A stretch of 63,047 nucleotides of DNA from assembly GCA_035493355.1 (NCBI GenBank), contig DATJIJ010000110.1:1-63047 (forward strand), in the 5' to 3' direction. The notes under the pieces are model-generated. The model was not told the origin of the DNA. It saw only the letters and a list, made by a program, of their open reading frames with translations, and made no database searches. Numbering within the stretch: position 1 is the stretch's first letter; each line of letters starts with the position of its first letter. Both the position numbers and the translations under genes were made by a program. This DNA is from Candidatus Methylomirabilota bacterium. Lineage in GTDB: Bacteria > Chloroflexota > Limnocylindria > QHBO01. Below, one piece after another: positions 1 to 63,047 of the stretch.

Positions 1-94
1 TGCTGGCCTTCACACCAGCGGCCTCGAGCCCGGCCGCGATCTCGTCGTAGCGGCGCTGCGTGGCAGCGGAGACTGGATGTCGTTCCTGGAGCAT
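1..94 (-). CDS. hypothetical protein, N-terminal fragment (ORF runs off the window start)
   Basis: ATG at 92-94 shares one nt with the TGA of the upstream SRPBCC gene (TGATG). The frame is open to position 1: MLQERHPVSAATQRRYDEIAAGLEAAGVKAS. No family is recognisable from 31 aa. Confidence 0.3.
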   Translation of the reverse strand, partial: MLQERHPVSAATQRRYDEIAAGLEAAGVKAS

Positions 95-522
95 CAGGAC
101 TCCAGGATCGTCTTGAGGGTCTCGAGGTTGCGGACCTCCGCATCCATGGTGCTCTGCACGGCGCGACCCATGACGAGGGCCTTCCAGCCGGTCAGTGTCG
201 CCTCCAGGGCGAGGCTGACCGTGGTCCCCGCCCCATCCGCCGTGAACCGATACTCCCCGGAGGGCCGCACCGGCCCCGCGATGGCACGGAACGCGATCCG
301 ACGATCCGGCTCGAACGCGGTGACTTCGTAGTCTGCGGCGATGCGGCGGCCACCCGGCCCCTTGACCCCTTGCCGGTAGACCGCGCCGAGTCCCTCGCCC
401 GATTGGCGCGCCACGTCCAGCACCCCGGGGCGCCAGCGCGTGGCGTTCTCGCCATCGGCGACGAAGGCGAAGACGTCCCCAACCGGGCGATTGACCGTCA
501 CCGAGTGCTGTGCGGAAGGCAT
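94..522 (-). CDS. SRPBCC (START/polyketide-cyclase-like) ligand-binding protein
   Basis: 142-aa ORF with ATG at 520-522. The N-terminus VTVNRPVGDVFAFVADGENATRW and the size fit the SRPBCC superfamily. Confidence 0.7.
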   Translation of the reverse strand: MPSAQHSVTVNRPVGDVFAFVADGENATRWRPGVLDVARQSGEGLGAVYRQGVKGPGGRRIAADYEVTAFEPDRRIAFRAIAGPVRPSGEYRFTADGAGTTVSLALEATLTGWKALVMGRAVQSTMDAEVRNLETLKTILES

Positions 523-579
523 GGCACCGATGAGGGTAGCGCGTCACGGCTACCTGCGAACCACCCCTACACTGCGCCG

Positions 580-1746
580 ATGGCATGGCTCACCGACACC
601 GACCGCCGGCTGATCGGCCTCACCTGGCTGGTCAAGCTGGGCGTGCTGCTGGTCGGAGCCATCGCCTACGTCACCTTCCGCAACGGTGTGATCGACCAGC
701 CCAGTGACCTGCTGCGGATGTGGAACCACTGGGACGCTCCGCACTACCTCGACCTGGTCGTGTTCGGGTACCGGGCCACCGACGCGGGGGACCTCTTCGG
801 GCCAAATGGCTATCGGTCCATCTACCCCGGCGACCTGCCGCTCTTAATCGTCTTCTTCCCCCTCTTCCCGTGGCTCGCCACCCTCGTGAACGTCGTGGTC
901 CGCGATCCGCTGGTGAGCGCGTTCGTGGTGAGCACGCTGGCCTCGCTCTTCGTCGCGCCCCTCCTCTACCGCCTCGTCGCGCACGACGAGGATGCCTCCG
1001 TCGCCATGCGATCGGCCTGGTTCCTGCTGATCTTCCCGACGGCCTACTTCCTGCACATCGGCTACACCGAGGCGCTCTTCATGGCGCTGGTGCTCGGCTC
1101 GTTCCTCGCCGCCCGCACCGAGCGGTGGTGGCTCGCCGGACTCCTCGGCGGGCTCGCGGCGCTCACCCGCGTCAATGGCCTGATCCTGATTCCCGCCCTG
1201 GCGGCGGAGGCGTTTACCCAGTGGCTGAGGCGGCCGCCCGAGGAGCGGCGGCTGCGCGTGGAATGGCTCGCGATCGGGTTGGTGGCGGTGGGCTTCGGCG
1301 GCTACCTCGCCCTGAACAAGGCGGTCTACGGTGCCCCGTTTGCGTTCCTCATCCCGCAGAAGGAGCACTGGTACAAGTCGCTGGCATGGCCCTGGGACGG
1401 GATCGACGGCGTCCTCGGCTGGCTCGACGCGCCGAAGCCCGACAACGTCCTGATGCAGGGCTGGATGGAGCTCCTCTTCATCGCCATCGGCTTCGTTGCG
1501 ACGATCCACGCGGCGCTCCGCTTCCGGCTCTCCTGGCTGACGTGGATGGCGGGCAACTGGCTCCTCTTCGTCTCGACCTCGTTCGTGATGTCCACGCCGC
1601 GCTACGTGCTCACGCTCTTTCCGATGTACGTGTCGCTGGCGCTCGCCTCGCGGTCTCGAGCGGCGCTGGTGGCGATCTCCGTGGTCAGCCTGGCGGCGAT
1701 GATCTATTTCACCGGGCGCTTCGCGACCGGCTGGTGGGCCTTCTAG
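580..1746 (+). CDS. polytopic membrane glycosyltransferase, GT-C fold (PIG-V / mannosyltransferase-like)
   Basis: ORF 370..1746 trimmed to ATG 580 (MAWLTDTDRR) because 370-579 overlaps the divergent gene. It has about 9-10 hydrophobic spans. The loop WNHWDAPHYLDLVVFGY resembles the WD..Y..IA..GY motif of PIG-V-type GT-C enzymes. Confidence 0.55.
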   Translation: MAWLTDTDRRLIGLTWLVKLGVLLVGAIAYVTFRNGVIDQPSDLLRMWNHWDAPHYLDLVVFGYRATDAGDLFGPNGYRSIYPGDLPLLIVFFPLFPWLATLVNVVVRDPLVSAFVVSTLASLFVAPLLYRLVAHDEDASVAMRSAWFLLIFPTAYFLHIGYTEALFMALVLGSFLAARTERWWLAGLLGGLAALTRVNGLILIPALAAEAFTQWLRRPPEERRLRVEWLAIGLVAVGFGGYLALNKAVYGAPFAFLIPQKEHWYKSLAWPWDGIDGVLGWLDAPKPDNVLMQGWMELLFIAIGFVATIHAALRFRLSWLTWMAGNWLLFVSTSFVMSTPRYVLTLFPMYVSLALASRSRAALVAISVVSLAAMIYFTGRFATGWWAF

Positions 1747-1787
1747 GCGCCGATGGAAGCCGGGCGGCGATTTGGTAGCCTGATCCC

Positions 1788-2573
1788 ATGCCGCAGGACC
1801 CCTCCGACGACGAGGGCTGGCGTCGATCGCTGACCGAGCCCGGGCTGGCGCCGCAGGCGAAGCTGTTCCGCCATCTCCCCTCCGACCCCCGCTGCCCGGT
1901 CTGCAGCGCACCCTACGGCCTCCCGTTCGGGCCGATCGTGCGGCTCTTCGGGTTCGGCCGTTCGAAGCGCTACCCGCAGCTGTGCAACCCATGTTTCGGG
2001 ATGATGGGGCGCTTCCGCGGCGGAGCGGAGATCCCGATCACCGTCCTCTTCGCTGACGTGCGGGGATCAACCGGTATGGCCGAGCGGTCGTCCGCGTCCG
2101 AGTTCTCGACGCTGCTGGCGCGCTTCTACGAGCTGGTCACGCAGGCAGTTCGCGACGAGGGCGGGATCATCGACAAGTTCCTGGGCGACGGCGTCATGGC
2201 GCTCTTCATCCCCTCGTTCACCGAGAAGCGGAATGCCGAGCACGGCCTGGCCGCAGCGCGACGCATCCTGCGCGAGGCGGAGCTGCCGATCGGGATCGGG
2301 CTCAACACGGGCCTCGCCTTCACCGGCTTCATGGGGCCGACCGATGAGGTGGCCGGCTTCTCCGCGGTGGGCGATGCGGTGAACGTCGCGCATCGACTGG
2401 GGGAGGCCGCCGGTCCCGGCGAGCTCCTGGTTGGCGGGGATGAACTGAGCTTCGACGAGCCTCCAGCGACCGAGCCGGGCGGAAGCTGGGAGCGGCGGGA
2501 GCTCCAGGTGAAAGGGCGGGATCAGGCGGTGCGTGCCTGGAGCCTGCGGCTCACGTCCCCCGTCGCGACCTGA
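1788..2573 (+). CDS. class III adenylate/guanylate cyclase with N-terminal zinc-ribbon-like segment
   Basis: Catalytic core ITVLFADVRGSTGMAE ... KFLGDGVMALF ... GLNTGLAFTGFMG ... VGDAVNVAHRL. N-terminal CPVC...CNPC pair. Confidence 0.8.
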   Translation: MPQDPSDDEGWRRSLTEPGLAPQAKLFRHLPSDPRCPVCSAPYGLPFGPIVRLFGFGRSKRYPQLCNPCFGMMGRFRGGAEIPITVLFADVRGSTGMAERSSASEFSTLLARFYELVTQAVRDEGGIIDKFLGDGVMALFIPSFTEKRNAEHGLAAARRILREAELPIGIGLNTGLAFTGFMGPTDEVAGFSAVGDAVNVAHRLGEAAGPGELLVGGDELSFDEPPATEPGGSWERRELQVKGRDQAVRAWSLRLTSPVAT

Positions 2574-2599
2574 TTTCGGGCAAAAAGAGAGTCCCGAAG
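2574..2599 (+). terminator. weak hairpin immediately after the cyclase stop codon
   Basis: TTCGGG (2575-2580) pairs with CCCGAA (2593-2598) around a 12-nt A-rich loop. There is no U-tract, so this is only a candidate. Confidence 0.2.
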
Positions 2600-2695
2600 G
2601 AACCGCGGCGACCGTTGATGTAATCTCCAGTCGGCCAGCTGCCCCTCCGGGACGCCGCTAGCATGCCAGTCGTCGGCGGAGGCACACAAGGGGAC

Positions 2696-2735
2696 TTATC
2701 CACCACTTCTCGGCGATCTTGCGGAGTTATCCACA
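2696..2735 (+). promoter_or_regulatory. pair of DnaA-box-like 9-mers
   Basis: TTATCCACC at 2696-2704 (8/9) and TTATCCACA at 2727-2735 (9/9 to the classical DnaA box). They have the same orientation and are 31 bp apart, in the lower-GC 194-bp convergent intergenic region. Confidence 0.4.
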
Positions 2736-2767
2736 CCCAATCCGCGAGCGCCGGCCAAACCGAGCGG

Positions 2768-4396
2768 TCAGCCCCCGATCGCGATCGCCTGCAGTCCTGG
2801 CAGCGCGTCGACCGCGTCGGTCCGCCGCAGCGGGATCCAGGCCGCCAGGTGTCCATCCGGACGGATGAGGAAGGCCGATGGCCCCGCCTTACCGTATACG
2901 CGGCGGATCTCCCCCTCCTCGTCGGAGAGGACGGTGACGCCCGCGAGCGGCTTGTCGGCGCCGATCGCCACGATCTGGCAGGGCGCCGGCCAGGCGAGCC
3001 GCGAGGCACGAATGGCGACGGCCGCCGCCTCGCGCGGCGAGTCGCTGACCAGCAGCGCCAAGAATCCCGTCCCGAACAGCTCCCGGAGCCGGGTGGCGCT
3101 CCCCCCGTTGAGGGCCACGCAGGGTGCGTCCGGGGCGACGCCGCCCATCGGCGGGATGCGGGTCTCGCGCGCCTCTGCCACGACGATCGGCGAGTCCTCG
3201 TAGCTGAACGGCTGTGCGAGGCGCCCCGAGTTGACGAGGCGACGGAGCTGGGGCATCCGCAGGCTGCCGCGCAGGATCGCGTTCCGCACGAGACGGCGGA
3301 TGCGATTGCGAGGGACCATGAACCGCATGCTCGCGTCGGTGACGGCCAGGTTCTCCAGGGCGGCCGCTCGCCGTTCGGCGTGGTAGGTATCGAGCAGCTC
3401 CACCGGCGCGCGACCGGCGATGACGGCGGCGAGCTTCCAGGCCAGGTTTTCAGCATCGGCCACCCCGGAGTTGAGGCCACGAGCGCCGAACGGGCTCACC
3501 AGGTGCGCGGCGTCGCCGGCCAGGAAGACGCGGCCGGCCCGGAATCGCTCGACCAGTCGCTGGTGGAACCGGTACAGCGTCACCCACAGCAGCTCGTACT
3601 CGGTGGTGGGACCGATGACGGCACGGATCCGCCGGTCGAGGTCGCCGCTCGTCCGCTCCGCCTCGACATCGGTCCCGGGCGGGACCTGCCAGTCGATGCG
3701 CCACGTGTCGTCCGGCTGAGGATGGATCAGGACTTGGCGCCCGGGATTCCAGGGCGGGTCGAAGTAGAAGCGCCGCTCGCGCGGGAAGGAGAGGCGCGCC
3801 CGGATGTCGCAGATGAGGAAGAGGTCGGCGAAGGAGTGTCCGGGGAAGCCCATCCCGGTGGCGTGCCGAACCGCGGAGTGGGCCCCGTCCGCGCCGACCA
3901 GGTACTCAACTCGGAGCGAGGCTTCGCCCCCCGGTGTCTCGCATCGAACGGTCACGCCGTCGGCGTCCTGGGCGAGGCCAATGAGCCGATGGCTCCAGCG
4001 CAGGTCGACCTCGGGCAGCCCGGCGAGGCGCGCGAGCAGCATCTCCTCGACCTCGGTCTGGTTGATGTTCACGAAGGGCGGGAAGTGATCGCGAGTCGAG
4101 CTGGGAAGCCGGACCTGGAAGAGCTCGCGGTTGCGGAAGAAGGTCCGACCCAGGTTCCACTGCACGCCGCGATTCGCGACCTCCTCGCCGATCCCCAGCC
4201 GCGACCAGATCTCGAGCGTCTCGCGCTGCATGCACAGCCCCTTGCTCCCCTCGCCGGTGTGCCGCGGGTGCTGCTCGAGCAGGACGACGCTCACGCCATG
4301 CTGGGCGAGACGGCCGGCCAGGGTCATGCCAACCGGGCCGGCGCCGACGACAGCGACCTGGGCGTCGAAGGGTGCGGCGTGGTCGCTGGGCGCCAT
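2768..4396 (-). CDS. FAD-dependent aromatic-ring monooxygenase (PheA/TfdB, MhpA-like)
   Basis: Dinucleotide fold VAVVGAGPVGMTLAGRL and the GD motif FLAGDAAHLVSPFGARGLNSGVADAENLAWKL. Start set at ATG 4394-4396 (TGATG junction with the upstream gene) rather than 4417. Confidence 0.8.
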   Translation of the reverse strand: MAPSDHAAPFDAQVAVVGAGPVGMTLAGRLAQHGVSVVLLEQHPRHTGEGSKGLCMQRETLEIWSRLGIGEEVANRGVQWNLGRTFFRNRELFQVRLPSSTRDHFPPFVNINQTEVEEMLLARLAGLPEVDLRWSHRLIGLAQDADGVTVRCETPGGEASLRVEYLVGADGAHSAVRHATGMGFPGHSFADLFLICDIRARLSFPRERRFYFDPPWNPGRQVLIHPQPDDTWRIDWQVPPGTDVEAERTSGDLDRRIRAVIGPTTEYELLWVTLYRFHQRLVERFRAGRVFLAGDAAHLVSPFGARGLNSGVADAENLAWKLAAVIAGRAPVELLDTYHAERRAAALENLAVTDASMRFMVPRNRIRRLVRNAILRGSLRMPQLRRLVNSGRLAQPFSYEDSPIVVAEARETRIPPMGGVAPDAPCVALNGGSATRLRELFGTGFLALLVSDSPREAAAVAIRASRLAWPAPCQIVAIGADKPLAGVTVLSDEEGEIRRVYGKAGPSAFLIRPDGHLAAWIPLRRTDAVDALPGLQAIAIGG

Positions 4397-5361
4397 CAGG
4401 CGGTCAGGGCGTCCCACACGGCACGGTCACGCTCCACCGTCCAGATCCGCGGGTGGTCGATGCCATCGAGCTCGTCCCAGGCGCGCTGGACGTTGAACGG
4501 CATGGTGTGCTCGAAGATCGGGAAGCTGCCGTAGCGCGGCTCGAGCGCCGCACGGGTGGACCGATATGCCTCGGCCGGCGTTCCGCCGGCGTCCTTCACG
4601 GCGCGGGTCCCGTCAAAGACGGCCGAGAGGAAGGCGCGCGTGTCGTCGATCGCCTGCCCGACGGCGCCATCCCGCACGACCGGACCGCGGCCGCCGACCA
4701 GCTGCGTCGCTCCGAGCGCCCGGACGGCGTCGAGGGTCCATCCGCGCCAGTCGGCGATGTGGCCGTCCCCCATGTACGGCGCCGCCTGCGCCTCGACCAG
4801 GTCGCCGCCGAAGCAGATCCGCTCGTCGGGCAGCCAGACCACGATGTCGCCGGCGGTGTGGCCCCGCCCGAGGTAGCGCAGCTCGACGATGCGGTTGCCG
4901 AGGTCGACCTGCATCGTCTCGTCAAAGGTCTCGGTGGGCCGGGTCAGGCCGGGGATCGTCTCTGCACCCTCGAAGAGGCGGGGCATGCGACCCGCCTCGC
5001 TCGCCCAGTCCTGCTCCCCGCGCTCCTCGATCCAGGTCGCGGTGTTGCGGTGGGCCACGATGCGGCGCGCGCCGAAGGCGGAGGCTCCGAGCACCCGGAC
5101 GGCGTGGTAGTGGGTCAGGACCAGGTCGCCGAACGGGAGATCGGTGAGGGTGCGGATGACGTCGATCCAGCGCCTGGCCATGACGGGGGTGGCACGCGCC
5201 TCGATGGCCAGCACCGCATCGGTCCCGACGATGCAGCCGACGTTCGGGTCGCCCTGCGCGGTGTAGGCGTAGACGCCCGGGGCGAGCTCCTCAAGGGTCG
5301 CGGTCTTCTCGGCCAGATCGGCCGAAGATGCGAAGGGTCTGCGGCTCACGCCGCGGATCAT
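4396..5361 (-). CDS. MBL-fold metallo-hydrolase family protein (degenerate metal motif)
   Basis: 321 aa. GRGHTAGDIVVWLPDERICFGGDLV and the overall layout fit the MBL fold. The HxHxDH motif reads HYHAVR. Confidence 0.6.
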   Translation of the reverse strand: MIRGVSRRPFASSADLAEKTATLEELAPGVYAYTAQGDPNVGCIVGTDAVLAIEARATPVMARRWIDVIRTLTDLPFGDLVLTHYHAVRVLGASAFGARRIVAHRNTATWIEERGEQDWASEAGRMPRLFEGAETIPGLTRPTETFDETMQVDLGNRIVELRYLGRGHTAGDIVVWLPDERICFGGDLVEAQAAPYMGDGHIADWRGWTLDAVRALGATQLVGGRGPVVRDGAVGQAIDDTRAFLSAVFDGTRAVKDAGGTPAEAYRSTRAALEPRYGSFPIFEHTMPFNVQRAWDELDGIDHPRIWTVERDRAVWDALTA

Positions 5362-5370
5362 AGGCCGAAG

Positions 5371-6972
5371 CTAGGGAAGCGCCGGCAGCTCGACCACGCT
5401 CGCCTCGATCATGCCCCGGACCGCGCGCAGCGCCGCGAGGACCTCCTCGTCGATTGGCTCGTCGACGCTCACGAACATCAGCGCCTGGCCTGCCGCCGAG
5501 AGGCGGGAGAGCTCGAGCGACGAGATGTTGACGCCGGCGTCGGCGAGGGCAGTGCCCACCGCGCCCACGATCCCTGGCTGGTCGTGGTGCCGGGTGACGA
5601 GGATGCTCCCAGCCAGCTCGGCGTCGATCACGAAGTCGCCAAGCCCGGCCAGCCGCGGACGCCCATGCGCGCTGGAGCCTGAGAGCGTCACGGCGCCCTC
5701 GCCCGACCCCAGCTCGAGGCGGACGAGCGAGGTCCACGGCGCGGCCACCTCGGTGCGTGACTCCTCCACGCTGATGCCGCGCTCCCGGGCCACGAGGTCG
5801 GCGTTCACGGCGTTGACGCGCTGGTCGGTGGCCCCCTCCAGCAGCCCCGAGAGCACGGCGCTGCGGATGGGACCGCCGTCCCAGGCGGCGATCTCGCCGG
5901 CGTAGACAAGCGAGAGGCTGGCAATCGGCGCGTTGGCGAGCTGCCGGCCCAGGATGGCCAGGCGGCGCCCGACCTCGACGTACGGCCGCAGCTGCGGCGA
6001 CACCTCGGCGGCGACCGACGGGGCATTGATGGCGTACGGCGGGGTCACGCCCGCGAGGGCCAGGAGCAGCTGCTCGGCCATTTCGATTCCCACCCGGTCC
6101 TGCGCCTCTGTGGTCGAGGCGCCGAGGTGCGGGGTGAGGATCGTATTGGGGGCGTCGCGGAGCGGATTGTCGGCCGCCATCGGCTCGGCGGTGAAGACGT
6201 CGACGGCGGCGCCGGCAAGGTGGCCGCTCCGGAGCGCCTCCGCAAGGGCAGCCTCGTCGACGAGCCCGCCCCGGGCGACGTTGAGGAGGACGGCGCCGGG
6301 CTTCATCGCCTCGATCTGGGCGCGGCCGATGAGCCCCCGCGTCTGCGCCGTCAGCGGCACGTGGACGCTGATCACGTCCGCGCGGTTGAGGAGCTCACCG
6401 AGGCCGACCAGCCTGGCCGAGTGCTCGGTCGCCTGCTCGGAGGTGAGAAGCGGGTCGTGCGCCATCACGCGCATCTCGAATGCGGCAGCCCGACGGGCCA
6501 CCGCCTTGCCGATCTTGCCCAGGCCGATGATCCCCAGCGTCCGGTGCCGCAGCTCCGCACCGAGGTACTTCCCCCGCTCCCACTCGCCGCGCCGGACCGA
6601 TGCGTCGGCGCTCGGTATCTGGCGAAGAAGGGCCAGCATCAGGGCCATGGTGTGCTCGGCGGCCGCGATCGTATTGCCGGTTGGGGCATTGACGACCATC
6701 ACCCCCGCACGCGTTGCCGCGCCGATGTCGACCCGGTCGGTCCCAACCGATGCAACGCCCACCACCGAGAGGCGGGGCGCCGCGGCGGCCAGGAGCTCGG
6801 CGTCAACCCGCGTCTGGGAGCGCACGACGAGGGCATCCCAGCCACCGCCTTCGGCGAGCGCGGCGAGCAGCTCGTCGCGCGGGAGGCCGAGCCTGACCGA
6901 GGTCTCGTGCGCAGCCATCAGGAGCTCGCGACCGGGCGCCGCGACCGGCTCGACCACGAGGATGCGGGACAT
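5371..6972 (-). CDS. serA: D-3-phosphoglycerate dehydrogenase, long form with ACT domain
   Basis: 533 aa. It has a 2-hydroxyacid dehydrogenase core (GIIGLGKIGKAVARR, catalytic R/E/H region NTILTPHLGAST) plus a C-terminal ASB/ACT extension. Confidence 0.9.
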   Translation of the reverse strand: MSRILVVEPVAAPGRELLMAAHETSVRLGLPRDELLAALAEGGGWDALVVRSQTRVDAELLAAAAPRLSVVGVASVGTDRVDIGAATRAGVMVVNAPTGNTIAAAEHTMALMLALLRQIPSADASVRRGEWERGKYLGAELRHRTLGIIGLGKIGKAVARRAAAFEMRVMAHDPLLTSEQATEHSARLVGLGELLNRADVISVHVPLTAQTRGLIGRAQIEAMKPGAVLLNVARGGLVDEAALAEALRSGHLAGAAVDVFTAEPMAADNPLRDAPNTILTPHLGASTTEAQDRVGIEMAEQLLLALAGVTPPYAINAPSVAAEVSPQLRPYVEVGRRLAILGRQLANAPIASLSLVYAGEIAAWDGGPIRSAVLSGLLEGATDQRVNAVNADLVARERGISVEESRTEVAAPWTSLVRLELGSGEGAVTLSGSSAHGRPRLAGLGDFVIDAELAGSILVTRHHDQPGIVGAVGTALADAGVNISSLELSRLSAAGQALMFVSVDEPIDEEVLAALRAVRGMIEASVVELPALP

Positions 6973-6981
6973 GCCCCGAGT

Positions 6982-7803
6982 CTAGTGACCCTCGTCGCGT
7001 TCGAGGGGGGTCACCCGCTCGTCATGCCACACGTCGTACGCCTCGCCGACGGCAGTCTCGAACTTGAGGCCCATCAGGACCACCCCCGCGAATCCGGCGC
7101 CGCGAGCCTCAACGGCAATCGCCTTGGCGGCGCGCCAGCCGAACGCGCGCTGTTCGGCCTCCGTCGTGGCTTCCAGCCGGGCACGAAGCGCGTCGCCGAC
7201 CGAGAGCGCACCAACCCGCTCGAGCCTCCGGACCCAGGCAGGGCTGAAGGGCGGCGAGAGCTCCAGGTAGACGGGCGGATCGCCTTCGCGCATCCCGAGC
7301 CGATCGGCACAGGCGCGCACCGACGCCGGATCCATGACCGGCCCGGTGGTCATGAACTGGGCGCCGACCTCGATCCGTCGACGGAAGACCCAGCTGCGCG
7401 AGCGCGTGCTCATCCCGACCTCGAACGGCGCCGCCTCCTGCTGGAGCGCCCGCAGGTGCTCGACGATCTCGTAGCTGTTGCTCCAGTGCTCGACCTCGGG
7501 AAGCATGTCGCCCTGCACGACCAGGAACGAATCGACCCCGTTGCCGATGGCCCCGCGCACCTCGCTCTCGATGGCGAGGATGTTCCGGTCGCGGGTCGAG
7601 CAGACGACGGTGGGTTTCACCCCGTCCACGTCGTGCGTGATCCGCGCGGCGAAGGCGTACGGCGAGACGCGAACCTGCTTGAACGGGTTATCGGTGATCA
7701 GGACCTGCCGCCAGCGACCATCGAGCGCGCGATGGGTCATCGACGGCAGCAGCGGAGGGTTGACCTCCACCATCTCGACCCACTCGCCCCGCTCCGAGAG
7801 CAT
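6982..7803 (-). CDS. methylenetetrahydrofolate reductase family protein
   Basis: ORF 6982..7917 trimmed to ATG 7801-7803 (MLSERGEW), 5 nt after the metE stop. VVCSTRDRNILAIESEVRGAIGNGVDSFLVVQGD resembles the MTHFR TC..R.. / LALRGD region. Context is metE-X-serA. Confidence 0.55.
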   Translation of the reverse strand: MLSERGEWVEMVEVNPPLLPSMTHRALDGRWRQVLITDNPFKQVRVSPYAFAARITHDVDGVKPTVVCSTRDRNILAIESEVRGAIGNGVDSFLVVQGDMLPEVEHWSNSYEIVEHLRALQQEAAPFEVGMSTRSRSWVFRRRIEVGAQFMTTGPVMDPASVRACADRLGMREGDPPVYLELSPPFSPAWVRRLERVGALSVGDALRARLEATTEAEQRAFGWRAAKAIAVEARGAGFAGVVLMGLKFETAVGEAYDVWHDERVTPLERDEGH

Positions 7804-7808
7804 GCCCG

Positions 7809-9974
7809 TCAGGCGGCCCCCTGCCGGCGGCTGCGGGCGGCGGCCACCATGTCGGCGAGCTGCAGCTCGATCTCCTCCCAGCCGCGGGTCTTCAGGCCGC
7901 AATCCGGGTTGACCCACACGTCGGTCGCATCCATGAAGCCCAGGAAGTGCTCCAGCCGGTCGTCCATCGTCCCCGCTCCCGGCGAGTGGGGGCTGTGGAC
8001 GTCGAAGACGCCGGGGCCGATCTGCAGGTGACCATCGGTGAAGAGCCCGTAGAACTGGCGGATGTAGCTGTCGTCCTTCGAGCGGCTGAACTCGATTGAC
8101 GCCACGTCGACGCCCGCATCACCCCAGAGCGGGACGATGTCGCCGAAGTCGCCGTAGCACATGTGGGTGTGCATCTGGACCTCGGCCGGCTGGTTGAAGA
8201 CATGGTTGAGAGCTGCCCGTACGCCGCGGGCATAGACGCTCCGGCGCGCCTCGGCATCCTCCGTCGGCAGGGGCCATCGCTCGCGCACCGCCGGCTCGTC
8301 CACCTGGATGATCCGGCAGCCTGCCGCGACCAGGTGCTCGACCTCCTCGGCGATCGGCTGGGCGACTGCCCAGAAGAGCTGGTCGTCCGGGACGCCCGGC
8401 GGCCGGAAGCTCCAGTTCACGATCGTCACCGGTCCGGTCAGCATCCCCTTCACGGGCTTGTTGGTGGCCGCCTGGGCGAGGCGCCACTCGTCGACCGTCA
8501 TCGGCTCCGAGATGGAGGGGGGTGCGGCGAGGATGGGCGGGCGGGTGCATCGGCTGCCATACGAGAGGACCCAGCCGTGCTTGGTGGTGATGTAGCCGTC
8601 CATCTGCTCGGCGAAGTACTCGACCATGTCCGTCCGCTCGAACTCGCCGTGGACGAGGACATCGAGCCCCATCCGCTCCTGCCACGCGATCGAGTCGGTG
8701 ATGAGGGTCGCGATGGCGGCGTCGTATCCCGCCTGGTCGAGGTCCCCCTTGTGCAGGGCGGACCGGAGGTGGCGCACCTCCGAGGTCTGCGGCAGCGAGC
8801 CGGTCGTCGTTGTCGGGAAGGCAGGCAGCCCCAGGGCTGCCTGCGCGCTGCGGCGCTCGGCTCGAGGAGCGCGTTCGCCGAGGTCGCCAACCGCGGGCCA
8901 GGCCACGTGCGGCACCGGGGACGAGGCGGGCTCCGCGCCGCCATTCAGGGCGGCCGCCCAGGCGGCGAGCGTCCCGGCCTTCTGCCGTGCGAACTGAAGC
9001 TCCACGGGCAGGTCCTCGCCCTCGGTGGTATACGGCAGGAACGAGAGGCTCGTCGACGGCACGATGCGCACCGGCTTCCCGTCGTCCGCGCCGGCGAGGG
9101 CGATGCGAACCGCGGCAAAGTCGTCGGGCCAGACGCTGCGGCCCTCCATCACCGCCACGACGTGCTCGGGCTGGGCATCCCACGCCGGCGTCCCGACCAG
9201 GGACGGGACGTGATCGAGCCGAACCTGGACGGCATAACCGCGCTGACCCAGCGCTTCGAGAGTCCCCGTCGAGGCGGCGCCGAACTGGACGGTCACCAGC
9301 GGCGCCCCATCCGAGGCAATGCGCCCAAGCGCGTCGTAGGCCGCATCGCGCAGCGCCTCATCGGTGGCATCGAGGCGCATCCCCAGGCACGGCTCGTCGA
9401 GCTGGAGGCGGAATCCTGCGGGCTGCGAGCGGGCGAATGCCCCCATCGCGGCCCCGGCGGCGCGCGCCAGATCAGTCGCGTGCAGGTCGTTGAGCTTGCT
9501 GAGCCGGGCGAGGCTGTACGGCCCGAGGATCGGCCAGACGGCGTCACTGCCGGGGATTGGCTCGCGCCACGGGAGCGGGACGAGCGATTCCGGCAGGCGG
9601 TCGACCTCCGGCACGACGTAGTGGTAGTTCGTGTCGAACCACTTCGTCATCTCCCACGCCTCGCGCTGCGCAGTGCCGCGCGCGAGGGCGGTCAGGAGCT
9701 CGAACGGGTCATCGGAGAGGCCCTGCGGATGAATCCCAAGCATCAGCGCGGTCTCGAGGACCTCGTCGTACAGGAAGAAGTCGTCCACCGCGGAGCCGAT
9801 GAGCTCGGTCTGCTCGTCGAGGTGCGCGCGGCGCAGCTCGACGACCTTGGCGGTCAATTCGCCCGCCATCGAGCGCCCGGACCATGCGCGCTCGAGAGCC
9901 CATTTGAGCTCCCGATTCGGCCCGATGCGTGGATACCCGATCAGCTGTGCGGCGATATGCAAGGCAGGACTCAT
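7809..9974 (-). CDS. metE: cobalamin-independent methionine synthase
   Basis: 721 aa with a two-domain Meth_synt architecture. N-terminal GYPRIGPNRELKWALE and the C-terminal zinc site HTHMCYGDF. Confidence 0.9.
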   Translation of the reverse strand: MSPALHIAAQLIGYPRIGPNRELKWALERAWSGRSMAGELTAKVVELRRAHLDEQTELIGSAVDDFFLYDEVLETALMLGIHPQGLSDDPFELLTALARGTAQREAWEMTKWFDTNYHYVVPEVDRLPESLVPLPWREPIPGSDAVWPILGPYSLARLSKLNDLHATDLARAAGAAMGAFARSQPAGFRLQLDEPCLGMRLDATDEALRDAAYDALGRIASDGAPLVTVQFGAASTGTLEALGQRGYAVQVRLDHVPSLVGTPAWDAQPEHVVAVMEGRSVWPDDFAAVRIALAGADDGKPVRIVPSTSLSFLPYTTEGEDLPVELQFARQKAGTLAAWAAALNGGAEPASSPVPHVAWPAVGDLGERAPRAERRSAQAALGLPAFPTTTTGSLPQTSEVRHLRSALHKGDLDQAGYDAAIATLITDSIAWQERMGLDVLVHGEFERTDMVEYFAEQMDGYITTKHGWVLSYGSRCTRPPILAAPPSISEPMTVDEWRLAQAATNKPVKGMLTGPVTIVNWSFRPPGVPDDQLFWAVAQPIAEEVEHLVAAGCRIIQVDEPAVRERWPLPTEDAEARRSVYARGVRAALNHVFNQPAEVQMHTHMCYGDFGDIVPLWGDAGVDVASIEFSRSKDDSYIRQFYGLFTDGHLQIGPGVFDVHSPHSPGAGTMDDRLEHFLGFMDATDVWVNPDCGLKTRGWEEIELQLADMVAAARSRRQGAA

Positions 9975-10011
9975 TCGTGCGGTGGAGCCGATAGTCTAGG
10001 CGAACGAGCGC

Positions 10012-11085
10012 TCACGGCTCGGTGGCGAGGATGATCTCGCCGCCACCGAAGATCGCGACCAGCTCGGTCTTGCCCGTGCCGCCATTGGCGCGCGCGAAGA
10101 TGCGCGCCTTGTCGGCGACGCCCGAGGGAGCCGTCCGCTCCGGCAGCTCCAGCCAGGAGTCGGTGCTCATCGCACCGGTGCTGAAGACGCCATAGCCCGA
10201 CGTGCTGGTGACCTGACCGTGGACGCCATAGGTGACGCCCGTCGCGCTGGTCGCCTGGCCATGGATGCCCTTGCCCGACGCGCTGTTGGCGCGGCCGTAG
10301 ACGCCAACCGTTGCGCCGGTGGCGGCCGTCGCCCAGCCCTTGACCCCCTGGCCGTTCGTGCTGGACGAGTTGCCCTGCACGCCCGCCCAGATTCCGGCGA
10401 CGCTGAAGCTCTCGCCCAGGACTCCGGTGCCCGCCTCGGAGGCCGACGAGCCGCGCACTCCATAGTTCTGCCCGGTCAGATGCGACGCGTACCCTGAGAC
10501 GCCGGCCCCGCTCGGGGCTGCGGTCTCCCCGTACACGCCAAGGGCACTCTGGCCGGCATTCGTCGCATAGCCGGCGACGCCTCGACCCAGCTCTGCGGCG
10601 CTCTCCCCACGGATCCCCTCGACGACGGCCTGCGCCGTGCTTGTGGCGCTTCCCTTGATCGCGGTGGTCGTATCGCTCGTGGCGATCACGCCGATGTTGC
10701 TGCCGCCGAAGGCCCGCATCCCCGCCCCGTTGCCGGCGATGCCGGCGTTGCGTGCCTGGACTCCGTCGCCGTTGGGGGAGTCGCTGCGGCCGTAGACGCC
10801 ACGCGTCCCGCCAGTGGCTGGCGTGACATAGCCCATGAGGGCGGTCCCAGGCCCGTTCTGGATCAGCTCGAAGGCAACCACCGAGCTGGTCGTCGACAGG
10901 ATCGTGTTCGAGCTGCCCGCGTTGTTCGTGGTGTTGCCAATGATCAGGGCGGCGCCGGCGGCTGCCTCCGTTGGGGCCGGCCGGGCCATCGCGGCGGCAA
11001 TTGCTGCCGCGCCGCCGGCCGCGGCTGCCAGCACGGCACGGCGTGAACGGGGCTGGGTTGCTGGACCGAGGGTCGTCTCATTCAT
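10012..11085 (-). CDS. Tat-secreted Gly/Ser/Thr-rich tandem-repeat protein, unknown family
   Basis: ORF trimmed to ATG 11083-11085. The twin-arginine signal is MNETTLGPATQPRSRRAVLAAAAGGAAAIAAAMA. About 16 tandem 12-14-residue units follow the pattern G-V-x-G-x3-S/T-x2-G (GVYGRSDSPNGD, GVAGYATNAGQSAL, GVYGETAAPSGA, GVSGYASHLTGQNY, GVRGSSASEAGT ...). A non-repeat C-terminal roughly 50 aa ends ELVAIFGGGEIILATEP. Confidence 0.7.
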   Translation of the reverse strand: MNETTLGPATQPRSRRAVLAAAAGGAAAIAAAMARPAPTEAAAGAALIIGNTTNNAGSSNTILSTTSSVVAFELIQNGPGTALMGYVTPATGGTRGVYGRSDSPNGDGVQARNAGIAGNGAGMRAFGGSNIGVIATSDTTTAIKGSATSTAQAVVEGIRGESAAELGRGVAGYATNAGQSALGVYGETAAPSGAGVSGYASHLTGQNYGVRGSSASEAGTGVLGESFSVAGIWAGVQGNSSSTNGQGVKGWATAATGATVGVYGRANSASGKGIHGQATSATGVTYGVHGQVTSTSGYGVFSTGAMSTDSWLELPERTAPSGVADKARIFARANGGTGKTELVAIFGGGEIILATEP

Positions 11086-11141
11086 GATGGGCCTCCTCCG
11101 ATACATTGGCCGCCACGGCTCCTGGCCGTGGCCGGCGCGGG

Positions 11142-11690
11142 TCACCAGTCGGGTAGCGAATCAGCGATCTCGTTGAGCAGGGGTAGTCGTTGGTCGCGCT
11201 CGGAGAGGATCGGTTCCGCCAAGGGCCAGGCGATGCCCAGCGACGGATCGTCCCACCGCACGCCGCGCTCGGCCTCCGGGTCGTAGTAGCTGGAGACGCG
11301 GTAGGCCACATCGGCCACCTCCGAGAGGACGCAGAAGCCATGCGCGAAGCCGATGGGCACATAGACCTGGCGATGCGCCACATCGTCCAGCTCGAATCCC
11401 TCGTGCCGCCCGAACGTGGCCGACGAACGACGAATGTCCACCACGACGTCCCAGATCCTGCCGCGTGCCACCCTCACCAGCTTGGCCTGGCCCGGGTCGC
11501 TCTGGAAGTGGAGGCCGCGAATCGTGCCTGCGTTCGAGCGCGACTGGTTGTCCTGCACGAATTCGTCGGCCACCCCGGCCTCCTGGTAACGCCGCCGGCT
11601 GAACGTCTCCAGGAAGAATCCCCTGGGGTCCTCGGCGACAGCGGGCTCGAGGAGGAGCACGCCGGCGAGCTTCGTGGGCAGGCTCCGCAT
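11142..11690 (-). CDS. rfbC: dTDP-4-dehydrorhamnose 3,5-epimerase
   Basis: ORF trimmed to ATG 11688-11690 (MRSLPTKLAGVLLLEP). Motifs: DPRGFFLETF, RGLHFQ, KLVRVARGRIWDVVVDIR, VYVPIGFAHGF. Confidence 0.9.
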   Translation of the reverse strand: MRSLPTKLAGVLLLEPAVAEDPRGFFLETFSRRRYQEAGVADEFVQDNQSRSNAGTIRGLHFQSDPGQAKLVRVARGRIWDVVVDIRRSSATFGRHEGFELDDVAHRQVYVPIGFAHGFCVLSEVADVAYRVSSYYDPEAERGVRWDDPSLGIAWPLAEPILSERDQRLPLLNEIADSLPDW

Positions 11691-11713
11691 CGGTCTGGGC
11701 TCGACCGATTCGC

Positions 11714-12616
11714 CTATTGGACCTTGCCGGGGCTGTCGCCGGGTCCCGCCAGGTAGCCGACGAACTGGCCGACGCCCTGGGAGTACAGCAGCCACAGCAT
11801 GGCGGGGGTGCAGCGGGCGACGAGGGGCGCATACCCGCGTGAGCCCAGCAATGTCGCGGTGCGCACGTAGCGCGCCAACGGCACGACCGGTGCGCCGATC
11901 ACGCGGATCCACTGAACGGCGTCCATGTGCTGGCGCTTGAAGCCGGACATCGTGCGACCCGCGTTGTAGTGGATCGCGGTCGTGCCGCGGAAGCCGAGCG
12001 ACTGGTCGTGCTGGACGCGGATCGAATCGTCATTGATCAGCGTGGCCCCCGTCGCGGCCAGGTGGCGCTGGTGAAGCCCATCCATCGCTCCGAGGCCGCC
12101 GTAGTTCTCCATCTGCTCGATGGCGTGACGCTTGTACGAGACGTTGACCGCGCCTGAGAGGCGCTTGGCCGGCCCACTCTGGATCGGGGTCGCGACATTG
12201 ACCTGCACGACCAGGAAGCTGCCCCAGTCCATGGCGTTGCCGGTCGCCGCGTTCTCGACCGAGCCACCGATGGCCGTCGCCTCCGGGTGCTTGGCGTGAG
12301 CTTCGAGATGCTGGCGCGCCCAGCTGGGGGGCACTCGGACATGGTCTTCGGTGATCGCCACGATCTCGCCGCGAGCGGCCTTGTAGCCCCGGTCGCGAAG
12401 CTGGAAGACTGATTCGCCCGGGTAGCTCAGCCACACCACCGCGGGACCGACCTCTTCGGGGCCAGGCGGGGGGTTGCCGCTGCCGTCCGTGACCACGACT
12501 TCCCCCCCAACGTCCGCGACCGAATCGATCGCGGTGCGCAGCTCTGGGGCGATCTCCGGCCAGCCCTGTACGGTGCTGATCGTGACACTGATCGGGGGGC
12601 GGGCGGCTTCAGTCAT
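11714..12616 (-). CDS. glycosyltransferase family 2-like protein
   Basis: N-terminal ISVTISTVQGWPE...VVVTDGSGNPP and an acidic TEDH motif in the DxD position. 300 aa. Confidence 0.6.
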   Translation of the reverse strand: MTEAARPPISVTISTVQGWPEIAPELRTAIDSVADVGGEVVVTDGSGNPPPGPEEVGPAVVWLSYPGESVFQLRDRGYKAARGEIVAITEDHVRVPPSWARQHLEAHAKHPEATAIGGSVENAATGNAMDWGSFLVVQVNVATPIQSGPAKRLSGAVNVSYKRHAIEQMENYGGLGAMDGLHQRHLAATGATLINDDSIRVQHDQSLGFRGTTAIHYNAGRTMSGFKRQHMDAVQWIRVIGAPVVPLARYVRTATLLGSRGYAPLVARCTPAMLWLLYSQGVGQFVGYLAGPGDSPGKVQ

Positions 12617-12663
12617 GGCCCGATGCTAGCGGACGAGATGCCGGCGGGAGCGGCCGGGACCGC

Positions 12664-13779
12664 TCACCGTCTAGCGAGAGCGGTTCGGTAGGCGCGCATC
12701 GTGCCCTCGGCCAGGCTCGTGACGCTGAAGGCCGCCGCCCGCGCTGGGCCCGCGATCCGCAGGCGATCCCTGACCCGGTCATCGGCGGCGGCAGTGGCGA
12801 GCGCCTCGGCGATCGCATGGACGTCGTACGGGTCCACCAGCAAGGCGGCATCCCCGGCGACCTCCGGGATGGCGGCGCGATTGGCGGCGACCACGGGTGT
12901 GCCCCGCGACATCGCCTCGAGAACGGGGAGGCCAAAGCCCTCGTAGACGGAGACATAGGCCACGACGGACGCGGCGGCGTACAGCGCAGCCAGCCGTTCG
13001 TCATCGACGTACCCAACCTGGCGGACCCAGCCCTCGGCCTGGTGCCGGGCGATGGCCGAATCTACCTCGCGCGCACCCGAGTCTCGCTGCCCGGCCAGGA
13101 TGAGCTCGAGCTCAACCCCACCAGCGCGAGCCTCGGCAATCGCCGCGATGAGGCGGGGCACGTTCTTCCGTGGCTGCAGGTTGCCGACCTGGAGCACGAA
13201 TGGCGCCTCGACCCCCATCGCGGCCAGCAGCACGCTCCGATTCGCGCCCTCCCCGTCCGGCGGGAGGACACCGTTTGGGGTGACGACGACGCGATCGGGA
13301 TCGAGGTCGTAGTGGTGGAGGAGGCGCGCCCGCGAGAAATGGGAGGGTGTCACGACCACTGCCGAGCTCCGCACCGCCAACCGGACGGTCGCCTGGAGGC
13401 GCATGCGCGTCAGCGCCGGAAGCAGGTCAGGCTCGTCCTCGAACGAGACGTCATGGATGGCGGTGACCACCGGCACGCCGGCGATCGGGGGCGCGACGTA
13501 CTGCACGTGCAGCAGGTCGACACGGTCGAGCCGAGCACGCACCGGCAGCTCGAGCGGGATGCGCAGCTGCGGCCACCCGGTCCGCAGGCGCCTGACCGCC
13601 ATGCCATTCGTGGGTCGCGGCCACGTTGCATCCCGCTCCAGATAGGCGGTCAGGTCGATGTCCGGTCGCGCAGCGAGGCCGGTCGCCAGCGCGATCAGGT
13701 AGGTCTCGTTGCCGGTCTTGCGACGCCCGACGACATGCGCGTCCAGGCCAACCCGAATGGGACGGTCGGTCGAGGGCAT
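12664..13779 (-). CDS. glycosyltransferase family 4 (GT-B)
   Basis: C-terminal E-x7-E region: SVYEGFGLPVLEAMSRGTPVVAANRAAIPEVAGDAALLVDP. Confidence 0.8.
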   Translation of the reverse strand: MPSTDRPIRVGLDAHVVGRRKTGNETYLIALATGLAARPDIDLTAYLERDATWPRPTNGMAVRRLRTGWPQLRIPLELPVRARLDRVDLLHVQYVAPPIAGVPVVTAIHDVSFEDEPDLLPALTRMRLQATVRLAVRSSAVVVTPSHFSRARLLHHYDLDPDRVVVTPNGVLPPDGEGANRSVLLAAMGVEAPFVLQVGNLQPRKNVPRLIAAIAEARAGGVELELILAGQRDSGAREVDSAIARHQAEGWVRQVGYVDDERLAALYAAASVVAYVSVYEGFGLPVLEAMSRGTPVVAANRAAIPEVAGDAALLVDPYDVHAIAEALATAAADDRVRDRLRIAGPARAAAFSVTSLAEGTMRAYRTALARR

Positions 13780-13822
13780 CGGCGCATGATGCCATGCGGT
13801 CCTGCTCGGGCCGTCGCGTAGG

Positions 13823-14950
13823 ATGCAGCCGATGCGGATCGCGATCCTTGGGACTCGGGGGGTGCCCGCCGCCTACGGCGGCTTCGAAACATTCGCCGAG
13901 GAGCTGGGAGCGCGGCTCGTCGAGCGCGGCCACGCGGTGACCGTCTACGGACGCGCTCACTCCGTGCCCGCGGGCCTCCGCGAGCATCGCGGGATGCAGC
14001 TGCGGGTGCTCCCCACCATCCGCCACAAGTACCTCGACACGGTCGTGCACACCGCGATCTCTGCGATCGACTCCGTGGTTCGCAACTTCGACGTCGCGCT
14101 TGTCTGCAACAGCGCGAACGCGCCTTTCGCGCTCATCCCCCGCCTCGGCGGCGCACGGGTCGCTCTTAACGTGGATGGCCTGGAGTGGCAGCGCCGGAAG
14201 TGGAGCCGCCTCGGCCAGTGGTATTACCAGGGCTGTGCCTGGCTCGCGCCGAAGCTCCCCATCGTGCTGGTCTCAGATGCCGTAATGATCGCCCGCTACT
14301 ACCAGGAGCGCTTCGGGCGCAAGACGGTCTACATCCCCTACGGCACCGACGCACGACGCGTCGAGCCCGGGGAGACACTCGGCCGGCTTGAGCTGCGGCC
14401 CGGGGCGTACCTGCTCTACGTCAGCCGCCTCGAGCCGGAGAATCACGCCCTGACGGTGATCGAGGGCTATCGTGCAGCCGGCGGCCAAGCCGCGCTCGGC
14501 GGACCGCTCGTGCTGGTCGGCGACGCCCCGTACGCGGACGAGTACAAGGCCCAGCTCCAGCGCGCCGCCGCCTCTGTCGAGAACGTGATCATGCCCGGCT
14601 ACGTCTTTGGCGACGGCTACGCCGAGCTGCAGTCGAACGCGATGCTGTATGTCCAGGCCACCGAGGTCGGCGGGACGCACCCCGCGCTGCTCGAGGCGAT
14701 GGGCCGTGGCGCGGCGATCGTCGCGAATGACGTGCCGGAGCATCGCGAGGTGCTGGCCGATGCCGGCGTCTACTACGCGCGCAACGATCCCGCCGACCTG
14801 GGCCGGCGCCTCGACGAGCTTGCTTCGGACCCGGCCATTCGAAGCCGGCTTGGCGCCGCGGCGGCGGAGCGGGCGGCGCGACTCTTTTCCTGGGACCGGG
14901 TCACCGAGGAGTACGAGGAGCTCTTCCAGCGGATGGTTCATGCTCGCTGA
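13823..14950 (+). CDS. glycosyltransferase family 4 with DUF1972-type N-terminus
   Basis: MRIAILGTRGVPAAYGGFETFAEELG is the typical DUF1972 start, so the true start may be ATG 13832. C-terminal GT-B motif: ATEVGGTHPALLEAMGRGAAIVAND. This is the only plus-strand gene inside a minus-strand block. Confidence 0.8.
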   Translation: MQPMRIAILGTRGVPAAYGGFETFAEELGARLVERGHAVTVYGRAHSVPAGLREHRGMQLRVLPTIRHKYLDTVVHTAISAIDSVVRNFDVALVCNSANAPFALIPRLGGARVALNVDGLEWQRRKWSRLGQWYYQGCAWLAPKLPIVLVSDAVMIARYYQERFGRKTVYIPYGTDARRVEPGETLGRLELRPGAYLLYVSRLEPENHALTVIEGYRAAGGQAALGGPLVLVGDAPYADEYKAQLQRAAASVENVIMPGYVFGDGYAELQSNAMLYVQATEVGGTHPALLEAMGRGAAIVANDVPEHREVLADAGVYYARNDPADLGRRLDELASDPAIRSRLGAAAAERAARLFSWDRVTEEYEELFQRMVHAR

Positions 14951-15070
14951 CGGGTTGGTCCCGATCGTGCTGGGCACGGGCGCCAACCTGCTGTTGGAGG
15001 CGTTGTTGCAACGGCCCTTCGCCCGTAGGCTCGCATTCGTCAGCGGTGAGGGTGCGATCCGGCTCCCCGT

Positions 15071-16447
15071 CTAGGACGGGTCAGTGGCGCCCCCGCCTCG
15101 CGCGGTGACGGCCATTCCCGCGAGCGCCAGTCCGATGATCGCCCACAGCGGCGTGGAGACGGTCGGATCCTCGATCACCGGGATAAAGATGGCACCCACC
15201 CCGAGCCCGAATGCGATGCCAAACGCCGCCCTGCTGATGGGCCTGAGCCGATCGGTCCACAGGCGTCGCAGGATCGTGACCGCGGTCACCGCGAGAAGCC
15301 CGAAGCCAATGAGGCCCACCTGGATGGCATAGAGGATGTACCAGGTCTCTGTCAGGATTCGCGGCCGCCCCTGGGTCTCGTCGAATCGAGCGGCCTTCGG
15401 GCCAGCCGTCCCGAGTCCAAGGCCGAGCGGATGCTCGAAGAGGACGGTCAGCCCTGCCCGGACGCTATGGGGACGGTTCCCCACCGAGGGGTCGTTGCCG
15501 GTCGCGGTTGCTTTGACGAGGGCTGCCGCGCCGGAGGTCGTGAAGACCGCAATGGTCAGGATCACCGACGCAAGGATCGGCGCGCCGATGGTGAGCAGGG
15601 TCCGGCGACGGCTGTCCGGGCGGACGGCGATGAGGCTGCGCAGCTGTGCTCGGGACAGCCAGAGGATGAGGCCGGATGAAACCAGCGTGGCGAGCCAGGC
15701 GCTGCGCGAAAACGAGATGAGAAGCGCCATCGCCAGGATGGCCAGAAGCCATGCGCGCATCCAGTCACGAATCCTGAGCAGGCCCGGCACAACCAGCAGG
15801 GCGATCGCGATCGCCAGCGCGGCACCGAACTCGTTCGGCGAATGCAACAGGCCAATCGCGCGGGGCTGATTCAGGCCGTGCGCCAGGAAGGAATGGTGGA
15901 TCTGGTCGCCGGGGTCCGTGTAGAACTTTTGGAGATAGGAGAACCGGAAGACATAAACCTGCGGCCAGGCGTAGAGCGCGCTGATGGCGGAACTCAGAAT
16001 CAAGGCCAACGCTGCGCGCGCGGGGATCCAGCCAGGCGTGCCTGCATACCGAGCCAGGACGGTGATGGCGGCGAGGAGGAGTGGCGGCTCGTAGAGGACG
16101 CGGTACACGTAAAAGGCGGTGAACGTCACCGGCGAGACGGCTACGTACACAAGCCCAACCGCGAGGATGGCGGCGATGAGCCATTCGACGAGGTCGAGCG
16201 AACGCTCTCGAGCTCGAACGAGGGCCAGCAACCCCGCCAGGGCGATACCGGCGACCAGCGCGTCGTGCCAGGCGGCAAGAGCGATCTGGGCTGGATTGGA
16301 CAGACCGAAGAGGCGCGGAACAACCTGGGTCAGCGCCCCGTTGACGGGAAGGACGCCGAGCAGTGCCACCAGGGCGACCCATGGCCGGCGCACCGCGACG
16401 ATGCCGAGCACCAGGTCGACGGCAACGAACGGCAATGCGTCGAGCAC
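15071..16447 (-). CDS. Wzy_C (O-antigen ligase/polymerase) family membrane protein
   Basis: About 11-12 TM spans and the characteristic loop LISFSRSAWLATLVSSGLILWL. GTG start. Confidence 0.75.
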   Translation of the reverse strand: MLDALPFVAVDLVLGIVAVRRPWVALVALLGVLPVNGALTQVVPRLFGLSNPAQIALAAWHDALVAGIALAGLLALVRARERSLDLVEWLIAAILAVGLVYVAVSPVTFTAFYVYRVLYEPPLLLAAITVLARYAGTPGWIPARAALALILSSAISALYAWPQVYVFRFSYLQKFYTDPGDQIHHSFLAHGLNQPRAIGLLHSPNEFGAALAIAIALLVVPGLLRIRDWMRAWLLAILAMALLISFSRSAWLATLVSSGLILWLSRAQLRSLIAVRPDSRRRTLLTIGAPILASVILTIAVFTTSGAAALVKATATGNDPSVGNRPHSVRAGLTVLFEHPLGLGLGTAGPKAARFDETQGRPRILTETWYILYAIQVGLIGFGLLAVTAVTILRRLWTDRLRPISRAAFGIAFGLGVGAIFIPVIEDPTVSTPLWAIIGLALAGMAVTARGGGATDPS

Positions 16448-16517
16448 GACCAGCGACTACCCCTGCGTGGCGGATGCTGCGGTGCATCCTAGCCCGCGCA
16501 AGGCACGGGCGGGTTGC

Positions 16518-19400
16518 TTATAGGACGACGATGTTCTTGACCAGGTACGAGGTCCGGGTGTCCGGGCCGATGATGGCGATCCGGAGCGTGTAGGTGCCGG
16601 GGGAGGCGCGCACGCCCGAGAACTTCCCATCCCACACCGAGCTGCGCAGCCCGGCGTCGACCGTCTGGTCGACGGCGACGTTCCGCAGCAGGGCGCCACC
16701 CGTGGTCAGCACCTGGAACGTGTACTTGGCTCTATCCCCTGCCAGCCAGGAGATGGTCGTCGTGTCGTCTGTCCCGTCGCCGTTCGGGCTGATACTCCCA
16801 GGCGCGAGGCCGGGGGCGGAGAGGATGTTGATCGGCATCGAAGCGAGGCCGACGCTCACCTTCCCGGCGGTGACCGTGAGCGGCGTGGACGATGATCCGT
16901 CCACCCGCCAGGCCGCGCCCCCCGTCACCGGCACGGAGGCGGTTGGGCTGGAGCCGATCGCGTAGAGCGCCTGGTTGATCCCGCTCCGACGGCTGATGAC
17001 CACACCCCGCACCCGCGGACCCGATTCCACCTGGACGTCGTCGAAGTAGGAGATCCCCGAGAGCTTGCCGATACCGCCCCGGAAGACGAAGATCGACTTC
17101 AGGGTGATTGGGTAGTCGAATGCCCCGTCGTTGTCGCCGCCCGAGTGGGTCCAGTTGATGTCGGCGCCGTCGCCATAGAGCACCAACCGCTGCCATGAAT
17201 GCTGAAGGCTGCCGACCGCGCCCTGGAACGTCTCACCGGTCGCATCCGCGATCTTGATGTAGACCGGATTGGCGGACGCGTCCCCATAGGCCCACACGGA
17301 GATGCTGGTGGGGCTCCCCGAGATCGCGAGGTTGCGCTTCAGCTCTACCCCGCTCGACGTCGGGGTGAAGTTGTAGGTGAGCTGCATCGAGCCGGTGCCG
17401 CTGTGGCGCGAGGCCGAGAGGGCGATCGAGGCCGAGCCGCCACCCAGCGGGGTCGCCGACCACCCGGCGATCGAATCGAGGCCGGCGACCGTCACACGAG
17501 ATGCGGCATTCGGTGACGCCGCCCCGGCGCTCGTGCCGCCGTCGAGGGCCTCGGCCACGCGTCGCAGGGCGCCGTACGCCGGCTTCTGGCGGCCGCCGAG
17601 CTCGACCAGCCCATAGTTGTCGAGGCGAGTGGTGGTGCTGTTGCCGTTCTCGATCAGCTCGTAGGCAAACACCCCGCGGATCCCAAGGCGTGCGGCCATG
17701 AGGTAGCCACGGGCGGTGTAATCGGCCTGCTTGGCCTCGGTCACACCGACGTACGAGCTGCCCGATCCGGTGTAGGTGGACCAGCCGAACTCGGTGATCC
17801 AGAGAGGCTTTTGCCCCTTGGTGTCGAGGTAGGCCCGGGCGTTTTCGAGCCAGGTCGCCATCATGCTCGACTCCGGCTGCACCGCGACGTAGGTGTGGAT
17901 CGCGAGCGCGTCGAAACTGCTCCACGCGCCTGCGGCCACGATCCCATCCATGAAGGCCTTGTCGAATCCAGCCGTGCCGCCGAGGACCACGGTCGCAGCC
18001 GGGTCCTCCGCCTTGATCGCCGCATACGCTGCCTTCAGCATCGCCGCATAGGCGGCTGCGGACGGGGCGGGCTTCCAGAAGATCGACGAGTTCTCCTCGT
18101 TCCAGATCTCCCAGACGTGGATGCGGTCCTTGTAGCGATGCACGACCGCCTTCGCGTAGGCGGCGTAGTCGGCGTTGCTGCTGGGTGCGTAGAAGGGTCG
18201 GTCGCCGGCGGGGGCCGACGCGGGCGCTGACGATGCCCACGAGGCGGAGAACTCGAGCCGCCCGAGGATGCTGACGTGGTGCGCACGCGCGACCTCGACC
18301 GCCTGATCGAACTTCGCCCACTCGAACCAGCCCTTGCGCGATTCGAGCCGGTTCCAGTCGAACGACTCCCGCGTCATCCGGATCCAGGCACCTTCCATGA
18401 GGCGCGCCTGCCGCTCGGCCTCTGCGCGGTCGACCGTGTTGACGGTCGTCAGATGCGAGTTGATCCCGACGATCGAGGCGGGGCTGGCCGACTCGTAGCG
18501 TGCCGGCAGGCCTGCCAGATATGGCAGGCCGTAGGTCCAGGTGTTGCCTGATCGAGTGATGGTCAGCTTGGCGCGGACGGAGCCACTCATCATGGCAGCG
18601 TTGTCGGCCTTGCCGTTCCATGCCCACGAGAGCTCGGCTGCGCCTCCCGCGGCGCTGCCGGAGAAGGTTCGGATCCGGGCCGACTCGTCCTTGAGCGTGA
18701 GCGTGACGCTACCGGCCTCGGCTGGCCCGACCCGTACGGTCGTCGACTGCCCAGCCGATGGCACGAAGATCGGGGTCAAGGCGCGGAGCGGTGACCACGG
18801 TTCGTAGCTGTAGACGATGTTGTCGACAGTGATATCGGAGACTGTCTTGGTCCCGCCCGGGTTCTTGCCGAGGACGAACTTGTAGAGCTGGATCGGCAGG
18901 TCGAGGATCCCATCGCCATTGCCGGACTGGGTGGTGGCCGGCGCCACCTTTCCCGGCTCGATCGTCATCGTCTGCCAGCCGGTGAAGCTGACGTTCCCCA
19001 CCCAGTACAGGAAGATCTCGCCGCTCGAGTCGCGGAGCTGGAGGTAGACGACGTTCCAGCTGCCGTCGCCATGGACGTCGACCGAGATCGAGCGCGGCAA
19101 TCCCGGCAGCTCGACGGCGTGCGTGCTCTGCTTCGGCGAAAGGTAGACCTGCGTCGCGCTCGTGAAGTCGTAGTCGATCTGCATCGCGGCCGAGCCCTGG
19201 CTCTTCGGCGACGTGACCGAGGTGATCGTCCCCGGGCCGCTGGCCACGAACCAGTCCGTCAGCGAGGTGTCGTACGACTCGATCATCGTCGTCGTCACCG
19301 GCGGCGAGGCGGCCGCAGGCGTCGCCTGGGCGCCGAGCGCCAGACCGGCGACCAGTAGCGTGAGGAGATAGCGGCGCACACGGGCGCCCGTGACGGACAT
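16518..19400 (-). CDS. secreted clan GH-A glycoside hydrolase (PslG/GH39-GH5-like) with duplicated CBM-like modules and a C-terminal FlgD-Ig-like domain
   Basis: Signal peptide MSVTGARVRRYLLTLLVAGLALGAQATPAAA. The acid/base motif is HVWEIWNEEN and the nucleophile motif is PLWITEFGWS. Two related roughly 150-aa beta-sandwich modules are present (GSAAMQIDYDFTSATQVYL / GTGSMQLTYNFTPTSSGVEL). The C-terminus reads GDGTDDTTTISW ... VWDGK ... PGTYTLRI. Confidence 0.75.
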   Translation of the reverse strand: MSVTGARVRRYLLTLLVAGLALGAQATPAAASPPVTTTMIESYDTSLTDWFVASGPGTITSVTSPKSQGSAAMQIDYDFTSATQVYLSPKQSTHAVELPGLPRSISVDVHGDGSWNVVYLQLRDSSGEIFLYWVGNVSFTGWQTMTIEPGKVAPATTQSGNGDGILDLPIQLYKFVLGKNPGGTKTVSDITVDNIVYSYEPWSPLRALTPIFVPSAGQSTTVRVGPAEAGSVTLTLKDESARIRTFSGSAAGGAAELSWAWNGKADNAAMMSGSVRAKLTITRSGNTWTYGLPYLAGLPARYESASPASIVGINSHLTTVNTVDRAEAERQARLMEGAWIRMTRESFDWNRLESRKGWFEWAKFDQAVEVARAHHVSILGRLEFSASWASSAPASAPAGDRPFYAPSSNADYAAYAKAVVHRYKDRIHVWEIWNEENSSIFWKPAPSAAAYAAMLKAAYAAIKAEDPAATVVLGGTAGFDKAFMDGIVAAGAWSSFDALAIHTYVAVQPESSMMATWLENARAYLDTKGQKPLWITEFGWSTYTGSGSSYVGVTEAKQADYTARGYLMAARLGIRGVFAYELIENGNSTTTRLDNYGLVELGGRQKPAYGALRRVAEALDGGTSAGAASPNAASRVTVAGLDSIAGWSATPLGGGSASIALSASRHSGTGSMQLTYNFTPTSSGVELKRNLAISGSPTSISVWAYGDASANPVYIKIADATGETFQGAVGSLQHSWQRLVLYGDGADINWTHSGGDNDGAFDYPITLKSIFVFRGGIGKLSGISYFDDVQVESGPRVRGVVISRRSGINQALYAIGSSPTASVPVTGGAAWRVDGSSSTPLTVTAGKVSVGLASMPINILSAPGLAPGSISPNGDGTDDTTTISWLAGDRAKYTFQVLTTGGALLRNVAVDQTVDAGLRSSVWDGKFSGVRASPGTYTLRIAIIGPDTRTSYLVKNIVVL

Positions 19401-19442
19401 TTGAGATGAAGGTTCGCGCGCGCGAGCCCGAAGGGCGATGGG

Positions 19443-20444
19443 CTATTCGTACCGGGAACGCTGGTCCCCTGACGGGCCTGGGCGTGCCAGCAGGACGGAA
19501 GCGGAGAGGACCAGCGCCCGGCGCGCGGCCTTGCGCATCCGCAGGGAGTCCCTCGCTTGCCGGGCGGCCGCGACTCTCCCTCGTGGGAGCCCACGGACGC
19601 CCAGGCCGATCGCCATGCACAGCAGGCCCACGCTTCGGCTGACGCGAGAGCGCCCTCGGCGTGCCAGGAAATCCTCGATCCCGTCGACCCAGCGCGTGCC
19701 CCCCGGGGCCTGACTGCCACCGATGGCGTGATGCGCCCGAGCGGACGGAGCCAGACCTACCGACCAGCCGCGCTCGAGGAGGCGGGCGCACAGGTCCGTA
19801 TCCTCGCCATACAGAAAGATGCTCTCGTCGAACCCGCCGATCTCCCTGATCGCCGCGGGGCGCAGGAGCGCGACTGCGCCGCTGATCCATTCGACGCTGC
19901 GCGTCGCCGTTCGGGTGGAGGGGCGGAGCATCCAGCCGCGCCAGGCGCCGCCCCGATCGTCGGGGATGAGCCGGTTCAGGAAGAGGAAGTGGCTGGCGAG
20001 GGAGCGAAGGCCGGGGAGCATTCCCGCGCTCTCGGCGCCGCCGATGCCCGCGCCCGAGATGGACGGTCCAACGGCGGCCAGCCGAGCATTCGCGGTAATC
20101 GCCGCGTGGAGCGCGGCAACCGTCCCGTCGTCGAGTCGTGCATCGGGGTTCAGCAGCAGCCACCACTCGCCGCGGGCCATCGCGAAGGCCTGGTTGTTGG
20201 CGGCGCCGAACCCCCGGTTCTCGGCGTTGCGCATGACGGTGGCGGCGGGGAATGCCGCGGCGGCGACATCGGCCGCTCCATCGGTCGAGGCGTTGTCCAC
20301 CACGATGAGCTCGGTCGCGACGCCCGCTCCATCCGCGGAATCCACTGCCGACCGCAGGCAGTCGACGACGTCACCACGACTCTGATAGGTGACGCAGATG
20401 ACAGTAAGCCCGACGGCAGCTCCGTTCGGCTTGGTTGCGCTCAC
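19443..20444 (-). CDS. glycosyltransferase family 2
   Basis: ORF 19443..20960 trimmed to GTG 20442-20444 (GTGA overlap with the upstream stop). Motifs: LTVICVTYQSRGDV ... LIVVDNASTDG ... NRGFGAANNQA. Confidence 0.85.
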   Translation of the reverse strand: MSATKPNGAAVGLTVICVTYQSRGDVVDCLRSAVDSADGAGVATELIVVDNASTDGAADVAAAAFPAATVMRNAENRGFGAANNQAFAMARGEWWLLLNPDARLDDGTVAALHAAITANARLAAVGPSISGAGIGGAESAGMLPGLRSLASHFLFLNRLIPDDRGGAWRGWMLRPSTRTATRSVEWISGAVALLRPAAIREIGGFDESIFLYGEDTDLCARLLERGWSVGLAPSARAHHAIGGSQAPGGTRWVDGIEDFLARRGRSRVSRSVGLLCMAIGLGVRGLPRGRVAAARQARDSLRMRKAARRALVLSASVLLARPGPSGDQRSRYE

Positions 20445-21586
20445 CGCCCGAGGTCCCGGTAGACCGCCACCACACCCTCGACCATCCGCTCGACCGAGAA
20501 TTCCGCGGCCACGCGGGCGCGTGCGGCCTCCCCGAGCCGTTCCATGCGTCGTGGCTCGGCCAGCAGCGCCGAGATGGCATCGGCCAGTGCCCCCGTGTCG
20601 CCGGGAGGCACGAGGACCCCGCTCACGCCATTCTCGACCATCTCGGGCACGCCACCGCCGGAGGCGGCCACGACCGCGCAGCCCGCCCGCATCGCCTCGA
20701 GGACCACGGTCGGGAACGGATCCGGCCAGGTCGACGGAACGGCGACCACGTCTGCCGCGTCGCACACGGCTGCGCCATCGGCGATAAACCCGGGTGTCAG
20801 CACGCGATCGGTCAGGCCAGCTGCGGCGAGGCGTTCCTGGAGATCCCGGGTCCGCCACTCCTCGCCGGGCGGCGGGTCGCCCGCCACCACGAACCGCGCA
20901 GCCGGGAATGCGGGAGCGACCTGCGCCAGGGCCCGCACGAAGAGGTCGTACCCCTTCCATCGGTTGAGCCGGCCGATGTAGGCAACCAGCGGCCCGTCAC
21001 CCGACAGCGCGGCAAGCGGTGCGGGCTCGCGCGGCGGGATGCCGTTGCGGACCGTCACGATCCGGCCGGCGCGCAGCCCCCATTGCGTCAGGTGTCGGCG
21101 CACGGCATCGCTCACGCAGATGACGCGATCGGCGGTCAGGACCGGCGCGAGGCGCAGCAGCCAGGCGATCGGCCGTGGCCGGACCACGATCTCGTGGACG
21201 TGCCACGCCATGCGGCAGCCGCCCGGGCGTCCGAGGATGGCGGCGACCAGCAGCGCGGTCGTGTTGACGTGGACGATCTGCGCGTGGAGGGCCCGCACCC
21301 GCCGGCGAAGATGGCGGCGCGCGGCGATGAGCGCGCGCAGGTAGGCGGGCAGGCCGGCAAGCCGCAGATAGCGACGTCGGGCCGGCGCGAGCGGCCCGCG
21401 CTCGAAGGCAATCCCCTCTGCGGCGAGCTGCGAGCTGAGCCAGCCGGGCGGTAGGTCGTCCGCAAGGATGACCGCCACCCGCTGCCCGCGGTCCCGGAGT
21501 GCCAGGACGAGGCTGAGCAGGACCCGGTCGGCGCCATACGCCTCGTCGGAGGCATGCAGGAAGAGGACGTCGACCGGCTGGCTCAT
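20441..21586 (-). CDS. glycosyltransferase family 4 (GT-B)
   Basis: Trimmed to ATG 21584-21586 (MSQPVDVLFLHASDEAYGADRVLL), an ATGA overlap with the Wzx stop. C-terminal motif: PSTWPDPFPTVVLEAMRAGCAVVAASGGGVPEMV. Confidence 0.85.
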   Translation of the reverse strand: MSQPVDVLFLHASDEAYGADRVLLSLVLALRDRGQRVAVILADDLPPGWLSSQLAAEGIAFERGPLAPARRRYLRLAGLPAYLRALIAARRHLRRRVRALHAQIVHVNTTALLVAAILGRPGGCRMAWHVHEIVVRPRPIAWLLRLAPVLTADRVICVSDAVRRHLTQWGLRAGRIVTVRNGIPPREPAPLAALSGDGPLVAYIGRLNRWKGYDLFVRALAQVAPAFPAARFVVAGDPPPGEEWRTRDLQERLAAAGLTDRVLTPGFIADGAAVCDAADVVAVPSTWPDPFPTVVLEAMRAGCAVVAASGGGVPEMVENGVSGVLVPPGDTGALADAISALLAEPRRMERLGEAARARVAAEFSVERMVEGVVAVYRDLGR

Positions 21587-23043
21587 CCGCCGGCGAGCCG
21601 GGAGCGCTGCCAAGCGCCAAGCATCGGCCGTCCGGGCCCGATGAGCGCAACCAGCCCGTAGGCGACGAGGCCCGTCGCACCGGCCAGCAGCGGCGCCCAC
21701 GGCTCCGGCGCCGCCGCCCGCACCGCCAGTCCGGCCAGCGCGCCGATCGTCGAGGCAGCCGCCAGGCCGATCATCGCCGTGGGGTCCATTCCGACCGACC
21801 CGAACTGGCGGCGAACGAAGAGCGCATAGAGCGCCCCTACCGCCAGCGCAGCAGCAATGGCTCCCCCGACAGTGGCCACCAGCCCGAACGCCGGAATCGC
21901 AAGGAGGTTGATGCCGATCACCAGCGCCAGCGCCGTGGCGGCCGCCGCGACGCGCTTTCCCTGCGCGTCCGCACTCGTGAGCGCGACGCCGTAGAGGTAG
22001 CCGAGGTAGCGGATCGGCACCGCGAGCGACAGCGCGGCGAGAACCCAGCCCGTCTCGGGCGGGGTGTCGAAGAGGGCCGGCAGCAGCCGATCACCGGTGG
22101 AGACGAGCACCGCCGGGACCGCCCCGCCGATCAGCAGCAGGCCGCGCCCCACCTGCCCGAGCAGCGGCGCCACCCGCTCGGGCTCGTGGACGAACCGCCG
22201 CGCAAGCTCCGGGAAGGCGCCTCGCGCAGCCGCCTCCGGGACGTACTCGAACGACGCGATGAGGCGGGTAGCAGCGAAGTAGGAGCCGGCCGCCGCCAGC
22301 CCGCCTGGGATCAGCAGGCCGACGATTACGGTGTCGACGCGGGTGTAGGCGATCCCGAGCACCGCGAATGCCGCGAAGGGCGGAGACTGGCCAGCGAGGC
22401 GGCGAAACTCGGTGCCGGTGGGGAGTCCCATCGAGACGCGGCCGATGAGGGCCACGAGGGCGAAGCCCGCGAGCGCCGAGCTCACCAGGACGGCGACACC
22501 GGCGCCGAAGATCACGGCGCTCGGGAGGTCGGGGCGCAGGGCGAGCAGCCCGGTCACGACGCCGACCCAGGCAAGGTTCTCGACCACGATGTGCGCGGCG
22601 CTGACGCCGAATCGCTGGCGAGCCATGAAGACGGCCCGGGTCAGCTCGGCGAACGACTGGATCGCGATTCCGGTCGCGACCAGGAGGATCGTCGGCGCCG
22701 CGTCTCCCCCGATGGCGAGCGCCACCACCGCGGCGACCATGATCGCCACGCTGAGCGTCACCAGTCGGAGGAGCGACATGCCGATCAGCAGCGGGCCGGC
22801 GCGCCCTGGCTCCCGCGCCGCCTCCCGGACGAGGAGCGAGATCGCGCCGAGGTCGGAGAGGGCGCCGGCGATGGAGCCGATCGCAAAGCCGAGCGCGACG
22901 GCTCCGAGCTCCACGTCGCCCCGCAGCCGCCCGACGAGCGCCAGCACGACCAGCGTGGTACCGGCTGAGATGATGCGCCCGACCAGCAGGATCGCGGTCC
23001 GACGCGGCATCGATGGGCCGGGGCCGTAGGGTGCCGGCGTCAT
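21583..23043 (-). CDS. Wzx-type oligosaccharide flippase (MOP/polysaccharide biosynthesis protein family)
   Basis: About 14 TM spans and Polysacc_synt-like N-terminus RRTAILLVGRIISAGTTLVVLALVGR. Start taken at ATG 23041-23043, 5 nt after the upstream stop. Confidence 0.75.
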   Translation of the reverse strand: MTPAPYGPGPSMPRRTAILLVGRIISAGTTLVVLALVGRLRGDVELGAVALGFAIGSIAGALSDLGAISLLVREAAREPGRAGPLLIGMSLLRLVTLSVAIMVAAVVALAIGGDAAPTILLVATGIAIQSFAELTRAVFMARQRFGVSAAHIVVENLAWVGVVTGLLALRPDLPSAVIFGAGVAVLVSSALAGFALVALIGRVSMGLPTGTEFRRLAGQSPPFAAFAVLGIAYTRVDTVIVGLLIPGGLAAAGSYFAATRLIASFEYVPEAAARGAFPELARRFVHEPERVAPLLGQVGRGLLLIGGAVPAVLVSTGDRLLPALFDTPPETGWVLAALSLAVPIRYLGYLYGVALTSADAQGKRVAAAATALALVIGINLLAIPAFGLVATVGGAIAAALAVGALYALFVRRQFGSVGMDPTAMIGLAAASTIGALAGLAVRAAAPEPWAPLLAGATGLVAYGLVALIGPGRPMLGAWQRSRLAGG

Positions 23044-23047
23044 TGGC

Positions 23048-23863
23048 TCACGCCGTGGTCCATGAGTCGGAGTGCAGGATGCGAACCGCGTTGGCCAGCT
23101 GCTTCGCGGCAAGGGTACCCGCGAAGACCCCGGCGAGCACGGGGAGCACCAGCGGCCGCGCCGCCCCGCCGAGTGCCATGCGACCCCCGTCGGCCAGCAG
23201 GGCGAGGCAGAAGAGATTCATCGAAGCCGGGTAGTTCCAGAGAAAGGCCACCCGCCGGTAGAGCCAGTAGAGGATCGTCATTGGCGAGGCGCCGGCAGGG
23301 AGCGGGGACGCATCGATCCGCCCGTGGGAGAGGTCGGCCGCGGCCGGCCGTCGGCCGGTCACGTTGAGCCGAGCCTGGTCGCCGAATGGCGACGCGAAGG
23401 CGACCCCGAGCAGCGCCAATGCGGCTGCCCACGGCGCGAAGTCGCTCTCGACCATCAGCGCGTAGCCGGCCGCGCCGTAGAGCGCCCGGTTCTGGATGAA
23501 GTGGCCGGCGAGGTCCAGGTAGGTGCCGCGCAGGCCGGAGGTACCGCGGACCCGGGCCACCTCGCCGTCCACGACGTCGAGCAGGTATGCCAGCTGGAGG
23601 AGGAGGACGGCGACGAGGTAGGCCGTGGCGCTCGCCGGGACGATCGCCAGCCCGCCGGCGACCCCGGCCGTGATGGAGAGCGCAGTCACGGCATCGGCCG
23701 GCAGTGCCGTGAAGCGGGTGATCGCGAACGTGACGTACGGAGAGATGCGCCGGATGGCGAGCCGCGCGTAGGTGGGGTCGGCGAGGAGGTGGCGATCGTT
23801 CTGGCCGGCGTCCCGTACCTGCGCCAGGGTTCGCGGCCTGGCGGGCCGCGTCTGGTCAGCCAT
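23048..23863 (-). CDS. CDP-alcohol phosphotransferase family membrane protein (paralogue A)
   Basis: Family signature DVVDGEVARVRGTSGLRGTYLDLAGH = D-x2-D-G-x2-A-R-x8-G-x3-D-x3-H, with His in place of the final Asp. Multi-TM. 8-nt overlap with paralogue B. Confidence 0.8.
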   Translation of the reverse strand: MADQTRPARPRTLAQVRDAGQNDRHLLADPTYARLAIRRISPYVTFAITRFTALPADAVTALSITAGVAGGLAIVPASATAYLVAVLLLQLAYLLDVVDGEVARVRGTSGLRGTYLDLAGHFIQNRALYGAAGYALMVESDFAPWAAALALLGVAFASPFGDQARLNVTGRRPAAADLSHGRIDASPLPAGASPMTILYWLYRRVAFLWNYPASMNLFCLALLADGGRMALGGAARPLVLPVLAGVFAGTLAAKQLANAVRILHSDSWTTA

Positions 23864-24728
23864 CGGCGTCTGCTCGACCGTCGGCGTCGCGTCTCGCTTC
23901 GACCATGCGGATCAGCGCGTGATTACGGCGCGCGCTCAGCATCAGGTGGGCCGGGAACGCCAGCGCCCACAGGCCCAGCAGCACGCCGCGGGCGGAAGGG
24001 GCCGCGGGGAGCGTCAGCGCCAGCAATATGTCGAGCAGCACCGCCAGGGTGACGAGGTGGACGCTGCCGGGATAGATGAGCACCTCCCCGATGAGCGAGC
24101 GGAGCGAACGACCGTGGGCGCGACCGGCGATCCCCCCGCGGTCCTCGACCGCCATCGAGGCGACACCGGCCGCGGCGACGTCACTGGGACGGGCGTCGTC
24201 CCGTAACGCCGCCTGGAACGGCGCACTGTTCGCCAGCGAGGGGTCCTCCCGCTGCATCGCGATGAGCACATGCTCCTTGCAGGAGAAGGTGAAGGCGGCG
24301 AGCTCGATCGCCGCAACCGCGCCGAGCGGCAGGTACGCGAACTGCTGGGCCGACCACGCGAGGCTGGCCGACACGCCGAGCGCGGTGAGCACCGGGACGT
24401 AGAAGTGCGTCAGCCAGTCGAGGTACGAACCGGCCACCGAGCTCCGACCCGTGAACCGGGCCACCTGCCCGTCTGAGAAGTCGAGGATGTAGCCGATCTG
24501 GAGTGCCGCGACCGCCGCAGCCGACCACCATCCCAGCGGCAGGAAGAGGATGCCTGCCCCGGTCGCACCAAAGGCCGCACCGAGCAGGGTGACCTGGTCC
24601 GGGCTGAGGCCAAGCTTGAGGCAAACGAGGGTGAAGTACGGCGACAGATGGGCGCCGTACAGTCGGTTGAGCGCGAATTCCTGCTCCGGCCGCTTCCGGG
24701 CGACCTCGAGCACGCGCTGCAGCGTCAC
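23856..24728 (-). CDS. CDP-alcohol phosphotransferase family membrane protein (paralogue B)
   Basis: Trimmed to GTG 24726-24728 (GTGA overlap). Signature DFSDGQVARFTGRSSVAGSYLDWLTH, again ending in His instead of Asp. Confidence 0.8.
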   Translation of the reverse strand: MTLQRVLEVARKRPEQEFALNRLYGAHLSPYFTLVCLKLGLSPDQVTLLGAAFGATGAGILFLPLGWWSAAAVAALQIGYILDFSDGQVARFTGRSSVAGSYLDWLTHFYVPVLTALGVSASLAWSAQQFAYLPLGAVAAIELAAFTFSCKEHVLIAMQREDPSLANSAPFQAALRDDARPSDVAAAGVASMAVEDRGGIAGRAHGRSLRSLIGEVLIYPGSVHLVTLAVLLDILLALTLPAAPSARGVLLGLWALAFPAHLMLSARRNHALIRMVEARRDADGRADADG

Positions 24729-25450
24729 GGACGAAGCCTCGGCAGGAGGCTGCGGGCGAGCGCCAGGTCGGCCGGGAAGTCGATCTCCGTCCATGCGCGC
24801 CCGGCGGTCGGAATGGCGCGTACCTTCAGCCCGGCCTCGATGGCTCGATTCACGGCTGCCTCGAAGTAGGACGCGAGCCCGCCCGCTGCCAGCTCGGCAT
24901 CCATGCCCTCTACGATGCGCGAGACCGCAGCCGCGCGAAAGATGCCGACCCCGATGAACTCGCCAGCGGTCTCAGCCGGAAGCAGCTCCTTTGACAGCCT
25001 GAGGACCCGATCGCCGTCGAGGGCGGCCTTCATCTGCTCCGGCTCGCACTCGCGAACGTCGATGGGCAGGGCGGCGTCGGCGTCGCTGGTGATGAGGTCA
25101 TCAAGAACGCTCGGCTCGAAGACGGTATCGGCGTGGAGGTAGACGAAGTCGTCGGAAAGGTGCTTTCGCGCCATCCACGCTGAGCCGATCACGTTTGTCA
25201 CCGACCAGAAGGGGTTCCAGACGAATGCGGCCGTCATCGGCGTGCGCAGGCGGGCGCTCACCGCCGCTTCGACCTGTCCCCGCTCATAGCCCGTCACCAC
25301 CACGACCCGCTCCACGCCGCGGCTGGCGAGCAGGTCGAGCTGCAGCTCGAGCGGCGAGATTCCGCCCAGGTCGACAAGCGACTTCGGCCGTCCCTCCGTC
25401 TCGGCGCCGAGTCGCGACCCTCGGCCGGCGGCCATGATCAGTGCATCCAC
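24725..25450 (-). CDS. small nucleotidyltransferase, LicC / IPCT-like (phospho-alcohol cytidylyltransferase type)
   Basis: Trimmed to GTG 25448-25450. N-terminal VDALIMAAGRGSRLG...PKSLV (the G-x-G-x-R-L nucleotide loop). About 240 aa, with the C-terminal W-x-E-I-D motif (RAWTEIDFPADL) as in LicC-type enzymes. Confidence 0.7.
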   Translation of the reverse strand: MDALIMAAGRGSRLGAETEGRPKSLVDLGGISPLELQLDLLASRGVERVVVVTGYERGQVEAAVSARLRTPMTAAFVWNPFWSVTNVIGSAWMARKHLSDDFVYLHADTVFEPSVLDDLITSDADAALPIDVRECEPEQMKAALDGDRVLRLSKELLPAETAGEFIGVGIFRAAAVSRIVEGMDAELAAGGLASYFEAAVNRAIEAGLKVRAIPTAGRAWTEIDFPADLALARSLLPRLRP

Positions 25451-25460
25451 GGACCCCTCC

Positions 25461-26612
25461 TCACAGACTGGCCACGGCCAACTCCGCGAGATCGCTGGGC
25501 GCCGTCGGACCCGGGTCGTTGGCCAGCGTTCCCTCCACCCTCGACACGATGTCGGCAACCTGGTCCGGCCGAACGCCAAGCGACGCCAGGCCGCCAACCA
25601 TCCCGATCTCGCGCATCCAGTCGCCGATCCGCTCGATCAGGCGATCGGCGCCAACTCCGGGAGGCTCCGTAGGGGAGACGCCGCAGCGGACCGCCAACTC
25701 GTCGAGGCGCTCGACGGCGTGGACCCGCGTGCGTCGCAGCCATGCCGGCATGATCGCCGCCACGCCCCGCGCGTGCGAGGCATCGGTGAATCCGGCGAGG
25801 GCGTACTGCATCCGATGGGGCAAGCAGGTCGATGCAGTCGCCAGGTTGATTCCCATCAGGAGTGCTGCGTAAGCGGCCCCGCTCCGCGCGTCGATCGAGT
25901 CCGGCTCGGCGATCGCCTGCGGTACGGCCTGGAGGAGACGACGCAACGCGTCACCCGCCAGTGCGATGTTGAGGGGCGATGCGGCGCGCGAGACGGCCGT
26001 CTCCAGGGCGTGCGCGGCGGCGTCGAATCCCGCCTCGGCGGTGATCGATCGATCCGCGCCCAGAGTGAGCTCCGGGTCCACGATTGCGACGCGCGGGGCC
26101 ACGCCGCGCCCGCGGATGGCACGCTTTCGAGTCGCGTCCCGCTGGAAGAGGATCGCCCCGCGGCTCACCTCGGCGCCGGTGCCGGCGGTCGTCGGCAGCG
26201 CGACCACCGGTGGCCCAATCGGGCGCGGGACTGGCTCCCCGGCAAGGAGCTCGCCGAGATCGGCCCCGCCGGCCACGATCGCGGCCGCCTTGGCGAGGTC
26301 CATCGTTGAGCCGCCACCAACGGTCACGACCGCGTCGGGCCGTGCCGCGACGAGCCGTTCCGCCGCGGCGTGAACCGCCTCGTCGTCGGGCTCGCCGCCG
26401 GTGGTCACGTGGTCCACCAACTCGACGCCGGCTGCCGTTAGCGACGCCCTGATCTCGTGGCCGAATCCGCCACGTTCCAGCGAGCGGGCGCCCGTCACGA
26501 GGACGGCGCGCCGCCCGAGGCCGGACACCACCTCCCCGACCTCACGGCGGCGCCCCAGCCCGAAGCGGATCTCGGTGTCGAGCATGAAGTCGAATGGCTG
26601 CGCGAGCGTCAC
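25461..26612 (-). CDS. group III iron-containing alcohol dehydrogenase family protein
   Basis: ORF 25461..27245 trimmed to GTG 26610-26612 (GTGA overlap). Motifs: VTVGGGSTMDLAKAAA, LPTTAGTGAEVS, and the metal ligand region FDAAAHALE ... LPHRMQYAL. Confidence 0.8.
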   Translation of the reverse strand: MTLAQPFDFMLDTEIRFGLGRRREVGEVVSGLGRRAVLVTGARSLERGGFGHEIRASLTAAGVELVDHVTTGGEPDDEAVHAAAERLVAARPDAVVTVGGGSTMDLAKAAAIVAGGADLGELLAGEPVPRPIGPPVVALPTTAGTGAEVSRGAILFQRDATRKRAIRGRGVAPRVAIVDPELTLGADRSITAEAGFDAAAHALETAVSRAASPLNIALAGDALRRLLQAVPQAIAEPDSIDARSGAAYAALLMGINLATASTCLPHRMQYALAGFTDASHARGVAAIMPAWLRRTRVHAVERLDELAVRCGVSPTEPPGVGADRLIERIGDWMREIGMVGGLASLGVRPDQVADIVSRVEGTLANDPGPTAPSDLAELAVASL

Positions 26613-28144
26613 AGGTTCTCGCTGCGAGCAGGCTGCGTGCGCAGGACCTCGGCGTGGCGCGCCAGCAGCTCCTCTCGCTCCGCGAAGAGGTCGCGGAGCG
26701 ACGCATACAGGCCTCGGTAGATCCCGAAGAAGTCCCGGTACATCTCGGTGCGCGCCGGGTCCGGCTCGAACGTGCGCCCGAACCTGACCGCCGCCCTGAT
26801 CGCCTCGTCGATCGATGCGTAGCCACCGGTCTTCACGCTCACCAGGATCGCGGCGCCGAGGGCGGTGCTCTCCAGCTCCTGCGTCACCGTCAACGGGACG
26901 CCCAGCATGTCCGCCTTGATCTGGAGGATCGGCTCGATGCGGGCGAGCCCGCCCGACGCGACCACCCGGTCGACCCGGATTCCGAGCTCGCGCAGTCGCT
27001 CCGCGATATCGAGCACGCTGTATCCAACCCCCTCGAAAACAGCTCGGAGCAGGTCGCTGCGCCGATGGTTGCGTCCGAGCCCGAAGAAGACCGCGCGGGC
27101 GCTCGGGTCCCAGACCGGCGCGCGCTCGCCAAGCAAGTAGGGCAAGAAGGTGATCCCCGCTGCCCCGGGCGGCGGATCGGCCGCGTCCAGATCCATGGCG
27201 GCATAGGGATCGGCCTCGAGGTCGTACAGGAGCTGCTTCACCCACTCGATGGCGCCGCCGCCGAGGTTGTTGGAACCGCCGATCAGGAATAACCCGGGTC
27301 GCACGTAAGGCGCGGAGAATAGTCGGCCCGCCGGGTCGCGGATCTCAAGGTCCGTCACGGCGCGAAAGCTCGTCACCGTGCCCGAGACGTCGCACGCCTC
27401 GCCGCTGACCGAAACGCCGGCGCCGTAGACCGCGCAAATCGCGTCGTAGGCTGAGAGGACAACCTGGCATCCGGCGGGCAGGCCGAAGCGCTCCTGCAGC
27501 TCGGGCCGGACCGGCAGACCCAGGTCGGTGCCGGCCACCGGTGGGAACGAACCGGAATCGAGGCCGATCGCGGAGAGCAGCGCCTCCGGATAGCCATCTC
27601 CGCCGAGGCCATGGAGGTACTTGCTGGCGTTCAGGGGATCGGTGACCACTTCGCCGGTGAGGCACGCAACGAGGAAATCATTCGGGGAGGCAAACCAGCG
27701 GGCCGCCGCGTAGCGCTCGGGCTCGTGGTCCCGCAGCCACATGATCTTGGGAAGCATCAGGTCCGGAGTCACCCGGCGCTGCGGTCTGGCCATCTCCAGG
27801 AAGACGCGCTGGCCTCCGATCGCCTCCGCCTGGGAGGCGGCGCGAACGTCGCTGATCATGATCGCCATGCCGAGCGGGCGGCAGCTGGCGTCCAGCGGGA
27901 CGAGGCAGCCTGCGGAGGCAGTGACGGTGATCGCGCCGACGGCCGAGAGGTCGACCTGCCCGAGCACCTCCGCGATCACCTCCTCGCCGGTGCGCCACCA
28001 TTCGTTCGGATCCTGCTCGACCCGACCCTCGGCGAGGGAGGTGGCGATCGGCCGGTAGGCGATCCCGCGCCGCTCACCGGCGGGTCCGAAGACCGCAGCT
28101 CGCATCGACTTCAGCCCGAGGTTGAGCACGAGGACGTCGCTCAT
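26609..28144 (-). CDS. FGGY-family carbohydrate/polyol kinase (divergent N-terminal motif)
   Basis: 511 aa with two-domain FGGY layout. C-terminal VVASGGLARIEPILQIKADMLGVPL. The N-terminal phosphate-1 motif reads LNLGLKSMR instead of D-x-G-T/S-T/S-x-x-K/R. Confidence 0.75.
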   Translation of the reverse strand: MSDVLVLNLGLKSMRAAVFGPAGERRGIAYRPIATSLAEGRVEQDPNEWWRTGEEVIAEVLGQVDLSAVGAITVTASAGCLVPLDASCRPLGMAIMISDVRAASQAEAIGGQRVFLEMARPQRRVTPDLMLPKIMWLRDHEPERYAAARWFASPNDFLVACLTGEVVTDPLNASKYLHGLGGDGYPEALLSAIGLDSGSFPPVAGTDLGLPVRPELQERFGLPAGCQVVLSAYDAICAVYGAGVSVSGEACDVSGTVTSFRAVTDLEIRDPAGRLFSAPYVRPGLFLIGGSNNLGGGAIEWVKQLLYDLEADPYAAMDLDAADPPPGAAGITFLPYLLGERAPVWDPSARAVFFGLGRNHRRSDLLRAVFEGVGYSVLDIAERLRELGIRVDRVVASGGLARIEPILQIKADMLGVPLTVTQELESTALGAAILVSVKTGGYASIDEAIRAAVRFGRTFEPDPARTEMYRDFFGIYRGLYASLRDLFAEREELLARHAEVLRTQPARSENL

Positions 28145-29034
28145 TCCGGCTCCTCGGTCCCGGCCGCGGCGTCGACCAGGGCCGTGGCTCGCGGTGCGCG
28201 GCCTGCGCTCCCGCAGAGCTCCATGTACTCGATCGCGAGCTCGCGGACGGCCGACCTTCCAGCGCCGAGGTAGTGCCGCAGGTCCCTGCTCGGTCCCTCG
28301 AGCTCCCGGGCGATGCCGTCGGCGAGCGCGCGCCCAACTCGCGACGAGATGTTCACCTTCCCGACCCCCGCGTCCACGGCGGCCGGGAGCTGGGCACGCA
28401 CGACCCCTGAGCCACCATGCAGCGCGAGCGGGGTGCCGGCCGCCCGTGCGAGCGCCGCGAGGAGCGCGATGTCCAGTTTGACCGAGTCGTCGGGCATCCG
28501 GTGGAGGCTGCCCAGCGCGGGCGCCAGGATGTCCACCCCGGTATCGGCGGCGAAAGCCGCGACCTGGTCGGGCGTCGCGGCTTCCCGTCGAGCGGCCTCG
28601 AGGCTGGAATCCTCCGACCCGCCGATCGTGCCGAGCTCGCCCTCGAGGATGGCGCCGGCCGCGTGCGCGTCCGAGACCAGGCGACGCGTGATCGCGACGT
28701 TCTCAGCGAGTGGGAGCGGCGAGCCGTCGAACATGACCGACGTGAATCCATCGGCCAGCGCCCGGTCGACCATTTCGGGGTCGCGGCAATGGTCCAGGTG
28801 CACGAGGACTGCCGCGCTCGACCGCGTCGCGGCGGTGAAGGCGAGGTCGCGGATCGTCTCGTACCCCGCGTAGGCGATCGCGCCCGGGCTGATCTGCAGG
28901 ATCACCGGCGAGCCGGCCGCCTCGGCCGCGGCGAGGATCCCCTGGATCGTCTCCATGTTGTTCACGTTGAAGGCGGGCAGCGCGTACCGACCGGCCACCG
29001 CCGCCGCCAGCAGCTCGGGGGCCTCTGGCCTCAC
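28141..29034 (-). CDS. class II (zinc) ketose-bisphosphate aldolase family protein (FBA / tagatose-bisphosphate aldolase type)
   Basis: ORF 28141..29454 trimmed to GTG 29032-29034 (GTGA overlap with the rmlD stop). Motifs: YALPAFNVNNMETIQGIL, VLVHLDHC, SVMFDGS, EGELGTIGGSED, LALHGGSG. Confidence 0.8.
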   Translation of the reverse strand: MRPEAPELLAAAVAGRYALPAFNVNNMETIQGILAAAEAAGSPVILQISPGAIAYAGYETIRDLAFTAATRSSAAVLVHLDHCRDPEMVDRALADGFTSVMFDGSPLPLAENVAITRRLVSDAHAAGAILEGELGTIGGSEDSSLEAARREAATPDQVAAFAADTGVDILAPALGSLHRMPDDSVKLDIALLAALARAAGTPLALHGGSGVVRAQLPAAVDAGVGKVNISSRVGRALADGIARELEGPSRDLRHYLGAGRSAVRELAIEYMELCGSAGRAPRATALVDAAAGTEEPE

Positions 29035-29903
29035 CGCGCCGGCCCGGCGCTCGACGCGGCCTCGACCAGGGAGGCGACGTAGGCGCGCGTCTCCTCTCCC
29101 CAGGTGAGCCGCGGCAATCCCGGGGTCGGGCGGAGGACGGCGCGAGGGGGGACCCGGGAGGCCCGTGGAAACGCCGATCGCGAGGTCGGCTCGAGCCGCA
29201 CCTCGCGACGCCCCTCCAGCGCGACCGTGGCCCACTCGAGCCGGCTCGCCGCCGGCGACCCGGCCAGGTGCACGATGCTGCCGGGCACATGGGCGTCGGT
29301 CACCCCGACGATCGCGGCGGCGAGGGCCGGCGTCCAGGTCGGGTTCCCCCACTCGTCGGCGACGACGCCCAGTGGGGTGTCGCCGGCCAGCGCTCGATCT
29401 GCCGCGGCGAGGATCTTCGTGACGAAGTTCGTGCCCCCTGGCCCAAAGAGCCATGCCGTCCGCACGATCAGATGGCGCGGCGCGGCCTCCGCGACTGCGC
29501 GCTCCCCCGCCAGCTTCGATGCGCCGTACGGATTGATGGGGCTCGGCAGACCGTCCTCCGCGTATGGTGCCGAGGCGCTCCCGTCGAAGACCTCGTTCGT
29601 GCTGATCTGTACAAAGAGCGCGCCGGCGCGGGCGGCACCGCCAGCCATCCGTCCGGGAGCGACACCGTTCAGCAGCATGGCGCGCTCGGGTGAGCGGGCG
29701 CAGCCGTCAACATCGGTCCAGGCCGCCGCATTCACAACGATCTCCGGCTCGAGCGATGCAATCACCTCGCCCGCCGCGGGGTCGGCGAGGTCGAGCTGGG
29801 AGCGATTCACGCTGACGACGGCATTTCCGGCGGCGGCAAAGGCGTCGACGAGCTGTCGTCCGAGCTGGCCCCTGGCACCCACCACCACGACGCGCTGGCT
29901 CAT
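29031..29903 (-). CDS. rfbD: dTDP-4-dehydrorhamnose reductase
   Basis: 290 aa. Motifs: VVVGARGQLG, PINPYGASKLAGE (the SDR YxxxK), VRTAWLFG. Confidence 0.9.
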   Translation of the reverse strand: MSQRVVVVGARGQLGRQLVDAFAAAGNAVVSVNRSQLDLADPAAGEVIASLEPEIVVNAAAWTDVDGCARSPERAMLLNGVAPGRMAGGAARAGALFVQISTNEVFDGSASAPYAEDGLPSPINPYGASKLAGERAVAEAAPRHLIVRTAWLFGPGGTNFVTKILAAADRALAGDTPLGVVADEWGNPTWTPALAAAIVGVTDAHVPGSIVHLAGSPAASRLEWATVALEGRREVRLEPTSRSAFPRASRVPPRAVLRPTPGLPRLTWGEETRAYVASLVEAASSAGPAR

Positions 29904-29904
29904 C

Positions 29905-30936
29905 TCAATCGACCATCGCGCTGTTCGCGAGCCGCTCGCCGTACTGACGACGGTAGTAGTCGAGGTACTCGCCGCTCTTCAACGGCCGCCACCAGTCATC
30001 GCGATCGCGGTACCAGGCCACCGTCGCCGCCAGGTCGTCCTCGAACGACTGGCTCGGCTCCCAGCCGAGAGCCCGGAGCTTGGCGGAGTCGACCGAATAG
30101 CGCCGGTCGTGGCCGGGACGATCCTCCACCCGCCGGATCAGGGTGGCCGGCTTGCCGAGCAGCTCGAGGATGGCGTTCGTCAGGGCCTGGTTGGTGAGCT
30201 CGTTGCCGCCTCCGACGTTGTAGACCTCGCCCGGCTCCCCGCGCTCAAGGACCGCAGAGATCGCCTCGCAGTGGTCGCTGACGAAGAGCCAGTCGCGGAT
30301 CTGCTGGCCGTCGCCGTAGAGCGGGAGTGGCTCGTCGTCGATCGCGTTCGTGACGAAGAGCGGAATGATCTTCTCGGGGTACTGGAACGGGCCGAAGTTG
30401 TTGCTGGCGCGGGTGACGAGCACCGGCAGGCCGTAGGTCGCGTGATAGGCAAGGACGAGCAGGTCGCCCGCAGCCTTGCTCGCCGAGTAGGGACTGCGCG
30501 GCCGAAGCGGGTCGTCCTCGCTGGATGAGCCGGTCGCGACATTGCCATACACCTCGTCGGTGCTGACCTGGAGGTAGCGCGCGTGCCCGTGCCGCCGGGC
30601 GGCCTCCAGCAGGACGAAGGTGCCGTGCACATCGGTCTGGATGAATGCGTCGGGGGCGTCGATGCTGCGGTCGACGTGCGACTCGGCCGCGAAGTTGACG
30701 ATCGCATCGGCCTCGGCGGCGAGCTGGTCGACGACCTCTGGATCCCCTATGTCTCCCTGCACGAAGGCGTAGCGCGGCTCGTCGGCGAGATCGGCCAGGT
30801 TGGCCAGGTTTCCCGCATAGGTGAGCTTGTCGAGGACGGTGACCCGTACCGCAGAGTCACGGGCGAGGGCGTGGCGCACGAAGTTCGAGCCGATGAAGCC
30901 GGCGCCACCGGTGACGAGGAGGTGCCGCAGCGTCAC
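29905..30936 (-). CDS. rfbB: dTDP-glucose 4,6-dehydratase
   Basis: Trimmed to GTG 30934-30936 (GTGA overlap with the rmlA stop). Motifs: LLVTGGAGFIGSNFV, AAESHVDRS, SPYSASKAAGDLL, TRASNNFGPFQYPEK. Confidence 0.9.
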   Translation of the reverse strand: MTLRHLLVTGGAGFIGSNFVRHALARDSAVRVTVLDKLTYAGNLANLADLADEPRYAFVQGDIGDPEVVDQLAAEADAIVNFAAESHVDRSIDAPDAFIQTDVHGTFVLLEAARRHGHARYLQVSTDEVYGNVATGSSSEDDPLRPRSPYSASKAAGDLLVLAYHATYGLPVLVTRASNNFGPFQYPEKIIPLFVTNAIDDEPLPLYGDGQQIRDWLFVSDHCEAISAVLERGEPGEVYNVGGGNELTNQALTNAILELLGKPATLIRRVEDRPGHDRRYSVDSAKLRALGWEPSQSFEDDLAATVAWYRDRDDWWRPLKSGEYLDYYRRQYGERLANSAMVD

Positions 30937-31733
30937 GACGAGAGCTCGCCCGCGTCGATGGCTTCGGCGTCGACTTCCGAGGGGTCGTGGCCGGTGACGA
31001 CGGGGCGCTCGCTCGCCCACTCGGCGGCGAAGTTGGTCGACTCACGGAGCGAGTCGATGGTGCCCGCGTCGTGCCACTCCCCGGCGAAGACGGTGTGAGC
31101 CAGCTGGCCGGCGCGCAGGTAGTGGTTCAGGAGGTCGGTGATCTCGAACTCGCCGCGGGCCGAGGGCCTGAGCGAGTGGATCGCGTCGAAGACCGACGGC
31201 CGGAAGAGGTAGACGCCGATCGGGATCAGATCGCTCTTCGGGTGCTCCGGCTTCTCCTCGAAGCCGACGATCCGACCGTCATTGTCGAACTCGGCCACGC
31301 CGAATCGGTGCGGGTCGGGGACCTGCTTGAGGACGGCGCCCGCCTCGGACGCTCCGGCGGCGAACTCGTCGGCGAATGCGCGCAGCGAGCCGTTGAGGAT
31401 GTTGTCGCCCAGCACGATCGCAATCGGATCGTCGCCGGCAAAGTCCTTCGCCAGCCCGATGGCATGGGCAATCCCGAGCGCTCCGCGCTGGTAGCGATAG
31501 GTGAGGCTCAGGCCGAGGTCGGACCCGTCGTGGAGCAGCTCGAGGATGTCCCCCACCGACCTGCCACCAACGACCACCAGGACCTCGCGGCAGCCCATCT
31601 CGGCCAGGGTCTGGAGCGGGTAGAAGATCATCGGCCGGTCGTAGACGGGCAGCAGGTGCTTGTTGGTGACGAGCGTCATCGGAAAGAGGCGCGAGCCGCT
31701 GCCTCCGGCCAGCACGACACCCTTCAGCGCCAT
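30933..31733 (-). CDS. rfbA: glucose-1-phosphate thymidylyltransferase (short form)
   Basis: ORF 30933..32048 trimmed to ATG 31731-31733. Motif: MALKGVVLAGGSGSRLFPMTLVTNKHLLPVYDRPMIFYPL. Confidence 0.85.
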   Translation of the reverse strand: MALKGVVLAGGSGSRLFPMTLVTNKHLLPVYDRPMIFYPLQTLAEMGCREVLVVVGGRSVGDILELLHDGSDLGLSLTYRYQRGALGIAHAIGLAKDFAGDDPIAIVLGDNILNGSLRAFADEFAAGASEAGAVLKQVPDPHRFGVAEFDNDGRIVGFEEKPEHPKSDLIPIGVYLFRPSVFDAIHSLRPSARGEFEITDLLNHYLRAGQLAHTVFAGEWHDAGTIDSLRESTNFAAEWASERPVVTGHDPSEVDAEAIDAGELSS

Positions 31734-31827
31734 TGAAGCCTCCCGGGGTTGGGGACCCGCTTCCTCGCGGGCGGGGCCGACTCGGTGAACGTGCCAGAGT
31801 GTAGACCAGCCTTCCCGCCGGAATCGG

Positions 31828-31856
31828 GTTACGGGAAGTGTCAAGAGTTTGATAAT
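31828..31856 (+). promoter_or_regulatory. candidate sigma-70-like promoter for the initiating transferase gene
   Basis: -10-like GATAAT at 31851-31856, 32 nt before ATG 31888. A weak -35 GTTACG lies 17 bp upstream. It sits in the 154-bp divergent, lower-GC spacer between rmlA and the transferase gene. Confidence 0.25.
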
Positions 31857-31887
31857 GCGAAGCAGGCTCCCGTAGAGTGGGCGGCGA

Positions 31888-33297
31888 ATGATCCGACGAC
31901 ACCTCATGGCGCTGCGCCTCGCGCTCATGCTGGGCGACGGCGTCACGGCGGCTCTCGTCTTCCTCCTCGTCTCGTTCTTCCGCTTCGGCAACAGCGGATG
32001 GACCGGGATCTGGACTCGACTCGGGATCGATATCCGGCTGGCCGCCATCGGCTTCGGGCTGATCTGGGTCGTCGTGCTGTGGTACCAGGGGCTCTACCGC
32101 CTGCGCGCGCGGTGGCGACTGCGCACCGAGGCCGCCGACATCGTGCAGGCGACGATCCTGGTGGCCGCCCTCACCCTCTCGATCCTCTTCCTCTTCAAGC
32201 AGGAGGATGTCAGCCGGATCTTCCTGATCGCACTCTTCACCGCGGAGCCGCTCGTCACCCTGGCCGGCAGGGGGCTCCTCCGCTTCGCCTTCAGCGAGCT
32301 GCGCAGCCGCGGCCACAACGCCCGCTACATGCTGGTCGTGGGCACCGGCAAGCTGGCGCAGGACTTCGCCGACCTGGTCGAGACCCGTCCCAGCCTCGGG
32401 CTGCGCGTCATCGGCCACATCTCGGTCCCGGGCGAGACCCAGCCGGTCGTTACCCGCCGGATTCTGGGCACACTCGACGGGATCGAGGAGGTCCTCCACA
32501 CGAATGTCGTCGACGAGGTCGGGGCCTGCCTGGCACCAGAACAGGCCGGCCTCCTTGAGCCGATCGCCAGCCTCGCCGCAGATGAGGGGAAGACGGTCCG
32601 GATCCCGGTCGACCCCTCCGAGGGCGCCTTTCGCAACGCTCGCGAGGAGGAGTTCGAGGGTCTCCTCGTCCGATCGCTCGTCCACGATGGGCATCGCGAG
32701 GCCGGGCTCGTCATCAAGCGTCTCATCGACATCGCCGGCGCGGTGGTCGGGCTGGTGATCCTGAGCCCGATCATGCTGGTGACGGCGCTGCTCATCCAGG
32801 CCAGGGACGGGAGGCCGATCATCTTCCGCCAGACCCGCGTGGGCCTCCACGGCCGGCCATTCACGATCCTCAAGTTCCGCACCATGGCGCCCGATGCCGA
32901 GGAGCGGCTGCACGAGGTCGCGCACCTGAACGAGCTCCAGGGGGCGGCCTTCAAGGCCAGCAACGACCCGCGCATGAGCCCGCTCGGTCGCCGCCTCCGC
33001 CAGCTGAGCCTCGACGAGCTGCCACAGCTGTGGAACGTGCTGAAGGGCGAGATGAGCCTGGTCGGCCCGCGTCCGCCGCTTCCCTCCGAGGTCGTGGCGT
33101 ACGACATCTGGCACCGGCGCCGGCTCAGCATGAAGCCGGGGATCACCGGCCTCTGGCAGGTGGAGTCGCGCAACGAGGCAAACTTCGACCGATGGGTCGA
33201 GCTCGACCTGAGCTACATCGACCGCTGGACGCTGTGGCTCGACCTCAGCATCCTGCTGCGGACGATGCCGAACGTGGTGATGGCCCGCGGCCGCTGA
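31888..33297 (+). CDS. polyprenyl-phosphate sugar-1-phosphate transferase, large WbaP/EPS-initiating type (Bac_transf)
   Basis: 469 aa with N-terminal TM bundle. The catalytic domain is KRLIDIAGAVVGLVILSPIMLVTALLIQARDGRPIIFRQTRVGLHGRPFTILKFRTM ... [22 protein letters not shown]. Confidence 0.9.
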   Translation: MIRRHLMALRLALMLGDGVTAALVFLLVSFFRFGNSGWTGIWTRLGIDIRLAAIGFGLIWVVVLWYQGLYRLRARWRLRTEAADIVQATILVAALTLSILFLFKQEDVSRIFLIALFTAEPLVTLAGRGLLRFAFSELRSRGHNARYMLVVGTGKLAQDFADLVETRPSLGLRVIGHISVPGETQPVVTRRILGTLDGIEEVLHTNVVDEVGACLAPEQAGLLEPIASLAADEGKTVRIPVDPSEGAFRNAREEEFEGLLVRSLVHDGHREAGLVIKRLIDIAGAVVGLVILSPIMLVTALLIQARDGRPIIFRQTRVGLHGRPFTILKFRTMAPDAEERLHEVAHLNELQGAAFKASNDPRMSPLGRRLRQLSLDELPQLWNVLKGEMSLVGPRPPLPSEVVAYDIWHRRRLSMKPGITGLWQVESRNEANFDRWVELDLSYIDRWTLWLDLSILLRTMPNVVMARGR

Positions 33298-33308
33298 GCC
33301 GTCCTCGC

Positions 33309-33911
33309 TCAGTCGTACCTGAGCGTGACCTCGCCCTCGGGGCTGACCTCGACGCGGCCAACCGGCCGGCACGGAACCCCCACCGCCACGGTGTACGGCG
33401 GGATATCGCGGTTCACGAACGAAGCGGCGCCAATGACCGAGTGATCGCCCACGCTGACGCCCTTCACGATCACCGACTGCGCGCCGACGTGGCTGTGATC
33501 CCCGATCGTCACCGGTGCGTGCTGGATCCCGGTCCGCCCCTCGCTCAGGACTCGTTCAACGGTGTCGTGGGTGTAGATCTGCACACCAGCGCTGATGTCG
33601 CATCCCACGCCGATCCGCAGCCCACCGGTGCCGTCGAGCAGCACCATGGGGCCGATCCAGGTGCCGGCTCCGACCGTCACATCGCCATAGACGTAGGCGG
33701 ACTGGTAGATGCTCGATCCCTCTCCGAAGCCAAGCTGGGCGGCGCGCTCCCAGCGGTCGGTGATGAGGTCCTGGAACGGCAGGTCGCGACTCCAGCGCTC
33801 CGAGGTCGCCTGACGCAACTCGTGGTACAGCTCGGTCAGGTCGTCGTGCGATGACGGCATCTCGCCGCCGAGAATACCCTGCACCGCTGCGCTAAGATCG
33901 GCCGACCGCAT
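33309..33911 (-). CDS. hexapeptide-repeat (LbH) acyl/acetyltransferase
   Basis: Left-handed beta-helix repeats: YVYGDVTVGAGTWIGPMVLLDG ... IGVGCDISAGVQIY ... VTIGDHSHVGAQSVIVKGVSVGDHSVIGAASFV. An alternative start is ATG 33860. Confidence 0.75.
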   Translation of the reverse strand: MRSADLSAAVQGILGGEMPSSHDDLTELYHELRQATSERWSRDLPFQDLITDRWERAAQLGFGEGSSIYQSAYVYGDVTVGAGTWIGPMVLLDGTGGLRIGVGCDISAGVQIYTHDTVERVLSEGRTGIQHAPVTIGDHSHVGAQSVIVKGVSVGDHSVIGAASFVNRDIPPYTVAVGVPCRPVGRVEVSPEGEVTLRYD

Positions 33912-33922
33912 CGGAGACCCCT

Positions 33923-34906
33923 GTGACGCCTCAGCCGACCCTGAAGGGAACGCGGGTGCTGGTCACGGGAGGCGCCGGCTTCATCGGCAGCCACCTCGTT
34001 GATCGCATCGTTCAGGACGGGCCGGAACGGCTGGTCGTCGTGGACAACCTGTACCTCGGTCGCGAGGAGAACCTCGCGGAAGCTCGCACCGCCTTCCCGG
34101 ACCTCGCCTTCCGTCGCCTCGACGCGACGGACTACGAGGCGATGGAGCGGATCATCGCCGAGGAGCGGATCGATTCGGTCTTCAACCTGGCGGTGATCCC
34201 GCTTCCCGCGTCACTGGTGCGGCCGCGCTGGACGATCGAGCAGAACGTGTCGATCACCACGGTCCTCTGCGAGCTGCTGCGAACGGGCGCCTATCGATCG
34301 CTTCTCCATTTCTCGTCTTCCGAGGCCTACGGGTCGGCCGCCTACGTCCCGATGGACGAGGCGCACCCGTCGATCCCGTCCACTCCTTACGCGGCCAGCA
34401 AGGTGAGCAGCGATCACGTGGTGCTCTCCTACTGGCACACGTTCGGGCTCGACGCCGCGATCGTGCGACCGTTCAACAACTTCGGACCTCGCCAGAACTC
34501 CGGCACGTATGCGGGAATCATCCCGATCGTCGTCGAGCGCGGGATGCGAGGCGAGCCGATCGAGATCTACGGTGATGGCGAGCAGACTCGCGACTTCGTC
34601 TTCGTGCGCGACACCGCTGACGCCGCGGTCCGGATCCACGCGACGCCCGCGACGCGGGGACGGATCGTGAACATCGCGAGCGGGCGGGAGGTCTCGGTGA
34701 ACCGCCTCGTCGCGGAGCTGCTCGACGTCCTCGGGGTGGACGTGCCGGTGCAGCACGTCGACCCGCGGCCGGGCGACGTTCGCCGCCACCTGGCATCGAT
34801 CGACCTCGCCCGCGAGCTGATCGGGTTCGAGCCGGCGACATCCCTCCGGCAGGGACTCGTCGAGACGGTTGCGTGGTACCAGGCGCGTAAGGGGCAGCCG
34901 GCATGA
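33923..34906 (+). CDS. NAD-dependent nucleotide-sugar epimerase/dehydratase (extended SDR)
   Basis: GTG start. Motifs: RVLVTGGAGFIGSHLV, SSSEAYG, TPYAASKVSSDHV (YxxxK), VRPFNNFGPRQ. Confidence 0.8.
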   Translation: MTPQPTLKGTRVLVTGGAGFIGSHLVDRIVQDGPERLVVVDNLYLGREENLAEARTAFPDLAFRRLDATDYEAMERIIAEERIDSVFNLAVIPLPASLVRPRWTIEQNVSITTVLCELLRTGAYRSLLHFSSSEAYGSAAYVPMDEAHPSIPSTPYAASKVSSDHVVLSYWHTFGLDAAIVRPFNNFGPRQNSGTYAGIIPIVVERGMRGEPIEIYGDGEQTRDFVFVRDTADAAVRIHATPATRGRIVNIASGREVSVNRLVAELLDVLGVDVPVQHVDPRPGDVRRHLASIDLARELIGFEPATSLRQGLVETVAWYQARKGQPA

Positions 34907-36027
34907 CCGACGTCCCGCGCCGCATCTGGCTGGCCCGCCCGCAGACCGGTGAGGCGGAGATCGACGAGATCCGCGCGGTGATGCAGAGCGGGTACCTGAC
35001 CCAGGGCCCGAAGGTCGCGGAGTTCGAGGGGCTCGTTGCCGAGCGGATCGGGGCGCCGCATACCTTCGCCACCACTTCGGCTACCACCGCGCTCCACCTC
35101 ACCCTTGCGGCGCTCGGGATCGGGCCTGGGGACGAGGTACTGGTGCCGGACTTCACCTTCCCGGCCACCGCCAACGTGGTGGTGCAGCAGGGCGCGACGC
35201 CGGTGCTGGTGGACATCGACCTGGCGACCTTCGCAATGGATCCCGCCGACCTCGCGCGGAAGGCGACGACGCGAGCCCGCGCGGTGATGCCGGTCCATCC
35301 CTTTGGCCTCCCCGCCGACATGGATCCCATCCTGGAGGTCGCCACCGCCAGCGGGCTGGCCGTCATCGAAGATGCCGCCTGTGCCCTGGGGGCGGAGTAC
35401 CACGGCCGGCCAGTGGGAGTGATCGGCACGGCGGGCTGCTTCAGCTTCCATCCGCGCAAGTCGATCACCACCGGCGAGGGCGGGATGATCGCGACGGGGG
35501 AGGATGACGTGGCGGATCGCATCAAGCTGCTCCGCAGCCACGGCGGCGTCCGGCAGGGCGGGCGATTCGTCTTCGAGGACGCCGGCTTCAACTACCGGTT
35601 GAGCGACATCCTGGCCGCGGTGGGGGTTGCCCAGATGCGGAAGCTCGACGCGATGCTGCGCGCGCGTCGCGCAGTGGCGGCGCTGTACGACGCGGCCCTT
35701 GCCGGCGTGACGGGGGTGACGATCCCAACCTGCCCGGCGGGGCGGACCCACACCTACCAGACCTACGCCGTGCTGCTCGACCCGCAGATCGACCGCGACG
35801 CCGTCATCGCTCGGCTGGCCGCGGACGGGATCGAGACGACCCTCGGCACCTACGCCCTCCACGCCCAGCCCTTCTTCGCCCGCTCCCTCGGATGCTCGCC
35901 CGGCGACCTGCCGAACTCGTACCGGGCGTTCCTCAGCTCGCTCGCGCTGCCGCTGCATGCGGGAATCGGCCCGGAGCAGGTGGACGAGGTCGTCGAGGCG
36001 TTGAAGGCGGCGATCCGTTCCTCCTGA
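34903..36027 (+). CDS. DegT/DnrJ/EryC1-family nucleotide-sugar aminotransferase
   Basis: ATGA overlap with the SDR gene. Motifs: YLTQGPKVAEFE, PDFTFPATANVV, FSFHPRKSITTGEGGM (PLP lysine). Confidence 0.85.
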   Translation: MTDVPRRIWLARPQTGEAEIDEIRAVMQSGYLTQGPKVAEFEGLVAERIGAPHTFATTSATTALHLTLAALGIGPGDEVLVPDFTFPATANVVVQQGATPVLVDIDLATFAMDPADLARKATTRARAVMPVHPFGLPADMDPILEVATASGLAVIEDAACALGAEYHGRPVGVIGTAGCFSFHPRKSITTGEGGMIATGEDDVADRIKLLRSHGGVRQGGRFVFEDAGFNYRLSDILAAVGVAQMRKLDAMLRARRAVAALYDAALAGVTGVTIPTCPAGRTHTYQTYAVLLDPQIDRDAVIARLAADGIETTLGTYALHAQPFFARSLGCSPGDLPNSYRAFLSSLALPLHAGIGPEQVDEVVEALKAAIRSS

Positions 36028-36031
36028 ACGC

Positions 36032-37363
36032 GTGCCTCACCGTCAGCCGCGGGTCCTGCTGGGGATGGCCGAGACGGCCGGATACCTCGGCAACCTCCAG
36101 CGCGGGTTCGAGGAGATCGGCTGCACCTGCCATTTCCTGGACCTCGGTGAGCACCCGTTTGGCTATGACCGTTCGCCGGCCCTGCCGAGGCTGACCCGCC
36201 TTCGCCGCTCGGCAAGTCGCAGGGCGAATGCCACGCCACGCCGCTCCCCCCGCCGCGGGGCATGGCGGCTGGCGACCGGGCTGATCGACCTGCTGATCAC
36301 GGCCTGGGCGATCGCGCACGCGGACCTGTTCATCTTCACCGGGCACCACAGCCTGCTCTGGCGAAACACCGACCTCCCCGTCCTGCGGCTCATGGGGAAG
36401 CGGATCGTCTGGGTCTTCCTCGGATCGGACCACCGTCCGCCATATCTCAATGGCAAATGGGTCCGCGACGCGCTGGCAACGGGCGATGGCGGTTTCGAGG
36501 CAATGGCCTCGCGCGCGCTCGCGTACCGGAAGATCGTGCGGCGGATCGAGCGAGGGGCGCACGTTGTCGTCGCGATGAGCGCCTCGGCCCAGCTCCATGC
36601 GCGACCGTTCGTCCACCTGCTGGCGATCGGCATCCCGCACGGCGGTGCCGACGACGAGCCGACACCATCGCGGGATGGGGTCGTCCCGGCCGGGCCAGAG
36701 ATCCGCATCCTGCACAGCCCGTCCGATCCCGCAAAGGGCACGGATGTCATTCGCGACTGCATCGGCGAGCTCGACCGCCAGGACATCGCGGTGAGCTATC
36801 ACCAGATCACCGGCCGCCCGCACGCCGAGGTGCTCGAGGCGATCGGCGAGAGTGACCTGGTGGTCGACCAGGTCTACAGCGACAGCCCCCTGGCGGTCTT
36901 CGCGACGGAAGCGGGGTACCGCGGACGAGCCGCCGTGGTCGGCGGCTACTACGCCGGCGAGATCGCCGCCGACGTCCCACCCGAGCTCATTCCCCCAAGC
37001 CGCTACGTCCTGCCCGAGCACATGTGCGCGGCTATCCGTGAGCTCGCGGTCGACGGTGCGGCCAGGCTCGCGCTGGCCGCCGAGCTCTCGCGCTTCGTGC
37101 GCGATCGGTGGTCACGGGCGGCGGTCGCAGGCCGCTACCTGGAGCTCGCCGCCGCCGAGCCCCCCGGTGCCTGGCGCTATGACCCGAAGACGCTTCGCTA
37201 CGTGCACGGTTGGGGCCTCTCGGAAGCAGCGCTGAAGGGGTACGTCGGCGATCTCGTTCGACGCTGCGGGGCATCGGCCCTCGCGCTCGACCACAACCCG
37301 GCGCTCCGCAATCGGTTGCTCGGGCTGGTCGGGGAGCCGATCGCCCCGGATGCGACGCCGTGA
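36032..37363 (+). CDS. hypothetical protein, possibly a GT-B-fold transferase of unassigned family
   Basis: 443-aa ORF with GTG start, tightly packed between DegT and Wzx. The only cue is a GT-B-like C-terminal half (IRILHSPSDPAKGTDVI ... DLVVDQVYSD). I recognise no family signature. Confidence 0.5.
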   Translation: MPHRQPRVLLGMAETAGYLGNLQRGFEEIGCTCHFLDLGEHPFGYDRSPALPRLTRLRRSASRRANATPRRSPRRGAWRLATGLIDLLITAWAIAHADLFIFTGHHSLLWRNTDLPVLRLMGKRIVWVFLGSDHRPPYLNGKWVRDALATGDGGFEAMASRALAYRKIVRRIERGAHVVVAMSASAQLHARPFVHLLAIGIPHGGADDEPTPSRDGVVPAGPEIRILHSPSDPAKGTDVIRDCIGELDRQDIAVSYHQITGRPHAEVLEAIGESDLVVDQVYSDSPLAVFATEAGYRGRAAVVGGYYAGEIAADVPPELIPPSRYVLPEHMCAAIRELAVDGAARLALAAELSRFVRDRWSRAAVAGRYLELAAAEPPGAWRYDPKTLRYVHGWGLSEAALKGYVGDLVRRCGASALALDHNPALRNRLLGLVGEPIAPDATP

Positions 37364-38799
37364 CCTCCGCGCGCCGGCTCATCTCCGACTCGGCGATCTA
37401 CGGGTTGGGCGGGGTGGCCAACCAGTCGCTGGCCGTGATCCTGGTGCCGATCTACGCGAACGTGCTGGGTGTCGAGGACTTCGGCCTGATGGCGCTCGTC
37501 AACACCACCCTGTCACTGGCGACCATGATCGTGACGCTGGCGCTTCCCCAGGCATTCTTCCGCTCCTACCTGATGGAGCACGATGACGAGCCAGGGCGAG
37601 CCAGTGTCCTGAGTACGGCCCTGGGCCTTCGCCTGCTCGTCTCGGTGATCGGGCTCGGACTCCTGCTCGCCGTCGCCTTCCCGCTGACCAGGCTGCTCTT
37701 CGGCGAGACCTCGCAGCTTCCCACGATCCTGGCCATTGGGCCGATCGTCTTCTGCGACACCCTCAACCTGGTTCCACTTTCTTTCTTCCGGGCCGAGCGC
37801 CAGCCGGCGGTGTATGCGGCGCTCTCGTTCTCGCGTGCGGTCCTTGGCAGCCTGATGATCATCGTCTTCGTCGTCGGCTTTCGACTTGGGGTGTTCGGCG
37901 TCGTGCTCGGCGCGCTGACATCGGCCGCGACCGTGGCGCTCGTCGGGATCGTGCTGTTGTGGCGAGCCGACAGGCTGCGCGTTGCGCTCGATCCGCCGCT
38001 GGCCCGCGGGATGCTCGCCTTTTCCCTGCCACTGGTGCCCGCGGCGATCGCCGGATGGACGCTCAACCTCTCCGACCGGTACCTGGTCGGCGCGTTCCAG
38101 GGCCACGCCGCCGTTGGTGTCTACGCTGCCGGATATACCGTGGGGCTCGTCGTCAACGCGTTGGTCGTAGCGCCGTTTTCGCTCGCCTGGGCTGCCACCT
38201 TCTGGCAGATCTCAAAGGGTCCCCGAGCCCCCGAGATCTACGCACGCGTGATGGCGGGGTTCGTCGTGGCCGCCGCGTTCGTGGCGTTGCTCCTCTCCGC
38301 GGCCGCCGCCGACGGCCTTCGGCTGCTCTTCCCGCCGGCCTACGCTCCTGGGCGCTTCGTGGTCCCCTTCAGCGCATTCGCCTACGTGATGTACGGCCTC
38401 TACACGATCGGCGCGACCGGCATCAACATCGAGGGCAGGACCAGGCTGCTGCCGATCACGACCGGCGTCGCGGCTCTCGCCAACCTGGCACTCAACCTGG
38501 CGCTCATCCCGTGGCTCGGGTTCATGGGCGCCGCCATCGCGACGCTGCTCAGCTACGGCGCGCTCGCCCTCAGCACCACGTTCGTCTCGCACCGCTACTA
38601 CCCGGTTCCGTGGCAATGGCAGCGGATGGCCGCGGCCCTCGGGCTGTCCGGATCCCTGGCGGCCGCGGCGCTGCTGGGGCCGGATCACCTCGGCTGGCGG
38701 GCCGCCTGCGTGCTCGCCTACCCGATCCTCGCCTGGGTGCTCGGGATCGTGCGTCGCGGCGACCTGGATGCGGTCCTCGGTGGCCTGCGCCGCGGCTGA
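37360..38799 (+). CDS. Wzx-type flippase (polysaccharide biosynthesis protein, MOP superfamily)
   Basis: ORF 37210..38799 trimmed to GTG 37360 (GTGA overlap). N-terminus: RRLISDSAIYGLGGVANQSLAVILVPIYANVLG. About 14 TM spans. Confidence 0.8.
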   Translation: MTSARRLISDSAIYGLGGVANQSLAVILVPIYANVLGVEDFGLMALVNTTLSLATMIVTLALPQAFFRSYLMEHDDEPGRASVLSTALGLRLLVSVIGLGLLLAVAFPLTRLLFGETSQLPTILAIGPIVFCDTLNLVPLSFFRAERQPAVYAALSFSRAVLGSLMIIVFVVGFRLGVFGVVLGALTSAATVALVGIVLLWRADRLRVALDPPLARGMLAFSLPLVPAAIAGWTLNLSDRYLVGAFQGHAAVGVYAAGYTVGLVVNALVVAPFSLAWAATFWQISKGPRAPEIYARVMAGFVVAAAFVALLLSAAAADGLRLLFPPAYAPGRFVVPFSAFAYVMYGLYTIGATGINIEGRTRLLPITTGVAALANLALNLALIPWLGFMGAAIATLLSYGALALSTTFVSHRYYPVPWQWQRMAAALGLSGSLAAAALLGPDHLGWRAACVLAYPILAWVLGIVRRGDLDAVLGGLRRG

Positions 38800-38801
38800 G
38801 G

Positions 38802-40166
38802 CTAGAACGCCTCGAGGTAGCGATCGACCTCCCAGCTGCTGACCTGCATCCGGTACTCGTCCCACTCCTCGGTCTTCGCTTCGACGAATCGCTCGAAGAC
38901 GTGCTCGCCAAGCGCCTCGGCGATGACAGTGTCCTTGGACAGCTCGTCGAGCGCCTCGCGCAGCGTGCCCGGCAGCTGCTTGATCTTGCGGCTCTCCAGC
39001 TTGGCGGCATCGAAGTGGTAGAGGTTCTCCTCGACCGGATCGGGCGGGGTGAGCTTGCGCGCCACCCCGTCAAGGCCGGCGGCCACCATGCAGGCGAAGG
39101 CCAGGTACGGGTTGGATGACGGGTCCGGGCAGCGCAGCTCGATCCGGGTGCTATTGAGCTGCCCCTTGCTGATCTGCGGGATCCGGATCAGGGCGGATCG
39201 GTTGATCCTCGCCCAGCCGATGTAGACCGGTGCCTCGTAACCGGGAACCAGCCGCTTGTAGCTGTTCACGAGCGGAGCGAGCACGGCGATCATGCCGCGG
39301 GCGTGCTCCAGGGTGCCGGCGATGTAACTCCGCGCGATCGACGAGAGGCCGTACGAGTCGGAGGCATCGGCAAAGGCGTTCTTCCCCTTCTTGATGTCCC
39401 ACAGGCTCTGGTGGCAGTGCATCCCCGAGCCGTTGATGCCGAAGAACGGCTTCGGCATGAAGGTGGCGTAGAGGCCCTGGCGCGCCGCCACCGCCTTCAG
39501 GGTGGTCTTGAAGGTCACGGCGTTATCGGCGGTGCGGAGGGCATCGGCATACTCGAAGTCGATCTCGTGCTGGCCGGTCGCCACCTCGTGGTGGGCTGTC
39601 TCGACCTTGATCCCGAAGGCTTCGAGGTCGTTCATCATCTCCTTGCGGACCTCGGTGCCAAGGTCGCTGGAGAGGTCGAAGTAGCCGGCCGCGTCGTGTG
39701 GCAGGGCCTCGACCGCGTCGTCGCTCCGCTTCAGCAGGAAGAACTCGAGCTCCGGCCCGGTGTTGAGGACGTAGCCGAGCTTCTTCGCCTTCTCGAGCTG
39801 CCGGCGCAGGACCCAGCGTGGGTCTCCGGGAAACGGCTCGCCGTGCGGCGTGAAGACGTCACAGATGACCCGGGCGGCGCCGGTCGCCCCGTGCTTGCCA
39901 TCGGCGTCGATGCCGGACTCCCAGGGGATCTCGGCGAAGGTGTCGAGGTCGGGGACCAGGAACATGTCGGACTCGGCGATGCGCGCGAAGCCCTCGATGC
40001 TGCTGCCGTCGAACCACTTCCCGTGCTCGACCGCCTCTTCCAGCTGGTGCATCGGCACCTGGACCGATTTCACCTGGCCCACGATGTCGGTGAACTGGAG
40101 GCTGACGAAGCGCAGGTTGCGCTCCTCGGCCAGCTTCAGGGCGGCGGCGAGCTGCTTGGTGGCCAT
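38802..40166 (-). CDS. glnA: glutamine synthetase type I
   Basis: 454 aa. Motifs: RFVSLQFTDIVGQVKSVQVP, FDGSSIEGFARIAESDMFLVPD, GSGMHCHQSLW, NSYKRLVPGYEAP. Confidence 0.9.
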   Translation of the reverse strand: MATKQLAAALKLAEERNLRFVSLQFTDIVGQVKSVQVPMHQLEEAVEHGKWFDGSSIEGFARIAESDMFLVPDLDTFAEIPWESGIDADGKHGATGAARVICDVFTPHGEPFPGDPRWVLRRQLEKAKKLGYVLNTGPELEFFLLKRSDDAVEALPHDAAGYFDLSSDLGTEVRKEMMNDLEAFGIKVETAHHEVATGQHEIDFEYADALRTADNAVTFKTTLKAVAARQGLYATFMPKPFFGINGSGMHCHQSLWDIKKGKNAFADASDSYGLSSIARSYIAGTLEHARGMIAVLAPLVNSYKRLVPGYEAPVYIGWARINRSALIRIPQISKGQLNSTRIELRCPDPSSNPYLAFACMVAAGLDGVARKLTPPDPVEENLYHFDAAKLESRKIKQLPGTLREALDELSKDTVIAEALGEHVFERFVEAKTEEWDEYRMQVSSWEVDRYLEAF

Positions 40167-40263
40167 CCACGGGTCTCCTTGCGATGAGGGGAAGGTGATG
40201 CGCCGAGGCTAGCCGCCGGCCGGCCCCGATGGGAGCGTCAGAATGCGGCTGAGGCTCGCCATT

Positions 40264-40284
40264 GATTGTGCACTCTGCACAATC
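40264..40284. promoter_or_regulatory. perfect 9-3-9 inverted repeat upstream of glnA (candidate operator)
   Basis: GATTGTGCA-CTC-TGCACAATC. Its centre is 108 bp upstream of the glnA start (40166) and it begins 7 bp beyond the stop of the PucR-type regulator. A TAnnnT-like hexamer (CATTCT on the minus strand, 40240-40245) lies 29 nt downstream of the centre. A GGAG Shine-Dalgarno lies before the ATG. Confidence 0.5.
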
Positions 40285-40290
40285 CCCAGA

Positions 40291-41301
40291 TCACGCCCCC
40301 CGGCGCTGCGCCTCGGCGAGGAGGCGGAGCGCGTCCTCCGGCCGGCGCGGGTCGATCCCCCGCTCGGCACGCGCGGCCCGAAGCCGGTAGAGGACCGTGT
40401 TGCGGTGCACGCCGAGGGCGCGTGCCGCTGGTGCGATCCGCCCATTGCTGCGGGCAACGGCAAGGAGCGTTGCCGCGAAGCGATCCGTGACTGCCGCCTC
40501 CGCGGCCCGCTGTACCGGGCGCGACGCCGGCCGCGGGGCCGGCGGCCGGCGCAGCAGGGCGCGCAGGGTGACGCCAAGCGCATCGGCCGCGACCTCGTCC
40601 ACTCGTGCGAATGGGAGGTCGTCGAAGAGCCAGGCAGCGGCGCCCGGCCGCACGCGTCGCTCGAGCAGCCAGAGGCCATCGCGCGTGCGGCGAGAGCTGT
40701 CGCTCCGCGAACCGCCGCCGGCGAGGAGGCGGGCATGGGTCGCCGCGAACCGGGCGGCCAGCGCCCGGCCCGCCGTACGGGGATGCAGCGCGCGCAGCTC
40801 ACCGTCTGCGACGACCGCGACGCCGCGCCGCATCCGCGCGGCCACGAGCCCGGCCGGAGCGGCGGGATCGGGGTCGGCCAGGGCCGCTTCTGCGGCAGCC
40901 AGCCGCAGCTCACCACTGAGGCGCTGCAAATGGCCCGCTTCATCACTCACGTACGTTGCGAAGGCATCCGCGAGCAGTGCGGCAGCACGCACGCTGCCGA
41001 GGATCGGGAGAGGGCTCTCGGCGGCTTCGAGGCGCGGCTGCCCCGCGAGGCCGGCGATCACCACGCCGACGGGTCGGAGGCCCGCCGCCTCGAACGTCGC
41101 GAGGAGCGCATCGAGCGGCCTGCCACGGATCAGCGACGCCTCGACGACGAGCAGCTCGCCGTCGATCGCGGGTGGAAGATGCGGTGCCGCGGCTCGCGTG
41201 CGGAGCACGCCCCGCGCCGGCGCCGCCAGTCGCGCCACGCTGCCGGAGACCAGCCGAGCCTCAGGGTCGACCGCCCGCCAGAGGTCGAGGAGGCTGGTCA
41301 C
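40291..41301 (-). CDS. PucR/CdaR-family transcriptional regulator
   Basis: C-terminal HTH: AARALGVHRNTVLYRLRAARAERGID. GTG start in a GTGA overlap with the upstream ResB-like gene. Confidence 0.7.
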   Translation of the reverse strand: MTSLLDLWRAVDPEARLVSGSVARLAAPARGVLRTRAAAPHLPPAIDGELLVVEASLIRGRPLDALLATFEAAGLRPVGVVIAGLAGQPRLEAAESPLPILGSVRAAALLADAFATYVSDEAGHLQRLSGELRLAAAEAALADPDPAAPAGLVAARMRRGVAVVADGELRALHPRTAGRALAARFAATHARLLAGGGSRSDSSRRTRDGLWLLERRVRPGAAAWLFDDLPFARVDEVAADALGVTLRALLRRPPAPRPASRPVQRAAEAAVTDRFAATLLAVARSNGRIAPAARALGVHRNTVLYRLRAARAERGIDPRRPEDALRLLAEAQRRGA

Positions 41302-42578
41302 CGGGCTCTCGCGCGGAGTGCCGCCGCCAGCTCCGCGGCGAGCCTGCTGGCCTCCCCTTCCGGGCGGTCGAAGCGCTCTCCGCGGATGAGGAGCCGCAGG
41401 CCGCCGTCGGCAACGCGCAGCGTGAGACGCCGGCGGGGAAGCCAGAGCGCGACCGCGAGGCAGGCGACCAGCAGGGCCGCTCCCCCGAAGAGGATCCCCA
41501 TCCCCGGATCTCGGCGCGAGAGGAAGGTCAGGTAGGCGTCGAACCCGGCCAGGCGCACGGTGACGGGACCAATCCGCTGCTCTTCGCCCGGTTGGAGGCG
41601 AATGCTGTCAACCACGCCACTGCCGTCCGAGGCCGTCACCGCCAGCTGGTTCGCATCGGCATCGACGAGGGTCAGCCCGAGGGTCAGCCCCGCCGTCGGC
41701 AGCTCGGCGAACGCCGCTGGCCGGCCGTTGACCGTCCCGTCGAGCGGGACCGACCCATCGAGGAGCGGCTGGCCGCCGAGCGTCGCCACCTGGAGCCGCA
41801 CTGCCGGGCCGTAGGTCCAGCCATGGACCAGGTATCCCCCGAAATCGCCGGGTCGGTTGACCTGCAGGAGCTGGGTGCCCTCCGGCTCGCCTCCACGCAG
41901 GAAGGTGACCGTCGCGTCGAGCTTCAGCGGGCGTCCGTCAGCGCCGAAGTCGGCGTCGAAGTGGTCGAGGCGGACCGCGTCGGTGAAGCCGGGGCGGGGG
42001 GCGTCCAGGAGGGCCTGTTCGCCGGGGAGGAGGCTGAAGGTCGTCTCGCTGCTGAACGCATGGCCGGCGGCCGCCCCGAGCAGCATCAGCACGAGCGCGA
42101 GGTGGCTGAACTGGCCGACCAGCCGCGACCAGCCGCGACGCGTCCCGGCCAGGGCCCAGCGGTCGCCGCTGCCATGTTCGGTGACCCGATACCCTGCCCT
42201 CCAGGCAACCGCGGCCAACGAAGCCCGCGTTGCCTCGTCCGGCGAGCCCTCGAACGCGATCGTCTGGGCCAGGACCTCTGCGCCCTCGGGGATCGGACCG
42301 GGGCGACGCCACTCCTGCCACGCGGCGGGGAGCCGGACCGCGACGCTGGCCATGCCGGCGCACAGGATCAGGCCCAGCAGCACCAGGTACGGTGGCGAGG
42401 CGAGGAGCCATCCCCCGGACGGGATTGCCGCCGCGACCGCGTTCCATGCCCCGGCGAGGAGCAGCATCCCGAGCGCAAGCCGCGCATCGGCGAGGAGGCG
42501 CAGAAGCCGCTGGGCGGCCTGCGCCAGTCGATCGGCTCGCCTGCCGCCGCTGGCGGCCAGAGCGGTCGATCGGCTCAT
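41298..42578 (-). CDS. ResB/Ccs1-like cytochrome c biogenesis family protein
   Basis: Motifs: FSHLALVLMLLGAA, VNRPGDFGGYLVHGWTYG, SRRDPGMGILFGG followed by a C-terminal TM. A strong SD (GGGAGG) precedes ATG 42576-42578. No ResC/CcsA partner is in the window. Confidence 0.65.
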   Translation of the reverse strand: MSRSTALAASGGRRADRLAQAAQRLLRLLADARLALGMLLLAGAWNAVAAAIPSGGWLLASPPYLVLLGLILCAGMASVAVRLPAAWQEWRRPGPIPEGAEVLAQTIAFEGSPDEATRASLAAVAWRAGYRVTEHGSGDRWALAGTRRGWSRLVGQFSHLALVLMLLGAAAGHAFSSETTFSLLPGEQALLDAPRPGFTDAVRLDHFDADFGADGRPLKLDATVTFLRGGEPEGTQLLQVNRPGDFGGYLVHGWTYGPAVRLQVATLGGQPLLDGSVPLDGTVNGRPAAFAELPTAGLTLGLTLVDADANQLAVTASDGSGVVDSIRLQPGEEQRIGPVTVRLAGFDAYLTFLSRRDPGMGILFGGAALLVACLAVALWLPRRRLTLRVADGGLRLLIRGERFDRPEGEASRLAAELAAALRARAR

Positions 42579-42593
42579 TGGTCCTCCCTGGTG

Positions 42594-43778
42594 CTAGGTG
42601 GTTGCGCCCGCGGCGGCGTTCGCCAGGTCCGCGACGACGTCCTCCGGATCTTCGAGGCCGATCGAGACGCGAATCATCCCGGCGCTCAAACCCGCACTCG
42701 CCAGGTCGTCGTCGCTCATCTGGCGGTGCGAGGAGGACGCAGGGTGGCTGCACAGGGTTTCGACGGTGCCGAGGCTGGTCGCATGTACGGCGACCTCCAG
42801 CAGGTCGAGGAACCGCTCGCCGGCGGCGCGTCCACCGGTGACCTCGAGCGCCACCATCCCGCCCGCCATCCCCTCCCGCAATGTCCGGGCGGCAAGCTCG
42901 TGCTGCGGATGCGACGAAAGGCCGGGATAGCGGATGGCGGCGACGCCTGGGGCTCCTTCGAGCGCCTTCCCGACGGCCAGTGCATTCGAGCTGTGCCGGA
43001 CCATGCGCAGGGCCAGCGTCTTCAAACCGCGCAGGGCGAGGAACGCTTCCAGGGGCGCCGCATTGCCGCCGGCGTTGATGACGATCTCGCGCGCGCCATT
43101 CACCACTTCGGACCGGCCGAGGATGGCGCCGCCGGTCAGGTCGGAATGGCCGCCGATGTACTTCGTGGTGGAGTGCACCACCACGTCGGCCCCGAGGGCG
43201 AGGGGGTTGCACAGGAACGGAGAGGCGAACGTGTTGTCGACCGCGACCGCAACTCCGCGCTCATGGGCGAGCTCGCTGATGGCCGCGATGTCGGCCATCG
43301 CGGTCGTCGGGTTGCTAATCGTCTCCAGCCAGACCAGCCGAGTGCGCTCGGTGATCGCAGCGGCGACGGCGCCCGGATCCGTAGTGTCGACGGTGGTGGC
43401 GGTGATCCCGGACCGCGAGAGCACAGACCGCGCGAGGCCGATCACGCCGCCGTAGACGGCGCGCGGAATGATCAGCTCGTCGCCCGTACGGAGGAAGGAG
43501 AGGACCACACCGTGGATCGCGGCCATCCCCGAAGCGGTGACGTGGCAGGCCTCCGCGCCCTCGAGCTCGGCCAACGCGTCCTCGAGCGCGGCGTGAGTCG
43601 GGTTCGAATAGCGGCTGTACGAATGACCGGGTCGCGCGAACTCGAGGAGCTCGGCGAGCTCGAGAGCGCTGCCGACCTCGAAGGTGCTGGTCTGGTAGAT
43701 CGGGACGTTGACCGGCGCCTGTGGCGCTGCCGGGACACGGCTGGCGGCCTTGATGGCGCGAGTGGCGAAGCCCGGCAT
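42594..43778 (-). CDS. Cys/Met-metabolism PLP-dependent enzyme (cystathionine gamma-synthase/lyase or sulfhydrylase family)
   Basis: 394 aa. Motifs: YSRYSNPT, SGMAAI, HSTTKYIGGHSDLTGG (PLP lysine). Confidence 0.85.
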   Translation of the reverse strand: MPGFATRAIKAASRVPAAPQAPVNVPIYQTSTFEVGSALELAELLEFARPGHSYSRYSNPTHAALEDALAELEGAEACHVTASGMAAIHGVVLSFLRTGDELIIPRAVYGGVIGLARSVLSRSGITATTVDTTDPGAVAAAITERTRLVWLETISNPTTAMADIAAISELAHERGVAVAVDNTFASPFLCNPLALGADVVVHSTTKYIGGHSDLTGGAILGRSEVVNGAREIVINAGGNAAPLEAFLALRGLKTLALRMVRHSSNALAVGKALEGAPGVAAIRYPGLSSHPQHELAARTLREGMAGGMVALEVTGGRAAGERFLDLLEVAVHATSLGTVETLCSHPASSSHRQMSDDDLASAGLSAGMIRVSIGLEDPEDVVADLANAAAGATT

Positions 43779-43802
43779 GACCGAACGGAGTCTAGCGGTC
43801 GT

Positions 43803-45191
43803 CTACGGGCCGGGCGTAGGTTGCGGGGTGGGGATCGGCTCACCGGCCAGAACCATCGCACCCAGGGCATGGATGGCGTCCAGGTCCGGGATGAGGATGT
43901 AGCCGGCTGGCGAGAACGGGTCCGCGTGCATGTAGTCCGGCGGCTGGAGCACGACGCGTTGCAGCTGCGACATGTCCGCTGCCTGGATTGCGGAGGCGAG
44001 CTCCGCGAGCCGGGCGGATGGCACGTCAGTGGAGATCGTGTTCTTCACGGCGTCGAGGAGGCCCGGCAGGCCGATGAGCAGGTTGCCGGCGGTCAGCTTG
44101 TCCCTGATCGCGGTCAGCAGCTGCTGCTGACGATCGGCGCGGGTGAAGTCGCTGTCTCCCACCCCCTTGCGAGACCGGACGAACGCCAATGCCGTATGGC
44201 CGTTCATATGGTACGTCCCTGCCTTGAGGTGGAAGCCGATGAGGTGCCCCGCCTCGTCGATGTAGGTCGGGTCGTTGATCGCCCGCTCGACGGTGATGTC
44301 GACGCCGCCGATCGAGTCGACCGTCTGCTTGAAGCCGAGCATGTTGATCGCCGCGAAGTAGTGGATCTGCATCCCCAGCAGCTTCCCGATGGTCGCCTTC
44401 AGCGTGGCAACCCCGCCCAACGGGAACGCATCGGGCCGGGATCCCGCATAGACCATCAGCGAGTTCAGCTTGCGATTGAAGGGCGTCCCGTCCGGGAGCG
44501 GGACGCCGTAGAGGTCGCGCGGCACGGAGATCATGGCGGTGGCGGTGCCGTTGGTGTCGAGGCTCACGACGAGCATCGTGTCGGTGAGCGCCGTCGTCCG
44601 ACCCGGGCCGCTGTCGACCCCGACCAGGAGGATGTTGACGCGTTCCCCGTGAAGAACGTCCGGCTGACCCGACGGCTCCGACAACGACCCGATCCCGAAT
44701 CCATCATCGCCGCCCTGTCCGCCGAGGGCGACCGCCCCGAGGGTGTCGATCGCCTTGGCGGCGTAGTAGGCGGGGACGGCATGCATCGCCAGCGTCACGG
44801 CCACCAGGAGGCCCACCGCCCACGTCGCACCGCTGCGCGCCGCAGGTCGGGTCGCGTGGCCGTACGCCTGCAGGACCGCCACGAGGCGCCACGCAAGCAG
44901 CACCACGTCGAGGACGATCAGGCCGATCAGGAAGCGAATGTCGAAGAGCTTCGCGAGCACCTGCGAGGAGTCGAGGATGAGGATGCCCACGATTGCCGCG
45001 ACCAGGATCAGGATCGGGACGGCCAGCAGCCACGCCAGCCCCGCCTCCCCGTTGTAGGCCTGGCCGAGGCCGGGGAAGAGGAACGATAGGAACGCCGCGA
45101 GCCACGCTCGCGGTCGGGACGGCGGCGGGCCGTAGTGCTGTGCGGGGGATTGGTCCACCCGACAATGGTGCCACGGCTGCGACCGGAGCAA
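43803..45191 (-). CDS. LCP (LytR-CpsA-Psr) family glycopolymer-peptidoglycan ligase
   Basis: N-terminal membrane part with FLFPGLGQAY. LCP core: RVNILLVGVDSGPGRTTALTDTMLVVSLD ... SVPRDLYGVPLPDG. The start is ambiguous (TTG 45191 or GTG 45158). Confidence 0.85.
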   Translation of the reverse strand: MLRSQPWHHCRVDQSPAQHYGPPPSRPRAWLAAFLSFLFPGLGQAYNGEAGLAWLLAVPILILVAAIVGILILDSSQVLAKLFDIRFLIGLIVLDVVLLAWRLVAVLQAYGHATRPAARSGATWAVGLLVAVTLAMHAVPAYYAAKAIDTLGAVALGGQGGDDGFGIGSLSEPSGQPDVLHGERVNILLVGVDSGPGRTTALTDTMLVVSLDTNGTATAMISVPRDLYGVPLPDGTPFNRKLNSLMVYAGSRPDAFPLGGVATLKATIGKLLGMQIHYFAAINMLGFKQTVDSIGGVDITVERAINDPTYIDEAGHLIGFHLKAGTYHMNGHTALAFVRSRKGVGDSDFTRADRQQQLLTAIRDKLTAGNLLIGLPGLLDAVKNTISTDVPSARLAELASAIQAADMSQLQRVVLQPPDYMHADPFSPAGYILIPDLDAIHALGAMVLAGEPIPTPQPTPGP

Positions 45192-45208
45192 CCGGGTAGG
45201 ATCTGGCG

Positions 45209-46345
45209 ATGCAGTTCCTGCGTCGCTTCAGCCGCGTCCAGATCGCGGCGGGGGCGGCGATCGCGCTCCTGATCGTGGTCCTGGTGGCCTGGCTCGTGAT
45301 CGGTGGAGTGCTGGCGCCCGAGCCCACCCCGACCCCGTCGCCCACGCCGTCGCCGACCGCCACGCCGTCGCCGACTCCCAGCCCGAGCCCGTCGCCGTCA
45401 GCGACGCCCGAACTCGCAGTCTGCCCGCTGAGCGGCCTCCCGCTGGACGACCCGCTGGTGCTCGATCGAGTCGCGATTGCGGTCCAGATCGAGAACCATC
45501 CGCTGGCCCGCCCGGCACGCAACCTCTCGAACGCCGACATGGTGGTCGAGGCCCCGGTCGAGGGCGACACGACCCGATTCAGCGGCATCTTCCTGTGCCA
45601 TCCGACGGTGGGGCTGACCGGGCCGATCCGCAGCGCGCGCTACTACGAGATCGACCTGTGGCAGGACCTCGGCGTCCTTCCGGTCGGCTTCGGGGCGAGC
45701 GGTGGCGCACTGTCGCGCTTCGCCGCGGCGGGAATGCCGTACGTGAACGGGATCACCGGGTCATGGCCCTGGTTCCGGAGGGCCGGGACGAATCCGGCTC
45801 CGCACAACCTCTACGGCGACCTGGAGGCACTGCGCGCGGCCATCGGCCAGGGCGGCGCGATCGACCGGCAGGTGGCGCTGGTCCACCCGCTGCGTCCATG
45901 GTTCACCTTCGACGAGGACGTGGTGCTACCGGCCGGACGACCCATCACGGCGCTGGAGATTCGAACGAACAGCTACTGGCGCATCGGCTGGAAGGCGAAC
46001 GAGGACGGGAGCTGGACGCGTCAGGATGCACGCAAGACGGTGATCGACGAGGTGACCGGCGATCCGCTCACCGCGGTGAGCGTCATCGTGCAGCGCGTGA
46101 CCCAGGAGGTCGTTCTGGGCGACCCGGATCCCGGTGGCAACTCACGCCGGCTGCAGCACCTTGTCGGTGAGGGCGACGGGACCCTCTACGTTCGCGGCAG
46201 GGCGATCGACCTGCACTGGTCACGGCCGACGGCCGCGGACGGGACGCGATGGACCTACGCGGACAGCGGTGAGCCGGTCGTCCTCCCGCCCGGGGTCGTC
46301 TGGTGGGAGATCGTGCCGATCACGGCGGGGCTGACCGAGTCCTAG
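45209..46345 (+). CDS. DUF3048-domain secreted/anchored protein
   Basis: N-terminal TM, then a Pro/Thr/Ser linker. The DUF3048-like core is CPLSGLPLDDPLVLDRVAIAVQIENHPLARP ... MVVEAPVEGDTTRFSGIF. Confidence 0.7.
   Translation: MQFLRRFSRVQIAAGAAIALLIVVLVAWLVIGGVLAPEPTPTPSPTPSPTATPSPTPSPSPSPSATPELAVCPLSGLPLDDPLVLDRVAIAVQIENHPLARPARNLSNADMVVEAPVEGDTTRFSGIFLCHPTVGLTGPIRSARYYEIDLWQDLGVLPVGFGASGGALSRFAAAGMPYVNGITGSWPWFRRAGTNPAPHNLYGDLEALRAAIGQGGAIDRQVALVHPLRPWFTFDEDVVLPAGRPITALEIRTNSYWRIGWKANEDGSWTRQDARKTVIDEVTGDPLTAVSVIVQRVTQEVVLGDPDPGGNSRRLQHLVGEGDGTLYVRGRAIDLHWSRPTAADGTRWTYADSGEPVVLPPGVVWWEIVPITAGLTES
45343..45378 (+). repeat. imperfect 18-bp tandem duplication inside the P/T/S-linker coding region
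   Basis: cacgccgtcgccgaccgc followed by cacgccgtcgccgactcc (16/18 identical). It encodes TPSPTA/TPSPTP within EPTPTPSPTPSPTATPSPTPSPSPSPSATPE. Confidence 0.7.
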
Positions 46346-47868
46346 GAGCTGCGGTCGCGATCTGCCCGCGTCGTGGTCGGGCTCGAGAGGAAGGCATCCA
46401 TCGCCCGACGGATCTGGTGGTCTGGATCCATGTTGCGTCGCGCGGCTGCGATGTGGCGTCGGACGTCAGCCGGGTCGGGCTCATCCTCGCCATGCGGATC
46501 GTGGTTCGCGCCGTTGGTCGGCGCCGCCTCGACCGTGAACGCCTTCGCCGCCGGCGCGGGCGGGGTGAGCGTTGGCTCGGAGATCCGTTCCGCCGCCTCG
46601 ACGACGGGCGGCGTCGCAATCTCGGCAGCCACCTTCTCGGCGATGGGCTCGTCGGGCGCGGCCAGGAGCTTGGCGGCAACGCGACGCGGGCGTGGATTGC
46701 CGCTGATCTGGTTCTTGCCGAGGGACTTCGCCTGGTACATCGCCCGGTCGGCCGCGACCATCAGCTCCTCGGCGGAGAGCCCGTCCTCCGGGTGCGACAC
46801 CAGGCCGATGCTCACGCTCGTGGCGGCGCTATCGGTCCCGAGCGCATCGCCGATCTGCTCGACACCTTCCCTGATCTTCTCGGCCACCACGTACGCCCCG
46901 ATGAACTCGGTCTCGGGGAGGAGGACGAGGAATTCGTCGCCGCCGTAGCGATAGGCCGAGTCCACCGTCCGGATCGACCCGTTGATGACCCGTCCCACCG
47001 AGCGGAGCACCTCGTCACCGCGCAGGTGACCGAGCGAGTCGTTGATCGCCTTGAGCCCGTCGAGGTCGATCATCAGGACGCAGAAGCCGCGGCTGCTGCG
47101 TCGGGTTCGCTGGACCTCCTGCTCGAGGGTCGGGAAGAGGGCGCCCCGGTTGAAGAGGCCCGTGAGCGGATCGGTCTGTGAGAGCTCCAGCACCTTCGCC
47201 CGCACGCGTCGCTCCGAGCCGGCGTAGACACCCGCCAGGTATGCGAGCAGCCAGATCGAGCCGAGGTTGATCGCCACTCGCAGCAGCTCGAGACCGTTGG
47301 CGGTCAAGCCCCCATCGGCCAGGAGCTGGCCGACGTAGGCGAGCGAGACGGCGGCGGTGACCAGGATCGCCAGGCGGCTCCCCATGGTGAGGGCGGCGGC
47401 GACGACCAGCAGGTGGTAGGTGAAGACGAATGGCGAGGTGGCCCTGCCGGTCAGCCAGACCAGCCCCGTGGCCAGCGCGAGCGCGGCGACCACCTCGATG
47501 GCCACCGCGGTCCGGCCGCGCCAGCGTCGCGGCAGCATCTCGTGCAGGACGACGACGATCAGGACCGCACTTCCGCCAAGGGCGTAGATCGCGGACCGGT
47601 TCTCGGCGAATGCGTTCGAGATGCCGATCCCGACCAGCACGCCGGCAATGGCGACCCACCACACCACGCGCACCACGGCCTCGTGCGACGGCGTCAGCGG
47701 AAGTGAATCGGCCGGCAGCTCAGCAGCCTTCGCGTCGAGTCTCGAGCCGGGGACTCCGGTCCAATCGCCCCACCCTCGGAGCACCGCAACGAGCGCTCCC
47801 AAGCCGACGAGCCCAGCTAGCCCGCCGGTGACGAGGATGAAGATCAGTTCGGTGGACACATTCCTCAC
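46342..47868 (-). CDS. membrane-anchored diguanylate cyclase (GGDEF)
   Basis: 6-7 N-terminal TM spans. GGDEF domain: DPLTGLFNRGAL ... VLMIDLDGLKAINDSLGHLRGDEVL ... YRYGGDEFLVLL. The C-terminal tail is low-complexity. Confidence 0.85.
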   Translation of the reverse strand: MRNVSTELIFILVTGGLAGLVGLGALVAVLRGWGDWTGVPGSRLDAKAAELPADSLPLTPSHEAVVRVVWWVAIAGVLVGIGISNAFAENRSAIYALGGSAVLIVVVLHEMLPRRWRGRTAVAIEVVAALALATGLVWLTGRATSPFVFTYHLLVVAAALTMGSRLAILVTAAVSLAYVGQLLADGGLTANGLELLRVAINLGSIWLLAYLAGVYAGSERRVRAKVLELSQTDPLTGLFNRGALFPTLEQEVQRTRRSSRGFCVLMIDLDGLKAINDSLGHLRGDEVLRSVGRVINGSIRTVDSAYRYGGDEFLVLLPETEFIGAYVVAEKIREGVEQIGDALGTDSAATSVSIGLVSHPEDGLSAEELMVAADRAMYQAKSLGKNQISGNPRPRRVAAKLLAAPDEPIAEKVAAEIATPPVVEAAERISEPTLTPPAPAAKAFTVEAAPTNGANHDPHGEDEPDPADVRRHIAAARRNMDPDHQIRRAMDAFLSSPTTTRADRDRSS

Positions 47869-47997
47869 TCAGGCGCTTCGTGGGGCCGGATCGCGCCTGC
47901 AAATACCGCTGACCCGCCTGTGGCTAGTCTAGGGGGTCGAGCGAGATACGCGCAAAGGTACTAACCGCACCGGAACGACCTTCCGTGGCGTCGGAGC

Positions 47998-48007
47998 ACC
48001 ACGTGGT
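47998..48007. promoter_or_regulatory. 10-bp palindrome in the divergent GGDEF / LCP promoter region
   Basis: ACCACGTGGT is perfectly self-complementary. It lies 21 bp before the TTG at 48028. Confidence 0.3.
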
Positions 48008-48027
48008 CGCAAGGTACCGGGGGGTTC

Positions 48028-49515
48028 TTGCTACGATGGCGGCCCCCAACGGGACACTCAGCTCGCTTCGAGGTGCCCACGACGCATCCCCCGCCACGCA
48101 ACGCCGGCCTGGCAGCGCTCCTGTCGTTCTTCGTTCCCGGGCTGGGACAGGCATACGCCGGCCGGCGTCGGGCGGCCGTCGCATTCGCGGCGCCGGTGGT
48201 GCTGCTCGTCCTCGGCCTGCTTATCGCACGCCTCCTCCTCATCGACCACCTGCGCAACGACCTCCTCTCCGCCACCTTCCTGACCGCCGCCCTGCTCGTG
48301 AACATCGGCCTGATGGGATGGCGTCTGCTGGCGATCATCCACGCCGGCCTGGTCGCGCGGCCCTCGGTGCTCGATCGCGCCACCCCGCACCGCGCGATGT
48401 CCATCGTCCTCGTCGCCGTGCTCCTGGCGACGACGGTCGGGATGCACGCGTTCGCAGGCTCACTGCTCAGCAGCCTGAACAGCACGCTCGCCGACATCTT
48501 CGGCGGCGAGGTCCCCGGCGCCTCGGGCGGGCCTGGGCCCGGACCCCTCAACCAGCCGGCGTACCGATGGGACGGCACCGAGCGGATCACCTTCCTGCTG
48601 CTGGGGATCGATTCCGGCGTTGGCCGCCAGGAGGCCAATACGGACACGATCCTGGTCGTGAGCGTCGATCCGGTGGCGCGCACTGCGGTGATGGTGTCGG
48701 TGCCGCGCGACACCGGCTTCGTCCCGCTGCCGGACCGGAGCGTCTACCCCGACGGGGTCTACCAAAAGAAGATCAACGAGCTGTCAACCGAGGCAAGCGA
48801 ATCGCCGTCGCGCTGGTGCCCCGACCTGCCGTCCGGCGTCACGACCGCTTGCGGGCTGCGGACCCTGGAGCGAGCGATCGGCCTCTACCTGGGCGTGCCG
48901 ATCCAGTTCTACGCGACGGTCGACCTGCAGGGGTTCGTGGACCTCATCGACGCCGTCGGCGGGGTGACGCTCTGCCTCGCCGGCAAGATGATCGACCCTG
49001 AGTACGGCGGCCCAACCTGGGTGGGGACCGGGATCGAGCTGCCAGCGGGCTGCCAGCAGTACGACGGCGTCCATGCCCTCGCCTATGCACGAATCAGGAA
49101 GGGCTGGATCGAGCTTCCGGATGGCACGCGCGAGCAGCAGAACGACTTCAAGCGAGCGGAGCGCCAGCAGACGCTCCTGCTGGAGCTGCGACGGCAATTC
49201 GCGCAGGCCGACCTGATCTTCGGGCTCCCCGCGCTCCTGGCGGCAACGGGTCGCACCGTCGAGACCGACTTCCCGCGATCGCTGGCGGGAGACCTGGCCA
49301 GCCTCCTCCCCCTCGTGGCCGGGCCTGACATCGAGCGGGTCGTGCTGTCGTGGCCCGACTTCGTCGACCTCCCGACGCAGCCGCTGGTGAACTACCTGCT
49401 GATCCCGCGCCGCGACGACGTCCGGGACGAGATGGAGCGTCTCTTCGGCCCGGACCTGCAAGGGTGGTACGTTGGCTCGACGGCGGATGGACCACCCGGC
49501 GGGAGCTCCCCGTAG
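48028..49515 (+). CDS. LCP (LytR-CpsA-Psr) family glycopolymer-peptidoglycan ligase, second copy
   Basis: Same N-terminal motif as copy 1 (LSFFVPGLGQAYAG). Core: RITFLLLGIDSGVGRQEANTDTILVVSVD ... SVPRDTGFVPLPD. The start is TTG 48028 or GTG 48073. Confidence 0.85.
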   Translation: MLRWRPPTGHSARFEVPTTHPPPRNAGLAALLSFFVPGLGQAYAGRRRAAVAFAAPVVLLVLGLLIARLLLIDHLRNDLLSATFLTAALLVNIGLMGWRLLAIIHAGLVARPSVLDRATPHRAMSIVLVAVLLATTVGMHAFAGSLLSSLNSTLADIFGGEVPGASGGPGPGPLNQPAYRWDGTERITFLLLGIDSGVGRQEANTDTILVVSVDPVARTAVMVSVPRDTGFVPLPDRSVYPDGVYQKKINELSTEASESPSRWCPDLPSGVTTACGLRTLERAIGLYLGVPIQFYATVDLQGFVDLIDAVGGVTLCLAGKMIDPEYGGPTWVGTGIELPAGCQQYDGVHALAYARIRKGWIELPDGTREQQNDFKRAERQQTLLLELRRQFAQADLIFGLPALLAATGRTVETDFPRSLAGDLASLLPLVAGPDIERVVLSWPDFVDLPTQPLVNYLLIPRRDDVRDEMERLFGPDLQGWYVGSTADGPPGGSSP

Positions 49516-50576
49516 TGGCTGAACGACCGAGGGTGCTCCTCCTCTCCATGTATCCGCTTGACCGCGGCCTCTGGGGAGCCACCACGCGCATCACCCAGCT
49601 GCGCGACGCGCTCTCCCGACGGGTCGAGCTGGACGTCATTGCAGGGACGCGCACTGCTCGAGGCGCGGTGCTGGCCCGCTACCTTGCCGCCGGAAAGCTG
49701 CGGGGGCTGGCCGGCATCTACGTGGAGAACTCGACGACCCTGCCTGGGCCCCTCGACCTCGCGTTCCTCGCGGTTGCCCGCGCGCGACGGATCCCGATCC
49801 TGACGTACGTCCGGGATGCCCAGCAGCTCTTCCCCGAGTACTACGCCGCCAATACCCCGAAGCGACGCGCCTCGCGGGCGCTCTTCATCCCCGCCACGCG
49901 CGCACTGATCGCGGTGTCGACCATTGCCGCCTTTCCGTCTCGTGGCCTGGCGGTGGCAGTGCTCGGTGAGGGACGGCGGGCCCAGGCGGCTCCGCTGCTG
50001 CCCCCCGGCTCGAGATTGGCGAACGGCGGTCCGATCAACCCGGCTGCACGCGCGCTGCTCTTCGTGGGAGGCCTGCGCTATCCCGCCCACGGCGGCGCGA
50101 TCCTGCTCGACGCGATGGAGCTGGCCAATGCGCGCTCGAGCAACCTCGAGCTGATCTGCGTCTCGCGGCCGGGCGAGGAAGCATCCGGTCCCCGGGCCCC
50201 CTGGCTGCGCGTCGTGCGGGCCGAAGGCCGAGAGATCGACGAACTGCTCCCCGACGTGCTGGCGAGCATCACGCCCCGCCGCAAGACCCCGTATAACGAC
50301 CTAGCGGTGCCGATCAAGGTGATGGAATACCTGGGCTACGGGCGTCCGCTGATCGTGACGGACACGACCGAGACTGCCGCCATCGTGCGCGCCGCAGACT
50401 GCGGGATCGTCGTCCCGGACACGGTGGAGGGGCTGGCTGAAGGCATCGCGGCCATGGCCAGTGCTCCAGCGGAGCAGCTCGTGCGCTGGGGCGAGGCCGC
50501 CCGCGCGGCGGCAGTCGCACATTCGTGGGACGCCCGAGCCGCCAGGGTCCTGGAGCTGCTCGGAGTCGCCGGGTGA
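49515..50576 (+). CDS. GT-B fold glycosyltransferase (GT4-like)
   Basis: ORF 49350..50576 trimmed to GTG 49515 (TAGTG junction with the LCP stop). N-terminus PRVLLLSMYPLDRG. C-terminal PIKVMEYLGYGRPLIVTD (E-x7-E-like). Confidence 0.65.
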   Translation: MAERPRVLLLSMYPLDRGLWGATTRITQLRDALSRRVELDVIAGTRTARGAVLARYLAAGKLRGLAGIYVENSTTLPGPLDLAFLAVARARRIPILTYVRDAQQLFPEYYAANTPKRRASRALFIPATRALIAVSTIAAFPSRGLAVAVLGEGRRAQAAPLLPPGSRLANGGPINPAARALLFVGGLRYPAHGGAILLDAMELANARSSNLELICVSRPGEEASGPRAPWLRVVRAEGREIDELLPDVLASITPRRKTPYNDLAVPIKVMEYLGYGRPLIVTDTTETAAIVRAADCGIVVPDTVEGLAEGIAAMASAPAEQLVRWGEAARAAAVAHSWDARAARVLELLGVAG

Positions 50577-52072
50577 GCGCCATGCCGGCCACCCGTGGGC
50601 AGCTCCCCATCGCGGCCCTCGCCATGGGAGCGGGCATGATCGCCACCGTCCTGGTGGGAATCGTTGGATCACACCTGCAGATCTGGATCTTCATGGCGGC
50701 GGCCGGTCTCCTCGTCGCGGAGGCCGCCGTCGCGAGCCTCCTCTGGCCCCGTGCGATCCTGGTCGGGGTAGTCCTGAGCCCGATCCTCGATCGGTACGTC
50801 GTGCCGGGCCTGCTGCCGCCGGACGCCGAGAAGCTCGCCCACCTGCTCTCCGAGGCGTTGCTGCTTGCGGTCGGGACGGCCCTCCTTTCGAAAGCTGCCC
50901 GGCATGCATCGCTGCGAGAGGCGTTTGACCACGGCACGGTCCGGTTCGCCGTCGCCTTCGTGGTGCTGGGCGGCGTGTCGGCGCTGGTGAATGCGGTCCC
51001 CATCGGCCAGGCGCTGGCAGGAATCGCGTTCATCGTCGACGCGGTCGCCCTCTTCGTCCTGGCGCGGCTGGTGGGCTTCGACGCTCGGCAAGCGCTGATC
51101 GCCATCCTCGTGCTGCTGGGCCTCGTCCTCGCGGGGGCGCTGATCGCGATCGCCCAGGCACTCATCACGCCGCATCTGTTCGGCCTGTCGGCGCTGCGCG
51201 GGCGGTTCGGCGAGCTGTACCGGCTGGCCGCGTTCTTCGGTGACCCGAACGTCTTCGCGGCGTTCCTTTCCGCTGCGGTTCCATTCGCGCTCTTCGGCAT
51301 CACCGGCCTGAAGACGAAGCGTGGCCGCCGCATCGCGCTGCTCACATCGTTCCTTCTGATCCTGGCCCTGTGGCTCTCCTTCTCGCGCGGCGGGTGGCTG
51401 GGGGCGGTCGGTGGCTTTGCGGTCGCCGCGCTGTTCATCGACCATCGGCCGATGCGCATCGCGGCGCTTGTGGTCGCCGTCGCGTTGGTGGTCGCACTGA
51501 CGATGCCGCGGAACCTCCTCTGCCCGAGCTGCCAGAGAGAGGGGGATCTGGTGGGGTCGACCATCGGCCGCATCGGCACGGTTGGCGGGGGCAGGGATCT
51601 GCGCGTCCTCTTCATCCTCAATGGGCTGCCGATCCTGGCAGACCATCCCCTGCTGGGCGTCGGCCCCGGGAGATTCGGCGGGGCAGCCGCCGACCTGTAC
51701 GGGACACCGGTCTATGCGGCCTACGGGACCGACAAGCTCTTCACCAGCGCGTCCCAGCGCACGGTCGACGACTTCTGGCTGCACCTCGCGGTTGAATTCG
51801 GGGTCCTGGGACTGATCGCCTACCTTGCGATGGTGGCAGCCGTGCTGCGCCAGATCATGCGGGCCGCACGCTCAGCCGCCTGGGGGCGCCGCGTTGCACT
51901 GGCCGGGATCAGCGGTGCCGTCATCGGCCTGTCGATCAACGGGTTCACCACGATGCTGCTCGAGGCGAACAGCGTTGCCTTCCTGTTCTGGTTCCTGCTC
52001 GGGATCGGCTCGCAGCTGGCCCGCGGGCCCGACGCGCAGGCGAATGTCCCGGCGATTGAGGCCGCGGCCTAG
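50573..52072 (+). CDS. Wzy_C (O-antigen ligase/polymerase) family membrane protein, second copy
   Basis: GTG 50573 (GTGA overlap) or ATG 50582. Multi-TM. Motif: LALWLSFSRGGWLGAVGGFAVAALF. Confidence 0.75.
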   Translation: MSAMPATRGQLPIAALAMGAGMIATVLVGIVGSHLQIWIFMAAAGLLVAEAAVASLLWPRAILVGVVLSPILDRYVVPGLLPPDAEKLAHLLSEALLLAVGTALLSKAARHASLREAFDHGTVRFAVAFVVLGGVSALVNAVPIGQALAGIAFIVDAVALFVLARLVGFDARQALIAILVLLGLVLAGALIAIAQALITPHLFGLSALRGRFGELYRLAAFFGDPNVFAAFLSAAVPFALFGITGLKTKRGRRIALLTSFLLILALWLSFSRGGWLGAVGGFAVAALFIDHRPMRIAALVVAVALVVALTMPRNLLCPSCQREGDLVGSTIGRIGTVGGGRDLRVLFILNGLPILADHPLLGVGPGRFGGAAADLYGTPVYAAYGTDKLFTSASQRTVDDFWLHLAVEFGVLGLIAYLAMVAAVLRQIMRAARSAAWGRRVALAGISGAVIGLSINGFTTMLLEANSVAFLFWFLLGIGSQLARGPDAQANVPAIEAAA

Positions 52073-52743
52073 AACTGGCGCCCGATGGCGATCTGCCAGA
52101 GGGTGCGACCGATCAGCCGCAGGTCGAAGCCGAATGACCGGCGATCCACGTACTCGAGGTCCAGGGCGACCCCTTCGTCGAAGGTGATCCGGCCCCAGGC
52201 CGTCGCCTGCCAGAGCCCCGTCAATCCGGGAATGACGGACAGCCGGCGCAGATGCCACGGCTCGTACACCTCCACCTCGTATGGGATGGGCGGACGCGGT
52301 CCGACCAGGCTCATCTCGCCGCGGACGATGTTGATCAGCTGCGGCAGCTCATCGAGGTGGGAACGGCGCAGGAAGGCTCCCAGCCGAGTCACGCGCGGGT
52401 CGGCGGCGATGGGGACCCAGACCTTCTCGCCGCCGTCGGCCGCCGCGGCGTCGCCCCGGATCAGGTCGCGGGCGTGGTCGCGGTGGCGGCCCTGCTCGGC
52501 GCTGCTGAACATGCTGCGGAACTTGTAGAGCGTGAAGGGCCGGCCGCCGAGCCCCAGCCGCTCCTGCCGGAAGAGGACCGGCCCGCGCGATTCGAGCTTC
52601 ACGGCGATTGCGACCAGCGCGAGGATCGGTGAGACGAGGACGAGCCCCAGCAGCGAGGCGGCGAGGTCGAGGCTGCGCTTGGCAATCCGATAGCCCAGCG
52701 GGGTCCGCGCGATCGGGACGACCAGCGACGGGGCTCGCGACAT
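52069..52743 (-). CDS. small monotopic polyprenyl-phosphate sugar-1-phosphate transferase (PglC/WecP-like Bac_transf)
   Basis: ORF 52069..52815 trimmed to ATG 52741-52743, because the extension runs into the tRNA gene. Motifs: [57 protein letters not shown] ... [22 protein letters not shown]. Confidence 0.9.
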
Positions 52744-52771
52744 CGGCTCGGTCGACTCCTCGATGGATGGA

Positions 52772-52848
52772 TGGTCGGGGCGACTGGATTCGAACCAGCG
52801 ACCTCCTGCTCCCAAAGCAGGTGCGCTACCAGGCTGCGCTACGCCCCG
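52772..52848 (-). tRNA. tRNA-Pro (anticodon UGG), CCA encoded
   Basis: The reverse complement is CGGGGCGTAGCGCAGCCTGGTAGCGCACCTGCTTTGGGAGCAGGAGGTCGCTGGTTCGAATCCAGTCGCCCCGACCA. It forms a 7-bp acceptor stem, a GCGC/GCGC D stem and a CCTGC/GCAGG anticodon stem with loop TTTGGGA. The T arm is GCTGG-TTCGAAT-CCAGT. Confidence 0.95.
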
Positions 52849-52860
52849 ACGGCCCAGATG

Positions 52861-54033
52861 CTAACGCGCCAGCAGGCGGTCGACGATCGCGACGTAGCGT
52901 CTCGCCTGGTCCGCCCACTCGTACTGCGCCTCCTGGCGATGCGCCTCGGCGCCCAGGCGGGCCGTCCCGACCGGGTCGGCCGCGACCGATCGGAGTCCCT
53001 CCGCCAGCGCGTCGGGGTCGCCGCCACGGACGTAGTGGATCGCATCGGCGGTGAAGTGGGCACGGATCGTGCGGAGGTCGCTGGCGACGATCGGGACGCC
53101 CATCGCGGCGTACTCCAGCAGCTTGGTCGAGAGCGAGTACTGCATGTACGGCTCCGGCAGTGACGGAATCACTCCCACGTCCGCTGCGGCAATGAGGGCC
53201 GGCAGCTCGTCGATGGGGACCGGGCCGTTGAGGTGGATCCGGTCGGCGGTGCCGGTCCTCGCCACGGCGGCCTCGAGGTGGGGGCGATACGGGCCATCAC
53301 CGTAGATATCGGCCCGGATCGGCAGCTCGGCTCCGATCCGCGCCACCGCCTCGATCAGGACCTCGAGGCCGTAGATCCGCTGCAGGTTGGAATGGTGGAT
53401 GAGGCGCAGCTCCCCGTCTTCCATGAAGGGGCGCCGCGGATGCGCGGCGACGTCGAAGAGCTCCGTATCGGCGCTGTTCATGACCACCGAAATCTTGTCG
53501 GGTGGCACGCCGCGCGCAATGGACAGCTCGCGCAGCGGCTCGTGGACGGTGATGATCTCGTCCGCGAGCCACGCCGATGCCTTTGCGGCGCCGGCGACGG
53601 CAGGCAGCAGCGGTTGCAGCGCGGGATGGGCGAAGCGGTCCCGGAAGAATTCCGGCATGTCCTCGTGGAGGTCGAGCAGCAGCGGAACGCCGCTCAGCTT
53701 CAGTGGCGCCGTGGCGAAGGCGAGGAAGTCGGGGAGGGTGGCAACCTGCACGAGGCGGTATCGACGCCGCCCGTGCTCGCGAGCCAGGCGAATCGCCGCG
53801 ATGCCGGCGAAGGCGAGATACTCGGCCATGTGCCCGGCGAATCCGCTGAAGGCGCGGTGCACCGGCAGCCGGAAGACGCGGACGCCCCGGATCCGCTCCT
53901 CCGGGACCTCGCCCGGGGCACGCAGGCAGAAGAGATCGACCTCGTGCCCGACGGCGACGAGCGCATCGGTCTGGCGCCGGAGGCGCGGGTCACCGGGGAA
54001 GACCGCGTGGGCGACCATCGCCACGCGGCTCAC
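52861..54033 (-). CDS. glycosyltransferase family 4 (GT-B)
   Basis: 390 aa with GTG start in a GTGA overlap with the MazG stop. Motifs: RVAMVAHAVFPGDPR ... PSLPEPYMQYSLSTKLLEYAAMGVPIVASD. Confidence 0.8.
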   Translation of the reverse strand: MSRVAMVAHAVFPGDPRLRRQTDALVAVGHEVDLFCLRAPGEVPEERIRGVRVFRLPVHRAFSGFAGHMAEYLAFAGIAAIRLAREHGRRRYRLVQVATLPDFLAFATAPLKLSGVPLLLDLHEDMPEFFRDRFAHPALQPLLPAVAGAAKASAWLADEIITVHEPLRELSIARGVPPDKISVVMNSADTELFDVAAHPRRPFMEDGELRLIHHSNLQRIYGLEVLIEAVARIGAELPIRADIYGDGPYRPHLEAAVARTGTADRIHLNGPVPIDELPALIAAADVGVIPSLPEPYMQYSLSTKLLEYAAMGVPIVASDLRTIRAHFTADAIHYVRGGDPDALAEGLRSVAADPVGTARLGAEAHRQEAQYEWADQARRYVAIVDRLLAR

Positions 54034-55166
54034 GACGACTTGACCTCGTTCCAGAGCGCGTCCTTGGCATCGGCGGCAAGGTCGACCAGCACGAGCCCGC
54101 GCTCGGCCGCGAGCGCCTCGACGCGCTCGTAGCGGTCGATCCAGCGACGGTTGGCGCGGCGCAGCGCCTCTTCGGGGTCGAGCTTCAGCCAGCGCGCCAG
54201 GTTGACGGCCGCGAAGAGGACGTCGCCGAGCTCGTGCAGCCGCGCGTCCCGGCCGGCGTCACCCTCCATCGGCCCCGCCTCATGCAGCTCGGCGAGCTCC
54301 TCGCCGACCTTCTCCCAGACGCCGTCGATCGCCTCCCAATCCCAGCCGAGGGACGAGGCTCGCTCCTGGATCTCGCGACTGGCGGCGAGGGCGGGCAGCG
54401 CCCTGGCGATGCCACTGAAGGCCGATGGCGGGCCGCCGGCGTCATGGCGCTCGGCGGCCTTGATCGACTCCCAGTTGCGAAGGACCTCCTCCGCTCCGCT
54501 GACCTCCGTGTCGCCGAAGACGTGCGGATGGCGCCGGATGATCTTGGCGCCGAGCGTGCGGTAGACGTCGGTGAGGTCGAATGAACCCTCCTCCGCGGCC
54601 AGCTGGGCGTGCAGGATGATCTGCAGGAAGAGGTCGCCGAGCTCCTCGGCGAGATCCTCCGACGTGCCGCTCTCGATCGCGTCGACCGTCTCGTAGGCCT
54701 CCTCGAGAACGAACGGACGGAGGCTGGCGTGCGTCTGCTTCCGATCCCAGGGACAGCCGTCGGGCGCCCGCAGCCGGGCGGAGATGGCCGCCATTCCGTG
54801 CGGCGAGGCCAGGTTGTCCAGGGGCGCAAGCGCCGGAACGAGCCAGTCGCCGCCGATCAGCTCGTCATCGCTCAGGTCCGTCAATGCCCGTTGCGCCCCC
54901 TCGGGGAGCGGCTGAATCGGGTGATCGGCTGGGTAGAGCGAGAGGAGCAGCGCTCGCGCTCCACCCCGTGCGTGACGCCCCGGCAGGACGGCCGGCTCAT
55001 CGGCCAGCGGAGGCTCGGCCAGCAGCACAAGCGGCAGCGATGGGTCGAAGGCGATGGATGGCAGCCGTCGCCCGGAGACCACCTGGACGCCCAGCACCGG
55101 GTCGAGCCCGGCCGCCGCGAGGAGGCGATCGACGCCGCGGGACGTCGCCACGCCTCGGGCTGTCAC
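54030..55166 (-). CDS. mazG: MazG-family nucleoside triphosphate pyrophosphohydrolase (YabN-like, with a remnant N-terminal domain)
   Basis: Trimmed to GTG 55164-55166 (GTGA overlap). It has tandem MazG repeats: [28 protein letters not shown] ... [11 protein letters not shown] and EELAELHEA ... [15 protein letters not shown]. The first roughly 140 aa look like the tail of a tetrapyrrole-methylase-like domain. Confidence 0.8.
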
Positions 55167-56887
55167 TGCGTGGGCGGAGCCGCGACGAACTGCGGATCGG
55201 TCCAGGTCGCCGCCGCATCCCGGATCTCGGTCAGCCACCGATCGAACCCGCCCTGACGCACCGAGGTGAGCTGCTTGTCCGGCACCCAGCGCAGCTCGGC
55301 GGTGTCGAGCAGCTTGAAGATGTAGAAGCCGCTGTCGGTCTCGACCGGATCGCTGATCTGGCCGACCTTGGTCAGCGCGAAGATCGCGTCCATCCGCTCC
55401 TTCTCGAACTGGTAGGGGATCACCCAGCCCAGGTCGCCACCGTTCTCGGCGCTGCTGGAGTCCTCGCTCTGCTCCTTGGCGAGCTGGGCGAACTGGTCCG
55501 GGTGTGCGCGCAGCGTGGTCACGAGCTGCTCCGCCTGGTCCCCCGCCGTGGTGCGGGTACCGGTGATCTCGATGATGTGGTAGCCGAACTGCGTCTTGAC
55601 CGGCTCGCTCACCTCGCCCACGGTGAGCTTGGCGATCGCCGCCTTGAACTCCGGGACGAAGGTCGAGGTTGCCGGGTCGTACCAGCCCAGGTCGCCGCCG
55701 CGGCTGCCGCTGCCGGTGTCATCGCTCTGCTTCGCCAGCGTGAACCAGTCGGCGTTCGGCTTCATCGCCTCGATCCGGAACGCGTTCGCGCGCTCGAGGG
55801 CGGCGGCCCATTGGGCATCGGTTGCCTTCGACTGGTCCGACTCGCCGGGGAGCGGCTGGGCAAGGAAGTGGCGCAGCCGCTGCTGCGGGACGGGGACGCC
55901 CTGCTGCGCGGCGATGAAGATCTGCCCCACCTCGCGCTGCGGCTGGTACGGCTTCATGACCGTGTTGGTGAAGTAGTCGTTGAAGGCGGTCTTCAGCAGG
56001 TCGTCGTGGACGTAGGCGCGGTAGTCGGCGTCGCTCACCCCTGCTGCGCCGAGCAGGTCGATGAGGTTCTGGTTGGGCCCGGCCGCCTTGCGATCGTCCA
56101 AGTGCAGGAGGTGGTAGCCGAATTCGTCCTTGATCGGCCCCACCACGTCGCCCTTCTTGGCATCGTGCGCCTCGGTGAAGTAGGTGGCATACAGCGGGTC
56201 GTCGACCTCCACCCAGCCGAGCGAGCCATTTGCCGCCGCCGAGCCATCGTCGCTCTTCTCCTTGGCGGTGGCGGCGAAGTCGGCGCCGCCCTTGAGCGCC
56301 TCGGCGATGTCCTTGGCCTCTCCCTCCGCACGGGTGAAGTCGGCGTCGGTCGGCTTGGCGCCCGGCTTCGCGTCGGACGGCAGGGCGGCGACGCTGATGA
56401 GCGAGATCCGCAGGCGCTCGGGGAGCGTCTTGCGCCGGGTCACCTCCGCGGTCAGCGCGTCATCGGTGACGTTGATGCCGTAGCGTCCCGCGTTCGTGGT
56501 CAGCACCCGGCCGAGCACGAGTGAATCGGTGGCGCTGGGGGCGAGCGTCTTGAGCGCATCCTGGATCGCCTGCTGGCCCTGCTGGATGAGCGAGTCGCGC
56601 ACCCCGCCGAGCCGATCGTTGAGGTCGAGGTAGCGCGCCTGCAGTTCGGAGCCGATCTCGTCCATGCGATCGGTCAGGTCGTCGATCGAGTAGGTCGTGT
56701 TGCCGACCGCGGCGACCGGCCGCAGATGGTTGTCGTAGTGATCGCTCCAGGCGGTCGCGCCGAAGATCCCGATCGCCACGGCGATGGCGAGGGCGAAGCC
56801 GGCCACGATCAGCTGCTGGGTTCGCAGCTCGTCCTGCCAGCGGGGCCGATGCTTCCGGTCGAGGACCGGGCGGTTGCGAAACGACAT
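55163..56887 (-). CDS. membrane-anchored peptidyl-prolyl isomerase with three parvulin (PpiC) domains
   Basis: N-terminal [24 protein letters not shown]. Three rotamase cores are present: [10 protein letters not shown]...[19 protein letters not shown]...FGYHIIEIT and [10 protein letters not shown]...SGFYIFKLL. Confidence 0.8.
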
Positions 56888-56988
56888 CAGTGCGCTTGGT
56901 TCTCCGCAGGGCGGTAGAGGGATTCCGACGGTGGGCGAGGGGCCATGCTAGCCGATGGGCCCTGCCTGCGCCAGCACGCCAACCTGGC

Positions 56989-57762
56989 TCAGGGGGTGCG
57001 TCGGAAGGCGTCGCGGATTGCCTCCAGCCGGAGGCGCAGGACGAGCCCGAGGGCCTCCCTGACGATGCCGCCGCTCATCTTGGAGCTGCCCGCCACCCGC
57101 TCCCGAAAGATGATCGGCACCTGGGTGATGACCGCCCGGCGGCGATGCGCCCACCAGGTCGTCTCGATCTGGAAGCCATAGCCGCTCGTGTTCGCCTCGC
57201 GGAGGCGGATCGCATCGAGCAGCTCCCGCCGCCACGCCTTGAAGCCGCCCGTCAGGTCACGGTACGACAGGAGGAGCACGACCCGCGCGAACGTGGTCCC
57301 GGCGCGGCTGATGAGCTGCCGATGGAGCGGCCATCCCACCGTGCCGCCGCCCCGCATGTAGCGCGTCCCCAGGACGAGGTCCGAGCCGGTCATAAGGGGT
57401 GCAGCGAGCCGAGGCAGGTCATGCGGATCGTGGCTGAAGTCGGCGTCCATCTGGATCACCGCCCGAATGTCGTCCCGCGCCAGCGCCCAGCGAAACCCGT
57501 CCCGATAGGCAACGCCGAGCCCCTCCTTGGCGGGACGGTGCAGCACGTGCAGCCGAGGCTCGCGGGCGGCCATCGCGTCGGCCAGGTCCCCCGTGCCGTC
57601 GGGCGAGCTGTCGTCCACCACGAGGAGGTGCGCCTCGGGCATCGCCTCCAGGATCGCGGCTCCGATGCGCTCCAGGTTCTCCCGCTCGTTGTAGGTCGGC
57701 AGGACGACCACGACGCCCTTCCCGGCGGCGATCCCGACGCGGGGCGTCTCGGTCGCGTCCAT
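56989..57762 (-). CDS. polyprenol-phosphate mannose synthase (dolichol-P-mannose synthase-like GT2)
   Basis: Motifs: VVVLPTYNERENL ... LLVVDDSSPDGTGDLA ... RPAKEGLGVAYRDGF ... QMDADFSHDP. Confidence 0.85.
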   Translation of the reverse strand: MDATETPRVGIAAGKGVVVVLPTYNERENLERIGAAILEAMPEAHLLVVDDSSPDGTGDLADAMAAREPRLHVLHRPAKEGLGVAYRDGFRWALARDDIRAVIQMDADFSHDPHDLPRLAAPLMTGSDLVLGTRYMRGGGTVGWPLHRQLISRAGTTFARVVLLLSYRDLTGGFKAWRRELLDAIRLREANTSGYGFQIETTWWAHRRRAVITQVPIIFRERVAGSSKMSGGIVREALGLVLRLRLEAIRDAFRRTP

Positions 57763-57766
57763 CCGC

Positions 57767-59041
57767 CTAGCGACCGATCCCGGCGTACGAGACGCCGGCG
57801 GCGGTCACCGTGGCCGGGTCGAGGGCGTTGCGTCCGTCCAGCAGCAGCTCGAGCCCGGGAATCGTCGTGAGGTCGAGCGACTGATAGGCGGCATGCGGCG
57901 CCTGGATCACGGCGGCCCGGACCGATGTCGGCGCCGTCAGGTCATACGGAGCGAAGCCGAGACCTGCGAGATGCTCGGGCGAGAAGTACGGGTCATGGCC
58001 GTGCACGATCGCCCCGGCGGCGACCAGCTCGTCGCGGAGGCGGAAGGCCGCGCTGAAGGCATCCTCGCGCACGTCGGCGCGGTAAGCGATCCCCAGCACC
58101 AGGACCTGGACCCCGGCCAGCGGGCCGATACGCCGCTCCAGCTCGCCGACGGCGAAGGCGGCCATCTCGTCGTTGATCGTGCGAGCCAGCGGCGGGAGGC
58201 GCAGGTCCGGCTCCGCGTTGAAGAGGAAGTGGGGGTACACCGGGATGCAGTGGCCGCCGACGCCGACGCCGGGGGCGTGGATGTGGCTGTACGGCTGCGA
58301 GTTCGCTGCCGCGATCACCTCCGTGACGTCGATCCCGCGCTTGGCCGCGTAGCGGGCGTACTCGTTGGCGAGGGCGATATTGACGTCCCGGTAGGTCGTC
58401 TCCGCCAGCTTTGTCATCTCCGCCGTCTCGGCATTGGCCACTGCCCGGATCTCCGTTCCCTCGTCCAGCGCGGCCTCGTAGAAGGCAACCGCACGACGCG
58501 TGCTCTCCGCGCTCACTCCACCGACCACCTTGGGGTAGCGGCGCAGGTCGAGAAGGACGCGGCCGACCAGGACGCGCTCCGGCGAGAACGCCAGGAAGAG
58601 GTCGCGATCCAGGGTCAGGCCGCTCCCCTCCTCGAGCATCGGTCCGAACCGATCGCGGGTCGTCCCGACCGGCAGCGTCGTCTCGTACACGACCAGGGTT
58701 TCAGGGCGCAGGCCATGGGCGATTTCGCGCGTCGCCGCATCGATCGGCCCGAAGTCGATCTCGCGTCGCTCGTCGACCGCGACCGGCACGATCACCACCA
58801 CGACATCGGCCTCGCGGACGCCAGCCGCGTCATCGGTGGTCGCTCGGAGTCGCCCGCTTCGCACCAGCTCGGGCACGCGCTCGACGAGCGCAGGCTCATC
58901 GTCATGGGGGGAGGCACCGGCATTGACCGCGGCGACGATTCGCTCGTCGACGTCGCATCCGACGACGTCATGGCCCCGCGAGGCGTACTGCACCGCCAGC
59001 GGGAGGCCGATGTGGCCCAGCCCGACGACCGCGATCCTCAC
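57767..59041 (-). CDS. nucleotide-sugar 6-dehydrogenase (UDP-GlcNAc/ManNAc dehydrogenase, WbpA/WecC-like)
   Basis: GTG start in a GTGA overlap. Motifs: RIAVVGLGHIGLPLAVQYA and the catalytic-Cys region PGVGVGGHCIPVYP. Confidence 0.85.
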   Translation of the reverse strand: MRIAVVGLGHIGLPLAVQYASRGHDVVGCDVDERIVAAVNAGASPHDDEPALVERVPELVRSGRLRATTDDAAGVREADVVVVIVPVAVDERREIDFGPIDAATREIAHGLRPETLVVYETTLPVGTTRDRFGPMLEEGSGLTLDRDLFLAFSPERVLVGRVLLDLRRYPKVVGGVSAESTRRAVAFYEAALDEGTEIRAVANAETAEMTKLAETTYRDVNIALANEYARYAAKRGIDVTEVIAAANSQPYSHIHAPGVGVGGHCIPVYPHFLFNAEPDLRLPPLARTINDEMAAFAVGELERRIGPLAGVQVLVLGIAYRADVREDAFSAAFRLRDELVAAGAIVHGHDPYFSPEHLAGLGFAPYDLTAPTSVRAAVIQAPHAAYQSLDLTTIPGLELLLDGRNALDPATVTAAGVSYAGIGR

Positions 59042-60045
59042 CGCAGCACGCTCGCCAGCGCCTCGCCGGCAATCACCGCGCCCGTGCTCGCCGACTCGAC
59101 CATGGCCCGGGCCAGGAGCAGCGCCACCATCGCCTCGTGGGGGTCGACCGGCGGCACGCCACCATCCCGTGCCGCCCGCGCGAACTCATCGAGCTCGATC
59201 GCCAGCGGCTCCCGTCGCTCGATCTCGCGCTCGATGCGCTTCCCCTCCTCGACGGAGCCGTCGGACGCCGGGTTCGGGTAGAAGACGAGCTGCTGCGCGA
59301 GGTAGTCAGCGGTGTACATGCCACGCTCGCCGGTGACGGTCAGGGTGCGCTGCTTGGTGGGGGTCAGCCAGTTGATGTCGAGCACGCCCACGGCCCCGTT
59401 CGCGAACTTCATGAGTCCGACGAAGAGGTCCTCATGGTCGGTGTGGATCCGCTGCTCGGTCTCGGCGTACAGCCGCACCGGATCGGACCCCAGCAGGTAG
59501 CGCATCACGTCGAGGTCGTGCGGCGCGAGGTCGACCACCACGCCGACGTCGCGAATCCTCGCCGGGAAGGGGCCGAGCCGCGTCGCCCGGATCTCGAAGA
59601 TGCGCCCCAGCTCGCCCGCCGCCAGCCGGCGCCGCAGCTCGCGGATGGCCGGGTTGAAACGTTCGATGTGCCCCACCGTCAGCATCCGCCCCGCCGTATG
59701 CGCGGCCTCGATCATCTGCTCCGCCTCGCCCCGGGTCGAGGCGATCGGCTTCTCGACGAGGACGTGCGACCCGGCGTCGAGCGCGGCGAGCGTGGTTGGC
59801 AGGTGGAGCGAGGTGGGCACCACCACGCTCACGAGGTCGAGATCCTCGGCCTCGAGCATCGCACCGGCATCGGCGTAGGGCCGGGCCTCGCGCCCATCGA
59901 TCGCCTCGCGGAGCGCGCCGGCGTCGGTATCGGCCACGGCCACCAGCTCGACCCCCCCGACCATCTCGTCCCAGACGCGGACGTGGGCGCGGCCCATCAT
60001 CCCGAGACCGATGACGCCGGCGCGCAGCCGCTCCGGCTCGGTCAT
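59038..60045 (-). CDS. Gfo/Idh/MocA-family oxidoreductase (WbpB-like 3-dehydrogenase)
   Basis: Motifs: LRAGVIGLGMMGRAHVRVW ... VLVEKPIA. ATGA overlap with the upstream aminotransferase. Confidence 0.8.
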   Translation of the reverse strand: MTEPERLRAGVIGLGMMGRAHVRVWDEMVGGVELVAVADTDAGALREAIDGREARPYADAGAMLEAEDLDLVSVVVPTSLHLPTTLAALDAGSHVLVEKPIASTRGEAEQMIEAAHTAGRMLTVGHIERFNPAIRELRRRLAAGELGRIFEIRATRLGPFPARIRDVGVVVDLAPHDLDVMRYLLGSDPVRLYAETEQRIHTDHEDLFVGLMKFANGAVGVLDINWLTPTKQRTLTVTGERGMYTADYLAQQLVFYPNPASDGSVEEGKRIEREIERREPLAIELDEFARAARDGGVPPVDPHEAMVALLLARAMVESASTGAVIAGEALASVLR

Positions 60046-61145
60046 GCGGTGACGGCGGCCGGCATCGGGCCAAGCTCGGATGCGACCGCGTTGACGGCCG
60101 CGATCACCGAATCGACCTCGTCATCGGTCAGCGACGGGTGGACCGGGATCGAGAGCACCTCGCCCGACAGCTGCTCGGAGAACGGGAAGTGCTGGTCGCC
60201 GTAGCCCAGCTCCAGGAACGGCTTCTGCCGATGAACCGGGATCGGGTAGTAGATGCCGGTTCCCACCCCCCGCTCCTTGAGCTGCTCGACGAACTCGTCG
60301 CGACGGTTCGCCCGGATCGTGTACTGGTGGTAGACGTGGGTCACCCCGGGTCCGACGCGGGGCGTGACGACGCCGCGCAGCTCGCGGTCGTAGCGGGCCG
60401 CGATCGCGCGGCGCCGGGCGTTGTAGCCGGGCAGCTTCGGCAGCTGGGCGAGGCCGATGCTGGCGTGGATATCGGTCATTCGGAAGTTGTAGCCCACGAT
60501 CTCGTGCTGGTAGCGGACCCGCATCCCGTGCTCGCGCAGGAGCCGCGCCCGGTCCGCCACCTCGGGATCGGCGGTGGTCACCATCCCGCCCTCGCCGGTG
60601 GTCATGTTCTTCGTCGGATAGAAGCTGAAGCAGCCGGTCCCCCAGGATCCGGAGCGACGGTCGCCGATCGCCGCTCCGTGGCTCTGGGCGGCGTCCTCGA
60701 TCACCGCCAGGCCCCGGCGCTCCGCGATCTCGGCGATGGCGGGCATGTCGGCCGGCTGCCCGTAGAGGGAGACCGGCATGATCGCCCGGGTGCGAGGCGT
60801 GATGGCGGCCTCGATCTGCGCCACGTCGATGTTGAAGGTTGCCTCGTCCACGTCCACGAAGACGGGCCGCGCCCCCGTGAAGAGGATCGTGCTCGCGCTG
60901 GCGAAGAAGGTGAAGGGCACGGTGATCACTTCATCGCCCTGCCCGACCTCGGAGGCGAGGAGGGCGAGATGGAGGGCGGTGGTGCCGGAGCTGGTCGCCA
61001 CCGCGTGGGGGACGCCGATGAATTCGGCGAACTGCTCCTCGAGATCGCGCACCCGCGCACCCTGCGCCAGCGCGCCGGAGCTCATGGCGCTCCAGACCAG
61101 CTCCTTCTCCTCGTCCCCCATCTGTGGCCGCGCGATCGGGATCAT
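60042..61145 (-). CDS. DegT/DnrJ/EryC1-family aminotransferase (WbpE-like)
   Basis: Motifs: GALAQGARVRDLEEQF, VTVPFTFFASAS, FSFYPTKNMTTGEGGM (PLP lysine). Confidence 0.85.
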   Translation of the reverse strand: MIPIARPQMGDEEKELVWSAMSSGALAQGARVRDLEEQFAEFIGVPHAVATSSGTTALHLALLASEVGQGDEVITVPFTFFASASTILFTGARPVFVDVDEATFNIDVAQIEAAITPRTRAIMPVSLYGQPADMPAIAEIAERRGLAVIEDAAQSHGAAIGDRRSGSWGTGCFSFYPTKNMTTGEGGMVTTADPEVADRARLLREHGMRVRYQHEIVGYNFRMTDIHASIGLAQLPKLPGYNARRRAIAARYDRELRGVVTPRVGPGVTHVYHQYTIRANRRDEFVEQLKERGVGTGIYYPIPVHRQKPFLELGYGDQHFPFSEQLSGEVLSIPVHPSLTDDEVDSVIAAVNAVASELGPMPAAVTA

Positions 61146-62266
61146 GCCCGGGATGCCTCCGCCAGCTGCTTCGTCGATGTGGCCTGGTGCCGTCGCTGCA
61201 GCCCTTCGAGGGCCACGACGACCCTGCCAGCCGCCATGCCGTCCCCGAAGAGGTCCGGCCGCGGACGCCCCCGCTCCATGAAGCCGGCGTCACCGAGCGC
61301 GGAGCGCAGCGCGCCGGGCTCGAGCCCAATGACCCGGTTCCAGCCGGCAGCGACGGTCTCGACCCATTCGGTCTCGTCGCGGAGGGTGAGGCACGGGACG
61401 CCCGCCAGGTAGGCCTCCTTCTGCACGCCGCCGGAGTCGGTCGCGATCGCCGCGGCGTGGGATTCGAGGGCGACCATCGCCAGGTACCCAACCGGGTCGA
61501 TCGCCCGCACGTTGGATGGCATCGGCATGCCCCCGCGGGAGATGGCCTCGCTGGTCCGCGGATGGACCGGGAAGATGACCGGCCGATCCAGCTCCAGCAT
61601 GGCGAGGAGCGCACCGAGGCGAGCCGGGTCGTCGACATTCTCGGCGCGATGGAGCGTGACGAGGAGGTACGCGCCCAGCTCGCGGGCGACGTCAGGCAGG
61701 TGCGCCTCCGAGCGCGGCTGCGCCCAGCGGAATGAGTCGACCATCACGTCCCCGACGAGCTCGGCCGCGGGACCGAGTCCCTCGTGCACGAGGTTGTCGA
61801 TCGCGGTCTGGGTGGGCGCGAGGAGGAGGTCCGCGAGGTGGTCGGCGACGATCCGGTTGCGCTCCTCGGGCATCGCCGGATTGAACGAGCGCAGCCCCGC
61901 CTCGACATGCGCCAGCCACGGCCGCCGGCCGTCGGGGTAGCGCACCTTGCTGGCGACCAGCGCCCCGCCGAGGGTCGAGTTCGTGTCGCCGTAGACGAGG
62001 ACGCCATCGGGCTGCGCCTCGGCGATGACCGGCTCCAGGCGCCGCATGATCTCGGCGGTCTGGGCACCGTGCGCGCCGCTCCCCACCTCGAGGTTCAGCG
62101 CCGGCGGCGGCATCTCCAGGTCGCGGAAGAAGGAGGCGCTCATGGCATCGTCGTAGTGCTGCCCGGTGTGGACCAGGAGCTCCTCATGCTCGCCGCGGAG
62201 CGCGCGGCTCACCGGCGCCGCCTTCACGAACTGCGGCCGGGCGCCGACCACGGTCAGGATCTTCAC
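61142..62266 (-). CDS. wecB: non-hydrolysing UDP-N-acetylglucosamine 2-epimerase family (WecB/WbpI-like)
   Basis: ORF trimmed to GTG 62264-62266 (GTGA overlap). Motifs: [18 protein letters not shown] ... LVHTGQHYD ... [13 protein letters not shown] ... HVEAGLRS ... [10 protein letters not shown]. Confidence 0.85.
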
Positions 62267-62868
62267 GCCTCCTCCGAGCCCGTGGAGGGCGGCATCTCGT
62301 CGCCGCAGGCGGGGCACGGCCCGCTGAACGGGGTCCCATCGGGTGCGTCACGCAGCGGCTCACCGCAGGGGCAGGCGCTCCCCACGCGCCGAGCCGGGTT
62401 CCCAACCACCAGCTCGTAGTCCGCCACGTCGCGGGTCACGACACTGCCTGAGCCGACCATCGCCCACCGGCCGATCTTCACGCCCGGCAGGATGGTGCTG
62501 TTCGCACCAAGGGCCGCGCCGTATCGGACGAGGGACCTGCTCACGACCCAGTCGGCATCGGTCTTCAGGCTCCCGTCGCGATTGATCGCGCGGGGCTGCT
62601 TGTCGTTGGTGAAGCAGACGTGCGGGCCGATGAAGACGCCGTCCTCCACGGTCACGCCGTGATAGACGCTCACGTTGTTCTGCACCTTCACCCGGTTGCC
62701 GATCACCACCCCGGCATCGACGTAGACGTTCTTGCCGATGATGCAGTCGGAGCCGATGCGTGCCTCCTCGCGCACCTGGGTCTGGTTCCAGATGCTCGTG
62801 CCGGGACCGATGACCGCGCTCGCGGCCACGTCCGCGGTGGGATGGATGCGCACCGCTTGCTCGTTCAC
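62263..62868 (-). CDS. hexapeptide-repeat N-acetyltransferase (WbpD/WlbB-like) with C-terminal Cys4 tail
   Basis: GTG start (GTGA overlap with the rdgB stop). Motifs: [62 protein letters not shown] ... [10 protein letters not shown]. The tail is CPCGEPL...CPACGD. Confidence 0.8.
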
Positions 62869-63047
62869 GCAGGCTCCTCGGGGGACTGCATTGTATCGAC
62901 GGCATGCTGGCCCACCAGCTCGCGCAGGCGCGGCATGGCGGCTGCGACGGCTCGCCCGCGGTGCGAGATGCGGTCCTTCTCGCCCTCCGGAAGCTCGGCG
63001 GTGGTGCGGCCGCCGGCGAGCAGGAAGATCGGGTCGTAGCCGAATCC
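62865..63047 (-). CDS. rdgB: non-canonical purine NTP pyrophosphatase (RdgB/HAM1), C-terminal fragment
   Basis: The minus-strand frame is open from the window end: [44 protein letters not shown]...EEPA*. The GFGYDPIF ... EKN/D.ISHRG.A motif is the RdgB C-terminus. Confidence 0.8.

Follow-up and report, generated by a model that had tools for sequence, protein, structure and literature searches.

TagF-like enzymes usually take CDP-glycerol as their substrate. Characterised PF01066 enzymes with a soluble CDP-alcohol donor and a lipid acceptor, such as the eukaryotic choline/ethanolamine phosphotransferases and Treponema Cpt, make lipids. To our knowledge, the characterised CDP-alcohol phosphotransferases form phospholipid head groups or di-myo-inositol-phosphate and never glycan decorations, and the PDB matches obtained here agree with this.

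The window analysed here (the whole stretch of 63,047 nucleotides from a Candidatus Methylomirabilota bacterium) encodes two membrane CDP-alcohol phosphotransferases, CPT1 and CPT2, next to a nucleotidyltransferase (NT), an iron-dependent alcohol dehydrogenase (Fe-ADH), an FGGY-family kinase and an aldolase (ALD). Judging from sequence comparisons, these six genes are rather likely to form one module of a Wzx/Wzy-dependent wall-glycopolymer operon that supplies a precursor, activates it and transfers it. No paper describing the aldolase-kinase-ADH-NT cassette was found in a literature search; such a four-enzyme route to a CTP-activated small phospho-alcohol would be an undescribed one, and the pair of membrane transferases would be unusual.

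Organisation of the operon

Translation of the window gives all six ORFs on the minus strand with zero internal stops (Table 1), and identical gene calls are recorded on two further contigs bearing an identical kinase. The initial annotation had described these genes as linked by overlaps to rmlA, rmlB and rmlD and to the Wzx-GT4-GT2 genes, and both the ORFs and the junctions agree. Between 14.5 and 34 kb, terminator-like and promoter-like sites do not exceed their frequency in shuffled sequence, so that one long transcript is not contradicted. The six genes are most likely a co-transcribed part of a cell-wall polysaccharide operon. ALD is the first gene of the precursor cassette.

Table 1. 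Features of the window in order of decreasing coordinates; the last column gives the junction with the next gene of the operon (nucleotides, overlaps negative)
Feature	Coordinates	Strand	Characteristics and basis	Junction
LytR-CpsA-Psr ligase gene 2	47965-49515	+	Pfam	
LytR-CpsA-Psr ligase gene 1	43803-45227	-	Pfam	
Priming polyprenyl-phosphate sugar-phosphate transferase (CoA_binding_3 + Bac_transf)	31888-33297	+	PF02397, E 7e-68	
rmlA	30933-31733	-	Upstream, overlap-linked, same operon; translation, Pfam family on identical contig	-4, GTGA
rmlB	29905-30936	-	Upstream, same operon; translation, Pfam family on identical contig	+1
rmlD	29031-29903	-	Upstream, GTGA overlap with ALD; translation, Pfam family on identical contig	-4, GTGA
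ALD, class II (Zn) ketose-bisphosphate-type aldolase	28141-29034	-	297 aa; PF01116, E 8e-83	-4, ATGA
FGGY-family kinase	26609-28144	-	511 aa; FGGY_N 3e-28, FGGY_C 4e-35	-4, GTGA
Fe-ADH, group III iron-dependent alcohol dehydrogenase	25461-26612	-	383 aa; PF00465 9e-39, ADH_Fe_C (PF25137) 8e-26	+10, GGAGG ribosome-binding site
NT, LicC/PntC/IPCT-type nucleotidyltransferase	24725-25450	-	241 aa; NTP_transf_3 4e-13	-4, GTGA
CPT1, membrane CDP-alcohol phosphotransferase	23856-24728	-	290 aa; PF01066, 30.2 bits (cut-off 22)	-8
CPT2, membrane CDP-alcohol phosphotransferase	23048-23863	-	271 aa; PF01066, 26.7 bits (cut-off 22)	+4
Polysacc_synt (Wzx-type) flippase	21583-23043	-	Gene call and Pfam on identical contig	-4
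GT4	20441-21586	-	Gene call and Pfam on identical contig; -4 overlaps	-4
GT2	19443-20444	-	Gene call and Pfam on identical contig	
Secreted glycoside-hydrolase-like (GH-like) protein	16518-19400	-	960 aa; Pfam; end of block	
Wzy_C polymerase/ligase-like protein	15071-16447	-	Pfam; end of block	
rmlC homologue	11136-11690	-	tblastn; low-coordinate end approximate	

The order Wzx, GT4, GT2 is repeated in L024 and L026, two of the loci compared below, and orthologues of the GH-like and Wzy_C genes occupy the equivalent position in L024, L026 and L027. The Bac_transf gene is transcribed divergently here; in L024 and L026, its orthologue immediately precedes the aldolase gene. Genes encoding DUF3048 and GGDEF proteins (Pfam) lie between the two LytR-CpsA-Psr (LCP) genes; in L024 and L026, the block is flanked by LCP and DUF3048 genes. 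The two LCP ligases are likely to provide the wall-attachment step. The rmlC homologue, located about 17 kb from the other rml genes, completes the dTDP-L-rhamnose pathway; in tblastn searches it matches RmlC queries of E. coli (46% identity, E 2e-49) and M. tuberculosis (40%, E 1e-34).

Predicted activities of the six proteins

The NT is probably a CTP:phospho-alcohol cytidylyltransferase. Its sequence matches in the PDB are LicC (1.5e-8) and PntC (3e-7), and the best Foldseek matches of its AF2 model (pLDDT 95.5) are PntC (TM 0.85), LicC (0.80) and T. maritima IPCT (0.80). The predicted fold is nearest to these CTP:phospho(no)alcohol cytidylyltransferases and unlike sugar-1-phosphate enzymes, in keeping with the type assigned initially. 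The cassette NTs form a subfamily with the signatures YLHADTV and NPF(W/F)xxxNV. Ten long NT homologues were scanned, and fusions to Glyphos_transf (six), CDP-OH_P_transf (one), GpsA (one) and an aminotransferase (one) were detected.

The kinase is, by its sequence, a member of a distinct FGGY subfamily: its top NCBIfam match, XylB, reaches 225 bits, under the cut-off of 380, and its N-terminus reads NLGLKS where DxGT[ST] is expected. Alignment of cassette orthologues shows N[LM]G[LM]KS to be conserved in Chloroflexota, in Verrucomicrobiota and on low-GC metagenome contigs. The Asp that canonically binds Mg in DxGT[ST] is missing, which counts against the proposed role; YDA with the catalytic Asp, VSGT (phosphate-2 motif) and SGGLAR (adenosine motif) are kept.

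ALD scores 223 bits against TIGR00167, the ketose-bisphosphate aldolase subfamily (cut-off 215.6), and stays below every FBA and tagatose-bisphosphate-aldolase equivalog cut-off of the NCBIfam profiles. HLDH, the loop Glu, GxxH and LHGGSG are kept in 43 cassette orthologues. The distal-phosphate Arg is retained in Chloroflexota and variable across the wide orthologue set, which weakens the bisphosphate-cleavage order proposed below.

The Fe-ADH is probably an aldehyde reductase. The conserved LPHRxQY and KxxxRG hint at an anionic substrate, as do the closest named families, 4-hydroxybutyrate dehydrogenase, choline dehydrogenase GbsB, PsrA and sulfoacetaldehyde reductase (top NCBIfam matches, all under their cut-offs). 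GGGSxxD, GFDxxxHA, TCLPHRxQY and KxxxRG are conserved across 49 orthologues, and the nearest solved structures are methanol and 1,3-propanediol dehydrogenases. PsrA is an ADH of a phosphonate cluster, and the named relatives of the Fe-ADH use small charged aldehydes.

CPT1 and CPT2, which share 28% identity, carry the same variant motif DxxDGxxARx8GxxxDxxxH (residues 83-108 and 96-121, respectively). The fourth Asp of the motif is replaced by His in 69 of 70 CPT1 homologues and in all 86 CPT2 homologues, and activity is therefore not guaranteed. This Asp is the usual proposed base of CDP-alcohol phosphotransferases. The AF2 model of CPT1 (pLDDT 92.6) has the CDP-alcohol phosphotransferase fold, its best Foldseek matches being PIP synthase (5d92), AF2299 (4o6m) and IPCT-DIPPS (4mnd), with a probability of 1.00. 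Over the locus variants, CPT2 is better conserved than CPT1 (67% identity to L028, 55% to L027).

Distribution of the cassette and variants of the locus

The cassette was retrieved in 59 fetched loci, mostly from MAGs and metagenome contigs by a sampling steered by short peptide patterns, which represent 25 kinase clusters at 70% identity and range from 28 to 72% GC. Its hosts are Chloroflexota, Verrucomicrobiota and unassigned metagenome contigs. The gene order is constant in 11 Chloroflexota and 7 Verrucomicrobiota MAGs, and the cassette is also found on about 34 metagenome contigs (28-72% GC).

A phospho-alcohol transferase (TagF-type, LicD-type or CDP-alcohol phosphotransferase) lies beside the cassette in 16 of the 18 clusters with sufficient flanking sequence. 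Thirty-five loci include 4.5 kb or more of downstream sequence; in these, the adjacent partner is TagF-like in 23 cases, CDP-OH_P_transf in 8 and LicD in 2. Kinases that are at least 70% identical can be accompanied by TagF in some genomes and by a CPT pair in others, and in another cluster of this kind by TagF or LicD. TagF, LicD or CPT partners are very rare beside generic FGGY kinases, defined by a score under 440 with the cassette kinase profile; the exceptions are L084, a fragment of a cassette locus, and isolated opposite-strand matches. This adjacency across phyla, like the fusions of close NT homologues with TagF-like, CDP-OH_P_transf or GpsA domains, supports the initial proposal that a small alcohol phosphate may be CDP-activated here and added in phosphodiester linkage to a wall polymer exported by Wzx; homologous blocks do not occur mainly in catabolic operons. 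The association of the cassette with CDP-alcohol phosphotransferases, also proposed initially, holds in this window but is not a fixed one, as elsewhere the cassette would feed TagF- and LicD-type enzymes.

The gene-neighbourhood survey confirmed that the whole block recurs in relatives, with Wzx, GT4, GT2, Wzy, LCP and priming Bac_transf genes. The order in L024 and L026 is LCP-Bac_transf-ALD-FGGY-ADH-NT-CPT-CPT-Wzx-GT4-GT2-AT3-GH-like-Wzy_C. The full block of these two loci includes a LytR-CpsA-Psr gene and a priming transferase gene but no rml genes; the suggestion of a rhamnose-containing polymer thus stands for this window and for L027 and L028 only. Two sister loci have reduced blocks: L028 carries the NT, a glycerol-1-phosphate-dehydrogenase-like gene (272 bits to PRK00843) and two CPTs, and L027 the NT and a single CPT, with no precursor enzymes. 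The dehydrogenase-like gene of L028 replaces the aldolase, the kinase and the Fe-ADH, and L027 has no replacement. The aldolase is absent within 10 kb in L041 and in the approximately 6 kb available upstream in L045, and the Fe-ADH is absent in L034; these gaps count against the proposed route.

Proposed pathway and alternative explanations

In the pathway that we favour, a small alcohol phosphate would arise from a central sugar phosphate through the combined action of the aldolase, the FGGY kinase and the Fe-ADH. Preferably, the kinase would produce a ketose bisphosphate, the aldolase would release DHAP and an aldehyde phosphate, and the ADH would yield a C2-C4 alcohol phosphate; alternatively, an aldehyde would give a polyol, which would then be phosphorylated by the kinase. 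The LicC/PntC-type NT, considering its fold, fusions and context, would join the alcohol phosphate and CTP into a CDP-alcohol. CPT1 and CPT2 may then use the CDP-alcohol as donor and attach its alcohol phosphate to hydroxyls with release of CMP, the acceptor being either an undecaprenyl-diphosphate-linked repeat unit or a first alcohol phosphate already there. According to the gene content, Bac_transf would prime the repeat unit, GT4 and GT2 would build it (dTDP-rhamnose being available here), Wzx would flip it, the Wzy_C protein would polymerise it and the LCP enzymes would link the polymer to peptidoglycan. The alcohol phosphate is probably neither sn-glycerol-3-phosphate nor ribitol-5-phosphate, because the cassette would otherwise be redundant with the IspD-SDR fusion (Bcs1 type) additionally encoded by L004 and with the TagD-like domains additionally encoded by L041 and L062.

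The cassette could also ensure an ordinary supply of CDP-glycerol through an alternative route to glycerol phosphate of either configuration (sn-3 or sn-1), e.g., one that reduces glyceraldehyde-3-phosphate; the decoration would then be conventional and the novelty limited to the enzymes, not the chemistry. TagF-like proteins as the commonest partner, the GpsA fusion of one NT homologue, the position of the L028 dehydrogenase-like gene, equivalent to that of the cassette, and the GDPD genes adjoining the cassette in L041 and L062 all point in this direction. However, glycerol-3-phosphate and glyceraldehyde-3-phosphate are central metabolites, which would make a conserved kinase and aldolase superfluous, and TagD-like domains accompany the cassette in the same two loci. 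Furthermore, the cassette NTs have YLHAD where GpsA-fused, most TagF-fused and L027/L028 NTs have N[AGS]D (HGD in P0339, a TagF-fused homologue). This explanation is possible but unlikely. A Kennedy-type lipid synthesis, in which diacylglycerol or another membrane lipid would receive the alcohol phosphate from the CPT pair, appears still less probable: the two CPT genes are overlap-linked within a Wzx/GT/Wzy operon whose block is conserved, closely related cassettes (kinases at least 70% identical) serve soluble TagF/LicD-type glycopolymer enzymes elsewhere, and NT-TagF fusions occur. It would agree with the Xenopus cholinephosphotransferase 8ero among the fold matches of CPT1, with the nearest NCBIfam matches (archaetidylinositol-phosphate and PIP synthases) and with the JGI annotation of the CPTs as phospholipid synthases, and would imply a new phospholipid head group or the lipid anchor of a lipoteichoic-acid-like polymer, the repeat unit being undecorated.

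IPCT-DIPPS is among the top NCBIfam and fold matches of the NT and the CPTs, and one NT homologue is fused to CDP-OH_P_transf as in IPCT-DIPPS, which recalls the synthesis of a compatible solute, where a CDP-alcohol and a second alcohol phosphate form a soluble di-alcohol phosphate osmolyte. Such a role is very improbable, as the genes are embedded in glycan operons, TagF and LicD partners would make no sense for an osmolyte, and no inositol-phosphate synthase was found among the scanned genes of the window. Finally, the aldolase, kinase and ADH families are each typical of sugar catabolism and could form a catabolic module lying beside glycan genes by chance. This view is close to refuted: in the Pfam-scanned loci, no transporter or regulator gene interrupts the cassette or directly adjoins it, the cassette genes are translationally coupled, and the kinase subfamily tightly co-occurs with the NT over the 25 clusters and the whole GC range.

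Recurrence of the cassette and its transferase partners

The reading of the block proposed in the initial annotation, a CDP-activated alcohol phosphate feeding a glycopolymer, finds support in comparative genomics. The general mechanism, in which a CDP-activated small alcohol phosphate would be put onto a Wzx-exported wall polymer, appears probable to us from the sequences, the case of a plain glycerol phosphate included. The six minus-strand genes on which it was built are free of internal stops at their annotated coordinates, and two further contigs encoding an identical kinase give the same gene calls. Pfam agrees with the family assigned to each of the six proteins: F_bP_aldolase (E 8e-83), FGGY_N and FGGY_C, Fe-ADH and ADH_Fe_C, NTP_transf_3 and, twice, CDP-OH_P_transf. 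None of them reaches an NCBIfam equivalog cut-off, the sole pass being that of the aldolase for the broad subfamily TIGR00167 (223 against a cut-off of 215.6). The stop-start coupling of the block to its glycan neighbours also holds, the junctions from rmlA to the GT2 gene being overlaps of 4 or 8 bases or else gaps of at most 10 bases, with a GGAGG ribosome-binding site in the gap between the ADH and nucleotidyltransferase (NT) genes. A promoter and terminator scan returned site counts equal to those of shuffled sequences and no excess of terminator-like sites; the G+C content of the window is about 70%.

The gene-neighbourhood survey that had been suggested as a check revealed that the four-gene cassette (aldolase, FGGY kinase, Fe-ADH and NT) recurs beside glycan genes in Chloroflexota, Verrucomicrobiota and metagenome contigs. 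One genome per species was scanned with an NT alignment, which led to 19 loci; the cassette is found in the same gene order in 11 Chloroflexota MAGs (NT identity 61-68%) and in seven from Verrucomicrobiota (36-42%). In metagenomes, a kinase alignment retrieved 80 loci, and kinases reaching 440 bits or more with the cassette profile were taken as cassette kinases. About 34 metagenome loci encode such a kinase, and nearly all of these kinases show N[LM]G[LM]KS near the N-terminus wherever that stretch is readable. When enough flank is available, these loci carry the NT gene in all cases, the Fe-ADH gene in all except the locus L034 and the aldolase gene in most; no aldolase gene lies within 10 kb of the L041 cassette, nor in the ~6 kb of upstream sequence that L045 offers. 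Kinases scoring below 440 bits are found without cassette partners, apart from a cassette-locus fragment (L084) and a few isolated matches on the opposite strand. Since the G+C content of the loci spans 28-72%, several phyla carry the cassette. The low-GC contigs are partly marine. When the kinase was compared with 72,556 plasmids by tblastn, generic FGGY kinases alone appeared, at 29-33% identity. The locus without Fe-ADH displays a variant organization (L034:9956-15656), with genes for the kinase, an APS-kinase-like protein, the NT, an AsnB-like amidotransferase and the aldolase, and with a sulfotransferase-like gene upstream.

The genes that follow the cassette belong to three transferase families, the counts of cassettes and partners being based on HMM matches to all ORFs. 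At least 4.5 kb of downstream sequence is available for 35 cassette loci: 23 of them carry TagF-like (Glyphos_transf) genes, eight carry CDP-OH_P_transf genes and four carry neither; in two of these four (L057 and L062), a LicD gene directly adjoins the cassette. Clustering of the kinases at 70% identity gives 25 clusters, and a transferase of one of the three families is present in 16 of the 18 clusters with usable flanks. One kinase cluster mixes TagF- and CPT-linked loci (CPT standing for CDP-alcohol phosphotransferase) and another mixes TagF- and LicD-linked loci, so closely related cassettes feed three unrelated enzyme classes. The characterised members of these three classes use a CDP-alcohol as the donor of the alcohol phosphate that they transfer. 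MAGs of Chloroflexia and Limnocylindria have one to three TagF-type genes after the cassette and often an LCP (LytR-CpsA-Psr) ligase gene upstream of it. Each of the seven Verrucomicrobiota loci has a CDP-OH_P_transf gene (about 245 codons) after the cassette; those with enough upstream sequence have a Wzy_C gene before the cassette, and most also have AsnB-like and GT4 genes. AsnB-like genes precede the cassette in five of these seven loci. Five of the seven also encode, directly upstream of the aldolase, a protein of ~250-290 aa without Pfam match and with a conserved EFDCVPL motif (L022:5554-6417, with orthologues in L017-L021), which may be an unclassified glycosyltransferase.

The full block is kept in two homologous loci, L024 and L026, in the order LCP, Bac_transf, aldolase, kinase, ADH, NT, CPT1, CPT2, Polysacc_synt, GT4, GT2, Acyl_transf_3, a 940-aa glycoside-hydrolase-like protein and Wzy_C. 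The initial annotation had tied the six genes both to rml and to Wzx and glycosyltransferase genes. The link with the Wzx, glycosyltransferase, Wzy and LCP genes stands, but that with rml does not: the rml genes are absent from L024 and L026, which places them outside the conserved unit. Two sister loci from the same lineage keep the frame and swap the module (L028:8176-11616; L027:9204-10795). L028 carries rmlA/B/D, an NT 36% identical to that of the window, a protein of the Fe-ADH superfamily and two CPTs. The best match of this latter protein is by far glycerol-1-phosphate dehydrogenase (272 bits to PRK00843 over the full length, below the cut-off of 413). L027 carries rmlA/B/D, an NT and one CPT, the precursor enzyme being absent. 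CPT2 is 55-67% identical across L027 and L028; the CPT1-like partner is 36% identical in L028 and absent in L027.

Enzymes of the block and the predicted precursor chemistry

In sequence searches, the solved proteins closest to the NT are LicC, PntC and the inositol-1-phosphate cytidylyltransferase (IPCT) of T. maritima. The initial assignment to the LicC/IPCT type is borne out by the fold, since Foldseek with the AF2 model (pLDDT 95.5) places PntC (TM 0.85), then LicC and IPCT (0.80), ahead of the sugar-1-phosphate enzymes. The fold is that of nucleotide-diphospho-sugar transferases, and the N-terminal GxGxR(L) loop is present as AAGRGSRL. Among 1.84 billion cluster representatives, 96 NT homologues pass a threshold of E <= 1e-30 and 2820 pass one of E <= 1e-10. 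According to Pfam, ten long homologues comprise six fusions to Glyphos_transf and one each to CDP-OH_P_transf, to an NAD-dependent glycerol-3-phosphate dehydrogenase (GpsA) and to an aminotransferase, the tenth having no fused domain. These natural fusions (P0299, P0312, P0339, P0343, P0352, P0361, P0363, P0398 and P0416; 33-40% identity) provide useful Rosetta-stone evidence for the NT clade, as they tie it to alcohol-phosphate activation for TagF- and CDP-alcohol-type transferases. The enzyme probably uses CTP and an alcohol phosphate rather than a sugar-1-phosphate, in keeping with its TagF, CDP-OH_P_transf and GpsA fusions and with the adjacent transferases predicted to use a CDP-alcohol. 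The mark of the cassette subfamily is YLHADTV; at the YLHAD position, N[AGS]D is found in the GpsA-fused NT, in most TagF-fused NTs and in those of L027 and L028, and HGD in the TagF-fused P0339.

Both CPTs score above the PF01066 gathering score of 22 (30.2 bits for CPT1 and 26.7 bits for CPT2), and they are 28% identical to each other. The AF2 model of CPT1 (pLDDT 92.6) has the six-helix transmembrane fold and, within the PDB, most resembles PIP synthase, AF2299 and IPCT-DIPPS (probability 1.00, TM ~0.5). The two proteins share the signature D-x2-D-G-x2-A-R-x8-G-x3-D-x3-H, in which D1, D2, G, AR, G and D3 of the canonical D1xxD2GxxARx8GxxxD3xxxD4 are present but D4 is replaced by His (residue 108 of CPT1 and 121 of CPT2). 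We found 70 homologues of CPT1 and 86 of CPT2, at ~50-85% identity except for two distant CPT2 matches (~40%); many of these homologues are on contigs equal in length to contigs that carry an NT homologue. His occupies the D4 position in 69 of the CPT1 homologues and in every one of those of CPT2; Asp is kept in the partners of the Verrucomicrobiota cassettes. Solved CDP-alcohol phosphotransferases are dimers and their fourth Asp is the proposed catalytic base. By analogy, the conserved His could act as the base in CPT1 and CPT2, and a CPT1-CPT2 heterodimer is possible.

The aldolase covers almost the whole PF01116 TIM-barrel profile (278.6 bits; residues 7-279 on positions 5-277 of 277). Its HLDH, GxxH and LHGG motifs, which we take to hold the Zn-binding His and catalytic Asp residues, are conserved to 95% or more among 43 orthologues from cassettes. 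None of the named aldolase equivalogs (FbaA, GatY/KbaY, etc.) scores above its cut-off, the best reaching 240 against 343. The Arg of DLRHYL, the distal-phosphate binder of fructose-bisphosphate aldolases, is kept in Chloroflexota only and is unconserved in Verrucomicrobiota and in the wide set. The Chloroflexota cassette aldolases also end, after a variable linker, in a conserved acidic tail, (D/E)EPE, that is absent in Verrucomicrobiota and might serve to dock a partner enzyme.

Both kinase domains are above cut-off (FGGY_N 99.5 bits, FGGY_C 121.7 bits), and the catalytic Asp (YDA), phosphate-2 (VSGTVT) and adenosine (SGGLAR) motifs are conserved in 56 sequences. The phosphate-1 motif departs from the DxGT[ST] pattern, the window kinase reading LNLGLKSMR against LDIGTTS or LDQGTTS in solved kinases. 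The corresponding N[LM]G[LM]KS (residues 8-13 in the window) is conserved in the aligned cassette kinases, from 28 to 72% GC, and may point to a phosphoryl donor or acceptor out of the ordinary. Among the equivalogs, XylB ranks first, with 225 bits where 380 are required. When the enzyme is aligned with solved kinases for xylulose, glycerol and gluconate, its substrate-contact positions agree with none of these, and the RE and W of glycerol kinase are unconserved at the corresponding positions.

The Fe-ADH, of group III, has both the N- and C-terminal domains in Pfam. Its GGGSxxD nucleotide motif is conserved, as are GFDxxxHA, LPH and a later H, which presumably include the Asp and His metal ligands. 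No named equivalog is above cut-off (ErcA is the best, with 201 bits against 550; glycerol-1-phosphate dehydrogenase reaches 22 bits). It stands closest to members that reduce aldehydes (methanol and 1,3-propanediol dehydrogenases), and the substrates of the best named families are aldehydes both small and charged (succinic semialdehyde, betaine aldehyde, phosphonoacetaldehyde and sulfoacetaldehyde). In 49 orthologues, LPHRxQY and KxxxRG are conserved, which fits a substrate that is anionic and probably phosphorylated.

The scheme that we prefer, with low confidence, would start from a ketose phosphate, which the kinase would convert to a bisphosphate; the aldolase would cleave it to DHAP and an aldehyde phosphate, and the ADH would reduce the latter to the alcohol phosphate. 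Glyceraldehyde-3-P could thus give sn-glycerol-1-P (by stereochemical reasoning), erythrose-4-P could give erythritol-4-P and glycolaldehyde-P could give 2-hydroxyethyl phosphate. In an alternative scheme, an aldehyde would be reduced to a polyol and the FGGY kinase would act last, producing the polyol phosphate. The lack of a nearby aldolase gene in L041 and L045, and of the Fe-ADH gene in L034, sits uneasily with the proposed roles.

Described systems and the identity of the alcohol

The proposed logic is the one by which CDP-ribitol, CDP-glycerol and CDP-choline serve to decorate wall polymers; the differences lie in the set of precursor enzymes, the NT subfamily and, in the window, PF01066 membrane enzymes in a Wzx/Wzy pathway. 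The supply for wall teichoic acids and capsules by TarI/TarJ, Bcs1 or TagD, with TagF/TarL-type transferases, follows the same logic as that proposed for the window, i.e., reduction of a sugar phosphate, activation by CTP and transfer to a lipid-linked glycan. Furthermore, the cassette lies beside TagF-like genes and LCP ligases in many genomes. However, it includes a class II aldolase, an FGGY kinase and an Fe-ADH where the CDP-ribitol and CDP-glycerol routes have one MDR or SDR reductase, its NT is of the LicC/PntC type and not of the TagD (PF01467) or IspD/TarI type, the transferases of the window are PF01066 membrane enzymes, and export is of the Wzx/Wzy type. The Lic pathway (LicA, LicC, LicD) and the CDP-2-glycerol route of S. 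pneumoniae (Gtp1-3) likewise combine a kinase, a LicC-type cytidylyltransferase and a transferase acting on a glycopolymer, and LicD adjoins the cassette in L057 and L062 as in the Lic pathway. Unlike the Lic pathway, the cassette has a kinase of the FGGY type, not of the choline-kinase/APH type, and an aldolase, and the window carries no LicD. Gtp1 is a reductase producing the alcohol before its phosphorylation. The gtp gene set is mentioned in PMC1391919.

The fold of the NT raises two other pathways. In phosphonate tailoring, the Fe-ADH FomC/PhpC reduces phosphonoacetaldehyde. HEP is cytidylylated by Fom1, and PntC has LicD-like neighbours (Rice et al. 2019, PMC6697681). This is the nearest described chemistry to the last three steps proposed here (reduction by an Fe-ADH; cytidylylation by a LicC-fold enzyme with a surface glycan as target, PMC6697681), and its PntC is the closest solved structure to the window NT. 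A phosphonate pathway was nevertheless rejected: no PEP mutase or phosphonopyruvate decarboxylase is found among the scanned genes of the window or of the scanned neighbours of cassette loci. With an aldolase and a kinase instead of these enzymes, a phosphate ester is the expected product and not a phosphonate. As for IPCT/DIPPS, the enzymes of di-myo-inositol-phosphate (osmolyte) synthesis, and AF2299, both among the top structural matches, they share with the window an NT of the same fold and a CDP-alcohol phosphotransferase using a soluble CDP-alcohol donor. In the window, by contrast, no myo-inositol-1-phosphate synthase family is found among the scanned genes, the genes lie in a glycan operon, the two CPTs are encoded separately and D4 is His.

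A simple glycerol phosphate as the alcohol seems unlikely to us. Among sister loci, the gene set of L028 suggests, by analogy, a CDP-sn-1-glycerol route. A Streptomyces synteny survey (2026) reported genes for a CDP-alcohol phosphatidyltransferase, a nucleotidyltransferase, araM, tagG, tagH and GT2 together, on synteny only (PMC13118837); L028 resembles this set in sharing the NT, a G1PDH-like gene (as AraM is) and a CDP-OH_P_transf gene (PMC13118837). By contrast, the window has the aldolase, kinase and Fe-ADH instead of the G1PDH-like gene, and its NT is of another subfamily (36% identity). Carrying the sn-glycerol-1-P product over from L028 was rejected as proof, the NTs of L027 and L028 being 36% identical to that of the window and devoid of the cassette motifs. 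A weak argument that the cassette product is neither ribitol-5-P nor sn-glycerol-3-P comes from the IspD-SDR and TagD-like genes that co-occur with it: L004 also encodes a Bcs1-type IspD-SDR fusion, and L041 (6009-8142) and L062 (6190-8304 and 13483-14817) encode a TagD-like cytidylyltransferase fused to an IolG-like GFO/IDH/MocA oxidoreductase. A GDPD phosphodiesterase is encoded there too, that of L062 being fused to a metallophosphoesterase.

The alternative scheme has a precedent for its order (an aldehyde or aldose reduced to a polyol, FGGY phosphorylation, cytidylylation) in the mammalian route, where ribitol is phosphorylated by an FGGY kinase and converted by ISPD to CDP-ribitol (PMC13576159). 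This route differs from the cassette by its IspD-type NT, the lack of an aldolase and its eukaryotic setting. Full-text literature searches gave no paper on the aldolase/FGGY/Fe-ADH/NT enzyme set; these analogies (PMC6697681, PMC13576159) and the Streptomyces synteny (PMC13118837) are what they returned.

A more specific reading is put forward tentatively, as one that we rate somewhat less likely than not. It joins a non-canonical alcohol (the donor being neither CDP-sn-3-glycerol nor CDP-ribitol; candidates are CDP-sn-1-glycerol, CDP-erythritol and CDP-2-hydroxyethanol), a widespread unrecognised cassette pathway with three unrelated transferase classes as users, and His-variant CPTs acting on a lipid-linked glycan. 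If true, these CPTs would be the first of their superfamily shown to decorate or extend a lipid-linked glycan instead of making a lipid or an osmolyte. Beyond the synthesis of lipids, the superfamily would gain a part in the assembly of glycopolymers. The charge of bacterial surfaces, their phage receptors and their recognition by the immune system depend in part on alcohols in phosphodiester linkage, among them glycerol, ribitol and choline. To our knowledge, only a handful of donor pathways are known, nearly all from Firmicutes and pathogens; the cassette would add a four-enzyme one, present in Chloroflexota from soil, in Verrucomicrobiota and in metagenome contigs of low GC and partly marine origin. 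Teichoic acids with erythritol, arabinitol or mannitol phosphate are chemically known from actinomycetes, and we know of no genes for them. The cassette would be a concrete candidate for one of these orphan polyol-phosphate teichoic acids.

Glycan genes around the operon and source of the contig

The operon lies in a region dense in envelope-glycan genes (see table). Bac_transf, GT4, GT2, Polysacc_synt and Wzy_C genes, as in Wzx/Wzy-dependent assembly, are found in or beside the operon, and two additional GT4 genes are present in the window. Its export genes are Polysacc_synt and Wzy_C; neither a Glyphos_transf (TagF/TagB-type) gene nor a TagGH/ABC exporter is found among the scanned window genes, some smaller ORFs lying outside the scan. 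Attachment to the wall has its candidate enzymes in two LytR_cpsA_psr genes in the window, and an LCP gene adjoins the block in L024 and L026. The 960-aa glycoside-hydrolase-like protein, whose position is kept in L024, L026 and L027, may be a dedicated hydrolase or a chain-length factor of the polymer. The rmlC gene is about 17 kb from rmlA/B/D, past Wzy and GT4 genes.

Features of the block and of its surroundings in the window
Feature	Position	Strand	Remarks
rmlC	~11136-11690	minus	
Wzy_C protein	15071-16447		
960-aa secreted glycoside-hydrolase-like protein	16518-19400	minus	weak FlaA, GH catalytic-core and FlgD-Ig matches
CPT2	23048-23863	minus	CDP-OH_P_transf
CPT1	23856-24728	minus	CDP-OH_P_transf
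NT	24725-25450	minus	NTP_transf_3
Fe-ADH	25461-26612	minus	
FGGY kinase	26609-28144	minus	
Class II aldolase	28141-29034	minus	
Acidic C-terminal tail of the aldolase	28141-28155	minus	
Priming transferase	31888-33297		CoA_binding_3 and Bac_transf (Pfam); divergent from operon
Second glycan group	33309-38799		hexapeptide acetyltransferase, dehydratase, DegT aminotransferase, 443-aa protein without Pfam match, second Polysacc_synt flippase
LytR-CpsA-Psr ligase	43803-45227		Pfam
LytR-CpsA-Psr ligase	47965-49515		Pfam
Third glycan group	50441-62347		Wzy_C, small Bac_transf, GT2, UDP-sugar dehydrogenase, second DegT

The source MAG is labelled Methylomirabilota at NCBI, where the identical NT protein is on record (P0001). 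The close NT relatives that have a taxonomic label are all Chloroflexota or Limnocylindria, and the gene content of the window (two LCP ligases, DUF3048 and a synteny as in L024 and L026) fits this affiliation; the Methylomirabilota label of the bin may be wrong.

What the first reader, a model, noticed from the sequence alone, without database searches (positions are those of the whole stretch)
23048..24728. Tandem CDP-alcohol phosphotransferase paralogues that both carry D-x2-D-G-x2-A-R-x8-G-x3-D-x3-H (final Asp replaced by His)
**Seen.** Paralogue A reads DVVDGEVARVRGTSGLRGTYLDLAGH (coded at 23501-23578). Paralogue B reads DFSDGQVARFTGRSSVAGSYLDWLTH (24405-24482). The two genes overlap by 8 nt and sit directly upstream of a Wzx flippase.

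**Established.** The family signature is D-G-x2-A-R-x8-G-x3-D-x3-D. The last Asp is regarded as catalytically important in the solved members (IPCT-DIPPS, AF2299, PgsA-type enzymes).

**Inference.** A shared Asp-to-His change in both copies argues for a distinct sub-clade rather than a decayed copy. That sub-clade may have a different acceptor or mechanism. One copy might build a lipid- or polyprenol-linked primer and the other elongate or decorate it. The location in a glycan operon, rather than a phospholipid operon, is also atypical.
Basis: partly seen in the sequence, partly recalled or inferred. Interest (0 to 1): 0.6.

Follow-up and report, generated by a model that had tools for sequence, protein, structure and literature searches.

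The report
His-variant CDP-alcohol phosphotransferase pair, glycan operon
Two adjacent membrane-enzyme genes in a surface-sugar operon of an uncultured Chloroflexia bacterium belong to a large branch of the phospholipid-synthase family, not described in the papers I could search, in which the supposedly invariant catalytic aspartate is a histidine; the branch probably attaches small phospho-alcohols such as glycerol phosphate to cell-surface glycans rather than making phospholipids.

Summary
PT-A (23048-23863, minus strand, 271 aa) and PT-B (23856-24728, minus strand, 290 aa) overlap by 8 nt. Both read D-x2-D-G-x2-A-R-x8-G-x3-D-x3-H at the stated coordinates, and PT-A ends 4 nt before a Wzx gene.

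- **Register:** the His aligns with D93, the fourth Asp (D4) and proposed catalytic base of M. tuberculosis PgsA1.
- **Conservation:** His is fixed in 86/86 PT-A and 68/69 PT-B homologues. dN/dS is 0.15-0.19.
- **Fold:** both AlphaFold models (pLDDT about 92) match AF2299, IPCT-DIPPS and PIP synthases.
- **Clade:** the two genes are not recent duplicates. They are separate lineages of one clade, about 90% His at D4, that is distinct from housekeeping enzymes (56/56 Asp in sampled Chloroflexota).
- **Context:** clade members lie beside LicC/PntC/IPCT-type cytidylyltransferases and alcohol-phosphate or phosphonate supply genes in Wzx/Wzy glycan loci. One member is fused to a GT4 glycosyltransferase.

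Best reading (about 0.5): these enzymes transfer a phospho-alcohol, probably glycerol phosphate, from a CDP-alcohol onto the lipid-linked rhamnose-containing repeat unit. PT-A is the core enzyme and PT-B an optional second one.

I class this as a new variant of a known kind. I found no biochemical description in the searchable literature.

The parts
23048..23863 (-). PT-A: 271-aa CDP-alcohol phosphotransferase-fold membrane protein, His variant. It is the core enzyme of the module.
   Evidence: PF01066 at 26.7 bits. AF2 model pLDDT 91.5; Foldseek best hit AF2299 4q7c at E 3.5e-5. 86 homologues, all with His. Present without PT-B in L052 and L004.
23501..23578 (-). PT-A signature DVVDGEVARVRGTSGLRGTYLDLAGH (D96, D99, G100, A103, R104, G113, D117, H121)
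   Evidence: Motif scan. H121 aligns with D93 of Mtb PgsA1.
23856..24728 (-). PT-B: 290-aa second His-variant CDP-alcohol phosphotransferase of a different lineage; an accessory partner. The ORF extends to 24794, but the start is taken as the GTG at 24728.
   Evidence: PF01066 at 30 bits. GTGA junction with the upstream gene; gene callers give 290 aa (P0087). AF2 model pLDDT 92.7; Foldseek best hit AF2299 at E 8.2e-5. His in 68/69 homologues.
24405..24482 (-). PT-B signature DFSDGQVARFTGRSSVAGSYLDWLTH
   Evidence: Motif scan.
24725..25450 (-). LicC/PntC/IPCT-type nucleotidyltransferase (241 aa); the presumed CTP:alcohol-phosphate cytidylyltransferase that makes the donor
   Evidence: NTP_transf_3 at 6e-13. 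Best PDB matches are LicC 1jyk, Tde1415 6pd1 and 4jd0. The orthologue sits next to PT-A in all related loci.
25461..26612 (-). Group III iron-containing alcohol dehydrogenase (383 aa); part of the alcohol-phosphate supply module
   Evidence: Fe-ADH at 1.9e-38. PDB neighbours are methanol, 1,3-propanediol and lactaldehyde reductases. Replaced by a glycerol-1-phosphate dehydrogenase-like gene in L005-L009.
26609..28144 (-). FGGY-family carbohydrate/polyol kinase (511 aa)
   Evidence: FGGY_N and FGGY_C. PDB neighbours are gluconate, xylulose and glycerol kinases. Conserved in L050 and L052.
28141..29034 (-). Class II ketose-bisphosphate aldolase (297 aa)
   Evidence: F_bP_aldolase at 2.8e-82; PDB matches. 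Conserved in L050 and L052.
21583..23043 (-). Wzx/MOP-family flippase; starts 4 nt after the PT-A stop
   Evidence: Polysacc_synt at 2.8e-9; junction sequence.
20441..21700 (-). GT4 glycosyltransferase (ORF limits; the true start is probably near 21586)
   Evidence: Glycos_transf_1 at 8e-35. Same position in L050-L052.
19443..20960 (-). GT2 glycosyltransferase (ORF limits; the true start is probably near 20400)
   Evidence: Glycos_transf_2 at 2e-16.
29031..32048 (-). rmlD, rmlB and rmlA (dTDP-L-rhamnose synthesis), the head of the same minus-strand gene string
   Evidence: RmlD_sub_bind at 7e-66, GDP_Man_Dehyd/Epimerase at 1e-78, NTP_transferase at 6.5e-54.
31888..33297 (+). WbaP-like initiating phosphoglycosyl transferase (Bac_transf + CoA_binding_3), divergent from the operon
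   Evidence: Bac_transf at 6.9e-68. Same arrangement in L050 and L052.
15071..19400 (-). Wzy_C polymerase/ligase-like protein (15071-16447) and a 960-aa glycoside hydrolase-like protein (16518-19400); both are conserved members of the locus
   Evidence: The same genes occur in L004, L006, L050 and L052.

Best explanation
**What they are.** PT-A and PT-B are active, membrane-embedded CDP-alcohol phosphotransferase-fold enzymes. They belong to a distinct clade in which the fourth signature Asp (D4, the proposed general base and second-metal ligand) is His.

**What they do (inferred).** They do not make phospholipids. They are the transfer step of a 'phospho-alcohol decoration' module inside a Wzx/Wzy-type rhamnose-containing glycan operon.

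**Proposed pathway**
1. The aldolase, FGGY kinase and Fe-ADH supply a small alcohol phosphate. Glycerol phosphate is most likely, because sister loci replace these three genes with a glycerol-1-phosphate dehydrogenase-like gene.
2. The LicC/IPCT-type nucleotidyltransferase converts it with CTP into a CDP-alcohol.
3. At the cytoplasmic face of the membrane, PT-A transfers the alcohol-phosphate to a hydroxyl of the undecaprenyl-diphosphate-linked repeat unit and releases CMP. That repeat unit is built by the Bac_transf initiating enzyme, the GT4 and the GT2.
4. Wzx then flips the unit and the Wzy_C protein polymerises or ligates it.

**Role of PT-B.** PT-B is an optional second transferase. It either adds a second phospho-alcohol or serves a different acceptor hydroxyl, and it may pair with PT-A as a heterodimer.

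**Role of His121.** It stands on TM3 one helical turn after D117, where D4 stands in solved enzymes. It is proposed to replace D4 as the general base that deprotonates the acceptor hydroxyl.

**Shown versus inferred.** Shown: fold, motif, conservation, clade structure and gene neighbourhoods. Inferred: donor identity, acceptor identity and the role of His.
For: **Family and fold**
- Both proteins pass the PF01066 cut-off. Both models match AF2299, IPCT-DIPPS and PIP synthases.
- Seven of the eight signature residues are intact, and so is the cytidine-binding (D/N)xxT on TM1.

**Selection**
- His is fixed in 86/86 and 68/69 homologues. dN/dS is 0.15-0.19.

**Distinct clade**
- 135 of the 150 best 50%-identity representatives have His.
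- The clade is separated from Asp-type enzymes with 99% support.
- Every Asp-type enzyme sampled from Chloroflexota scores E >= 4.8e-9 against the A+B profile. 3,498 library representatives score E <= 1e-10.

**Donor side**
- The neighbouring nucleotidyltransferase is closest to LicC, PntC (Tde1415) and an inositol-phosphate cytidylyltransferase-like structure.
- It is the one constant partner of PT-A across loci.
- The supply genes vary by locus:
  - aldolase + FGGY kinase + Fe-ADH (window, L050, L052);
  - a G1P-dehydrogenase-like gene, 7e-81 to NF002022 (L005, L009);
  - a PntC-PEP mutase fusion + Ppd + Fe-ADH (L014);
  - an IspD::DHBP-synthase fusion + SDR (L015);
  - a PntC-aminotransferase fusion (L011).

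**Acceptor side**
- Every informative locus is a glycan locus, with Wzx, Wzy_C, glycosyltransferases or Bac_transf.
- One clade member is a single polypeptide, GT4::CDP-AP (P0296).
- Conserved residues cluster on the N-terminal helix and TM1-3, the donor site. TM4-6, the acceptor site in PIP synthases, are variable.

**Not housekeeping**
- The genome has a separate Asp-type enzyme (L001).
- The His-type genes occur in only 3 of 301 sampled Chloroflexota species, and in 2 of 13 genomes of the genus.

**Literature**
- D4 is described as absolutely conserved and as the catalytic base, and D93N nearly abolishes MtPIPS activity (PMC4634129, PMC6506517).
Against: - No biochemical data exist for any member of the clade. 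The donor, the acceptor and the catalytic competence of His are all inferred.
- A lipid acceptor (diacylglycerol, a glycolipid anchor or polyprenyl phosphate) fits the same gene neighbourhoods.
- The window's Fe-ADH is not orthologous to the G1P-dehydrogenase-like gene of the sister loci. The nucleotidyltransferases are only 36% identical. The alcohol may therefore differ from glycerol.
- The FGGY kinase is nearer to gluconate and xylulose kinases than to glycerol kinase.
- A minority of clade members carry N, G, Y, T, E or D at the His position. This is hard to reconcile with an indispensable general base.
- I could not inspect the model coordinates, so the geometry around His121 is argued only from helix register.
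Confidence: 0.5

Rival explanations
1. **Lipid acceptor.** PT-A and/or PT-B act in a Kennedy-type reaction. They transfer the phospho-alcohol from the CDP-alcohol to diacylglycerol, a glycolipid or a polyprenol. The product would be a specialised phospho(glyco)lipid, for example the membrane anchor or primer of the polymer, and not a decoration of the repeat unit.
For: All characterised family members that use soluble CDP-alcohol donors and are not solute synthases have lipid acceptors (established knowledge of CPT/EPT-type enzymes). The fold and the membrane-interface active site are retained. The neighbouring GT4 shows distant similarity to MshA/PimA-type enzymes, which recalls the mycobacterial pgsA1-pimA arrangement (from memory).
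Against: The locus already has a dedicated initiating phosphoglycosyl transferase, a Wzx and a Wzy_C. The module is an accessory, strain-variable part of otherwise similar glycan operons. The GT4::CDP-AP fusion fits both readings.
Confidence: 0.22
2. **Obligate heterodimer with one non-catalytic subunit.** PT-A and PT-B form a heterodimer. Only one active site works, and the other subunit shapes the acceptor site.
For: Solved family members are dimers (PMC6506517). The two genes are translationally coupled through an 8-nt overlap. Pairs of one 'YLDW/Y...H'-type member with another His-type member recur in unrelated lineages (L005, L007, L015). Natural single-chain fusions of two such domains exist (P0193 and P0213).
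Against: Both proteins keep every metal- and nucleotide-binding residue and the His. PT-A occurs without PT-B in an otherwise identical operon (L052) and in a genome of the same genus (L004/L053). The gene order is B-A here but A-B' in L005.
Confidence: 0.15
3. **Soluble phosphodiester synthase.** Like IPCT-DIPPS or the diglycerol-phosphate and glycerophosphoinositol pathways of hyperthermophiles, the nucleotidyltransferase plus PT pair makes a cytoplasmic compatible solute.
For: The best structural and profile matches are AF2299, IPCT-DIPPS and (archaetidyl)inositol-phosphate synthases. The gene pair mirrors the two domains of IPCT-DIPPS.
Against: All scores lie far below the equivalog cut-offs. 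The genes sit between rml genes and Wzx/GT genes in a tightly packed gene string with overlapping or near-abutting junctions. Clade members are consistently found in glycan loci, and one is fused to a glycosyltransferase. No inositol-phosphate synthase is nearby.
Confidence: 0.05
4. **Inactive relics.** The loss of the catalytic Asp marks non-functional or purely structural copies.
For: D93N nearly abolishes activity in M. tuberculosis PIP synthase (PMC4634129). A few clade members have N, G or Y at this site.
Against: His is invariant across 150+ homologues while the rest of the protein diverges to about 50% identity. There is strong purifying selection. All the other catalytic residues are kept. 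The clade is large and diverse.
Confidence: 0.03

Closest known systems
AF2299 and IPCT-DIPPS of Archaeoglobus fulgidus (PDB 4o6m/4o6n/4q7c, 4mnd)
   Same: Best structural matches for both proteins. Same six-helix CDP-AP core. They use a soluble CDP-alcohol made by a LicC/IPCT-type cytidylyltransferase, which is a fused domain there and a neighbouring gene here.
   Different: Those enzymes have Asp at D4. Their acceptors are soluble alcohol phosphates and their products are compatible solutes. TM-scores are only about 0.5 and identity about 16%. The window genes lie in a Wzx/Wzy glycan operon.
Phosphatidylinositol-phosphate synthases (M. tuberculosis PgsA1 6h53/6h59; RsPIPS 5d91; MkPIPS 6wm5)
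   Same: Best sequence matches in PDB (E 6e-5). The signature on TM2/TM3 aligns residue for residue.
   Different: In those enzymes D93 (D4) is the proposed base and D93N is nearly dead; here the position is His. Their donor is CDP-diacylglycerol. NCBIfam scores are 29-36 bits against a cut-off of 170. The Arg pair that binds inositol phosphate is not a conserved feature of this clade.
TagF/TarL-type (Glyphos_transf) and LicD-type phosphotransferases
   Same: Predicted job: transfer of glycerol-, ribitol- or choline-phosphate, or of phosphonate, from a CDP/CMP-activated donor to a glycan. They are found next to cytidylyltransferases in glycan loci.
   Different: Unrelated folds. No Glyphos_transf or LicD domain occurs in the window's operon. 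In L014 a His-type CDP-AP and a Glyphos_transf gene sit side by side, so the two are not simply interchangeable.
Phosphonyl tailoring (Pnt) pathway with PntC cytidylyltransferase (Rice et al. 2019, PMC6697681)
   Same: Distant clade members sit beside PntC-PEP mutase or PntC-aminotransferase fusions (L014, L011). The window's nucleotidyltransferase matches Tde1415.
   Different: No PEP mutase or phosphonopyruvate decarboxylase is in the window, and the genome gives only a sub-threshold hit. The paper names LicD-like enzymes and glycosyltransferases as neighbours, and no CDP-alcohol term occurs in it.
Eukaryote-type choline/ethanolamine phosphotransferases (CHPT1/CEPT1; 8ero, 8gyw)
   Same: CDP-AP fold that uses a soluble CDP-alcohol donor.
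   Different: Weak structural matches (E 0.05 to above 1). Ten transmembrane helices, a diacylglycerol acceptor, and Asp at D4.

Membership tests
CDP-alcohol phosphotransferase superfamily (Pfam PF01066) | Profile match above the curated gathering score | tested here: met
   26.7 bits (PT-A) and 30.0 bits (PT-B) against a cut-off of 22. The margins are small.
CDP-alcohol phosphotransferase superfamily (Pfam PF01066) | Transmembrane CDP-AP fold with the signature spread over TM2 and TM3 | tested here: met
   AF2 models have pLDDT 91.5 and 92.7. The top Foldseek hits are all CDP-APs at probability 1.00. D96-R104 lie on helix 79-105, and G113, D117 and H121 on helix 111-139.
CDP-alcohol phosphotransferase superfamily (Pfam PF01066) | [quoted passage not shown] | tested here: not met
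   Seven of the eight are present. D4 is His in both proteins and in about 90% of the clade.
CDP-alcohol phosphotransferase superfamily (Pfam PF01066) | Cytidine-binding P(D/N)xx(T/S) motif on TM1 | tested here: met
   D57 and T60 of PT-A align with the D and T of PgsA1 'PDVVT'. The clade consensus is N(87%)/D-x-x-T(95%). The Pro is offset or absent.
CDP-alcohol phosphotransferase superfamily (Pfam PF01066) | Transfer of a substituted phosphate from a CDP-alcohol to an acceptor hydroxyl with release of CMP | not testable with these tools
   Needs an enzyme assay.
PgsA / PssA / PIP synthase / archaetidylinositol-phosphate synthase (NCBIfam equivalogs) | Score above the equivalog cut-off | tested here: not met
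   The best scores are 40.8 against 180 (NF040950), 35.6 against 170 (NF045883) and 20.9 against 107 (pssA). The genome has a separate Asp-type enzyme that matches PF01066 at 118.6 bits.
IPCT-DIPPS (bifunctional inositol-phosphate cytidylyltransferase / DIPP synthase) | Equivalog-level match; fused cytidylyltransferase and transferase domains; inositol-phosphate supply | tested here: not met
   23.7 and 21.3 bits (PTs) and 45.3 bits (nucleotidyltransferase) against a cut-off of 580. The genes are separate. No inositol-phosphate synthase was found among the operon genes scanned, 15-33 kb of the window.
TagF-like (PF04464) or LicD-like glycan phosphotransferases | Presence of the respective domain | tested here: not met
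   No such Pfam hit in PT-A, PT-B or the operon genes. The resemblance is functional only.

The most novel reading that the evidence does not exclude
His-type CDP-alcohol phosphotransferases may be a widespread, unrecognised third class of glycan phospho-alcohol/phosphonate transferases, alongside the TagF-like and LicD-like enzymes. On this reading they work at the membrane on lipid-linked glycan intermediates, with a His general base in place of the 'invariant' Asp. They would accept a range of CDP/CMP-activated head groups (glycerol-1-phosphate, C4 polyol phosphates, phosphonates). In some lineages, including this window, they would operate as A/B heterodimers.
Probability: 0.35. Interest if true: 0.75.

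Novelty: new variant of a known kind. Interest (0 to 1): 0.62.

Why it matters
**An 'invariant' residue that varies.** Structural papers treat the eight-residue CDP-AP signature as invariant and D4 as the catalytic base. A large clade under purifying selection carries His there. Either His can take over the base or metal-ligand role, or the accepted mechanism needs revising.

**A missing enzyme.** If the clade decorates lipid-linked glycans, it supplies a transferase that is missing from many environmental and archaeal glycan and phosphonoglycan loci. It would explain how cytidylyl-activated head groups (glycerol phosphate, other polyol phosphates, phosphonates) reach the cell surface where no TagF- or LicD-type enzyme is encoded.

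**Annotation.** Automatic names such as 'phosphatidylglycerophosphate synthase' or 'phosphatidylserine synthase' for these proteins are very probably wrong.

Tried and rejected
- **Decay or pseudogene:** rejected by the conservation and dN/dS results.
- **Mis-registered motif:** rejected by the phmmer alignment to PgsA1.
- **Recent tandem duplication:** rejected by 27% identity and by the tree.
- **Phosphonate donor in this window:** no PEP mutase or phosphonopyruvate decarboxylase in the window, and only a sub-threshold PEP_mutase hit in the genome, which is 70% complete. Unlikely, not excluded.
- **G019's weak PF01066 hit as a third His-type locus in relatives:** it turned out to be Asp-type.
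- **Literature:** eight full-text searches found no characterised CDP-AP acting on a glycan and no description of a His variant. The nearest was an annotation-level mention of a CDP-alcohol phosphatidyltransferase in a Schaalia cell-wall polysaccharide cluster (PMC11032452). Subscription journals are not covered.
- **Third homology search with a 132-sequence profile:** it added few new proteins because of the word filter.
- **Cluster names:** only generic labels.
- **Three context look-ups:** they landed on contigs too short to be informative.
Full report
**1.

On the minus strand, PT-A is 23048-23863 (271 aa). PT-B is the ORF 23856-24794. PT-B most likely starts at the GTG at 24728, which forms a GTGA overlap with the stop of the upstream gene. 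That start gives the 290-aa product that gene callers report (P0087).

The A/B junction reads ATGGCTGA, an 8-nt overlap. PT-A's stop is followed after 4 nt by the ATG at 23043 of a Polysacc_synt (Wzx) gene.

A six-frame scan returns the two motifs at exactly 23501-23578 and 24405-24482. Both proteins pass the Pfam PF01066 cut-off, by small margins (26.7 and 30.0 bits against 22).

The register is right. phmmer against PDB aligns PT-A 'DVVDGEVARVRGTSGLRGTYLDLAGH' with M. tuberculosis PgsA1 'DMLDGAMARERGGGTRFGAVLDATCD'. His121 therefore falls on D93, the fourth Asp.

**2. The change is selected, not decay**

- Homology searches found 86 PT-A-type and 69 PT-B-type proteins, down to about 50% identity. 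His is present in 86/86 and 68/69.
- Against the nearest orthologous locus, dN/dS is 0.19 for A and 0.15 for B.
- AlphaFold models are confident (pLDDT 91.5 and 92.7).
- The best Foldseek hits for both models are AF2299, IPCT-DIPPS and PIP synthases at probability 1.00.
- In the PT-A model, D96, D99, G100, A103 and R104 lie on one helix. G113, D117 and H121 lie on the next. This is the TM2/TM3 layout of solved family members (PMC4634129).

**3. His is not ordinary in this family**

Structural papers call the eight signature residues 'absolutely conserved' and D4 the catalytic base. D93N nearly abolishes the activity of M. tuberculosis PIP synthase.

- The window's own genome has a separate enzyme with Asp at D4.
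- In 20 related genomes, all 29 PF01066 matches that I could read carry Asp.
- In 301 sampled Chloroflexota species, all 27 weaker matches to a clade profile carry Asp. Only three genomes hold strong matches: this one, G174 (an A+B' pair) and G180 (a Gly variant).

**4. The two genes belong to a large His clade but to different lineages within it**

*Size of the clade.* A profile of A+B, searched against 1.84 billion cluster representatives, gave 11,288 hits at E <= 1e-3 and 3,498 at E <= 1e-10. Of the best 150, 135 have His, 3 Asn, 1 Thr and 2 Asp. The Asp-type enzymes of Chloroflexota all score E >= 4.8e-9 against the same profile at library scale. Most of the 3,498 are therefore probably closer to the His clade than to ordinary enzymes. 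I saw only the top 150, so the true size is unknown.

*Tree.* In a maximum-likelihood tree of 162 sequences, the clade is separated from Asp-type outgroups with 99% SH-aLRT support.
- PT-A forms its own deep lineage (100% support).
- PT-B sits in a different group marked by YLD[WY]xxH. That group also contains the second gene of an unrelated tandem pair (L015).
- A and B share 27% identity.

*Clade signature.* R38, S41, T45, (N/D)57-x-x-T60, Q90, D-x2-D-G-E-x-A-R-x5-S-x2-G-x2-L-D-x3-H, P212. The later helices are variable; in PIP synthases these form the acceptor pocket.

*Exceptions.* Some sub-branches carry N, G, Y, T, E or D in place of His.

**5. Context**

*The window.* The minus-strand gene string is rmlA-rmlB-rmlD-aldolase-FGGY kinase-Fe-ADH-nucleotidyltransferase-PT-B-PT-A-Wzx-GT4-GT2. 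Further on lie a 960-aa glycoside hydrolase-like protein, a Wzy_C protein, more GT4s and rmlC. A divergent WbaP-like initiating transferase sits upstream.

*Natural variants of the operon*

| Locus | Module next to the flippase |
|---|---|
| L050, L051 | identical to the window |
| L052 | same operon, but PT-A only |
| L004 / L053 (a genome of the same genus) | nucleotidyltransferase + PT-A only |
| L005-L008 | nucleotidyltransferase + glycerol-1-phosphate dehydrogenase-like gene (7e-81 to NF002022) + PT-A + a PT-B relative |
| L009 | the same genes, but the PT-B relative lies about 3 kb from PT-A |

The nucleotidyltransferase is orthologous across these loci (36% identity, 1e-39). The dehydrogenases are not. 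The nucleotidyltransferase's best solved relatives are LicC, the phosphonate cytidylyltransferase Tde1415 and 4jd0.

*Distant clade members*
- L014: beside a PntC-PEP mutase fusion, a phosphonopyruvate decarboxylase, an Fe-ADH and a TagF-like gene.
- L011: beside a PntC-aminotransferase fusion.
- L015: beside an IspD::DHBP-synthase fusion and an SDR, and arranged as a tandem pair.
- L013: beside a nucleotidyltransferase and a Wzy_C gene.
- P0296: fused to a GT4 glycosyltransferase.
- P0193 and P0213: natural two-domain fusions also exist.

**6. Reading**

Three constant features point one way. There is a cytidylyltransferase of the small-phospho-alcohol type. The supply genes for an alcohol phosphate or phosphonate are interchangeable. 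The setting is a Wzx/Wzy glycan locus with its own initiating enzyme. Together these suggest a module that activates a head group on CMP/CDP and transfers it at the membrane.

I consider a lipid-linked repeat unit the most likely acceptor. Glycerol phosphate is the most likely head group here. The reason is that PT-A orthologues at 65-67% identity are paired with a G1P-dehydrogenase-like gene. The aldolase/Fe-ADH/FGGY trio could also make glycerol phosphate by way of a triose. PT-A is the core enzyme and PT-B is optional. His121 is proposed to act as the general base.

None of this has been tested biochemically. A lipid acceptor remains a serious rival, and a heterodimer is possible. A solute synthase or an inactive relic is unlikely.

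**7. Comparison and novelty**

These proteins belong to the CDP-AP superfamily by profile and by fold. They fail one of its eight defining residues, and they fail every equivalog model for known phospholipid or solute synthases. Their predicted job resembles that of TagF- and LicD-type enzymes, but the fold is unrelated.

Eight full-text literature searches found no description of the His variant and none of a CDP-AP acting on glycans. The nearest item was an annotation-level mention in a Schaalia cell-wall cluster. Earlier notes of this scan reached similar readings for other genomes. I treat those as leads and re-derived the claims here.

My verdict is a new variant of a known kind, of moderate to high interest.

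Noticed in passing
L015:4877-8843: An IspD-type cytidylyltransferase is fused to a 3,4-dihydroxy-2-butanone-4-phosphate synthase (RibB) domain. It is followed by an SDR and a tandem pair of His-type CDP-APs in a Wzx/Wzy locus. This would fit a CDP-activated C4 polyol phosphate made from ribulose-5-phosphate, a head group I do not know from any glycan.
   Followed up: partly
L014:3209-9899: A PntC-like CTP-transferase::PEP mutase fusion, a phosphonopyruvate decarboxylase, an Fe-ADH, a His-type CDP-AP and a TagF-like Glyphos_transf gene lie in a row. This links the His clade to phosphonate (hydroxyethyl- or aminoethylphosphonate) decoration of glycans.
   Followed up: partly
proteins P0193 (554 aa), P0213 (598 aa), P0296 (679 aa; L016:1322-3361): Natural fusions exist: two His-type domains in one chain (P0193, where the motif Ala is also Arg: DGQVRR), an Asp-type plus a His-type domain (P0213), and GT4::His-type CDP-AP (P0296).
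   Followed up: partly
proteins P0317, P0319, P0323, P0326, P0341; L057 (G180:C9:38423-39064): Within the His clade some sub-branches have Asn, Gly, Tyr, Thr, Glu or Asp at the His position. Some also have Glu in place of D3 (…GKYIESLND, …YLDRLNG, …YVDHLAY).
   Followed up: no
L005:8934-10004; L009:6916-7995: A glycerol-1-phosphate dehydrogenase-like gene (archaeal EgsA / bacterial AraM type, 247-272 bits, below the 413-bit equivalog cut-off) sits between the cytidylyltransferase and PT-A in sister Chloroflexia loci. This suggests a CDP-glycerol of sn-1 configuration.
   Followed up: partly
window 16518-19400 (-): A 960-aa glycoside hydrolase-like protein (weak GH10/GH42/GH53/Glyco_hydro_cc and FlaA/FlgD_ig hits) is a conserved member of this glycan locus in L004, L006, L050 and L052.
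   Followed up: no
window 26609-28144 (-): The FGGY kinase of the supply module is closer to gluconate and xylulose kinases than to glycerol kinase. Another first-reader note says its N-terminal phosphate-1 motif is non-canonical. I did not examine it.
   Followed up: no
genomes G000-G020 and a 301-genome phylum sample: The His-type genes are accessory. They occur in 2 of 13 genomes of the genus, and strong matches occur in 3 of 301 Chloroflexota species. Related proteins turn up in WOR-3, Terriglobia, Nanopelagicales, Euryarchaeota and Pacearchaeota assemblies.
   Followed up: partly
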